This document shows, in pieces, positions 1-64,000 of a stretch of 64,000 nucleotides of DNA. The notes under the pieces are model-generated. The model saw only the letters and a program-made list of their open reading frames with translations, had not been told where the DNA came from and made no database searches. Location of the stretch: the NCBI GenBank assembly GCA_013265495.1, contig MU061814.1, positions 5,893,684-5,957,683 on the forward strand, written 5' to 3'. Numbering within the stretch: position 1 is the first letter of the stretch; every line of letters starts with the position of its first letter. The stretch is from Vicugna vicugna. Lineage: Eukaryota. The position numbers and the translations under genes are program-made.

Positions 1-289
1 CCGGTCCCGACTCCTCCGGACTCCTTGGGAGACCGCTGCTTCGCGTCCCAGCGGCTGTTTGTGCTCATGCGCTGCTGCTGACCTGGGAACCTCGAAGTGC
101 CTCCCAGGCCCTCGACTCGGTGACACTCAGACTCCAGTCTCTGCCCCCGCAAAGCTCTCTGCGGGACTCAGCTGTAACTTTCTTCGGTCGGGCCCGGGGT
201 AGGCGTTGCTCTGGGTTGTAGCCTTTGCTCCTAAGAAGTAAGCAAGCAGGTCTCTCCCCTCTGGCTGGGCCCGAGCGTGGGGGCTGCCG

Positions 290-2040
290 CGTACGCGTCG
301 TCGTTCAGTTGTACCACCGTCTCGTCACCACCTTCCAGTTGATGGGCATTCGAGTTGTTTCTTCTTTTTAGCTAGGAGGGACGGTGCTGCCACGCCAGTC
401 CTGTCCGAGCTTTCTCGCTGGGTATCTTCGTCTTTCCTGGGTGGACATCTAGGAACAGAACTCCTGGGTCTTTTGGTGCCTGTGACCTTTCAAGAAACTG
501 CCAGACGGCTTCCCACAGCGGCTGCACCTTTTCACGTCCCCGGCGGCCGGGCGGGAGGGCTCCAGCACCTCCACAGCCTCACCGGCACTCGCGACTGGTC
601 TGTGCTTTTGATCAGAGTTCGTCTGTGAGTGTGAAGTGGCGTCTCGCTGTGGTTTGATCTGCATTTCCCTGAAGACTGACGATGCTGAGCGTCGTTCCGC
701 ACGTGTGGCCATCTGTGTACCTCCTCTGGAGAAGCGTCCGTTCGGACCCTTAGCCCGATTCTAAGTGGCTTGTTTATTCTCTCAGCACTGAGCTTTGAGG
801 GCTCTTTGTGTCTTCCGGATACAAGTCCTTTGCAAGTATTTTCTCCCCGTCTGTGGCTTGTCTTTTTATTTACTTAACAGCCATTCATAGTACCAAAGCT
901 TTCAATTTTGATGAAGTCTGATGCACCCACCTTTTTTCTTGCGTGGGATGATCCACTGACACTGGCAAACCCCCAGGTTTAGGACCTACGGCTTCAAAAA
1001 TTTCGCTGAGATTTTTATCAAAACTGTATGAAATCTGGACGTCAGTTTGGAGGGAACGGGTGTCTGTTCTGCTGTGTTTCCACTCACTTAGGCCTTCTTT
1101 GATTTCTTTCATTAGCAGTTAGTTCTCGGCGTGCGGACCCTAGACATGTTTTGTAAGGTTTATACTTAAGTGTTTCATAGCAGAGGGTAGCCATTATAAA
1201 CGGTATTTTTAAAATTTCTGCTTCTCACTGTAAATCACTAGTGTGTAAGGACACGGTTGGTTTTTGTGTGCTGACTTTGTATCTTGCTAATCTCATTTGC
1301 TCAGTTAGTCTTTTTGTGGGTTCCTTGATGACGGGCCACCATGTTGTCTGTGAAGAGGCACAGTTTCGTTCCTCACTTTTGATCTATGTGCCCCCTGTGT
1401 CTTTCTCTTGCCCCACCGTACTGCCTAAGGCTTCCGGGGGGTGCTGGGTAAGCCTAGCGAGAGAGCCCCGCCCCGGGAGGGAGCCTGTCTTTCTCCCTCA
1501 AGCACACGTGGCCTTGCTCACTGGGAGCTGGCTGGTGTGAGCTCTCCACTGACGCTCTTTACAAGATCGAGGACGCCCTTTTCCCTTCCTGGCTTGCTGA
1601 GTTTTCATCGTGAGTGGGCCTACCAAAGCTCATTGCCCATCATTTGACAGGCGTGCTCACGGCTGCCAGCTGGTGCATTTCCACAAGCACTGCTTTAAAG
1701 CCTCCGTCGGGTCCCCGCAGCGTCAGGGTTCGTCCCTCCAGTGCCACTTCCTGGGGTTTTCCTGGTGCTTTTATGCCGAGCGATTTAGCTCTTATCCCGA
1801 AGTTCAGTGTTTCTGAAGAGTGAACACTCTGTGGTTTGCTGTACACCTTGAGCTGAATTCCAGGGCACTGAGATGCTCGTTTCTGACAGTTTCTCCAAGG
1901 CTCCTATTTGCTTTTCGGAGAGGGAGTTTTTTGACCTCCTCACTCCTTCGTGCTGGGAATCTGTAGTATCCCTTACTACACGACTCACCTTTTCCTGCTC
2001 AGGGCTGATCTCCCTTAGCCACTGGGGACGCAGTGGGTCC
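290..2040 (-). mobile_element. Degenerate LINE-1 (ORF2 3' part), antisense
   Basis: Typical antisense L1 ORF2 motifs, e.g. ttcaagaaactgccagac..., tgtggtttgatctgcatttccctg, ttcaattttgatgaagtc, gccttctttgatttctttcattag. No intact ORF; boundaries approximate. Confidence 0.85.
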
Positions 2041-5000
2041 AAGCCTGGCTCTCACAGATTCGACTAAACCAGCAGGAAAACCGTGAGGTCACCGCTGGTG
2101 GGAACAGCGCTGCAGCTGGTGACCACACCTGACCTCCACGGAGCGCCTGCTTTGAGCTGGGCCCTGGTCTACGCATCCACACCAAGCCCCACGAGTCACG
2201 CGCGTCCTGTCTCACAGACGAGGAAACTGTGGAGTGGCGGGGCCAGCTGCGGCTCCCCGAGGAACCTTCTGGCCGCACAAAGCGACCCCCGCGATGAGCT
2301 CTCATCAAGTACTAGTCAGTAGCTTCATTTCTTCTGAGAACAGTGACATCACCGACAGAGGCTCAGCTCCTGCTCGAGGGCCCAGCCGCGGCTGTCACCC
2401 AGGGAGGCATCTTCTGACCCGAAGGTAGGGCGGGGCTGTGTGCCATCCTGATGGGAAACATCTCTGGCCCTCCCAAGGGTTTTCCTGTCCCCACTTCCCA
2501 GGTAGCTGGAGGCTCAGGTGCTACGTCCTGACCCCGGGCCCAGCCCTGCCCACCTTGAGCCCCAGACAAGCCTCCAAGCACGCGGGCCACCATCCCTTCG
2601 GGGCCGGTGGAAGGCAAGGGCTGACCTCTCTCCCCTGAGCTCAGCCCGTGCCAGACCTTGTCGTTACCGCCCACTCTGAAGTAGCCCCCCTGAGGCGGGG
2701 CAGCCAGCGTGGGCAGGCGGGTTCCAGCCCAGGCCTCAGGGCTCCAGAGCCCGTCTTCCCCCAGGGCTAGAGCCATTCCTAGGAGAGCCAGCAAGACAGC
2801 GTCCCCGAGGTCAACTCAGCAACTCCGAGGACGCCAGACGGGTGTGTGGCCACCTTGGGGTCATCCCAGATGGTCCACACACAGGCTGGGGATGGACAGA
2901 GGGAACCTGAGACCCCGAAACCCCACCCCTTTCCCCACTCTCACCAGGATGTGCCCCCATCCCACTCAAGACCGCTGACCCAGCTCTGGGGAGGGACTGG
3001 CAGAGCCCCCACCTTCCTAGCTTAGTACACACAGCTTTTACATGTTCACTTAAAAAACCCTCTCTTCAGGTTGCCTGTTATTGAAGTCACCATCGGTGAG
3101 GCTGAGAGTGGGGGGGACTGGGGCAGGCTGGCCAAGCAGGCAGCTGGAAGGTGGCCTGGGAAGGTGGGAGACACACTCATCAGTGCGCCTTCAGGGAAGG
3201 TGTCCAGCCGGGAATGGTCTGCAGACGGCCCCACTGCCAGCTCCTTTAGGGCAGGCCTTGGCCACAGAGCCACCGTGCCCAGGGCTGCTTCCCCAGGGGG
3301 CCACATGGGGCCTCACGCAGGTCACCCCCGACGGCGGGCCAGCACCCGAGCTGACATGTCCCCCGACTGAGCCCGTTCCCAGGTGTGGGTCACCAACACA
3401 CATCCTGCATCCCAGCCTCTGTCCCAGCCTCTGCTCCCAAGACCTCAGCTTGTGACACTTGTGCAAGCAGGAGTCCCAGACGGGAAGTGGCCACGGGGGG
3501 TCACAGCCGAGTGCCCTGCCCACCCAGGCTCCCTGACCGGGCCTGCCACAGGGTGACCCCGGCCTTGCCCTCAGCCCCGAGCACAGGCTCACTGGCTCTG
3601 CCCAGTGCTCGGACCCAGCACACGTCCGCGCCCAGCGCGGGGTGTCACGTGGCCTCAACAGGCTGGGGGAGCCCTGCCGGCTGGAGCCAGGGGAACTGGA
3701 GTGGAGAGAACAGAACTGAATTGAGGCGTGCCATGCTCTGAGCATGGAAGAGGCAGCAACTGTCCCCAGGAAGTGTCAGCTCCCGGGGAGGAGAGGACAG
3801 CCTGAGAACTCCTTCAGGTCTCTCTCACGAGGGTCCAAAGCTTCCAGTCCACCCAGGAGGTGAGCTCTGCCCAGGGCAGGGGCAGCAGGTGGAGAGGGCT
3901 CCATGGTTTCCTGAAGAACGGAGGAGGGGTGTCAGGATCCCAGCCACCCAGCACTTCCCTTCTCCCCAGCTGACCAGGCCTGAGCCAGGCCCAGGGAAGC
4001 GCCAGGAGGCAAGGCCTGGGTCCCACGAGGAGCAGGCGCTGGCTGTGGCTGCGTCAGTGTCGTCCCAGGGGCCCAGCACTGTTCATGAGCCCTGTGGGAG
4101 GAGAGGCTGCCGAGGCCCCAGGGGCAGGACCACCAGGCTGTGAGGCCCGCATGAGTGACTAGGGTGTCACAAGCTCACCCACCCCTGGGGAGCCACTGAG
4201 ACATCTCCTCTGCTCCCTGCCAGCAGAGAGCGCCTGACTTCAACCTCCCCACACCCACAGCCCAGTGCACCAGGGCTCTCTCCAGTCCCAAGCCCCTCCC
4301 AGCAGAAGCCCTGGTGGCCCTCCTGCCCTGGTCAGGGGGTGCTAAGCTGACCCTGTTCTCCAGGGCAGACCCATGTCCCTGCTCTCTGTTCAGACCCTGC
4401 CATAGGATAAGTCTGCCCCAGGGGTCCCACCCCATCTGGGATCTCACCTCCCATATTGCTGCTCCCCACTCCCCCCAGGGTACACTGCATCTGTCCCGCG
4501 GGCCCTCAGGAATGGCACCCGCCCTCATTTCCTGAGCTGTGCCCCATCCTGAGCAACTACCAGGCCAAGGATTCTGAGCAGACACCTCACCAAACCTTGC
4601 TTCCTGACAATATGAGCTGTCCATGGTCCTGGGCAGGCGCCTCACGCCGGCCTCTCCAGCTCCAGGCCCCGGAACCCCAGTCCTGTTGGAGGCACCAGCA
4701 AGGGGCATACCACAAGATGCCCACACACCTGGCCGCCAGCCACGGGGACACGGGAGTCCAGGGAAGGGGTAGAGCCCTGTGGCTAAGGGTTCTTCAGAGC
4801 GAGACAAGACTAGAACATTCTTGCCAGAATGTCCCATCCTCCTGCTGTCAATTGCACTGACCAGTCTGCCTTATCAATGACCCCTCAGGGCCCCAGTGAG
4901 GAGGCCTGACTACCTGCCTGTCCAGCACACCTGCCACCCTGCCCTTGCCCAGCTCTGAGCACTGGGTCTCAGAGTGTCTGTGCTGGCCCTGTCCCAGCGC

Positions 5001-7229
5001 CTCCTTGCTTGGCCCTCAGCTTAAGCCTGACACCCCGCCTCCTGTCCCTGCTCACCAAGGAGGGGCCCTGCCCTCTGGTCTGGCCCCTCTGCCAGAAGGA
5101 GCCCCCATCTGACTCCCCAAGCCACCCCCATGCCTGGCTGAGCTACACATACACAGAAGGTGCCTTGCCAACCCGAGGGCTGAGTGAACAGTGTGGTGCA
5201 CGGTCCACGCAGGCCCAGTTTCACCCAGAGGCCCCCTTCAGTGCCCCTGCCTGGCTCTCCTGTCCTCACCACGAACTCACAAAGGCAGGTGCCGTTGGCC
5301 TCAGTGTCCTCAGCCTGGGGCGCACAACTGGTACCCAACCACCCCAATCACCTTCGTGAACCACAAAACACGGAACCCAATCATGCTGCAAGCCCACTGG
5401 GGGCTGCCCCTCTCTGGGGGAGGGGTCTGATGCCCAGCATCTCGGGGGGGGCATGAGGGGCAGATACTCGGGTACCAGGCAATTTGTCAGCTGAGGGGAG
5501 GGTGCCCTGTTGCCCATCCCAGGCAAGCATGTGGTCAGGGGCCGGCTGAGAGCTAAGACCAGAGGGGAGAGGCCACTCCACACAGCGGGCAGCTCTATGA
5601 GGCCCCGAGTAGAGTTGACAGCTGGAGCTCGCGTGAACCCAAATGGCCAATAACCCAGCCACATGGCCCTGGTGCATCTCATCCACTACCAAGCTCAGGG
5701 TTTGGTGAGTGTACGGGGGCAGGGGAGGGCAAATGGCAAGTGGTAAGAATTAAACTTGATTTTAAATTTAAGTAAAGTCATGATCCAGAACTAATGCCCT
5801 GGAGGGGCAGGAAGCCGGCCAGGGCACGGCTGTGGGTGACTCTGGGAAGAGAAGGTCTCTGGCTGTGAAGTGGGGTTGAGGTGGGAGCAGTGGGGGGCCA
5901 TGTGCCTCTCCTCTGAGGTCTGGCCTCACTTGAATGGGCCACATCTCTCGCCGTGAGCACAGTTATCTTGGAGGCCCACGAAAGGCCCAGCTGGACAGGT
6001 GGCAGGGAGAGCCCCTGGAACTGTCCTTTTCCCTGTGACCAGCCAGGGTCCAGTCCGTGGGGACGCCAGGAAGAGATGGAGGACCAAAACTCACCTAGGC
6101 CAGGTAGCTCTCCTCTGAGGGTCCTCCCAGCCCCGCTGCTGCCCAAGGCAGGTCACAGTTAGAAGTCAGCAGCCTTGACCCACCACCCAGACCAATAAAG
6201 GGCCACATCCAGGGGCACCCAGATCCCTCCCCTCCTGGGGCCTTGGTTTTTTCGTCTGCTGAGTGAAAAGTCGGACTGAGGTGTGAAGTTATATAGAGCC
6301 CAGCCAAGAGGATTATGGGCTCTTCCTGGTGGCCCCCCTGAAGCCCCCACAGATCTCCCGAGACCTTCCCGACCACCAGGGCCGAGACTGCCCAGCCAGG
6401 GCCTAGCGACAAAGAGCCAGGGAGAGTGCAGGGAGACTTCCCCCCCTGCAGAGGGAGGCTGGGGCCTGGAGGAGGTTGTGCGGTGGAGGGGGTAAGCTGG
6501 TTTCCACACTGAAAAGGAAATCCTCCTCCTGACTGAAGAGGCAGGGTGTGGCAGGGCCCAAGCACAACAGGGAACATTCTGGGGTTGCCCAAACCAGAGG
6601 GCCTTACCTCCAGCTACTGGAGGCTTCTCCTGACAGCAGCTCTTTACCTCATCCACTGAAATAAGCCCCACTTTGCCTGCCCTGATTTCCACTCTCCCTC
6701 CCTCCCCCACGCCCCACAAGCAGCTGGATGCAGGCTGGAGCTGAGAACTGGGAGTGGGTTCCAGAACCCCCAGGGCTGTGAGGGGTCATGGGTGGTGGGT
6801 TCCGCAGCTTCCCACCCGCGGTGAAGTCCCTGAAGGGCTGGAAAGCTCAAGGCATGCAGCCTGTTCTGGGTACCACCGTGTGCCCGCGGGGGCTCACGTC
6901 TGGTTGGAGGGCTGAGCACGCAGAAGCAAAAACCCCCAACCTGTCTTGGGTGAGAAGGGGCGGGCCCCATCCTCAGCGGAGAAGGCCAGAGCAGAGGGGC
7001 ACTGCGGGGCCTTGGCCTGAAGGGCTCAGCCCAGGGCTGTGACAGCAGCAGAAACGGACCAGAAACGCAGGGGCCATCGTCCAGCTGCTCGCCGCCCCCA
7101 CAGAGCTGGAAAGGTGGGGGCAGGCTAGACCAGCTGAGGGCCAGGGCCCAAAGCAATGGCCAGAGCCCGGGAAGGGGGGTCCAGGAGGTGGGAGGGAGAC
7201 AGGCTGTGCTCTAGGACTGGGGCGAGGGT

Positions 7230-8200
7230 CATTGAACTACTCCAACTCCAGGCCACGCCAGGGGGCGCTGCCTCGGAAGCCCAGGTCTGACCGACGCCGC
7301 AGGGCTGAACTTCCGCCGGCGCAGGCCGGCGAGAGCCAGGCCAAGGGGGCGGGGCAGGGAGGTGCTTGGGGCGGGGCCGAGCCGAGGCCTCGCAGGGGTC
7401 CTGGGCGGGGCCTGGATCGAGGCGGGGCCTGGGGGCCAGCTCGTCCCGCCCCCCGTGACGAGACTGCGGCGCCGCCGTATAAGGAGACGCGTCCGCGCGT
7501 GCGCGCCCCGCGCGTCTGGGTCGTGGAGCTGTAGCTCGCGGTCGCTTCTGCAGATGGGCTCCGTGGCCTAGCGTCCCCGTCCCCGCCACCTGTGATCGTG
7601 CGCCGAGGCCCACGAGGGGTCGCCGCCGAGGTGAGGAGCTGGGGCGGCGCGAGGGTGGGGTCGAGCGGCCCTCATGGGCGGCGCGGGCCGGCCCGTGCGC
7701 GACGGTGGCGGGGCGGGTCGCACGGCGGCCGAGAGGAAGGAAGGGCGGGCGGGGTCGGGGCCGCGGGCGGGCAGGGGCGGCAGGCCGGGCCCGGGACGCG
7801 GAGCTAGGGGCGCGCTGGCCGCTTCCACGAGCCCCAGGCCTGCGGCCCCGCGCACAAAGCGCCTTTGTTACCCCGCGCGGCCGGTTCGGGCTGGTTGGAA
7901 CCGCCCGCGCGGAGAGGGCGGGCCGGGAGTTCCCGAGCCCCGCCTCGGTTGGGTAAACAAACCCAGCCTTTGTGCCCCGCCCCGGAGCCCGCGGGGCGGG
8001 GCTGAGCCTGGCGTCCCGACCGGGCGGCTCAGCCCGGGTGGGGAGCGTCCCTCTCGACGGGCAGCGGTGACCAAAGGGGTTCCCCGACGGCGCCTTTGCA
8101 GGTTTCCACCAGCCCAAGCAAGATCATGGCAGCCATCCCCTCCAGCGGCTCGCTCGTGGCCACCCACGACTACTACCGGCGTAAGTAAGCCCCTTGCTCG
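7230..8200 (+). promoter_or_regulatory. PPDPF CpG-island promoter with TATA box, GC boxes and CRE half-site; noncoding exon 1 about 7510-7630
   Basis: CpG dense; TATAAG at 7478-7483; TGACG at 7456-7460; several GGGGCGGGG boxes; donor GAG|gtgagg at 7631; exon 2 acceptor tttgcag ending at 8101. Confidence 0.8.
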
Positions 8201-8841
8201 CCCCCTCCCCAGGTCTCACCCAGCCCGTGGCGGCAGCTCCAGTGTCTTGAGAACCCTTATCTGGGTGGGGAGTGAGCTGCTAAAGATCCCTGGCACTGGC
8301 CCTGTGCTGCCAGCAAAGCCAGCATTTGGCCTGGTGGGCAAGGGGCTCAGTACCCTGCAGAGCTGACTGGGCCTCTTCTCTCCAGGCCGCCTGGGCTCCA
8401 CTTCCAGTAACAGCTCCTGCGGAAGTGCAGAGTACCCTGGGGAAGCCATCCCCCACCACCCGGGTGAGTGGAGGTCCTGTTCCCGTCTGTCCCCAGGGGC
8501 CCTCTGGAAGGAGCCAGCTGCAGCATCCTGACTTCACTTTGCTTCCTTCAGGTCTCCCCAAAGCCGACCTGGGACACTGGTGGGCTAGCTTCTTTTTCGG
8601 GAAGTCCACTCTCCCATTCATGGCCACAGTGTTGGAGTCCCCAGAGCAGTGAGTCCACTTTCCTGGGGGGCAGTGACGGGGTGGGCAGGTGGAAGCAACC
8701 TCTGACCACACGCTCTCCCCCAGCTCGGAATCGCCCCAGACTTCCACCAGCGCGATCACCTGTGACCTGGTTCGGGAAGCCGTGGGGAAGCAGCAGCCTG
8801 GCAGCCAGCCTGGCAAAACCAACTCCAGGCCCCCGTCCTGA
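8126..8841 (+). CDS. PPDPF: Pancreatic progenitor cell differentiation and proliferation factor, 115 aa
   Basis: Coding exons 8126-8180, 8386-8463, 8552-8648, 8724-8841, all GT-AG, 348 nt. Translation MAAIPSSGSLVATHDYYRRRLGSTSSNSSCGSAEYPGEAIPHHPGLPKADLGHWWASFFFGKSTLPFMATVLESPEHSESPQ...NSRPPS matches PPDPF. Confidence 0.96.
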
Positions 8842-9080
8842 GTGGCTGCCACCAGCTGCCAGGCTTCCTTCCAAGGCGCTAGGCTCATAAGAGCCCTCCC
8901 CCTCCCCTTCCCTCCGCTCCCTGAGACGAAGCAGGCTACAGCCAACAGAAAAGTTGGGTTCTTTAATATCAAAACAGCAAAACGCCAAAAAGGAAGTTAA
9001 GAGAACCACGCTCTTTACTGTCCAAGCCACACGAGAGCCTTCCTGACACTTAATAACCCCGTGCCTTGCACCAAGTAGAA

Positions 9081-9086
9081 AATAAA
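9081..9086 (+). terminator. PPDPF polyadenylation signal AATAAA
   Basis: Canonical hexamer about 240 nt after the stop codon, followed by a GT-rich tract (gtgtgtgtgagctgtgt). Confidence 0.8.
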
Positions 9087-10674
9087 CTCCAGGCAGCCTG
9101 ATGGTGTGTGTGAGCTGTGTGCCCCCCCGCCGTGGGAGAAGTCACCCATACTCTCAACCTTCTCACTTCCTGGGCGGTGGGGAACTGGCCTTGCTCCCTG
9201 GGCCTTCCTGGGGCCCCTCCCTAGGCGGCCACCCCCAAGGTCTGGCCCAGGTGCACATGGGGAGGCAGCTCTGGTGAGCATGGAGCCTCGCATCTGAGAA
9301 GGGGTAGGGTGCCTTGCTATGTTGGGGAGCTGGGGAGAGCAGGCAGCCCAGGAGCTGGACTGGAGGCCTCCAGGGCAGCCACTGAGGTCAGGGCCCTCTG
9401 TGACTGCACCCCTTGTCCCTGCCACTAATGCTGGGGGCTGGGCCTCTGGCTCTGGATTCAGGAGCCCCAGCTAGAGGGGCCCAGTGCCCCTTGAAGGACC
9501 TTGAGGAGGCCGTCCTCAAGCTGGTGTCGGGTGGTTCATGTGCCACGTCTTCCCAGGTGCCTTCTGGTAAGGGGTCACCTCTTCTAGCCTCTTGAAAGAT
9601 GCTCTCTCGACAGGATCCCCCAACCCTGGGGGCGTGGCCCCAGGCACCCAAAACTAAGGCTGAGGAGTAGGAGGTGTAGGACTGCCCTAGAGGGGCCCTG
9701 CCACCAGGGACAGCCCAGCTCTGGGTAAAGTCCAATTCCAGGGGCTCTGTGTATGGTGGTGAGGTGTGGCTCATCCTCTGCTGGCCTCCTGGTGGTTGGC
9801 TGGTGGTGTCCAGCAGAGGTGGACGGGGGGAGTGGAGGGAGGCTTGGTGGGAGGTTAATGGGCTGGGCTCAGCAGGCCCTTGAAGGAGCCCATCCTCTGA
9901 CCTCCCCATCTGCACTCTGCCTCATTCGCACAGGTCCATTCCAAGGCACTTGGATGGCTAGTGGCCTCCAAAGGCTGCACCCTCTGTCCTGCCTGCCCTC
10001 GGTGTGTCCAGACAGACTGCAGGGTTGGGGGGTGAGCTCCCCTGTGGTCCAAAGGCTGGTAGACAGTGATGAGCCAGGGGGAGGGGGCATACCTCCAAGG
10101 CTGGCCTGAGACCCACCCAGTCTTTTTGGCCACAGTGTCCAGATGAAGCCCCCACATCCCCTGGTGGCAGCTGCTGATTGCTGAGGCAGGTGGCCAGGGA
10201 CAGCCGCCTCGCACCAGGTAGCAGGCATCAGGGCCCCTGTCAATGCAGAGTGCTGGAAAGTCCATGCCCCCTCAAGTTCAGGGGTCAGGCAGGGCCAGGT
10301 GGCAGAGGGAGTGCAGCCGAAGCCTAAATCCCCACCGTGCACAGCCAGGGAGGCTCAGTCCTGTCCTGACAGCCAGTGGGCTTCGGGTCAGGACCAGGGA
10401 CAGGTCCCCTCCCTTAGTTCCAGAGCAGGCGTGGGCTCCAGAGGGCCTGGCACTTTCCAGAGCTGGTGTCTTGAGGAGTAGGTGGGAGGAAGGGGTAGTC
10501 TGAGCCCCAGACTGCACTGGGTGAGCTCTCCTGCCCCGGGACAGGGCGGGCCCAGTGCTGCCGGGGCCCCTACCTGGGAGTGTCCAGTTGGTTCAGGAGC
10601 TGCAGCCTTAGCACAAATCCTCAGTAACTCAAGGTCAGCCCACATCCTTGATCCGCTGTTGCTCAGGCCCTTCC

Positions 10675-17075
<6,401 letters not shown>

Positions 17076-17729
17076 GGCCGGTACAGCAGCAGAACTGGGC
17101 CTCCTGGCCTCGCCGCCTTCACTGGCCCAGCTCAGACACCGCTGGCTAGGAGCAGCGTGTGGGCAGGGCTGACGCTGACAGGCCAGCCCGCCCCACTGGG
17201 CCACTGCCCACTTCCCTGACAAGGTGGCGGGGCTGGCCACACCTGTGCCACCAGGACGGCCTCCCCCAGGCCTCCCCAAGCACCCTGGACTCCTCCCTGA
17301 GGGCCCCAGCAGCTGCCCCCCATTCTCCTACCCCTGGGCCAGATCAGTCTGGGCACTCATCTTGCCTCCCTGCTGTGGGGAACCTGCCCACCAAGCAGCC
17401 ACTCAGGTGTCCCGGACCTGAGCACCAGGGGAGGGAGGGTGGGGTAGCTGATCGAGCCAGGGCGCTCCCTTCCCAAACCTCCCAGGGCTGCTGGGACTGA
17501 GCCAGGACACAGCATCAGGCAACTCTCAGCAGAGTGGCTGCTGGAAGCCCCGGTGGGCACTGCGTCTCTCCCCACGACCGAAGGGTCTTCAAGTGCCAGG
17601 TGCCTCCTCCTCACCACGGAGCCCGCGCAGTCCCTGAGCCCAGCAGGGAAACCCTGCCATGACAGGATGGCGGTGAGGACGAGGACCAGGAGAAATCACA
17701 CTCTAACCCTACTTCCTGGCACTTTTCCT

Positions 17730-17735
17730 TTTATT
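17730..17735 (-). terminator. Probable SRMS polyadenylation signal (AATAAA on minus strand)
   Basis: tttatt on the + strand about 1.8 kb downstream of the SRMS stop and 655 bp upstream of the PTK6 ATG. Confidence 0.6.
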
Positions 17736-19538
17736 GAGACGAGACTGGGACCACTCGCTTCACTGAAACCAAGTCCAAGTGTCATTTCCCAAGTTCGTGA
17801 GCACACAGAGCAGCCCGCTCAGTTCTGAGCAAGGAGGGGCCAGTCCCGGGGGCAGGGACCCAGGGCTGGGCGGTGAGCTGCTCGGCCCCCCTGGGCTCCA
17901 AGGCCCCACCCCGCACGCCCACCCCTCACCGCTGCCGGGACACCTGGGCGCCGCATCCAGGGCCTCGGCCGGCTGTGCGGGGGGTTTCCCGGGGCCACAC
18001 CGGGATGCGGCCGCGGGAGGGCTCTGAGGTGGAGATTCTGGTCCCTCCCTAGGCACCACCACCAGACCTGTTTGGCTTGTGCTGAAGAGATGCCCCAGGG
18101 ATGTGCCAGTGACCCCAACCCTGAGCACACCCGCCTCGCCGGTCACCGCCCAGCACAGCCCTCCAGCCACAGTACACCTGCCAGCCCCGCTCCCCACATG
18201 CCACAGTTTCCAGGAAACAAAGCGGGTGAGCCCTCCAGCGTGGCCAGAGCCCTGAACCCCACGCCACTTTATCTGGGAACCACCCAGAGCCGGGTCAGGG
18301 GCTGCAGACCAAGGCAGACCCCCTAGCTGCCTGCGGTCCCAAAAGGCTCAGGCCAAACCCACCTGCCCCTACCGTCTGCCTGGGTCGGGAGGACGGTGTC
18401 CCAGGCTCTGACCCACAGCCAGGCCGACTGGGGCCCTGAAGTGGCCTGTTCCTACCTCCTACCTAGTCCTTTGGGCTGCCTCTGCCCACAGTGCCCACCT
18501 CTCCCCTCTGGGAAGGCTCCAGTCCCCGCCCTCCACTGTCTGCCTCTTGGAGACCAAAGCCATCAGGGTGAGCTGGAACCAATGTGATGTCCTGCCCAGT
18601 CCACATTTGGTGACACTCTGATGTGGCTTGAAACCAGCCCTGTGGGAAGTCGCATCCTGGAAACTGGCTGCTTCCTTTCCCAGGGGAGCTGGTCATCACC
18701 CAGGTGCCCAGACGACATGGCCTCTGCCCCACCCCCACCTGCACAGCCAGGCCAGCACCCAGCCCCACGCCTGAGGCACTCTGCCTCCCTGACCTTTGTC
18801 CCACCCCCAGAGAACCGACCCCCAGCATAACTTAGTCACCTTCCAGTGGCCTGACCCATCCCACCCCCCTCCCCAGCCCTCTCTGCTCCAGCCCCAGGGA
18901 GACGGAAAGGGCTGTTCGTACAGCTTCCGCAGCCTCAGCCGGTTCCTGCCAACAGCCCAGGAGTCGTGCTGCCCCTGGGTCCCTGGTTCTGGGCGCAAAG
19001 ATGCTTGCGGGTGGGGACCAGCTCTTCCTCCGCTGTGGTAAGCCAGCTAGGGGACCATGCATCAGCTCCAGCTCCTGCTCTGATCTAGGGGCTGATGTGT
19101 GTGCTGATGGCCGCGCCCCGCCTGTGCTATGTGGGGCCAGCGCCCCGATTCCACCAGAGAGCCCCAGCACTGCCGCTTCAGCAAGGCCACAGCAGGACTT
19201 TGGAGACACTGGGAAGCCCACCTCTCACTCTTGACTCTGAGAGAGCTGAGGGGGCTCCATCTGGCCTTCTCTGCAGAGATCCTTATCCCACCAGGGACAC
19301 CAGTCACACCAGGAGAGGACCCCAGCCCCTCCTCTGTCTGAGCAGGTGTCTGCATATGTATGCCTTGCATGCACATGCAAATGTCAGAGCGTGTCAGGGC
19401 GTGTGGCCCAGGGCCAGAGGCTGCGCGGGCTGGCAACAGTTTTGGGGCACCAGAGACCCCTGTGTGTGTTGACCCGTCCTGTGGGTTGGGAGGCTCCTCG
19501 GCAAGCGGGTGGCCCTGGCCAGGTGTCTGGGGCCCGAG

Positions 19539-22500
19539 TCACGTGAGGGCGGGGTGGCGGCGCCTGCCAACGGCACCCAGCTTCTCCTGCAGGGTGGCGA
19601 AGTCCGGCCGCTCCTCAGGGCTCCGCTGCCAGCACTGCAGCATGAGCGCATAGACCTCGGCGGGGCAAGCAGCCGGGCGCGGCAGCCGGTACCCTCGCAT
19701 AATCTGCTGCAGAGTCTCCTGGTTGCTCATTCCTGGGGAGGGGGATGAGGGGCTGGGTGGGGGCTGCCTCGCCTCTGCCTGGGGTCACCGTGGAGACCTC
19801 CCCCCAGCCATCGGCCAGACCCTGCCAAGCAGGCAGCCTTGAGGCCTGGAGCCCCTTCCAGGGTCAGTGACCCCCGGGGCAGGGACACCTCTTGCTTCGG
19901 GCTGGCTCCCGCGCTTCCTCCCTCAGACTACGCCTCGCCTCTGGCCTTGAGGCCCACCTTCGTAGGGACACTGGCCGTAGGTGAAGACTTCATAGAGCAG
20001 AACTCCGAAGGACCAGACATCCGACTTCTGGGAGTACAGGCAGTAGTGGGCTGCCTCAGGCGCCGTCCACTTGACAGGGATCTTGGAGCCACTGCTCGGG
20101 GAGTAGATGTCGTCCTGGGTGAGGCAAGACCAGTCAGGCAGTGGGCAGAGTGGCACCCTCCCCTCCCAGCCGCTCGGCCGCCCCACCGTGGTCCACGGCC
20201 AGAGCTCACCCTGACCTTGAGCAGCCGGGCCAGGCCAAAGTCAGCCACCTTGCAGGCCAGGTCGTCGCCCACGAGCACGTTCCTGGCAGCCAGGTCCCGG
20301 TGCACGATGCGCCGCTCCTGCAGGAAGCTCATGCCCTCGGCCACCTGGCAGGCAAAGGTCAGCAGGAGAGGCGGGCTCAGGGCCTGGCCTTCGGGGCCTG
20401 CAGGCAGGGCCGACAGTCAGGGCGCAGGCATCTGCCTGTCACTTCCCTCCATGCGCCAGTCTAAGACGGGGCGGAACAGCACTGCCCACCGAGGCTGCTG
20501 AGGGCTCTGTGCTGCCGCAGTGACCCCACGGGCAGTGGCCACTTGGAGCAGGCGGCTCTGTGGCAGCCTGGCCTGGGTCAAGAAACGGACCAACATTGGG
20601 AGGGGGCGCCCAGGGCTGGGCGGGGCCCCCGCTGACATTGTCCAGGGCTGGTGACATGGAGGCCCGCCCCATCTGCATCCCACCCAGCCCAGAACACAGT
20701 GCCCAGACCCCAGCCCGACCTCGCACGTGGCCAGAGCCCACCACGGCCATCCGAGCCTCAGACGATCGAGCGTCCAGGATAGAGGCCTGGAGCGCAGTCA
20801 AAGGCAGGCACGAGCCCAGGCTGGAGTCCTCGTCCCCTCCGCAGACACTCACTACCCAGGAAGGCCTGCAGGCTGCCCCTGCGCATGAGCTCAGTGACGA
20901 TGTACACTGGCGCGCCCACGGAGCACACCGCATGCAGCCGGATGAGGCGCTGGTGCCTCAGGCTCTTGAGCGTCCGGATCTCCTGGGCGAGATCGGTGAG
21001 CTTCATGTCGGCTGCAGGACAGAGAAGAGCTCCAGGGCCCACCCCTCCCTCCCCTGACCCCCCACCCCAGGCTCCAGGGGCACCACCCCTCCCCCATGCT
21101 CTCCCACCCCAGGCTCTGGGGGGCCCCCGCTCCTCCCCTGTGCCCCCCCACCCCAGGCTCCGGGGGCCCCATCCACCTGGTTTGATGACCTTGATCGCCA
21201 CTGGCACAGAGCCCAGCCACAGGCCTTCCCACACCTCCCCAAAGTAGCCTTCGCCCAGCTTCCTCTGCAGGGTGAACTCAGAACGTGGCCGCTCCCACTC
21301 GTCCTGCTCGGGGGTGGGGGGCACTCAGCACCTCTGCACGTGGCTCCTGGGCAGAGTGGGCACTTCCTCCCAGGGTGCCAGGTCTCCCACCCTCTGCCCC
21401 TGCATCCCAGCTCAACCCTGGTCTTGGGTGGGGTAAGTGGCCCAGCTGCTGACCTCCCCAGGCTTGGCCCTAATTGCTTCCGGACCAAAGTGGCACCTTT
21501 GCTGGCGGTAGGCATCAGCTCACAAACACTCATCACCACCCGTCTTGGCTGTCATTAAGAGACCAGAGGAACCAGATCGCCGCCTGGCCCCTGGCAGGAC
21601 TGCTCGCCCAGGATGGTTGCAGAGACACTGTGGCCCCAGTGCAGGTGTGGCAGGGTCCCTCCCGCATCCCCCACAGCCTCCGCATTGGCCTGGGGCTGCT
21701 GTGGGCGCCTTCCCCAGACTTGTCCCTGCCCTCCTGGTGCTCTACTGCAGAGCTGGGCGGTGGGAGAGGGCACCCTACAGGCCTCTCTCCCTCTATGCCA
21801 GGGATCCCCTGAGATGGTGAGAGCAGACCCAGCCCCAGGGCAAGGCCCCAGCCAGAGTGTGGAGGAGGCAGTGGGACACCTGAGCAGCACCTGGCCCAGG
21901 CCAGGCCAGCCGGATGTGCTCCGGGCAGCATCTCAGGCCTGGCGAGGGGCAGCCTGGCAGGTGGGGGGTCAGTGGGCTTACCTGGGGCACACAGGGCTGG
22001 ATCAGCTGCCAGTGGACCTTGTAATAGGCCAGGAGCTCCTCCAGGCTGGGGAAGAGCTGGTCCTTCTGCAGGTAGAGGCTGCCGTCGGCTGCCATGGAGA
22101 TGCGGTAGTGGTGGACTTTGGCCTGGGCCCGGACTTGGGGGCACAGAGAAGGAGGCTGTGTCTTGGCTGCAGCCCGCCCTAGGCTGTCCCAGCACCCCAA
22201 CCAGATGACCCACCCAACCCTCCTCGGGGCCCGGCTCAGCCCCCGCCTTGCGGCCCTGAGATGACTGCAGCTGCGTGGAGGCCACAGGGGCAGTGGGAGG
22301 GCCGGGGGGTCCCTGCTGACAGTGTGCACAGAGCAGGTGCTCAGTGGATACTCGGGGGACAAACGAGTCCACATGTGGGTGGAGGAGCGGGGGAGCGGCA
22401 GGGTGAGTGAATCGAGGTGAAGGGACCAGTCCAGGGGTGAACGGGTGGGCAAGCACGTGAGTGAGTGGTGACGGGAGAATGGGTGAGTGTGTAAGTGAAG

Positions 22501-25500
22501 AAACACATGCGTGCGGGGGCGGGGGATGGGTTCGCCAGGCCCGTGGTGGCTTAGGGGCTGCCCTGCCTGGGCAGCAGCCACCCAACAGCCGGGGCAGTCA
22601 GCCTGGCGGGAGCTGGGCGCGGGGCCTCAGGGCAGGGACACGGTACCTGACAGCGAGAAGTCCCCATGGCTGCTCTCACTGGGCCGGACGAGGAAGGCGC
22701 CTGGCGCGTTGCCAGGGGACAGGAGCAGCTGCTGGGCCTCAGCCCGGCTGATGCCACTGAAGTACCAGCTGCAAAGGGTGAGCACAGCGGTCCTCACACA
22801 GGCCCCACGTGGGTCCGAGGCCCTGGAGGCCCACCCTGTGCAGATAGCAGAGCCGAGGCCCGAGGCCCTGCAGTCTCTCAGGGAGAAGATGCACACGGTA
22901 CCCGAGGCTGGTGGCCCAACCCAGGGTCTTGCACCTGCCCCAGCCCCCAGGGCTCAGCCTCTGGGGTCGTCAGGGACCAGATGGGAGGACCACTGGGCTG
23001 GCAGAGGAGTGACACAGCCACTAGCAGTGACCTGTGTCAGGTGACTGTCCACCACCTCAGCCATAGGCTCTCCTGCTCGTAAAATGACCATGAGCCCAGG
23101 CCACAGGCTTAACCCACCGAAGTCCAAGGCTGCAGAGTGGAGGACTGCAAAGGGAAGGGGTCCACCAGGGACCAGGGGGCCCTGATGAGCTGCCCCCTGT
23201 GTGGGAGGGGCTGCAGTTGTGGCAAGGAGGACCAGCGCACCACCCGGCTGGACGCAGCCCGCACACCTTGGGAGGCAGACAAGTGAAGTGAGAGAAACAG
23301 GACTCGCCCTGGAGTGGCTGGAGAGGCTGTGGAGAAGCTGGGGGAGGCCAGAAGCATCGCATGTCCGCCCCTGAGGGGCCGTGCCCAGCGCAGGCCCCCG
23401 CCCCCAGCCCTCTGCACACACAGAGGTGCTTCCTCTGTGAAGCCAGGTGTGCTGAGGTGGCTCTGAACACCAGGGCGGCAAGGGCTCCCAGGCACCCACT
23501 CCCCGGTCTGTGTAGGATGCTCAGACACCGGGAGCTCAGATACCTGAGCACAGAACAAGAGCAAGGGCCTGCCTGGGGCTCCCCCATCTGACACCCCATC
23601 CAGGCCGACTGGCTACCTAAGTGCAGCTCCCTGGTTCCACATTCTGGGGAGGAAAATGGAAAAGCCCCTAGCCCCACTCCATGGCCTGTGCCTGCTAGCC
23701 GAGGCCCAGAGTGGGGACCCCACCCCTGAATCAGCAGCTTCCTTCCTGGAGCCTCCTGCTTCTGGATGCCTGCCCCCCGGGGTAGGGGGCACTGCTGCCC
23801 AGGGACAGTTTGGAGAACACAGCCCCTCATCCATCCTGATGGGGGGACGGCAGAGGGATCTGGGGACTGTGGAGGTGGGGCAGCTCTCAGACCACTGTGG
23901 GGTGGGCAGAATCAGCAGGGACCCTGGAGGACCCAAAGCATGATTCAGTAAGTCAACACAAGGTGGGGGTGTCCCCAGACGAGGGGACGAGGTAAGCAAA
24001 GCTGGCTGTCCTGGGCAGGTGGGCACCGCTGGAGCCTGGGGTGAAGTTGGGGCCTGGTAGGACAGGAGCCTGTGCCCACCCTGGGGAGATATGGGGCTAG
24101 GCTGAGGCTGGAGGGAGCGGAAAGCTGGAGACAGGAAGAGGTAGGGCAATGGGGGCGGAGAGGCAGAGGCCTGGGTACATTAGGAGCTAAAATCAGCAGA
24201 CACAAGAGGAAGGGTTAAGAACTTGAGGACGTGGGACCACAGAGACCAGACCTGGCTGGGCAGCAGGCTCGGGGAAAGCCGACACATTTTTGGGTCACTT
24301 TGATTCGGGAGCAGGAGGTGCAGACGTGAGGCCGCTGGGCTTCGTCCACCAAGGGCCTCCACAGCCAGGCCTTGCCCTCCTTCCGGGGTCCTCAAGCCAG
24401 GAGAGCCTCCCCCACCGTGAAGGGGCTACAGGGGCCCTTCCCAGGCCTGCCGTGCTTCCCAGCCCCCAGCCCGCCCCGGACCCACAGCAGGGCCGGGAGC
24501 AGGCTGAGCCTCTGTGCACACCCGACTTCGGCGATGTTCTCAGAGTGGCTCCCCCTGCCCAGCTGACCCAGGGGCTAATGACACTGTGGGTGTAGTCAGC
24601 CCTTTCATCCCAGCAGAGGCAAACAGTCATTAGCTCTTCCTCCCAGCAGCCCCTCCCCTCCCCCCGGAACCCTACCATCACCTCCAGGAGCTGTTCATGG
24701 GATCTGTCCTCCACCTGGAGTGACTGTAGGCCCCTCCGCACCAGAATGGCTGGGCACGGTTGGGGCTAGAGTCCCCTCAGAAGGCACCTTCCTGTGATTC
24801 AGCCTTTCCCCCAGTTGCAAATCCCCCAGGAGACTGTGGGAGCACCGAGGGGCCCCAGGAGGCTGGAGGTAGCTGGAGTGAAGCTGAGAACGGATGCTGA
24901 TCGGCACAGGCCTAGCTTGGTGCGGGACCAGGGGCCCATGTCAGGGCGAGAACTGGGTGGTGGGCCTAGCTTTGCTAGCCCTGTCCACCAACCAGCTTCT
25001 GGCCTCTTCTCAGCCAGTACGTCACCCCTCTGCAGGCTGGGGCCGGGCAGAGGCATCTCCGCCCCGAGGGTTCTCTGGCCGGGGCCCCATCCGCCTGAAG
25101 TCAGGGATTACAGGGCCACGCATCCAGAGGAGACAGGTAGGGGCCACGCCCAGGCTTTGGGTCAAACGCTTGAGGCCCACGTACCATGTCCACAGCCATA
25201 TGGCGGGGCCGTGCTCAGAGCCGGCACACAGCTGTGCCAGGAGGCTACCCTGTCCTGAGTGCAGACCCTGACCCTGGGCAGAGAGGTCACCTCCTCTGAG
25301 GAGCCCTCTGGGAGAGTGCCCCACTCTGCTTCCCTCCATGATCACAGACTGGCATGCAAATAGCCAAGTGTCTGTGCCAGCCGCTCCCTTCCTGTGGACT
25401 GCCCTGGCCCCAGGGGCCTTGAGGACTCGGGGGAAATGGGCAGGTTCCCCCAGCTGTATCCACCCCCCCCCAAACAAGCCTCCTTGGGAGCAATCCCAAA

Positions 25501-26441
25501 GGCCAGGGCCATGCCTGCCCCAAAGCTAGCCCAGCACAGGAGGCGGGGGCACTGCGGGAAGGAGGACAGGTGAGAGGGGCAGGTGAATGCCTCTCTCTGA
25601 CCCACCTTATCACCCCTTCCACCCCGGGGTCACCACCTGACCCCTCACAGCATAAGGACGGCCTCTCCGCTGATTCATGTCCTCACTCTCAGTCAGAACT
25701 GCATCTGAGATCGTGGCCCCTGGCCCTCTAAGCAGTGGCCACTCAGCAAACACTGCTCAGTCCCTGTGTGAGAGCAGGAGGACCTGGCCAGCAGGGCAGG
25801 GCCCTAGAGTGACAACCATGCCGGGTGCCTGGCCAGCAGCACACACACACACCATGCAGCTGACCCCTGGCGCCACCTAGCCACTCCTGCCAGACGGCAT
25901 CCTTGCCACCTTCCCTCCCAGGGGTACCGGGCTCGGCTTGAGGTCACAGGCTGTCTGTGCCCCAAGCCTGTGTGCTTGTTCAGCTCCGAGGGGCAGGGCC
26001 TGGAGGCGTATCCCTGGACGGGCAGCCCCCCGACTCCATCCTGTGATTATTCCCGACTCCCCCGAGCGGTGGTACTCACGGTTGGTCCGAGAACGCCTCA
26101 GGGGTGACCCTGGTCACGCACGTGATGGGCACCAGCCCGGTTCTGGGCGGGCAGGAGAGCCTGCGGGCGAAGATGTAGCCGCCCTGCTCCCTGAGGGCGT
26201 AGAGCCTGTCCCCGCGGCCGACGCTCAGCTCCTCCGCGCTCCGCGCCCTGAACTCGCACAGCACCCTGAAGAGCTGCGCGGGCGCCGGGGGGCTGCAGGG
26301 CTCCGCGGAGGGGGGCTCCACCGCCGCGGGCTCAGGCTCGAGGTCAGCATCGGGGTCCAGGAACCCCGGCGCGCCCGCCGGCCAGATCTTGTCCCAGAAG
26401 AAGGACAGGAAGGTCAGCCGCTTCCTGAGGAAGGGCTCCAT
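19539..26441 (-). CDS. SRMS: Src-related kinase lacking C-terminal regulatory tyrosine and N-terminal myristylation sites, about 484 aa; in frame but with two short deletions
   Basis: Exons 26441-26080, 22768-22647, 22133-21982, 21303-21177 (acceptor inferred), 21011-20853, 20397-20216, 20114-19958, 19732-19539. [21 protein letters not shown] start, [33 protein letters not shown]. Confidence 0.92.
21060..21170. repeat. Imperfect tandem repeat of about 43 bp x3 in SRMS intron 4
   Basis: Core ccaccccaggctc at about 21062, 21104 and 21148. Confidence 0.7.
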
Positions 26442-26930
26442 GCCCCGCGACGCGCCAGGCCCCGCGGGGCACCCCGACGGGACACCAGAGGGGCGGTGGG
26501 ATGGCGAGCGGCGGGGCCTCGCTGCGCGGGGCCTCAGCTGGCGCGCGGTGCTGGGGGACGGTCTCCCCAGGGGCTCCCGGCCAAGCGCTCAGAGCCCCCG
26601 CCCGCTCCCGGCGGTGCGCAGACCAGCGCAGGGGCCCCCAGCCCCGCATACACGACGGCGGCTCCTCTCCCCGGCCTCGAGGGTGTCTCGCGGGCCAGAC
26701 TGGCCCGCGACTGCTCTGATCCGGCTGCGGCTGGGGTGGGAGCCGCCGCAGAAGCGGAGTCGAGGCGGCCTGGAAGAGGGTGTCCCAAAACCGGCGTCGG
26801 GGCGGGGCTACGGGGCGGGGCCTGGTGGGTGGGGTCTCGTGGGCCGTAAAAGGCGGAGTGGGGAAGTCCCTCTGGGGAAGGAGTCGCCAGCGTCTCGGCT
26901 GTGCCAGGGTCACTCTGCCGGTGTGACCTT
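26000..26930. promoter_or_regulatory. CpG island over SRMS exon 1 and promoter
   Basis: High CpG density around the SRMS ATG at 26441; GC boxes at about 26810-26820. Confidence 0.7.
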
Positions 26931-27056
26931 GTAGGACAGTTCTGCAAGGTGTTTCCCTTCGGGGAAACTGGCAAAGGGTACTTGGGATCTGTGCTATTTC
27001 TTACAGCTGCAGATGAATCTACAATTATCTCAAAATGAAAGTTTAATTTTAAAAAA
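26931..27056 (+). mobile_element. Old L1 3' terminus (L1MB/L1MC-like)
   Basis: ggggaaactggcaaagggtacttgggatct...gaatctacaattatctcaaaatgaaagtttaattttaaaaaa resembles ancient L1 3' UTR ends. Confidence 0.7.
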
Positions 27057-27699
27057 TTAGCTGAGGAATGAGAAATGGGGAAAAAAGAAGATCGGAGCTG
27101 CCAGAGGTCCAGGACATGCCTGGCCCAGAGGAGAAAGGAAGGCTGCGCTGCCCCTCCACCCCCTCCCTGTGCGTGGGCCGCAGGTCTGGGGCCTTCCTCC
27201 CACTACTTTTCATTCCCCCCCCCCCACTTTCCAGGTGCCAGGCACCCCTCGACCTTCAGACAGCACCTCCCTTTCCACATAATTCAACTCTTGCCCCTCG
27301 GACCTCTAAGTAACCATAACAATGACAGACCGTAATTACTGAGTAAGCGCCCAGGTCTCTCCTTCCCAGGCCCGACCTGCGGGGGCTTCGACGCTCAGGC
27401 CTGGACCCAGAGGACAGGCTGACTGGGGCTTAGCCTCCTCCCAAGAGTGAGGTCAGTAGGAGGGATGGGGGTGCCGAGGGGAGGCTCTGCCGCGGAACAG
27501 CCTGGGCGGGGAGCCAGGCGCAGACACGCCATGCTGGAAGGGTTCCCGCCACTGACCTCCCAGTAGTTGGAGGCAGAGGCGTCCCTTGCCTTGAGGAGGC
27601 TCCCGGGTCGTGACGCCCCAGGTTCCCAGGGAAGGGAGTCAAGTCTCTGGACGGTTCGTCCAAGCTGAGACCAGGAGGCGGGCCCAGGGCTGAAGATTC

Positions 27700-28040
27700 G
27701 GCTGGGAAGAGAGGTTCCCTCCATCGGGGTCCTGGGACCCGGGACCGCGCGGCGCGCTATCTTGCCGCAGCCCCTCCAGCCACGGGGACCAGGTCCCCAC
27801 GCCTTGGGCTCTCCGCCCACCCTGCCTCCACCCCCGGGAGGGCGGGGCGTCACAGAGGCCGGCGATCCCCATGGCAACCGGCTGGACGCCGAGCGCGCGA
27901 GGCTGGGCGCCGGTGGCTCTGCGCACAGTGGGCGGCACTGCTCGGCGCGCTCCGGGAGGCAGGGCAAGTGGGCGGGCGCGGGGAGGCTGGAGGCTCGAGG
28001 CGGTGGGGAGGCGGGCTGGGGGTGCAGGCGGAGGTGGGCA
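27700..28040 (+). promoter_or_regulatory. CpG island, probable FNDC11 promoter and noncoding exon 1, with RFX X-box-like site
   Basis: CpG-rich; CCATGGCAAC at 27869-27878; GC boxes; candidate donor GAG|gtgggc at 28034. Confidence 0.6.
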
Positions 28041-28419
28041 GGCAGGCGCGAGTGGAAGTTGATTTAGGGGCAGTGGGCTTGGGGTCAGGGGTATGAAGTT
28101 GGAGGTGGAGTAGAATGTAGGTCTGGGAAGGCCCGCCAGGGCAGGCAGCTTCTTTCCCAGAGTTCACCAGCAGCCCCTCGACAGTTTTCCAACTGAGGCC
28201 GCTGGCAAATGAACACACTTCTGTCCCGTAGCCGGATCTGGAGAAAGAGTTCCCTCCAGAGGTGGCCTGAATCTGCCACAGCCTCTGGCCACCATGGGAC
28301 TTGGAGTCCTGGGTCCTAGTCTCTGTTTGCACCTCACCCTGATACCCTCTCTGCAGCACCAAGGCTGGTCTGCCTCTGCCCCAGGAAGTTCAAGGCTGGG
28401 CCTTATGGGGGGACCAGGC

Positions 28420-28610
28420 TGAGTCCCAGCCTCACTTTGCACTTAGCAGTGCAGACTTGGGCGGGTCCCTTAGCCTCTCAGCTCCCATTTGTAATTCATC
28501 CAAACTTCAGGGGATTGGGACAACCTGAGATCTCCCAAGTGAAACCACTGGGTCTGTCTCACTGAGCTTGGAAGTGGCTGGGACCTGGGACAACAGCCAG
28601 GGATGCTGGC
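28420..28610. mobile_element. MIR SINE fragments
   Basis: ctgagtcccagcctcact...gacttgggcgggtcccttagcctctcagctcccatttgtaa resembles the MIR core. Similar weak fragments at about 2200-2270 and 6235-6290. Confidence 0.5.
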
Positions 28611-29509
28611 TCCTTCTCCAAGGAGCCCCAGCCTTGTGGCCATGGCCTGCCAGGCCTGGGGGGTGCACTGGCCCCCTCCCACTGACACACAGAGCTGGGA
28701 ACCCACATGGGGGAGGGTGCAAAAGGAGACCCAGGCTCTGGGGTCCCTGCTGGGCTCAAAGCCCTGACTGAGAGCAAGCAGCAAAGTGTCCTGGCCTCAG
28801 GCACCCGCCCTGTGAGGCAGCGTGATGACACCTCACCACTTAGGGGCCTTTCTCCTGGAGTCAGTGAGCTCTCCAAGTTATACCTGAGACCCCAGGACAC
28901 ACCCTCAGCCATCAGGAGCTGGCACGATTACTCCTCAGAGCTGAGGCCTCGGCCAGCCTGCCCCCCGATCTGGCCCCGTCCCCAGCTGCCTTGTCTCTCA
29001 GAGACCTTGGTCCTCTGCTCTGTGCCTGCAGTGAGGCATGGAGGGTCTGCAGGACAGTGGTGTCCCCCACTGAGGTCTGGTGCTACTCAGACAGGATCAC
29101 ACTGAGTTCTCTCAGCTGCTCCAGAGGGGCACCGCGACCCCATCCAGATGTGGCTGCACCACTGGTCAATGGCTGGGTTCTGCACGGGCTGTTCTGGCCC
29201 CAAGCACAGTCTCAGCCCTGCTCTATGCCATCAGAGCCAACAACCAGTAGTGCTGGCCCCTCAACGTCCACTTGCACCCAGATCTGCAGCCTGCCCGCCT
29301 GGCCCTCCAAGCAGCCTCTTTCCAGAGAGTTGAGCCCTCCTCCCCCGGCCCCCGGGGAGGGCAGAGGGCCCAGCAGTGGGAGGGGAAGTGGGCCTGAAGT
29401 CACCCACACACAAACACTGCCCCCAGCGAGCCCTCAGGTGGGTGGCAGAAGCCGGTACGATGGTTCTAGCTCATGCCCTCCCCCCTCCCCCTTCCCCGGC
29501 TCCCAGACC

Positions 29510-30511
29510 ATGAATTTCCAGGTGACAGGCCTGGGCCTGGACAAAATGAAGCTGGACAGCCCCCAGTCCTTCCTGGACCAGGAGGAGGCAGAGGAGGCTG
29601 AGGACAGGCAGCTGCTGGAGCCCGAGGCCTGGCGGACCTACGTGGAGCGCCGCAACGCTCTGCGTGAGTTCCTGACCTCAGACCTGAGCCCCCAGTTGCT
29701 CAAGCGCCACCATGCCCGCATGGAGCTCCTCAGAAAGTGCTCCTACTACATCGAGATCCTCCCCAAGCCCCTGGCCCTGGGTGACCAGAACCCGCTGGTG
29801 CTGCCCAGTACCGTGTTCCAGCTCATCGACCCCTGGAAGTTCCAGCGCATGAAGAAGGTGGGCACAGCCCAGACCCAGATCCAGCTACTGCTGCTTGGGG
29901 ACCTGCTGGAGCAGCTGGACCACGGCCGCGCTGCGCTGGACTCCCTGCTTGAGTCGCCCGACCCTCGGCCCTTCCTGGCCGGCTGGGGGCTCGTGGAGCG
30001 GCGGCTGGCGGACCTGTCAGCCGTCATGGACAGCTTCCTGGCCATGATGGTGCCGGGGCGTCTGCACATCAAGCACCGCCTGGTGTCCGACGTTGGCGCC
30101 ACCAAGATCCCGCACATCCGGCTCATGTTGAGCACCAAGATGCCCGTCATGTTCGACCGCAAGGAGTCGGTGGCCTACCAGGACTGGGTCAGCCTGCGCT
30201 GGTTCGTCACCATCCAGCCAGCCGTGCCCGAGCAGTTTGAGCTGCGCTTCAAGCTGCTGGACCCACGGACACAGCAGGAGTGCCTGCAGTGCGGCATCAT
30301 CCCCGTGGCCGCCTGCACCTTCGACGTCCGGAACCTGCTGCCCAACCGCTCCTACAGGTTCACCGTCAAGCGGGCCGAGAGCTACACGCTGGTGTACGAG
30401 CCCTGGCGGGACAGCCTCACCCTGCAGACCAGGCCAGGGCCCCCCGAAGGGCCAGCCCCCAGTCGGCTGGGCAAGCCAGGCCTGCCCCTGACCACACCTT
30501 CCGAGAGATGA
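29510..30511 (+). CDS. FNDC11: Fibronectin type III domain-containing protein 11 (C20orf195), single coding exon, 333 aa
   Basis: Acceptor tcccag then [35 protein letters not shown]...[15 protein letters not shown]...[20 protein letters not shown] matches FNDC11. Stop TGA at 30509-30511. Confidence 0.96.
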
Positions 30512-30531
30512 TTTTCTGATATTTATCCACT

Positions 30532-30549
30532 AATAAAGAGGAAAATAAA
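30532..30549 (+). terminator. FNDC11 polyadenylation signals (two AATAAA)
   Basis: AATAAA at 30532-30537 and 30544-30549, giving a very short 3' UTR. Confidence 0.8.
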
Positions 30550-30929
30550 CACATGCACACAATGAGAGAGACCAACCTGCTCAAGCTTGAAAGGCGGCAG
30601 CAGCTGTGAGCGTTTTTCCTGACCCAACCCAGCCCACCCTCAAGCCCCAGGCCTCCAGCTCCTGCACCTTTTCCAGGGAGAGCCCCGGCCAGTCTTTCCA
30701 GGACACTGACCCCTGGAGCGAGAAGCTTCAGCCCAGCATGTGGCTGCCCCGAGGGCTCCACCTCTGGGCCCCAGCCCCTCCCACATCTCCCCCACCCACC
30801 CCCTCCATGACCAGCTGTGGGCCCAGCACAGGCTCCGCTCTTTCCCGCCTCCTGGGCTGGGATTCCCCAAGGGAAGACAATACCCCCAGGCCCTGCCCAG
30901 GCCCCACTGGGGGCCGTCACCGCCCTGTT

Positions 30930-31415
30930 ACCACCGCCCCAGTTCCACCGCCCCCAGTACCACCGCCCCCAGTTCCACTGCCCCCAGTTCCACCGCCCAC
31001 AGTACCTCTGCCCCAGTACCACCGCCCCCAGTACNNNNNNNNNNNNNNNNNNNNNNNNNNNNNNNNNNNNNNNNNNNNNNNNNNNNNNNNNNNNNNNNNN
31101 NNNNNNNNNNNNNNNNNNNNNNNNNNNNNNNNNNNNNNNNNNNNNNNNNNNNNNNNNNNNNNNNNNNNNNNNNNNNNNNNNNNNNNNNNNNNNNNNNNNN
31201 NNNNNNNNNNNNNNNNNNNNNNNNNNNNNNNNNNNNNNNNNNNNNNNNNNNNNNNNNNNNNNNNNNNNNNNNNNNNNNNNNNNNNNNNNNNNNNNNNNNN
31301 NNNNNNNNNNNNNNNNNNNNNNNNNNNNNNNNNNNNNNNNNNNNNNNNNNNNNNNNNNNNNNNNNNNNNNNNCCACCGCCCCCAGTACCACCGCCCCAGT
31401 ACCACCGCCCCCAGC
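30930..31415. repeat. 15-bp minisatellite (CCACCGCCCCCAGTA/TT) spanning an assembly gap
   Basis: At least 6 units left of the gap and 3 right of it. Confidence 0.92.
31035..31372. other. Assembly gap (338 N)
   Basis: Run of n characters inside the minisatellite. Confidence 1.
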
Positions 31416-32468
31416 TTCACCGGAGACACGGGGCCCATGGCCAAGAGGACATTTCTTTTAACGAAAATTAAAGTCTTATCTTCTCCCCAAACGAAGCTGA
31501 AGTTCACTGCAGCCCCACCCAGGGTGACGCCCACCCGGGGTGGCCGAGGTCCCAGTAAGGGAGCCTGGCCAGGTCTTGTTTGGGTGGTCCTCCCTGCAGT
31601 TCGTCAGCGCTTCCCACCAACTTCCAGCGTCCAGCCCGTGTGGGTGACCTGGGGAGTCTGTCCTCGTCCTCTGTGGTCGTGTCACCCCCAGATCGGCCAG
31701 CAGCTCGCTCCCTCCCCGCACACACGTCCACTTCTGGAAGGCGATGTGGCCGTTGCGTCCATGGGTCCAGGAGGGACAGCCCTGGCTGTGCTGTGTGCCC
31801 CGGCTATGGCTGAGGAGGACTGTCAGTGGGAAGAGGCCCAGAACCACCCCCAGTACACTGATAACTAGCTTTCTGCCCCTCACCACGGACACTATGGTGG
31901 TCACCACGACAGACCTCTGAGAAGAGAAGGTGTGGCCAGGAAGACAGCCCCCCCCACTGACACGTGGCTGGTTGAGGGGCCCCCAGCTGTGCCAGGAAGG
32001 CCCAGCAACCCCCTCCCCGACTGTGGACAGTGCACTGCAGGGTTGGGGCGGTCTAGCCTGGGGCCCCCTCCGAGGCCTCTTCAGCCTCTGACGCACTCAT
32101 GGTGCTGTGTGCTGGCCAGGGGCTAAGCCATACTGTCACACGCTCTGCGGCATCACACGGCAGGACACAGACACGGCCTGAGGGGCAGATCCAGGTCCTC
32201 AGTACTGCAAAGAAACGCAGACCCAGCTGGGTGGCCCTGCCCTGGGAGCAGGCCCGAAGCTGCGAGGGGGCTGCGGAGCTCAGAGTAGAGCCCCATGTCC
32301 ACAAGGGGCTTGTCACCTGGTTCCCCTGCCTGAAGGACACAGGGGTGTGGGTCTGAGTTAGATGGGGCACTGATGGCCGAGAAAAGGCCCTGTCTTCCCT
32401 CCGGGGAGGCCTCCCTGCCTTGAGTTTGGGCTGAGGACCCTGCTCCAGTAAGAGACGCTAGCTTTTGG

Positions 32469-32474
32469 TTTATT
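32469..32474 (-). terminator. Relic HELZ2 polyadenylation signal
   Basis: tttatt on the + strand about 410 nt downstream of the ancestral stop at 32887-32889. Confidence 0.6.
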
Positions 32475-32886
32475 TGAAACTAGAGAATGACTCGAGCCCC
32501 ACAGACCACACCCAGTGTAGTCAGAGACGGTCCAAGAACAGCCCCGACGGGGTTCCCGTCCTGACCCCAAACCTTCCCAGTGACACTAGAACCACTCCAA
32601 CCCGAGATGCTCCCTGCCACCAAGTGCCCCAGTGCAGCAGCTCAGGAGGGTGGAGCGCAGACTCGTCCCCTTTCCTCCCAAGTCTGCACACAAGGCGAGG
32701 CTGGCCTGCTCCCAGCCTGGGTGGTAACTGTGCACGGCCACAGCTGGCCCCCCGCGACCCCTGCTCAGTCTGGCAGTGACCACTGAAGGCCCGTGGGTCC
32801 TGCTGAGAGGGGCCCGCCAAGGCGGTGGCAGAAGAGGGCTCTGGACTCTCCCGTGCTGTCCTGGAAGCCTGAGGGCAGTGAGGTCT

Positions 32887-35800
32887 TCAGGGAGAGTGTG
32901 ACTTCCCATAGACTTTCACCTCCGAGGCGGGGCCAGGCTCTGCTGGGCCTCACAGAGGTCCAGGAGTCAGGACCAGACCGGGCAGCAGCGCAGAAGGTGG
33001 TGGTCTCCTGCGAGGGGAAGCAGGAGTCAGAGGTAGCCCTGCCTGCAGGAGGAGCGGCCCCAGCCCTCCGTCCCTGACCAGCTCTCACCGATGACACAGA
33101 GCCCCTCCTGGGCCCGGGCGAGGGCCACGGTCACTTGGATGGGGTCCGCAATGATGCCCAGGGCGTTTTTCAGCCAGTTCTTAGTCGGTCGCGGGTCTAT
33201 GTCACTCTTGTCACAGGTGCGGACCATGCTCACTATAACATAGTGCCACTGGCTCCCTTGGAGGCGAGGCGAGTCTGGTGAGGCCCCTGCCACCCACCCA
33301 CCTGACCCCTCGCGCACAGGCCTCCCGCCTGGTGCCAGCCCCACCCTGACTCTTGGTGATGGAACACACGGTCACTCGTGGAACATCTTCCTGATGCTCA
33401 AGTCTCTTGCTGATCTCAGCCAGCTGGGCATTGTAGGGCGTGAGGATGGCAATGTTCTTGGGGCCCACTGTCCCCCTCAGAGGCAGCTCTCTGGCGATGC
33501 AGACCTGAGGGACCAGGGGTGCCGGTGAAGCCAGCCCTGATGTTTGTCCCACCCTGGGCTCCCTCAGCGACTCTGCCTCCTCCCCCAGGGAGCCCTCCCA
33601 AGCAAGGGGTACCAGGGAGGGCCCGGGGGAGGGCCGCCACCAATGCCATCTCCTCATCCTTTGCCTTGGAATCCTCACCCTCTTTGTCCGTAGACAGCAG
33701 CCGGCTCTTCTCTTTGCTCTGCAAGTGGCCAGAGATGACCGAGCAGCCCTTCTCATCAGCGTGGCCCAGGACACTGGGCGGCCTGCCCAGGCCCTGCCAG
33801 GTCTTCAGTTCCCTTTCGTAGAACTCCCCTGAGGGGAAGGCACAGATGCGCTCATGCTGGAAGGCAGGGACAGGAGTCAGGGCCAGGCTGGCCCTCGCCC
33901 ACCTTGGGCCCAAGAGCTCTGGGCACTCAGCATGTGGTACTGCACGTCCCACAGGCAGGCACCCCTGAAGTACCTCTGTCACAGATACCGGTCCAGCCCC
34001 AGCTTCTGCAGCAGCTCACTCTTGACCACAGGCCGCAGCTGCTTGTGGTCCCCGAGAAGGACCACCTGGGAGGACAGGCAGGCATGGTCCTGACCCCTCG
34101 GCCAGCAGCGCCCCACCCTGGAGCTGCCCACGTATTCCCTGCACCTCTGCACCCCCAGGGACACACGCCTGGGCTCTCAGCTCCTGCTTTACCCACCTTC
34201 TCAGCCTGGGAGAAGTTCACCAGGGGAATGAGGGTCTCTGGCTCCGAGGCCACACCCGCCTCATCCGCAAGGATCTGCCGGATGTCCAGGTCCCCAAGGC
34301 TGGCGGAGCCCGCATGCCAGCACGTGCACAGGACGGTGCAGTGCCGGTCAAGCTCGAATTTCTAAGCCTGCCCTAGGACTTTCCTGTACCTATGGGGACA
34401 CCATATGGTCGCCCAGGCTGCACCCCTGCACCCTAGGCCAGGAGGCAGCCCCATGGCTTCAGCTGCTTACCAGCTGAGGTCCTCCTTGGAGAAGATCTCC
34501 CCTTCCTGCAGCCGGGCACCGAGGCCCTGACGTCAGCCGCATGGGCGTTGGAAGACTGCCGGACCCGGTGATGCAGGGCGATGCTCCTGCGGCGGGTGGC
34601 AGTGAGAAGACCTGTGTGAAGCCGTGTTGGCTCCTGCCCGAGGCAGGGCCAGCTGGACAGCCCCCGCCCCTCGCCTCCACCCTGTATAGAACAACAGTGG
34701 AGAGGCTGCACCTGAGGGTCTGGCTGGGCCTCCCCACCTGAGGGGTCTTCTTAGGGGGCCCCTGCTGCCCACACCCGGCACTGGGCACTCAGTGGCCTCC
34801 TCCTGCTCCCTGTGCACGCGAAGGGGCTTCAGCTTTGCCCTCCTGCTCAGGAGAAGTGCTGGGGAAGCCAGGGTGTGAGTGACAGCTCCCGGACCCAGCT
34901 CCCCCGGGCAGAGCCCCTCCGGCTGCCCCGGTGCGCCTGCCAGCACGCCACCGACTGGTTGGAGGGGCTGCAGCACAAGATGGGGGCCCCCACAGCTGGC
35001 CACTGTGGGAGCCATAGGCTGGCACCTGCTCCTTGTTTGACGTGCAAAGCCAGTAGGCAGTGTGGACACCCAGCACCGTCTTCCCAGAGCCTGTGGGCAG
35101 AGCATGGGTTGAGCAGAGCCCCCACCTGCCTGCCTGGGCAGTCCCACAGCTCCCCCAAGGTGGGTCCCCCCTGGTGGGCCCCAGATGACCGTGAACTGCT
35201 TCTTCAGAGCCTCCCTAACGGCCTTGTTCTGGCTTGGGTTCAGCTTGTGATGGCCTCCAGGAATGTCGAAGGCTGGTCATCCAGGAAGCTGCTGGGGGTC
35301 CCTGAGGAAGGAGGCAGACCTCTGAGGACTGGCCGGGGCAGGGCCGGAGAGGTGAAGCTGAGGGCTCCCCATCCACCCACCTCTGTGGAGGGGCTGCTGG
35401 CTGGCCCTGGGCTATGCTGATGACCCACGGGGATGCACGCTTGAGCCAACGCACAGCTTCTTCTTGGCAGCTGGGGCAGGTGGGGGTGAAGATGGATACC
35501 AGACACCAGCAGGATCTTCCCGGGCAAGGAGCACTGCCCACGGGCCACCACCCCAGAAGGAGACGGGGGTTCCCAGCACACCCAGCCCACCCGCCAGCCT
35601 CTCCCCGGAAGCCACTCACAGGCCCCGGGCGGTGAAGCGGCCCCAGGCCTCAGCACCTCTTCCAGAACCACACCCATGGCCACGTGCTGAAGGAGGAAGG
35701 GCACCTGCTTAGGTGCGTCCCGCGGGTCGGCCCAGCCCTCCTTTGGGCTCCAGTCCTCCGCCAGCCCGGGTGTCACCCAGGTATGTGTGTCGGGGTCATT

Positions 35801-38800
35801 GTTTCGGACAGGGATGACGCAGCTGGCCGGGGGGCGTGGTGTGGCCAGCAGCCCTTCGAATCGGATGCACGGGTAGCAGTGGCCAAAGCTGATGTCAATG
35901 CCATGCTCCCGGAGGAAGGCGGGCTCCAGGCAGAAGGTGCCCTGCAGCTGCCCCTGGGGCGTCTGCTCCGCCCCACAGGGTATGGCCACATCCTGCAAAG
36001 TCACAGGATCGTTCTAAGCCTGGAGTCAGCGTGGGCAGCCGACTCCAGGCTTAGTCTTCCACGTCCTGGTGCCAGTCCCGACCCCCCTGGGGCACACAGG
36101 GCGAGAAGCCGTCCCCTGGCTGCTCCACGTGCTCCAGGCAAAGGCTGAGGTCAGGCGCCACAGACCACAGCTGCGGGACCGGCTCCAGGAGCCTACGCTA
36201 CAGGGCGGCACTGAGCTGGAGCTGTACGTGCAGTGTATCCCCACTACCAGCTCCCGGGCTGCCTCCACGAAGGGCCGCAGGCGCTCCACCTCGCCTGTCC
36301 CGGCTCCTGCTGCTGGGGCTCGAAGCTGGGCTCGCCCCACTGTCCACCCTCGGCTTCTTCATCAGCCTCAGCAGCTGCTGCCACTGGGTGGCGTCCACAG
36401 GCTGGACACATGGGTCAAGCGGGGTGCCGGGCAGTGGGGGGCACCGCCCACCGGCCTGCGTGGAGTAAGCGTGGTGCCGCCATAGGAGCTGCAGCTGCAG
36501 CCACTGGCCAGCCACAGGAGTGCCTGGCCGGCCGCAGGGGTGCGTAGCCGGCTGCAGGGGTGCTTGGGTGGCTGCAGGGAGCTGCAGTGCACGGGGTCGA
36601 GGTCCAGAAGGGTCTTGTGGCTGGCTGGGAAAAACAGCTTGAAGCAGGTGTCCTCCGCGGCCACCACAAAGCCCAGCTTGCTTTGCGGTTGGGTCTTGAG
36701 CCGGGTGGCCAGGTTCAGGCCGCGAGCCCAGCGCTGGAAGTTCTGGGCGCACCTGTACTGGCCACTGAAGTCCTGGCAGAGCTCGTCAATGTCTCCGGGC
36801 GTGCAGGGGGACCCTCCTTGGCCCAGTGCCAGCAGGATCTGCCGCTGCAGCACCACATCCAAGTACCTGCAAATGGGTGAGGTGGCCCAGGTGTACCTGT
36901 CCACCTGCAGCAGGTAGTGGCCATCCAGCTCCATGCCCTGGCGGCTGAAGACTGTGCGGCCTTGGGCCCTGCACAAGTCAAGGAGGGCAGGAGCCAGGCA
37001 AGGGTGCACATCGTCCGTGGCGATGAGATCCGCCAGTCAGATGAAGCCCTGGGCGTGGGCTGCAAGCTGGAGTTACCTCTAGACGGAGACCAGGACGTGG
37101 AGCTGCAGGTCTGGGGAGATGTAGGAGCTGAAGCTGCCCAGCCGGTGGTGGCAGAGGTGTGGGGACAATGGCACCCAGTCCTCCTGGTCCTGGCTCAGGG
37201 CTCGGAGCCAGCTGAAGCTGGGCTCGCGCTGCACCCGCAAGGGTGTGACCCCCTTTGTACCCTCACTGTCCACCAGGAATTTGGCCACCTGGCTGTTGAA
37301 CTGGACCATGTACTCCTCGACCATCCTGTGGGCCACGCGGAGGCCCAGCACGCTGTCCCCGTCAGCTGCTTGTAATGACCGTTGCCCCTGAGGCGGCGCT
37401 GGCGCAGCAGGCGGGAGAAGTAGCACGCGGCTGCCACGCAGGCGTGCACAGAGTCCAGGCAGGCTGGCAGCTTGAGGCCGGCGCCCCGGTGCCCCCGGTC
37501 ACCAGCTCCGCCTCTGTACGGGTCAGCTGGTGGTCAGAGCAGATCACAGCGGGTGCAGAGCACTCGCTCTTGAGCTGGCTGCTGCCCTTCTCGGTCGTCA
37601 GGAAGCGGGAGACGGCTAGGTGGTGCTGGCCTGGCAGGAGGCTGGCTGGCAGCATGGACCCTGCTCCTGGTCAGGGGCGTAGATGGTGGTCCCCCCCGCC
37701 TGCAGGCCTCCAGGCCCAGCGCCCTCATCCCTGGGCATGCAGCTGACCATGTCAGCGATGTGCGTGGCCACCTCATACATGGGGCCCCGGTCCTGGGCGC
37801 TGATGGCGCCGTCCAGGTTGCAGGTGAGCGGGGGTCCACGGCGAAGGCCAGGAAGCTGCTGCAGCCCTCCAGGCAGCTGGGCGCCCGGCTGAGCTCAGCG
37901 TGGTGCCTGTGCAGCGCCTCCGCGGACCGAGGCCGGGTGTGGGGAGGCTCCTTCAGCCTGCAGGCCAGGTCCAAGATTTGGAGACTGCTCCCAGGTGGTG
38001 GCCTCGGGCAGCACCTTTAGGACGCCCAGTGGGTAGTAGAAGTGCTCCCACCACAGAAGGACACACACCCAGAAGAGGCGGCAGTGCCGGGCCTCCACCG
38101 AGAGCGGCTCGTGCCCCACGCGCTGCACGCGGCCCTGCAGAAGGTGGTGGACAGGCACCTGCAGTGGGTCCTGCAGCCCAGCCACGAAGACCTTGGTGGC
38201 ACAGCCATTGACGGGGGTCATGACGCAGGGGTCCCACTCGTCCACATGGCACACGAACGCCAGCTGGCGATGCTCCCTCTGATGAATGCTCAGCACGCAG
38301 CCCTGAGGCCACCCGGCCCAGCTGAGGACCTGCACCAGCGCCTCGTCCCCAGGGAATGCCATCCCGCAGTGCAGGCGGCCCTTGAGCTGGTTGGGCCCAA
38401 ACTTCCCATCGTCCAGCGGACGCTCTCACCTCCCGGAGGCTCTCTCGCAGGAAGGCGCAGCGGCAGTGCTGCTGGGGCCACTTGTGGAGAAGTTTCTGCT
38501 GTTTGGCTTCCGGCAGGTTCACATACTGCCACGCCGGCTGGGGAGACAAGGGCCGGGCGAAGCTGTCCAGCAGCCCATCCTCCTGGACGGTCACTGTCAC
38601 GTCCCGGGGGTGGTCCAGGAGCTGCTGCGGGCGGGGCTCGTTGCTGCCGAGCTCCCTGTCAGAAGGCCAAAAGCCCACAGGGCCCTCGGGCTCCCTGATC
38701 TCTGGGGCTGACGGTCCTGCCACAGCGCCTCTGGGGACCATGCCCCTCCCACATGTGCTGTGGCCCACCCCCCACTACCCCCTCCTCTGGAACAGTGTCC

Positions 38801-41800
38801 TTGGCATCTGCTGCCACAAACCTTTCTGTTTCTTGGGCCGCAGGCTGCCAGCAGCTGGCCCAGCTCTGCTTCTGGATCTGCTCCAGCGACAGGCCCTCGG
38901 GGCAGACGGCGCCGTGCTCCACACACTCACGGAGGAAGCTCCCCCAGAGCTTGCTGCAAGCCTTCAGGGAGCAGAGGGCCACAGCGTCGCCCACGCCGCC
39001 ACCTGGGCCTGCGTGTGGGTCGTGACGGTGCTGAGCACGCGGGCGTCCGTGAAGCACCCTGGGGCCGGTGCCCCCGGCTCAGCAGGCTGCGGGTGGTGTG
39101 CAGCGCGCCCAGCACCACCACCCGGAAGTCCCGCCTGAGAGGGGGGCAGTTACAGGGTCAGGCTGGGCCAGAAGAGGGAGAGGAAGGGAGGGGGAGGGGA
39201 CAGGAGGGGAGGGGAGGGGCCCCGCTTCCCCCAGCACCGATCACCCACCTGGCAGATTCTCAAAGCTGCCCACAGACACCTGGCCCAGGTCCCTCTTCCT
39301 CAGCTCCTGCCTCAGCGCACTCACTGGAGACACACCACCAGGTCAGGTGAGGGGCCCCAATGAGGCATAGCGTCCCCTGCCAAGGACAGGACCCTGGCTC
39401 CCAGGTCCTGGGAGGTGAGTATCTGAATATCTCAGACCCTCGTATGGAAGGAAAGCAGACAGAGGAGGCCTACCAGGCCACAGGCGGAGGGAGGCTTCCC
39501 CGGGAAACGGGGCTTGGGGGAAGCTGCCCTGGGCAGCAGGGTCTCACCTGGGCCCTGTGGGACACAACGCGGTGCTCCTCTGCTCCCGGTGGCCCCAGCA
39601 CTGGGGCCAGGAGTTACAGACCTCCTGTACCTTCTCGACAACCTGAAGAACCTCGGCTGCATTCAGCCAAGACGTCGTGGAGACGTCGCACTGGAGCTGC
39701 CCACCACGCAGCAGAACTGGAGCGGGTACCACCGGGGTGGCCAGGGATCTTGCCGCTGGCCTGGATGGAGCGGCCGCTGGCTAGGGAGACGTGGTCGGAG
39801 ACAAAGCAGACAACGGTCTGGGTGGAGCAGTAATTCTTGTACAAAATAATGCAGCTCCTCTGGGCGACCTGGAGTGTTTGCTGCCAGTGGTGCTCGAAGA
39901 GGCGGTGCAGCAGCATGTCTGGCCCCCGGGCGCCCTACCACACTGAAGAGCCGGGGCGTGCCCTGCACGTGGTTGCCCGCCAGCACCACTCGGGTGCCGG
40001 GCGCAGCGTAACGCAGCGGGGTGAGCGTCTCCCACTCCAGCATCTGGGAGGCCTGGTCAATGAGGATGTGGGAAAAGAAGCCAATGGGCACCCCGAGCTC
40101 GTGTGTCTGGGAGGTGCTGGCCAACACAATGTGGTGCCGCTCCATGTCGGCAGGCGAAAGGCCTGGTGGTCCTCGGTCAGGCAGCAGTACCTCAGCGTGG
40201 CCGCGTCCGTCAGGCTGGGCGGGCAGTCCGTGTGCACCACCCAGAGGGGAGCGGCCTCAGGGTGACTGCTGCTGACGTAGGGGCGGAAATACTCCACAGT
40301 GTAGGTGTCAGCCGCCCTGTGGTGGAGAAGGGCACAGCGCCTGTCTGCTAAAGTGCCTCCCGTGCGCCCCCCCTGCCCAGACAACAGGCAGTCCGACCCT
40401 GCAGCAGAGGGGACAGACAGAGAAGCAGGAGGTCAGTGCCCGATGAGAACCAGACAGCAGCAGAGCCCTGGGGAGGGCGCAGCATGGGCCGGGCCACCAG
40501 GGCGGCCCGAGACTGGGTTGACCCTGAGCAGCCAGGGAGCAGCAAGACCTGGCACCACCTCTCCGAAGGAGACAGGACCACCAGCTAGGGCCTCTGCCTG
40601 ACACGGGCCCCTGGAGCCCCAGTCCTGTAACCAGTCAGCCCTGGCAGAGATGGGGAGCCCCGTGCTGGAGCAGCTGTCCATCTGGGGGGAACTATGACAG
40701 GATTTTCAGAACACCCAAGTCTCGCCCCAGGAAATGCTGGGGTGGGGGTCAAGCCACAACCCTACCCACCACTCTGCCTGGCCCATGTTCCTCTGTGGAC
40801 AGGAGACCATGCACCGGGCTTGAAGCACAGGCGTCCCCTGTCCTCAGCCCTGTACTGACTGTCAGGGAGACTCTCAAGTGGCTGGGACTGGCCCCAGGGG
40901 CTTCACTGCCACCAGCCCAGCCCCCACCCTCTCCTGGAACTAGCCGCTGAGATCTCCAGTGAACCTGGGAACCAGCCCGAACCCCAGACCCCCAGGTCCC
41001 TCCTCTTCTCCTGGGGCGAGGCCGGGGAGCGGGTAGAGCAGCCCAGCGGCCCCAGCTCACCTGTTGGTTCGCGTACAGAGGAGCACCTTACGAGGGGCTG
41101 GCAGGCGACCTCCAGGGAGGCCATGGCCAGCGTGTAGGTCTTGCCCGTGCCAGAGGGGCCACAGACGAGCAGAGGGGCAACAGGCTGCCCCTACCCCAGG
41201 GCTGGTCCCTGTGATGACCGCCACAGCCTGCTTCTGCCTGCGGTTGCCCTGCAGTGTGGGTGAGACAGGCCCAGGGCAGGGCAGGGTGCAGGCTGACAGG
41301 TCAGGAACCACCAGGCCCTCCTCTGGCAGTGCGTCCACTGCCCGGTGCCAGAGGTGGAAGGGCAGCAGATCAATCTGGAACTGCACTTCCAAGATGGGGC
41401 GCCCAGGCTTGGGCTGTAGCCCCAGGGCCGCGCAACAGTGGGCAGGCAGCAGCAGCCACAGCACCTGCCCCGAGTTGGGCCGCGTCTCCACCCGCACCCC
41501 GCACACCCTGGGATCAGGCCCAGGCACGGGGGCCACGAGCGCCTTCTCAGCAGAAAGCCCTCGTCCACGTCAGGCATCGAGGAGGGGATGGGGGTCTCAG
41601 TGTACAGGGCTCCCCGTGGCGGCAAGAGTGCGTCCAGGACTGACGTCTCCTGTGCTGTCCGACAGTTCAGCCTAGGGGGAGAACATGGGTCGGCTGACCA
41701 GGCCCGCGGTGCTGCAGCGGGCACCAGGCAGCCCCTGCCCCCGCCGGCCCCACTCACTTGGCCACCGGGTGTCGCTGAGCAGCCTCCTCCTCACACAGAG

Positions 41801-44248
41801 CCCAGTGCAGCTGCTGCCGGGGCCGGTGGGAAAGATGGGGCCCTGGTCAGGGGACTCCAGGGCTGGAGCAGGCCCCGTGGACTTGGCCACCTGGGCACCG
41901 CCATCCCCTCCAAGCCAGGCACCACGTGGCGGTTGCCTGTGTTCCAGCGGTCCGGCTCCTCAGGGAGGTGGCCAGGTGGGCGGCGCCCAGGGCCCCGGAA
42001 GTGCTCCCAGCCCGCCTGCAACTCCAGCTTCCTAAGCAGCACCGGCCGGCAGCCAAAATCAAAGACCACCCATTGCTCGAAGGTGCCTGGGGAAGCGCTC
42101 TGCCCGAGCACCCCACCCGGAACATGGCCAGACAGCCGGGCACGCAGAAGTGCTCTCTCTGGGCAAAGACCCGGCCTGTTGAGAGGCTGGGGGCCACCGT
42201 GAGAAGTCTGCTCCGAGGTCTTGCTTGAGCAGGGCTACACATCGCAGGGGCTCTTGGGGCAGAAGATGGATGGTGAGGTGGCCCCTGGAATCCACCCTGC
42301 CCATCAAGGTCCAGGCTGCAGCACTGACCCCTCCCTTCCCTCCTGGCTGTGACCCCAGCAGGGCCCTTGGCCTCTTTGAACCATGAGGCTTCCTCTGCAA
42401 GATGGGGTCACTGAGCCAGCCTGGATAGCCATTGTGGCCCAGGTGATGGGGGCAGTGTGGGGCGCTCAGTGGGGACCAGCCCAGCACTCCCTCTCTGCAC
42501 CAACCCCAGCGGGAGACACAGGCTTGCTTCAGATCCCAGACTCAGGAGAGGCTGCCCAGGGCAGAGCTCCGGACCCCAGACCCCAGCTGCCCCCTGACTG
42601 TGCAGCTGCTCACCTCAGAATAGATGTTGAAGGTCCAGGCGTGCGCCGCCTGCCGTTCCCAAGTCCACCGCACCAGGGGCCGCTTGCAGCCGACAGATAC
42701 ATGGTCAAGGGTCTCGGCCAACTGCCCAGGAAGCCAGGGGTCAGCAGGGCAACCCTGGGTCAGCTCTGCCCCCATTCTCACAGCCCCCACTTACCACCAG
42801 TACCTCACCGGCACTGTCCTGGCACTCAGCCAGCAGCTTCTCGCAGTGAGACCCCAGCCCATCCTGCCAGGCCGCTGACCACCTCAGCTTCACGGTCCAG
42901 AATTCTGGGTCCACTCCTGCAGCTCTTGCTTTGCACCTTGTTTCAGAAGTCCCCGAACTCACAGAGGCTGGGCCTGGCGGGAGCGGGGGTGATCAGCAGG
43001 CCACACGGGGGTGAGGGCCCTCAGCCCAACACTGACCCATCCATGTTGGGGAGCAAAGCTGATACCAGGCAGAGGGCAGGGAGCACCCCCATCCCACCCA
43101 CTGCTGCACACCCAGAACCCGGCAGGAGTGGCCTCCGTGGACCCCCCTTCTCCACCCCTCAGAGGCCACACAGAAGACAGGGAATCCTGGTTCCAGCTGA
43201 AGGGGGTTCATCCCCCATCCCCAAACCCCGCTTTCCTGTCCTTACCGCAGGCAGAGCTCCAGAGGGGCGAGCCCAGTAGGCAGGCTGTGGTGCTTCAAGG
43301 GCACGACTAGTTTCGATTCCAGTATCTGTGCATGCTCCAAGGAGGAGCAGTGGTTCTCGGAGGCCTCCTGGGAGTGGCAGGTGACAGGCAGGCATGGCAG
43401 TCCAGCTGGACTCTGGGGCGCTGCCCATAGGGGGCTGTGTGCCCATCCCCACTGAGGGCAAGGGCCGTGAGCAGGCCCTTCCGACCGAGCTGGGCCTCCC
43501 ACACAGGCACCTCCACAGTGTTGTGATCACAGCGGCGGCGGGACATGCCGTGCCGGCACCAACACCCTCGCTACACGCATTCGCAGTAGGCCAGGGGCTG
43601 GTGGCCCCAGACACCTACCTGCACCACCAGGACTTGTTTTCGACAGCCCCCCGTGCTCACATGAGCCAGGAGAGTGGGGCAGTTCCCATGATCGGGGCAC
43701 CAGCCTTGGGGCTCCACTGGACAGATGCGCGGGGGGCGGCGCTGGAAGCAGGGAGAGCGGAGTGTCTGGAAGGGGCCACCAAACTCCGCGAGGATGGCAT
43801 CAGCCGGGGCCAGCGGCTTCCCCTGGGCCGCGCCGCTCTGCGCCCCCACCTTCACCCACAGGTGGCCGACGTTGTGCTCGAGCTCAAAGGGCCAGACTAG
43901 CGCCCCCTCGGGGCTCCTGGCGAAGGTGCACCGGTTGCCGTGGCGCCTGCAGCCAAGCCCCGGGCTGTAGTAGCGGCAGACCTCACCGTGCACAGGCTGC
44001 GGGAAGCTGGGCGGGCAGTCCACCTTGCGCTAGACACTGCTCTCGGAGGCTCTCTTCAGGCGGGCCAGCAGGATGTCCCAGGCACAGCTGTGCTCCACCC
44101 TGCTCTGCAGACAGGTGCTCTCACTGAGATGTGGGGTGCAGCAGGAGCAGGCCAGACACAGGTCCACCAGGGCGCACAGGCTGGCCAGGGACGGCTCCTG
44201 GGTGGCCTTGGGGCTGGTGGGCTGTGTGCCGGACCCTGGCAACTCCAT
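32887..44248 (-). pseudogene. HELZ2: Unitary HELZ2 (helicase with zinc finger 2 / PRIC285) pseudogene, intron-containing, at the syntenic locus
   Basis: HELZ2 peptides are recognisable across shifting frames: SLASLCALVDLCL, EVCRYYSPGLGCRRHGNRCTFARS, TFEQWVVFDFG, GPSGTGKT, HILIDQASQ, MAFPGDEALVQ, TSPICRYLDVVLQRQILLALG, WGPPG/SGKT, DEAG, TPYNAQ, ARAQEGLCVIG. In-frame stops at 44030, 43571, 42943, 36014, 34362, 33979 and 32967, plus many frameshifts and broken splice sites. Confidence 0.95.
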
Positions 44249-44859
44249 CTCTGCTGCTGGCCTGGCTCCGGGGGCCCTCTGGGGATGTTCACCAAAAGTG
44301 GGAAATCTGGGGCAAGAGCAAGGAGTGAGGTCAGGAGAGCTGTACGCCCTGGGTCCAGGCTCAGACACACTCTCCTCTCCCACAGGCCAGGGGCCAAGGG
44401 AGCAGCAGCAGGGTCGAGAATTCTGCTAACGTGACGGGAGAGGGGTGTCTAGTCCAGGGAAGCTGGGCCCCATGATGCTGACCTGACTGAGACCAGCCCA
44501 GCCCTGGCCTCTTGAAGGGTCTCTGGGTCCTGCCCACAAGAAGCCAGGCAGGCTGCACGGGAAGGAGGCTGCCCAGAGACCAGGGAGAGCCCTGGGAACC
44601 CAGGGCTCCCGGCGCCACCCCCCAGAAGCCCCGCTTCCAGGCCTTTGCATTCCAAGGTCCCTCGGGCTCTGGGTCTCCTGACTCTCCCAAGGACAGCACC
44701 CCTTTTTCTGTGACATGAAGGTTGTCTCCTGGGAACAAGGCACCCACACCTGCCTGGATGGGGCCGTGGGAGGGGTCAGGAGAACAGAGCAGGTGGGAGG
44801 CAGGACCAGCAGCACCAGGGCTGCAGGAGGAAGCCGGACGGCGGGGAAGGGGTGGTGCC

Positions 44860-44940
44860 CAGCATAGCTGGGACTGAAACTGGTCCCTGCAGACACTGCT
44901 GGGCCTCAAAGGGAACTTCCGAGGGAAAGTTTGAGAGCGA
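44860..44940. promoter_or_regulatory. Possible relic HELZ2 interferon/NF-kB promoter elements
   Basis: GGGACTGAAACT at 44870-44881 (2 mismatches to GAAACTGAAACT); GGGAACTTCC at 44911-44920 fits the kB consensus; GGAAAGT at about 44924. Confidence 0.35.
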
Positions 44941-45199
44941 CACGAAGATGATGTTTGACAAGGAAATGATGGAGCCCTGAGCGCCCTGGGCTGGAGAACC
45001 CTCCTGCTCCAGGGATGCCAAACCAGGGGCCATCTGCAAATAGGGGTAAATGAGGGAATGCAGGAACAGGAAGAGCAGCCAAGAAGCGGCAGTTCAGCAG
45101 TAAGAGCCCTAGTTCCTCCTCAAGGGACACCTGGACAGCTGACACGGTCTTGAGCTCTGCAGGAGCCAAGGCCCCACCAGGTGGAGGGCGGGTTGATGC

Positions 45200-45449
45200 T
45201 GACTGACTCTCCTGGCTTCAATCAGCCAAAGCGTGGACTCCGTCGACCCTGGCCCCAAATCTGCTGAATTCTCCTTTGTTTGGGCCCCTTAACGAACACG
45301 CGCGCGCCCTCAGCTTAAGATTCCCCAGTTTTGCTGCTGAGGACACACTGCGTGGGATTCCTGCTGCCCTGACCTGCTGCAGCTAGTAACTGCTTCCTCC
45401 TCTCGATCTCTGGCTCAACACCAAGAGGTAAAGTCCGCTTTGGGTAACA
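45200..45449 (+). mobile_element. 3' part of an ERV LTR (family unresolved)
   Basis: cttaagattccccagttttgctgctgaggacacactgc...ctttgggtaaca ends in the LTR-type CA; visibly homologous to 49240-49518. Confidence 0.55.
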
Positions 45450-45482
45450 AAATGTTCTGGCATAGTTTTTCCCAAGAGCACT

Positions 45483-46220
45483 TGTTAAAGAAGGAAACAA
45501 TTGTACAAAACTTGCTTACAAAAATCAGAAGTACGAACAGAGAGACAACAACAGCAGCAGAAGTCAGAAGCAAGCCACGGGGCTGGGACGGAAGGCAGCC
45601 TGACCCTGCTGTGCTCCGAGGTCACGTCACACGCCTGCGTCCTGCTCGGCGGGAAGGAAGAGTGTACAGAAGGCGTCTCAGCACATGCACATCGTGACCT
45701 GTCCTCCAGGCCCTCTCTGGGTTGATGGGAGGGAAGGGGGCAGGGCACAGCCTTCAGAAGCATGACGCGGCCACTGGGGGCGCGACATGAGCTGCTTCGC
45801 GCCAACAAAGCCCACGATGGTGGAAGATTGGACTTCCAGTCGACCCTGAGCCTCATGATGCACTCACACAATACTTCAGCTGCCACGTGACACCCCCACA
45901 GGCGCCGTGACAGTCCTGAGCTGACCATACAAGGCCCCAAAGTGGACTCCGGGAAGTCCCCGCCCCTTTCCCAAAATAGTTGGGATAATCCCCCCACTTG
46001 TTAGCGTCTAAAGTTCCCGAGCCCATAAAACCACCGCACCCAGGGCCTGTCGTGCTGGGACGGCCCACCCTCTGTCCAGGGACTGTGCATCTCCCTGAAT
46101 AAATCCGCTTTCATTTTACTTCTGAATTCTTTCCTGCATGAAGCCAAGGACCCTCACTCTCAGGGACTTCCTGGAGACCAGGGACATGACCACCCTCACA
46201 GACCCCCATCACCCTGCATC
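45483..46220 (+). mobile_element. Solo ERV1-type LTR
   Basis: Starts tgttaaag; TATA-like cataaaa at about 46024; AATAAA at 46098-46103; then gaattctttcctgcatgaagccaaggaccc and a ccctgcatc end, typical of cetartiodactyl LTRs. Confidence 0.7.
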
Positions 46221-46789
46221 GCCCTCTGGCCTCACAGGCATCCAGAGCCAATAGCCCGTTTCCTCATCTCAGCAGGAATTCTCCCCCAAACTCCAGACGC
46301 AGGGTTCCTCAACCTCTTCAGCCCTCCCTCTCCTTGTCAAGCAGGCCTCACCCTAACCCTGGACCCCTCTGCCCTCCCTACGTCATCAGCAGGTCCGTCC
46401 ACACTGGCCTCCCTGTTAGAACAGTCCTTTCAAAACTCTGCTCTGGGAGGGACGTGGAGGGACGTGGAGGGACGAGGTGGGACTAAGTCTAGGAAAGGAC
46501 AGTGGCCACAGCCTTCATCATGTGAGTGAAGCACGGAGTCTCCGTATCTCCCCAGGGTCCCTACCAACCACAAAGGGAAAGGTGGCTTTGTGGTGCAGAC
46601 GCCCAGGGACAGGATGTCAGCACAAACAGGACAGCCTGACTTCATGGGCTCTGGGCACGACGCACAGGGGCTCACAGGCAAACCTTAACCAGTCTCAAGG
46701 AAACATCACAGACTCGGCAAATGACCCTCAGAACGTCCAGACGCAGAACGTGGCCTGGGTTCTCAGAGGGGATTTGTCAGGAAAGCACG

Positions 46790-46960
46790 CGTGTGAAATT
46801 ACTAGACGGTTCCAATTTGAATTGGCATCTGTAATATTGCATCGATGCTGAACTTCCTCTTGACAACTGACAAGAAGCACCAGTTCCCACATGAAGCAGG
46901 AGGGGTAAACGGCATGGTGCCTGCAACTTGCTCAGACGGTTCAGAAATGAAAGTTCTTAC
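46790..46960 (+). mobile_element. Old L1 (L1MC/MD-like) 3' fragment
   Basis: gaagcaggaggggtaaacggcatggtgcctgcaacttgctcagacggttcagaaa resembles the ancient L1 3' UTR. Confidence 0.55.
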
Positions 46961-48499
46961 AGACGACAAACCACACAGGACACGATGTGAGCAGCTGGTC
47001 AGTCTAGAGTACATGAAAGTTCTTTGCACATTTACTACACATTTGTGTGCATTTGTTTGAAATGACATTAAATTAAAAAGTCACAGAATCATCCTCTGAC
47101 CCCCTTGCTAACGCTCCCCTCTAAGGCCCGCTGCCTTTGCCTGAAGACACTGGAAAAGCCCCAGAGGCCCCCCGCGGCATCTCCGTAGGGCCCAGCCACG
47201 TCCACCTGCAGTATGGTCTGGTCCTCGGCGGGGCCCAGCAGCCTCACCCAGCAGAACCCACCCAGCAAGACACCCACCCCAGCAGAACTTTAAGGGCCGT
47301 CAAGAACCCCCCAAGGACACACCCAGCGACCCTCCCAGAAGGGAGGGCGGTCACACCCCGGCCCAGGAGCAAGTGGGTTGCTGAGTCCACGGATGGGAGG
47401 GTCCCCGATCGCATCAGCATCCCAGGGGGTCCTGGTTTAGCTTGTGGGGAGGGATCAGCCTTCCCCTGGCTCATGGGGAAAGGGTCACAGGGGACACATC
47501 CCACTGGGAATAGGGGATGGGTCGGGGGGCGATCTGACCACGAGGTGACACCCCAGGAAGGGTCTCCACCGTGGCTAGCCCCCGCTGCTCTCCCTGACCT
47601 GACTCCAAAATGCCTCTGCATGGTGGGCTCTCACCTCCACCCATGCACCCCCACCCCACAACCTGAACCTCTTCAGGGGCCCCCAGACCAGTCCCTGAGC
47701 AGAGGGCCATCCTGGTGAAGACGCTGGACAAGCGCACCCTCCCCCCCAGGAGGAGCTGGCAGCCGCACCCCTTCCTGCCCCCACCTGAGGTCTGACTACT
47801 GGCAGGTCCTCCTCCAGGGCAGGGCCTTATGGGCTGAGGGTTCCTCCCTGTACCCCAGGCCCACCGCCCACCATCCTGGGTGCCCTGTCTCCATGGGGTC
47901 TTCCCCAGAATGACCTGCTGGAGATGCCCCAGTGACAACGAGGGAGGGTGGGGTGGGCTGCACCCCAGTCCCACAACGCACCCTGACCGAACACGCGGAC
48001 TCCAGGCAGGGCCTGTGCGCAGAGTCTGCCGTGACTGGGGGTCCAGTTGGGCCTCCAATGCCAGAGCCCGCATCCTGCCTGGAGACGCAGACGAGGCTTG
48101 CTCCCGAGGCCGGAGATCTGAGTTCACACTCCTGGCCACACAGCCCACCGGGGTCTCCAGGACCTGCTGCTGCAGGAGGGGTTGGCCGCTGATGGAGTGT
48201 CGTCTGCGTGGCAGATGCTGGGCTGCAGGGGACGCGATCCTGCCTGTGGCCCGGAACACGTGGAGCGCGGGACAGAGCCCACCGCCCATGCTGGGGGAGG
48301 CACGGGGCAGGGGGAGGGGTCCCACGCCCACAGGCCCTCAGCTGGTCTTGGAAGGGCGCTGGCCCAGGGCAAGGGCAGGCCACCCCACAGGCGCTGCTGG
48401 GGCCTCTCACCGAAAGCAGCTCAAGGGAGATCATCAGCATCTAAGCTGAATCGCAGAGCTTTTAGGAAAAAGAACACTTCACAGCCTTGGGGCAGGCAA

Positions 48500-48840
48500 G
48501 TATTTCTTTCAAAGGACATGAAAAGCACTTTTAAAAAGATCGATAAACTGGATTTCATAAACATCGAAAACTTCTGTTCTTTAAAAGATGCCCATGAGAA
48601 AAATGAAAAGACAGAGCATCGACTGAAAGAAGAAGCTCAGCATACACATATTTGATGAAGAACTGTATTTTCTGAATCTTAAAACTCAACAAATTTGAAA
48701 AGCCCAGTTTTCTTGGAACGAACAAAATAATTGAACAGACACCTCATACTGAAAAGTATACAAGAGACCACATGCATTTGAAAAGGAGCTCAAATCCCTG
48801 GCCGCCAGGGAAATGCCAGCCAAAGCCAGAGCGACACGCT
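48500..48840 (+). mobile_element. L1 ORF2 3' fragment
   Basis: Translates to KKIDKLDFINIENFCSLKD; also aaactcaacaa, gaacagacacctc and agggaaatgc. Confidence 0.8.
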
Positions 48841-49044
48841 GGGAACCCGCTGGGAAGGCTCGGTTTGGGAAGACTGGCGGTACCGGTGGACGGGGCGCCG
48901 CGGGGCAGGCGGTCCCGGAGAAGGAGGACCAGGCCTAGCTTTCTTGGCACGAGAAGCCGTTTTCGGCCTCCCCGTTCCATGATCTGAGCTGTTCCCAATG
49001 CTTGGCCTTGAACAGGAGCAGGTCTCAGTAATAAGATTTTTTCT

Positions 49045-49157
49045 ATTCATTTTTTATTTTGGGGGAGGCAATCAGGCTTTTATTTGTCTGCTTATTTTTA
49101 ATTAATATTTTTAATGCATGCTAGGCACATACTCTGACCCTGAGCTACATCCTCCCC
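49045..49157 (-). mobile_element. tRNA-derived camelid-type SINE (vic-1-like), internally deleted
   Basis: Reverse strand reads ggggaggatgtagctcagggtcagagtatgtgcctagcatgc (A box), followed by the tail cctgattgcctccccc. Confidence 0.7.
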
Positions 49158-49239
49158 AGGATAAGACCTTAAGGGAACAGAAGAACAAAGGACTGGAACC
49201 AGCAGGAGAAGCGGCAGGGGCAGAGACAGTGCGTCAGCC

Positions 49240-49518
49240 TTTCCGACTCTCCCGGCTTTCATCGCTGCAGCTCAGACTCTGTGTGCCTTAGCCCCGAGTC
49301 TACGCCGAACTCTCCCCCCCTGCTCAGGCCCCTTCACCAACATGCACGCAGCCTTAGCTTAAAACCTCCCCGGTTTTGCTGCTGGGGAGCCACTGCCTGG
49401 GAAAGGCCCGCGGTGCCCTCCTTACCCGCTGCGACTCCTGCACCTTCCTCCTGGCCATCCTTGGCGCCGTGGTCTGTCAGCTTCACACCCTCCGGGAGTG
49501 CGTGCTGGTTCCAGGAGC
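49240..49518 (+). mobile_element. LTR fragment, same family as 45200-45449
   Basis: Shares gccccttcaccaacatgcacgcagccttagcttaaaacctccccggttttgctgctggggagccactgc with the 45.3 kb copy. Confidence 0.55.
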
Positions 49519-49559
49519 AGAGCCGGACTCAGCCGCAGCACCGTGCCGCCCCCACTCCG

Positions 49560-52500
49560 CCCTCGGGACGTCGTTCCGCCCGCACCTCTGAATCAGGCTA
49601 TGAAATTAATCCTGGGAAATTGTGCCTCAAAGGCCAGACGCTTCCTGTGCGGGCAGCTGATCAGCTGGGTTTACGTGTGCTTGCGAGTACTTAGTTGACA
49701 GCTGAAGGAAATCGGGCCCTACGTGGCCAAGACGGGGTTCTTCTGGGCTCCGAAACTGAATTTTGAGCACGCGGTTAGAGCTGGCAGCCTTCTGTGCCTG
49801 CAGGGTCTGCTGGAAACAGCCGTGGTAAGTGTTTGCCCTTTTCTGAAACTAGATTAGCGGGAGAAACACAGGGCTAGCCCTTGGAGCCTTGGGATTGGAA
49901 GGTCTGCTAAATTGTTGAAATTTTAGAGAGCTCTCATCTCATACCATTGCACCCATTTTCTTTCTTTATTTGTTTCAACTTTTCAATCATAGTGCACACC
50001 CCCTCCATTTCTTCTTCTTTTCCTTTGATCCTATCTGACCAGGTGTTTTGAAGCTTTTCGATATTTTGGACAAAGTTCCCAAGGTCAAATTCTAAATGAA
50101 GTTCACTTGACCTCCAGCTAACTTGAAGGTTTTCCAGAGGGTCACAGGAATACCTCAGAACACTCGTTTTTCTCTCCATCTCAGAGACAGAGATTAAATT
50201 AACCAGGCTTGTTGGGTATGTCAAATTACATGGGAAACTTTACCTAATGAGTGGGGATACAGCGTCTTAGGTTGTGCCATACAGGTGAATGCTATTAACA
50301 CAGATGTTCTAGACATCATATGGAACTCCCGAAGTTCTGGTGTGTCCTGGTAAATGAGCTCAGTCACGATTTTAGTAGTTATCGTAAATTGTTGTATGTC
50401 CCAGGAACCACCTTTCTTCTTGTCGGTCGCATTGTAATCAGATCTTTAACCTCACATTTTTAAAGACTTTCGTCATTTATGGACAGTTATGATTTTATCC
50501 TGATGTTTTGGCAAAAATGCTTCATCTTCAAAAAGATTCATAGAAGACTTTTTGGCAGGTACAGGTTTCTGATAACTTTCAGATCATAATGCTGAACTGG
50601 GTAAGAAATTAAAGAATTTCTTCTGGAAAATCTGATGGCTGCATAAAACTGTTAACAGAAGATCACGGATCAGTCACATAGGGCTGAGCAAACGTATGAG
50701 TATGGGTATAATTTTAGTTTTTCTCTCTGAAATATTACTTACTGGGTTTTAATCTGCGTTTTCCAGATACAAGGAACCCTTTGGACTATACCCCGCAAGT
50801 AGAATTGCAACATTGATCCTTTCCCTCTACCTGATCCCTCCAGAATCTGGAATCTCTTAGGTTCCCAGCAGCTTTTTCAGGAATATAAAGAAGTCCAATT
50901 CCCAACTGGTACAGGAATCTCCAGGCAATCTGGGGACGTCAAGGAGAGAGGAATTCACCCACATCTGTCGATATCACAGATGGAGTCCACGACACACCTC
51001 TGGCCTGGCTTTCTTGGCCTGGGTGTTTTTAAAGTTTAGCCTGAGGATTCCTCAGGAGAAGTTTTAGCACAGCCAATTTAAAGAGTCTACGTGGTCAGTT
51101 AACCAAACTTATCTCACAAACAATTAGTCTTAATTTGGCTATATTTGGTAGGGAAATGAGGGTAGTTTTAGAGAGAAGGTTGTGTTTCAGTGGGTATTAA
51201 ATTCTGGTTTTGCTAATTGAGGTCTGTGTCTACTGGCTAAGACTCACCTTCCGGACCACGCCCTGTAAAGTTTGTTATTAAAAGGTCACTCTAAGTTTGT
51301 TTCTGAAGCTCATCACGAACTTTGGAAGAAGACTGGATTCACCACGACCTGCAACCAGGAGATTACTCATGCTGGACAAGACATCAGATAAAGTGCTCTT
51401 TGCAGCCGGTTTGGAAGATACCTCATCAAGCCTCTCCCGAATGAACTGCAAGTCCTGTTTCTTTCTTTCTTTCTCTGTCTTATGAGGGGGAGGTCATTGA
51501 GTCTATTTGTTTATTTATATGTGGAGGAGGTGCTGGGGATGGAACCCAGGACCTCCTGCATGCTAAGCGTGCTCTCTGCCACCTGCGCGGCACCCGCCCC
51601 CCGGAACTCCTGCTTCTGACCTGCGGCTTCAGTTGGGACCAGCACTGCCCGACCAGGACGAGACGATGACACCCGAAGCAGACGGCTGAGCCAAGACGCC
51701 AGGCCAGGCCTGCAGCACGTAAGGTGACAACTGCTCACAGTTTTGCTTATGAACCAGTGTGTTTCCTCCTTGGGCTCAATCATACGCAAGTTTCAAAAAT
51801 CAATCCAAATGCTGAGTTTGTGGCCAGTTACCTACGCCTCGTGCTCCCAGGTGGACTTGGTGGATTTCTCTCCTCCAAGGCTCTAACTGAACGGCCTTGA
51901 GAAATTTTGTTTTAAAAGCACCGTACGAGCTAATGTTACCACCAATATCACTAAGCGAGACCCTCTTACTTGGCCAATTAGCGGGGACTATACTGAACTG
52001 GGCCATAAATACGGCTTTTCACCAGATGTTGACTATTGAGTAGCTCCTAACAGGACCCAGTGGTTGAGGAAGCACGGTCACGAGCTTTGTTCGGGGTATG
52101 CTCCGTTGGTTTCCTCTGAGCTCAGGTCGCCTACGGGCAGCCGTGCAAACAGCCCCTGTCAATCTGCGACATCAGTCTGTAACATGAGCAAGCTGGTTTC
52201 TGTCAGGTTCCCAGTGATATGATCGTTTGGCCACAGTATTTGTTGACTCATCTTATGACCCATCAAGTGTCAGATTTCTGCTCTGAATGATCTTCCCAGT
52301 TCGGAGAATACCAGGGAAATGGTTTAGTTCAGGAAGATCTTGACTTAAATCTTCGCTAATGACATTTTGGTGATCATCGTGAAACCTGTAAGGTGCTAGC
52401 TCCTTGCCTTTCATGGTGCGTCGTCTGCTCTAAGATAATGATGCCTAAGCGACCTGAAACTATAGATCACGTCTAGAGTTCTCTATATCGTGATGGACAT

Positions 52501-53194
52501 ACACCATGCGCATGTGAAAACATAGGCTTCAGTCTTACTGAACTAGAACCGGCTCTCAGTCCTTGCCGAACAGTCTTCTAGTATAGCCCCCACCCCCAGG
52601 CCCGAGAGAGAGAACTGGCTGTTAGGACCCTGCACTGAGGGGCGCGACGGGCCCGAGGCAGGCAAGCAGCCACCCTGGCATCAAGGGACCAAACGTTTGC
52701 TCGCCTAAAGCTTTCTGCTGAAAGACTAATGATCAAAGAGGGGGAAGTTGTGAAACAAAATTCACATTTTACGGCAAAACAAGGATTTAAACGTGGTTTT
52801 TTTCTCTGCCCGTTGGCCTCTTCTCTCCCAGCACTGTGCACTGTGTGTCTGCGTTATGTGTTGACCAGACCTCCCCGCTCCTCAGAAATGCCTGCCCGAC
52901 CGTAAAAAGCAGCGTTCTCCCAGCATCAGCGGGACGTCTCCTTAAAGACAACACTCCTTCTTGGTCCCGTGAGGGGCCGTGACGACGCTTAAACCTGGAC
53001 TGTGTGAACCGTCAGTGAGGCGCCGTGTAACATGCAGCCCTCTGTCTCAAAGTTCCCTAACTGCCTTGACTCCCTGTGGGCAGAACCGTTCTCAGAGGAT
53101 TCTGAGATGCTGTTCCTGGGTTATAATCCTCAATTTGGCCCAAATAAAATTTCCATTTCTTTCTTAGATCAACTGATTAACTTTTCATCCGCAC
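49560..53194 (+). mobile_element. Degenerate noncoding ERV1 (MER4/MER34-group-like) provirus
   Basis: 5' LTR remnant ending ttagttgaca at about 49699; leader splice donor gtg|gtaagt at 49825; AT-rich internal region with no gag/pol ORFs; polypurine tract aaagagggggaag at 52735-52747; 3' LTR 52749-53194 (tgt...ca, AATAAA at 53143-53148). Confidence 0.7.
51484..51602 (-). mobile_element. tRNA-derived camelid-type SINE (vic-1-like) inserted in the ERV
   Basis: Reverse strand reads ...agagagcacgcttagcatgcaggaggtcctgggttccatccccagcacctcc...aaataaacaaatagactcaatgacctccccc (B box plus diagnostic tail). Confidence 0.8.
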
Positions 53195-53479
53195 AACCTA
53201 GAACGTAGTGGGGGAAGCCCACAAAGTAAACAGGATGAGGAGGAAGTGTTATTCAGTGCAAGTGGGAACCCACCAAAAACAGTGTTTTTCAAACTTTTTG
53301 CCTGGAATCTGCAACCGAAGTTTCCCAAGTACCACTTTGACTCCACGTGACGCACACTGCGCCTTCTATCCTGCTCTCCTTGTTCCCTCTGTTCGGCTGT
53401 ATCCTACTATCTTCATGTTTAAGAGAACACAATCTTCTAAACTGACTCCACAAACACTAAAATGTTACCGTCTGTTTGA

Positions 53480-55150
53480 AAGACAGTAACCAAGAAGCTA
53501 TGTCAACCATTATCAACCAGAAGCCAAACCTTAAAATACACAGAGCACCCAGTTTGACCTATAGATTTAGGGCAATCCCAGTCAAAGTCCCAGCAGGTTA
53601 TTCTGTGGACATCGGCAAGGGTCACGTCGGGGGGAAACAAAAGACCCAGAAGAGCCAACACGATACTGAGGAAGAAGAACGAAGTCAGAGGACGGACACC
53701 GCCCGACTTCGAGACTCACTGTAGAGCTGCAGGAATCAGGACAGTGGTGCTGGTGAAAGAACAAACAGATCAATGGGGCCGAACAGAGAGCCCAGAAACA
53801 GACCCACAGACAGACTCCAGTGGTCTTTGACAAAACAGCAGAGACAGTCTCTTCAACAAACGGTGCTGGAACCACCGGACGCCCACCCACGTGCGAAGGT
53901 GAATCGAGACCCAGGCCTGGCACCACGCACAGAACGAGCTCAGAGTGGGTCTCAGACCTAGAAGCAAAACGCAACACTCCTGGAAGGTAACACGGAAGAA
54001 AATCTAGGTGATCCTGGGTATGGCGATGACTCCTAGGTACACCACCAAAGGTGTGATCTGTGAAAGAAATGCTAGATAAGTAAGACTTCATTAAAATAAA
54101 AAAATAGGTCCTGCAAAAGATAGTATTAGGAGAACTAGAAGACACGCCACAAACTAGGGGAGTATATTTGCAAAAGACACACCTGATAAAGGACTGTTAC
54201 CCAAATACACAAAGAATTCTGAAAACTCAACAATAACAAAACAAACAACCCGATTTAAAAACGGCCAAGTACTTTAACAGACACCTCACCAAAGAAGACA
54301 TACAAATGGCAATTCTCAAAACTCAGAAGCAACCAAGACGTCCTTCTGCAGGTGAATAAATAATAAACTGGGGTGCATCCAGACAGTGGAATATTATTCA
54401 GCACTAATCGAAATGAGCTGCCAAGTCATGAAAAGTCATGGAGGAAACTTAAATGCACTTAACTAAGTGAAGAAAGCCAGCGTGAAAAGGCTACAGACTG
54501 AGTGAACCCAACTGCATGACATTCTGGAAAAGACAAAACTATGCAGACGGCGAAAGGATCAGGGGTTGCCAGGGGCTGGGGAGATGGCAGGAGGAACAGG
54601 TGGAGCCCGGGGGACTTCAAGGCAGTGAAACCCCTCGGTGTGATGCTGTGCTGGTGGGTGCACACCACCATACACGTGTCCAGATCCGCAGATGCACAAG
54701 CAAGAGTGAGCCCTGGCGTCAACTTCAGGCTCTAGTGACAGCATCCTGTCCGTGTAGGCTCACTGGCTTTAACAAATTTCCCACTGTCATGAGGCTGTTG
54801 GAGAGGCCTTGCCGGGGGTAGGGGGCATACAGGAAATCTCTGTATTTCCCACTCAAGTTTGGTGTGAACCTAAAAATAAATATGAATAATAAATAAATAA
54901 AATACATGATGTATTTTAAAGTATTTTATTTAAGAGATGTCAAATCAATTCACTGGACAAATTGGAGACTGTAAGTCACCTCTCTCAGAAACCAAAAGAT
55001 CAAGCTGAACAAAAAACAAATCCAAGTATAGAAACAAAAAACAAATCCAACAGCTAGTTAACTAGCCTGTTCCAAAAGATGCGAAACCCACTTGGCCAAG
55101 AGAAAACACACGTTTTGTTTTCAAGCACACACGGCACTTACAAGAACTGA
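53480..55150 (+). mobile_element. Old L1 (L1MB-like) ORF2 3' end plus 3' UTR, followed by an ORF2 endonuclease-region fragment
   Basis: LTYRFRAIPVKVP matches L1 LIYRFNAIPIKIP; aaagacagtctcttcaacaaacggtgctgg; ggaaacttaaatgca; A-rich tail at 54870-54905. Confidence 0.88.
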
Positions 55151-56841
55151 TGTGGTACAGGCACCCAGCTGGGTGGTGGGGACCCCGAGATAGGGGACCT
55201 AGGCTGGGGCTGCGTGGGGACTGGAGGGACATTTGGGAGATGAAGATCATGTGGGACAGGGCGGGGAGTCCCTCCCGAGGACACCTGGGCTCTGGAGACC
55301 CGACACACATCTGGTCCGCACACCCTGCCATATACAAGTGCCCCTCCCAACCTGCGGACTCCCGCATCGGTTCTGCCAACGTGGGGCCCAGCCACACTGC
55401 AGGGAGTGCGTCTGGGATGGACCGTGCGCTCCCCATGTCCCTGGGAGGGGTGGGCCTTCTGTCTGTCGACTGGCTGTGTTGAGGCTGCACCTGTGCCCTT
55501 TGACCCTCTTCAACGTTTTCACTGATCAAAGAACAGGTTTTTGTGGGTGTTCTGCAAATCACTGGAGGATAAAAGTTGAGTTAGAAGGGCCTGCCTCACC
55601 TTCAAGCCCCCACCCTTTCTGGACCCTGCTCCCCACCAGCCCTGCTCTGCTCCTGGCAGTCCTGGCCAGCCCAAGGCTGCAGGAACCAGTGTACACAGGC
55701 CACAGCTGAGTGAGGCGCCAGGTGCAAGCTGGATCCACTACCAGAGTTTGGACCTTCAGAGGAGGAAGCAGCTGGTGCTTGGAGTCAGGGTCCCCGCTGC
55801 CCTGGGTCCAGGTGCTGAGTGTCCGCCACCCTGAGCCTTGGTGTGCTTCCCTGCACGCCTTCTCCACAGTAACGACACTAACAAGTGCTCAGCCACACCC
55901 CTCCCAAGCAGCCTCGTAGGGGTCCACCCCTCCCTGGGCATCTGTGGGCCCTCAGATCTGGTGGCCCAGGAGACAGTTCTGGGGGCAGCACCATCCACCC
56001 AGTTGCTCCGGCCAGCCTCCTAAGACCTCCCCTCCAGACGCGGCACCCTCCGCCACTCCGGGGCCATGGGGACTGCACTCCTGCCCTCCCACTGCCCGCC
56101 CTCCGCGCAGTGGTCTCTCCTGGCCACCCAGATGCTCCGTTCATGTCCCTACACCACCGTCCACTCCTGACATTTCCTCTTGGGTGGTTCCCAGGCCAGA
56201 GGACGTGAATCTTTGAGCAGGAGCCTCAGCCTTGCTCAGAGGAGGCAGTGCTGAACTGTGCCCACCAAACGGGCATCGCACAGGCTCCACACCAGCTGCT
56301 CCACGGCTGAGGGCACGGTAAGGGCAGCAGGGCCACCCGCCCATCTGGGCTACGGAGCCCCCTCCCCACGCCTTGCCCACGCACACGCGTGAGGAGGACC
56401 CTGAGGCGTGGCCGGGGGCTTTCCTCCTTAGTGAGGAGGGGGCACCGTGGTCATGAGACCCCTAGGAAGGGCTGTACTGGGAGCAAGAGACCGAGGACAC
56501 AAAGGGACCCACTTGGCCACCACTGGCCTAGGCACTCAAGGCTCGGTCAGCAACTGCCACTTCCAACTCAGGGCCAACCAGGCAAAGCCGAAGGTGCCCC
56601 CCAAACCGGTTGTGAGGCCAGCCACCCCCGTGAGCCGCACAGACCTTCGCTGCCCCAGCTTCCCTGCTTCTGCGAGCATGTATCTGTTCTCTGCCCAGGC
56701 AGGCAGGCCACAAGCACAGGTGCTGGGGACATGGCAGGAAGACCCCAGCCCTGGGTGCCGGCAGGAGCTGCATCCCCAGGGACGGGCCCCAACATGGACA
56801 GCCTTTCAGCACAAGAGGCAAACACGAGATATGAAAAATGT

Positions 56842-56847
56842 TTTAAT
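56842..56847 (-). terminator. Probable GMEB2 polyadenylation signal (ATTAAA)
   Basis: tttaat on the + strand within an AT-rich patch about 1.95 kb after the GMEB2 stop. Confidence 0.5.
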
Positions 56848-58787
56848 TTTAAATCAAAGTACCAAGCAGATACTTGCAAAACAGCATACAAAGTAGAACT
56901 CAGATGCCTCCCGTCCCCAGGCTGCCTCTGAGCCCCTCAAATCGAAACCCAAGCACAGGACAGCCCCTGCTGCCAGGGCTGAAGGGGAGGAAGGGGCGGG
57001 TGCTGACAGTGAGATGGCCTGACCCCCAGAGCCGGTGGTCTCTCAGAGGACAGTGGGCCCCTCCCCACACCCTGGGGCTTGGGGCCCGCCAGGCACAGTG
57101 TCCGCGGGAGTGGCTCCGGGCACCTCCGAGCGGGCAGAGGTGCCATGAGGGGCTGCGAGTTGACTCTGAAGCCTCCGTGGCTTCCATCTGTATGGCTCTG
57201 AAATGAACTTTCCACCCAGTGCCCCACGGCCTGCAGGTGTGGGCGGCTTTTGAGGACACGGCAGGTCTGACTGGGACAAAGGTTCCAAGGACAAGACACC
57301 CAGTTTTGTTAGCGACACGGCCTGCCACAGTCTGAGCCAGACGCCCACGGGGCCCCACCGCTGCGTGTATCAGAGATGAGGCTGGAGGAGAAGCGCGTAA
57401 CAAACGAGGAAGTGACATCGCGCAGGAACCGGCGACCCATGACAACGGCCGGCCAAAAGTGACGAACAAGACAGCCTCAGTGCTTGATGTGGGGCGAGGG
57501 TGCTGAGGCGGGGTCCTGGGCCCCTGACGGACACAGGACGGATGGACGGAGCCCAGGTCCCTTCAAAGTGCAAGGCGGACAGTGGCTTCTCTCCGGGTCT
57601 CTGCAGGTGACAGGAGGCCCGGGGTGGCCGTGGGGACCCCCTGCTGCAGCAGCTTGAGGCAGGGCGGCCTCTGCCTGGTCTTCTCCTGAGTCCAAGATCA
57701 GAACTGCAGCTAGCCGGCTGGTCCACACAGCCTTCCGCGGGCATCTGGGCACCTGCTTTGCCCCGCGCTGGCCCCCAATGCCCTGGGGCACAGTGTCAGC
57801 CAACGGGGTGCAGCCCACCTCCAGGTGGCGACAAGGTCCCGGGGGCTGAGGCTGCCACACCGGCCCCAGCAGCACAGGCGCTCGTGGGCCCCCATCGAGG
57901 CACGTAAGCACTGGGTGTGGACCCGCTATCCCACGCCCGGCCCAGGACTGACGCCCAGGGCTCGCCCGCCAGCACTCCCTGGAGGCCGTCCCTGCAGCCC
58001 CTGTGGACAAAACACTCTGGAACCAGAGCAGACAGGGAAGCCTAGGCACTCAGCATCGCTTAGGCTGAAAACACTATAAATCTGACTCTTCCTAGAAGCC
58101 GACTAAGGAGTTCACTTAAAAACACCCACAGAGCGTGTGCAAGAGCCCGAGCCCTGAGCGTCTGCCGGGTGGTGGGGGGCGGTGCCCCACCCTGACCCGT
58201 GCTGCTCAGGCCCCTTGGCCCTCTGGCCAGGCGGGTGCCGGAGGTCTCATCCCGACTCCACAGCCCCTGAGCCACGACAGACCCGCTGACACCTGTTCCG
58301 GGGACGGGAGGACAGGGTGCTGGCCACACTAGCCCTACAGAAAACTGTGGGAAGAAACCAAATCCATAGGATCCATGAGTCTCCACACTTGGGGGCAGTT
58401 CCCAAGACACGTGCTAGCGACGGCCTCCCAGCCGGCGGGCAAGGGCTCTGCTCCCCGCTGCGCGCACGCCACCAGCCACACCTGGGCCTCCATGGCCTCC
58501 CCCGTGGGCTCCCGACCAGGGCCCAGTGTGTAAACAGTATTAATAAGCAACAAGTGGAAAAATATATTTCCCAAGAAAACAGGAGGAGGCTCGGGACTCG
58601 GAGACCATGTGCCAGGCCGTTGCAACGCCCCTTCCTCTCCTCACGTCTGTTTTGGCGTTTCCTCTCTTTGGTTCTGCAGCCCCACGTGGCCCCGTGGCCA
58701 CTGGGCGCTAGCGCCGAGCTCCCACCCGGCCGCAGCCTGAGAGGCGGCCAGCCCTGTGCCCGCGAGGGCCTCACCCTCCGCTGACAG

Positions 58788-61700
58788 CTACTTGTGCTCG
58801 TGGCCCTCTGCCATGGCGGCCACCTCGATGGTGGCTGTGTGCTCCTCGGGCCCCGGGGCGGCCACGGCACTCTCCATTGCCCCCGTGGGCACTGTCACGA
58901 TGGTGCTGCCCCCGGGTGACACCTGGGCCACGTTCTGCAGGGTGGGGCCCAGGCCGGGCAAGGTGAGCAGCTGCAGAGGGCTCACAACCTTGACCACAGT
59001 GCTGCCATCCTGCATGGCGGCCGTACTCAGGACCGTGAGGCTGGAGGCGTCCGGGTGAATCTCCACCGTGTTGGGGAAGGTGGTGCCTGAAGAGGCCAGT
59101 ACCGTGTAGCCCCCCAGCAGCGGCGAGGCGGGGGAGCCGGCCGGAGCAGCCTGGGGGGCAGCCTTGCCCAGCACGGGGGAGGGCAGGGTGGACACCACTT
59201 TGCCCAGGGGCACGCCGGCAAGCTGGGAGACGGGCACGCCCGGGGTCAAGGCGATAGGAGCAGACTGGGCAAGCACCTGCGAGGCGATGGCAGCCGGCCC
59301 AGACGTGGCCCTTGCAAGCCGGGGCCGCTTCACTGGGGGTGGCAGGGAGACGGGCGTCAGCGTCATGAGCACGTTGCTGAGGTGCTGGGACTTGTGCTTG
59401 AGCTCCTTGGCGCGGCGGCGGTGCTCGTCACACTGCTGCTCCAGGGCTGCGGGGACAGGGCGCGGAGTGACTGTGGGGAGAGGGGTGGGGGCGTGACTGG
59501 GGGGACGCGGACAGGGACAGGGTGCAGGCGTGATCACGGGGCCAGGGTGTCCTGGGGGGCAGCAGACCACACACAACCTGCCCTGACCAGGCCTGTGCGG
59601 ACTTGGTGTCTGACCGCCCCATCCCTACGGTGACACCCTGTCCTGTCCCCGCAATTCCCCTGCAGTGACGCTCTCTGAGGGCCAGTCTGATGGGGACCTG
59701 CCGCTCCACGGAAGCGTGAATGCGTCTGAGGCAGCACCTGCCAGCTGCCCGGCGTGGGGACAGCCTTCCCTGTCCTCTGTAATGCCTTCTGCCCTCCTAA
59801 TGTCTGTGTGGGAAGCTGCTCTCATGACGTGTTAAGACACGGAGATCACGACAGACACGTAACCTGCCTGCCTCACACACACCCACAGGCGTGTCCCCAG
59901 TTAGGCGCCCCAGGAGCAGGGAGGGAGGCACAGTCTTGCGGGTGAGCCGTGGGGCTGCAATGCATCCAGGGGTGGTCTGGCGAGGGTCGTCACGGTGTCA
60001 GCAAGCCGGGTGCCCCCAAAGCCCCCTTGGGAAGAGTGCTCCCATGCAGCGGTGCAAGGGCCCGCAGGGGAGACCAGCATACCTGCCAGGTCGCGGGCGT
60101 ACTGCTCCCGCGAGCGGTCCATCTGGCACTTGTGGCTGGCCAGCACCTTCTTCACCAGATCCAGCATGCCGAAGTTCTGCACGATGTTGTTGAGAAGGAC
60201 GGCGTCTGGTGGGGGGTGGGGGGTGCACACGGTAAGGACGCCGCCTGCAGCCGGCCTGGGGGGCACCGCGCAGCCCCGAGGCAAGGAAGGGCCTGGGGGG
60301 CGTGGGTTACCTGCCCCCCACCCCCCACCCCCCAAGCTGAGGTGGCTGGGCTCAGCTCTGAGCCGGGAGGAACAGGCTGCAACCATGGGCCCCCCACCCC
60401 GCGCAGAGCAGACACGGCCCCTCACCTCGGAGCTGCAAGGGAGGGTCCTGGACCCGCTGTTGCAGGCCCTTCATGGTCTCCAGCAGCTCCTGCTGGAACT
60501 CCTGGATGACCTCGTCCAGCAGGCCAGCATCCTTGAGCCCTCGCCAGAAGGCAAACGTGTCATCTGTGAGAGAAGGAGGGGCTCAGAGACGGGGGCCTGT
60601 ACCGGCAGCCCCCCGCAGGCTCAACCCCAGGGAGGAACAGAGAGCCGTCTGGAGGACGAAGCTCTGCGGGCAGCAGTGTCCCCGTGATGACAGGCGGGAG
60701 TCCGGTGGGTCGGCCAGGCGGGAGACGGCATTGAGCACGCCTCCAGACACTAGGACAGTTGCCAGTGCCCGGCCCCGGGCAGAGACCCCACAGGCCCGTG
60801 CCTCCACCGGGAGGGCTCTGCACGGCCTTGCCCCGGGGCCCTCCACCGAGAGAAGCTGCAGGAAGGGCCCCGTACCTCCGATGGCCGTGGTCCAGTCCCC
60901 AGGGTCCTCACAGGTCTCTATGGTGATGGTAGCGGGAGACCCGTTCACTGCAACCAAGACGGGACGGCGTGAGCCTCTCTTGCGATGGGCCGGCATCCCC
61001 CTCACTGCACCCCAGCTCGAGACTCTCCTTCATCCCATTTTCACAAAACTGCCGGACGTGCACGAGCGCGACAGAGGACTCACGTGCCTCGGGTTCTGGG
61101 CTCCCCCTTAGGCACACAGAGGAGCAGGCACGCCCCAACCCGCCAGTCTCCTCAACGCCCCGCCGCTCCTGTCATGCCGACAAGGAGCTGCTGCACCCGC
61201 CAGCCGGGGCCACAGGGTGGCCTTCCTGCCCAACCTGCTCTCAGGCCTGCGGCCTGGGGCCCTTTGCATCTGCCTCACCGACACCATCGTCCATTGGGGC
61301 CACTACCACGCTTCCATTTTTGTAAAGCCCCAGAAGTGGGACGTGGACCGCTGTATGCCACCCAGAGATTCACCTCTGACCCCGTCTCTGGCGTCTGCAG
61401 AGCCCTGGACACGGTTCGGATTTGGACACTTGGGGCTTAGAAATAAGCCCAGCAACACAATGTCCAGGTAGACTTTTTGGCCTCTCCCACAGCTGACGGC
61501 GGTCCTGCCAGGGGAGGCCAGATGCTGGGAGTAACTCTCCTAGTTTGGGCTCACAGGGAACCTTCACGCTACAAGTGAGTCTGCGTTCTGAGGACCCCAG
61601 CTGAAGAAACCACCACGTGGGTGAGTTTAAGAAAAGCAACAGACTCGTCCAAACCATCGCGGGATCACAGGGTTCAAAGAGCTAAATCCCAAACCCTCTA

Positions 61701-62953
61701 CCAGACACAGCACCTGAGGTGTGAGAACCCGGTCCCTTCCGAGAGGTGGGTCACCGCGGACGCCTTCTGTAAGGCAGAGCAGAGTCTGCACCCTGAGGAG
61801 GCCCTGTTCTTGCGGAAGCCACCAGCCCACCAGGAGTGGGATACGCATCTCCTGGTGTCTTCTGGGGTTGGGGCCTTGCCATGACCCAGCCCCACCCACA
61901 CTGCCTCGTGCAGTCCCAGGGGCCAGACCAGGACCCAGACCACTTGCAGACAGTGACCACTGGATGAGCAACGGGCCGACGAGGGCTAGGCCCCAAAGCC
62001 AGTAGCCTGCGTGTCCCTGGAAGGATGCCACGACGGGGCCACTGCCAGCCAGGCCGCCAGGCAGGGCGTAGCGACTGCACAGGGGATGAAACCCTGGCCT
62101 CACCTATGCCCCCGGGTCTCCCTCACCATCCTCCCAGGTACAGGGCAAGGCGCCTCAACCAACCACCGTCCAGTCTGCGATAAGGACGGCCCCTGGCCAC
62201 ACGGCAGCAGGCCCAGACTGGCCGTGGGGTCACAGTGCAGGGACACTGTGGCTCCCATCTTGGGAAGCATGGCCCCACCCAGTTCTCAGTGGGCAAAGCG
62301 AACAGGGGCCTCATTTCATTCCAACTGCAGTTTTAAAAAGAATCTCTACTCAAAACCCTGGAAGAAGTTCCAGGGAGTGTTTAGTCCTTCCACGCTTCAG
62401 AGCTACGGACACCACCACAAAAGAGTGTCACACATGCGTCAGCAAACGCAAGCGGCAGGGAACACTGAGCGGGAGCCTGGCCACGCAGGCCTGCGGCCCC
62501 AGGGCGAGGACGGAGGGCAGGCCGGGCGCTGCCCGTGTGGCCGGAGCGGGGCTGGGCCCTGGATGCTTGCCTGGTTCTTCTTTGTACACATCTCTACACA
62601 CGAACAACTGTATCTTACAATGAGAATGGCTTAAAAGGAGAGCGCGCTTCAACCTTCCCTGTGGAGGGAGCTGCCATTCAGCCAGACTTCCTCGGTGGGG
62701 AAGAAGGAGGTGGCCACTGACCCCTGGGGCCCAGAAGGGACAGTGAGTAGGTGGGGAGGCCCCGCTCAGGCTGGCAGCAAGGGCCCAGCACATACCATCG
62801 GCCGTGGCGGGTGTGAGAGGGATGTACTCGGCTGGCGTGGGGCTGCCCAGGGACGCACGGGCCCCTGAGAGGTCGATCTTGGTACTGCGGCAGGTGTTGG
62901 AGCAGACCCTGTCGTGCTGGTAGAAGTCCAGCTCTCCGGAGTCCATGATCTTC
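58788..62953 (-). CDS. GMEB2: Glucocorticoid modulatory element-binding protein 2, last five coding exons (5' part lies beyond the window)
   Basis: Exons 62953-62796 (RKIMDSGELDFYQHD), 60947-60876 (VNGSPATITIETCEDPGDW), 60563-60426, 60205-60083 (DAVLLNNIVQNFGML), 59446-58788 (ALEQQCDEHRRR...AAMAEGHEHK*). All GT-AG and phase-consistent. Confidence 0.97.
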
Positions 62954-64000
62954 CTGTGCAGGCGAGGGGACGAGAGCTTCATGGGGGGCCCAGGCGCAGC
63001 TGGACGGCCTATGTGACTGGACAAAGATGCCCCCCTCACCCCTGCCCACAGGCATGTGCTCAGATCCGTGGAAGGAATTGGGGGGCCTGACCTGGGCAGG
63101 TCCAGGGTGGCCTCTCCAACACCCCAGCCCAGCTCCCTCAGCCAGCCGCCCTGGCCATCTGCGTGGCTCTGTGGGAAGTGGGACCATAGTGGCTGGTGCC
63201 CGAGGGAGACACGAGGCTGTCCTGGAGGTGCAGTCAGCACTGTGGGGGCTGGGCAATCCCCCCCGATGCTCTGCTGCCTGCCGGCCCCAGGGACAGCCCC
63301 AGGGCTGACAAGGTGTGGATGACGGCAACCCTGCCCAGTGCACAGCTGGAGAGGTGGAAACCTTCCACCAGCACCCCGGCTCCTCACTGCCCAGAGGCTG
63401 CATCACGCCCGCACCTGCCCCGATGGCCTCCCTGGCCCTCCTCTGCAGCCTGGCCCAGAGGTCCTGGATTTAAGTCCAGTGTCTCAGCTCATCTGCCCTG
63501 AGCTGCCCTGGGGCTCCTGCCACCCTCAGCCTCTGCGCAGCGTGACTGCATATGGGTGGACACACTTCCCAACTGTGCTCTTTCAATGAAATGGCTGCGG
63601 CTAGGCCACCGAGACACTCAAGATTGGTGAGCAGCGCCTCGAGTGCAAGGCCCCGGGCCAACAGGAGGGCGCAGGGCGGCTGCTCCAGAGGGAAGCTGGA
63701 GTGGGGAGCTGCAGGGTGCCCAGGGTGTGCTCCCTGAGGGCAGAAGACAGCTGGGTGCCAAACATGCCTGCGGACGGCAAGAAGCCACTCCTCCCAAGAA
63801 CAAATGCACAAAGGAGAGGAGCAGAGCAGCCCCCCAGCTGGGCCGGGCCCCGTGAGAACCAGCAGCCCCGTGCACAGCCGCACAGAGGGCCCCGGTCAGA
63901 GGTCTGGCTCTGGCCGAAGAGGAAACGTTAACATGGGGAAACGAGGCGCTACTATTCCAGGGCCGTCCACTCAAAAGCTCAGTTTGTCCTCAGGCTTCTT

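What the first reader, a model, noticed from the sequence alone, without database searches (positions are those of the whole stretch)
32887..44248. Loss of HELZ2, an interferon-induced antiviral and anti-LINE-1 helicase-exoribonuclease, apparently in a camelid
The syntenic, intron-containing gene has at least 7 in-frame stops that I located (44030, 43571, 42943, 36014, 34362, 33979, 32967) and roughly 20 or more frame switches between recognisable HELZ2 peptides. Flanking PPDPF, PTK6, FNDC11 and GMEB2 have none, so poor sequence quality is unlikely. The lesion density implies an old loss. HELZ2 is an ISG with two SF1 helicase domains and an RNB domain, reported to restrict L1, affect viral infection and coactivate PPARs. 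Its loss would be a lineage-specific change in innate immunity and lipid regulation, relevant if this is a camelid (MERS-CoV hosts). I cannot confirm whether the loss is already published.
Basis: partly seen in the sequence, partly recalled or inferred. Interest (0 to 1): 0.85.

Follow-up and report, generated by a model that had tools for sequence, protein, structure and literature searches.

The report
Dead antiviral HELZ2 gene in camelids
In this camelid genome the interferon-induced antiviral gene HELZ2 sits in its normal place but is broken by over 30 frameshifts and 9 stop codons, with no second copy found, and damage shared with two Old World camels means it was likely lost in the ancestor of all camels and llamas.

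Summary
Confirmed, and stronger than first reported. The syntenic 19-exon HELZ2 (minus strand, 44248 to about 32900) carries 32 frameshifts seen in 6 of 6 alignments, 9 stops seen in 5 of 5, and 5 of 18 non-canonical splice sites. Five flanking genes (1,770 codons) are open. Independent DNA runs hold 95% of its 31-mers, too many for assembly error. No second copy was found. Dromedary and wild-camel protein fragments share lesions with it, including a change at the arginine whose mutation kills the human RNase, so the loss likely predates the camel-llama split. The genome is probably a South American camelid (inferred). New lead: no ruminant or whale HELZ2 among 120 listed homologues, no HELZ2 row for cow or sheep in a 10-species interferon table, and pig HELZ2 is open but fast-evolving. 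Ten paper searches found no report of the loss; automated gene-loss tables were not searchable. The scan had not noted HELZ2 loss before. A new member of a known kind.

The parts
32900..44248 (-). HELZ2 unitary pseudogene, 19 coding-exon remnants (3' end approximate; alignment reaches 32928)
43246..44248 (-). Exon 1: ATG at 44248-44246, first stop after 72 codons (TAG 44032-44030), second TAG 43573-43571, frameshift near 43387; zinc-finger region
39548..42973 (-). Exons 2-6: helicase 1 region; 14 robust frameshifts; Walker B reads DQAS where intact proteins read DEAA; intron 3 acceptor reads AA instead of AG at 42254
35620..39134 (-). Large exon 8 (OB fold and RNB nuclease): 12 robust frameshifts, stops at 37081, 37075, 37039, 36200; frameshift inside the catalytic aspartate motif near 37827 and fourth Asp changed to Gly
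36869..36871 (-). Arg to Cys at the position equal to human R1923; Arg in 85 of 85 mammals that have the column; Cys in the window, dromedary and wild camel
36290..36375 (-). Frameshift near 36323; the wild-camel fragment passes from off-frame into HELZ2 frame here with no gap against the window, so it shares the shift
36504..36579 (.). 20-bp tandem repeat (3.8 copies) inside exon 8 at a frameshift; the camel fragments align with gaps here
36014..36054 (.). 17-nt inverted repeat with 7-nt loop replacing about 9 codons; both camel fragments have the ordinary sequence here, so it is private to this lineage
32900..35470 (-). Exons 9-19: helicase 2 region; 5 robust frameshifts, stops at 34364, 33981, 32969; donors read GG (35171), GC (34936), CT (33930), GC (33637)
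29510..30511 (+). FNDC11, open 333 aa (synteny and quality control)
19542..26441 (-). SRMS, open 484 aa, 8 exons (control)
10675..17075 (-). PTK6, open 449 aa, 8 exons (control)
8126..8841 (+). PPDPF, open 115 aa, 4 exons (control)
58788..62949 (-). GMEB2, last five coding exons, open 389 aa (control; name from recall, no Pfam hit in these exons)

Best explanation
This is the single HELZ2 locus found in this camelid genome; it is broken in every domain and cannot encode the helicase-nuclease, and it likely died on the camelid stem, before camels and llamas split, then decayed without selection. Shown: lesions, synteny, open neighbours, no second copy in the assembly. Inferred: any transcript would stop after 72 codons and would be a target of nonsense-mediated decay; the longest lesion-free run is 209 codons, so no domain set survives. 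Inferred: selection relaxed first in early artiodactyls (long pig and stem branches), most likely because other interferon-induced RNA helicases and nucleases cover the role, and the gene was then lost. Camelids would therefore mount an interferon response without HELZ2-dependent unwinding and 3'-5' decay of structured viral and LINE-1 RNA.
For: 32 of 40 frameshifts robust, 9 stops in 5 of 5 alignments, longest clean run 209 codons; 5 of 18 splice junctions non-canonical; 196 of 876 near-invariant residues changed against a median of 1.3% in 84 placentals; no frameshift in 1,770 control codons; 19 of 24 listed runs hold 0.87-0.99 of the words, 0.95 in two studies other than the possible source, while the frameshift sites alone span 12% of the words; one locus only in four own-genome searches, the two weak extra hits being other RNB genes at 42-44% over about 65 aa; camel annotations are 542- and 312-aa patchworks with off-frame and intron-derived peptides; at near-invariant columns covered by the dromedary fragment 11 changes are shared with the window, 1 is window-only, 1 camel-only, 2 differ in both; camelid stem branch 0.38 against crown 0.05-0.06.
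Against: 33 of 40 frameshifts are net minus one base (p 0.002 against an assumed 60%) and 11 of 40 lie near runs of four or more bases against 13% background, which is also the pattern of long-read error, so a few could be errors. The camel evidence is from predicted proteins covering 437 and 240 codons, not DNA. An alpaca study lists HELZ2 p.Cys1440* (PMC10873959), so an annotation treats the alpaca gene as coding. The reason for the loss (redundancy) is untested.
Confidence: 0.93

Rival explanations
1. The lesions are assembly errors in a GC-rich region and the animal has an intact gene.
For: Excess of net minus-one frameshifts and mild homopolymer enrichment; an alpaca annotation numbers at least 1,440 codons.
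Against: Equally GC-rich neighbours are open; independent runs hold 0.95 of the words, so at least about 58% of frameshift-spanning words are present even if every missing word fell on a lesion; the assembly holds many open 1,293-codon LINE-1 frames; 9 stops and 22% loss of invariant residues are substitutions, not indels; camels share lesions.
Confidence: 0.01
2. This is a decayed duplicate, and a working HELZ2 lies elsewhere or in an unassembled part.
For: An earlier scan note reports many decayed partial duplicates in this genome (e1-8043701, unchecked); the assembly has 12,405 contigs; one search ran with a stricter first look.
Against: Gene order PPDPF-PTK6-SRMS-FNDC11-HELZ2-GMEB2 is the ancestral one (order recalled from human); four searches with N-terminal, RNB and helicase-2 pieces give this locus only; no full-length camelid protein among 120 listed hits of a search seeded with the window's own exon 1.
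Confidence: 0.02
3. Camels and South American camelids lost the gene separately after their split.
For: Several lesions are private: dromedary has Trp at two of the window's stops, both camels lack the inverted-repeat lesion, and the wild camel leaves the frame near 35833 where the window stays in frame.
Against: Shared R1923-equivalent change, shared frameshift near 36323, dromedary reading Leu across the window's CT donor at 33930, and a stem branch about six times the crown branches.
Confidence: 0.04
4. On the cause: the loss was adaptive, through fat and leptin metabolism or through removing a factor that some viruses use, rather than passive.
For: [quoted passage not shown] The lineages that may lack it are foregut fermenters or their descendants (recalled).
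Against: No test here separates adaptive from passive loss; the event is too old for sweep signals; pig shows relaxed constraint without loss, which fits gradual dispensability.
Confidence: 0.2

Closest known systems
HELZ2 (PRIC285/PDIP1) of other mammals, e.g. pig P0093, white rhino P0022; human enzyme in PMC10516660, PMC9839780, PMC5316548
   Same: Same locus, 19-exon layout, zinc fingers + helicase 1 + OB/RNB + helicase 2 remnants, 59-62% identity over about 2,730 codons; sister to pig in the tree.
   Different: No open frame; stops and frameshifts in every domain; Walker B of helicase 1, an RNB aspartate and the R1923-equivalent arginine changed; five splice sites altered.
Lineage-specific losses of interferon-stimulated genes in mammals: XAF1 in cats, IFIT3 deletion and IFIT2 pseudogene in whales (PMC5747502, passage); Mx in toothed whales, PYHIN genes in bats, cGAS/STING and IFIH1 in pangolins (recalled)
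   Same: An otherwise conserved, strongly interferon-induced gene left as a unitary pseudogene in one mammalian lineage.
   Different: HELZ2 is a very large effector enzyme with added metabolic roles; I found no report of its loss in any vertebrate (PMC10516660 notes absence only in lineages such as insects); the sister lineage (pig) shows an intermediate, fast-evolving state.

Membership tests
HELZ2 orthologue (locus) | Synteny between FNDC11 and GMEB2 | tested here: met
   Neighbours found in order; the human order is recalled.
HELZ2 orthologue (locus) | Full-length colinear similarity and tree position with artiodactyl HELZ2 | tested here: met
   groups with camels and pig at support 1.0.
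Functional HELZ2 | Open frame of about 2,900 codons | tested here: not met
   First stop after 72 codons; longest clean run 209 codons.
Functional HELZ2 | RNB and helicase catalytic motifs | tested here: not met
   Frameshift in the aspartate motif, fourth Asp to Gly, R1923-equivalent to Cys, helicase-1 Walker B Glu to Gln. The third Asp (D1601-equivalent) and helicase-2 DEAG are kept.
Unitary pseudogene | Several independent disabling mutations at the ancestral, intron-bearing locus | tested here: met
Unitary pseudogene | No working copy elsewhere in the genome | tested here: met
   limited to this assembly.
Unitary pseudogene | Lesions present in other individuals, not sequencing error | tested here: met
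   Word-share argument over 19 runs of 2 organisms; not checked lesion by lesion.
Unitary pseudogene | Loss of purifying selection | tested here: met
   22% of near-invariant residues changed against median 1.3%; protein level only, no dN/dS.
Unitary pseudogene | No functional transcript or protein | not testable with these tools
   No RNA holder listed, which is no evidence either way.
Processed pseudogene | Introns absent, new location | tested here: not met
   18 introns kept at the syntenic place.
Duplicated pseudogene | Intact parent copy in the same genome | tested here: not met

The most novel reading that the evidence does not exclude
HELZ2 has been lost across most even-toed ungulates and whales: constraint relaxed in their common ancestor, the gene died separately in camelids and in the ruminant-whale line, and only pigs keep an open but fast-evolving copy. 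Cattle, sheep, camels and whales would then be natural knockouts of an otherwise universal vertebrate interferon effector that restricts LINE-1 and RNA viruses.
Probability: 0.5. Interest if true: 0.78.

Novelty: new member of a known kind. Interest (0 to 1): 0.6.

Why it matters
HELZ2 is induced by interferon in 7 of 7 non-artiodactyl species of a 10-species table, chicken included (log2 change 3.2-6.6; PMC5747502 data file), so an old, complete loss shows that a whole mammal family lives without it. Camelids host MERS-CoV and serve as infection and nanobody models (recalled); they would be natural knockouts in which HELZ2's roles against viral RNA, LINE-1 and in fat metabolism can be tested by adding the gene back to cultured cells. 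It also corrects annotation: a 'stop gained' in alpaca HELZ2 was listed as a high-impact variant (PMC10873959), which is likely meaningless in a dead gene. If the loss extends to ruminants and whales it concerns most livestock.

Tried and rejected
Sequencing error, duplicate-with-parent and processed-pseudogene readings were tested and rejected (see rivals). Read-level confirmation was not obtained, so single lesions and their sharing with other species are open at DNA level. Exact look-up of the window's FNDC11 found no record, so no species name was obtained. The ESM Atlas returned HELZ2 clusters without recorded taxa, no help on range. An IQ-TREE run timed out; the tree is FastTree on 29 rows chosen by me from 86 mammals plus the window and two camel fragments. 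Eight of the 40 profile frameshifts were not counted as robust (42252, 38766, 37984, 37726, 37695, 36053, 35641, 35397); 42252 is better read as a lost acceptor. The idea that HELZ2 was lost because LINE-1 died out was rejected: this genome has young LINE-1, and megabats, where LINE-1 is extinct (PMC5203782 passages), keep long HELZ2 proteins (P0010, P0319). Supplements searched for HELZ2 with no hit: PMC12462620 (1 file), PMC6386725 (9 files), PMC6760925 (3 files), PMC11821529 (1 file), PMC5865188 (3 files); some large tables of these papers may not be held.
Full report
What is there. The window holds, in order, PPDPF, PTK6, SRMS, FNDC11, a HELZ2-like sequence on the minus strand and the 3' part of GMEB2 (gene names and the human order are from recall, supported by Pfam hits for all but GMEB2). 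A 222-aa frame from the RNB region found a dromedary protein named HELZ2 as best hit (91% over 58% of the query). A second search gave 120 listed of 151 long homologues, of which 86 mammalian sequences were aligned.

Lesions. I wrote a splice- and frameshift-aware protein-to-DNA aligner. Pig, rhino, raccoon dog, a bat and a primate HELZ2 each align over 2,714-2,756 codons at 59-62% identity with 35-38 frameshifts. A profile alignment gives 40; 32 of these 40 recur in all five single-reference runs, 12 of them inside the one large exon where no intron can explain them. Nine stops occur in 5 of 5 runs and one in 4 of 5. The ATG at 44248 is followed by a stop after 72 codons. Of 18 introns at the aligned places, 5 have a non-canonical end: one AA acceptor, and GG, CT and two GC donors (GC donors can work). 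Helicase-1 Walker B reads DQAS, the RNB aspartate motif has a frameshift and its fourth Asp is Gly. The longest lesion-free run is 209 codons.

Is it error? The concern is real: 33 of 40 shifts are net minus one base and 11 of 40 lie near homopolymer runs. Four things speak against error as the explanation. The five neighbours, at similar GC, need no frameshift in 1,770 codons where about 25 would be expected. Of 24 listed runs, 19 from two organisms and 8 studies hold 0.87-0.99 of the sampled 31-mers of 34300-44299; leaving out the possible source and its study, runs of two other studies hold 0.95, whereas the frameshift sites span 12% of the words and frameshifts plus stops 14%. The assembly holds many open 1,293-codon frames (about 59 of the 150 scored have 1,285 or more, counted by eye). 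And 196 of 876 near-invariant residues are changed, against a leave-one-out median of 1.3% and a maximum of 5% in 84 other placentals.

Another copy? Searches of the own genome with the RNB piece, an intact 981-aa rodent-like protein, an exon-1 piece and a helicase-2 piece returned this locus only. One search used a stricter first look; its two weak extra hits are RNB exons of other genes, by look DIS3L2- and DIS3L-like (names from recall).

Which animal, and when. The two closest records are a 542-aa dromedary model and a 312-aa Camelus ferus model. Both are patchworks that skip most of the gene and include off-frame or intron-derived peptides. They are 91.5% (400 of 437) and 89.2% (214 of 240) identical to the window in HELZ2-frame codons and much closer to each other, so the window is most likely a South American camelid; the species was not determined. 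Shared damage: (i) Arg to Cys in the SPIRR motif, Arg in 85 of 85 mammals with that column; by numbering on the orangutan protein (Ser 1673 + 247 = 1920) this is human R1923, whose change to Leu abolished RNA degradation (PMC10516660, section 27); (ii) the wild-camel model crosses the frameshift near 36323 without a gap against the window; (iii) the dromedary model reads Leu through the window's CT donor at 33930, where GT would give Val. At near-invariant columns the dromedary shares 11 changes with the window, against 1 window-only, 1 camel-only and 2 different in both; two of the 11 columns are also changed in pig. Private damage exists on both sides. In a FastTree tree the camelid stem is 0.38 long, crown branches 0.05-0.06, pig 0.25, the artiodactyl stem 0.10, and horse and rhino lie 0.13-0.14 from the same ancestor from which the window lies 0.54. 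A crude neutral estimate gives 0.11 substitutions per site since the loss against 0.019 per lineage since the tribes split. With recalled dates (tribes about 16-17 million years, camelid line about 60-65) most decay falls on the stem, so the loss was likely early, over 30 million years ago; CpG decay and the short camel fragments make this rough.

How it works. Shown: the locus cannot make HELZ2. From the literature, the human protein is an interferon-induced 3'-5' exoribonuclease whose helicases unwind structured RNA (PMC10516660: abstract, introduction, section 27 and passages read), lowers LINE-1 RNA through its 5'UTR (PMC9839780: abstract and outline only) and mediates interferon action on dengue virus (PMC5316548: abstract and outline only); knockout mice resist diet-induced obesity and fatty liver (PMC10516660 introduction). 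Inferred: camelids lack this arm. I favour relaxed selection through redundancy as the cause, because pig already shows an intermediate state; an adaptive cause is not excluded.

A wider lead. A search seeded with pig HELZ2 plus the window's exon 1 listed 120 of 232 hits, down to birds at 44-46% identity; the only artiodactyl among them is pig (same, 120 of 151). None of the unnamed sequences I placed joins the pig-window clade. [quoted passage not shown] As control, MOV10 is named in all ten species and ZNFX1 in nine, pig being the unnamed one, so the pig blank can be a naming gap, while cow and sheep name both. Nine papers hold 'HELZ2' and 'cattle', none on cattle by title; none holds 'HELZ2' and 'cetacean'. 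Pig HELZ2 is open with its catalytic motifs but differs at 95 of 910 near-invariant columns, the same in 7 pig records, and 24 of those changes are identical in the window. Against: 112 and 31 hits were not shown; none of the roughly 300 proteins fetched contains X, so corrected models may be filtered from the collection; the word filter can miss sequences; I saw no ruminant or whale DNA. I put this at even odds.

LINE-1. The genome has 15,061 first-look candidates for reverse transcriptase. Four copies fetched are LINE-1 with open ORF2 in 4 of 4 and open ORF1 in 3 of 4, 98.3-99.5% identical. So the loss did not follow LINE-1 extinction. Three of five mammals called LINE-1 'hyperactive' in PMC5203782 (passages) are minke whale, antelope and sheep, but that paper also lists five cetartiodactyls as extinction candidates; no causal link is claimed.

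Novelty. Ten searches (listings and abstract starts seen) and five gene-loss supplements gave no report of HELZ2 loss in camelids or other vertebrates. Subscription papers and genome-wide TOGA tables were not searchable, and the loss may be recorded there without comment. The only camelid mention found treats the alpaca gene as coding (PMC10873959, passages).

Verdict. A real, old unitary pseudogene of a conserved interferon effector: a new member of a known kind, interest 0.6, rising to about 0.78 if the loss extends to ruminants and whales.

Noticed in passing
G000, e.g. L004-L007: A large young LINE-1 family: about 59 of 150 scored reverse-transcriptase hits lie in open frames of 1,285 codons or more; four copies are 98.3-99.5% identical.
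   Followed up: partly
P0093 and six other pig records: Pig HELZ2 differs at 10.4% of near-invariant columns, about eight times the placental median, while keeping catalytic motifs; it has Asp at the second RNB position where most placentals have Asn.
   Followed up: partly
window 34300-43400: 33 of 40 frameshifts are net minus one base, more than a usual indel spectrum would give; if real, a strong single-base deletion bias in this GC-rich region.
   Followed up: partly
window 36014-36054: A 17-nt inverted repeat replaces about 9 codons, as a template-switch mutation would; absent from both camel fragments.
   Followed up: partly
window 46944: An ISRE-like GAAA-N-GAAA site about 2.7 kb upstream of the HELZ2 ATG; could be a remnant of the interferon-responsive promoter; chance not assessed.
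   Followed up: no
window 30918-31414: 15-bp tandem repeat downstream of FNDC11 containing the window's only gap of 338 N.
   Followed up: no
   Followed up: no
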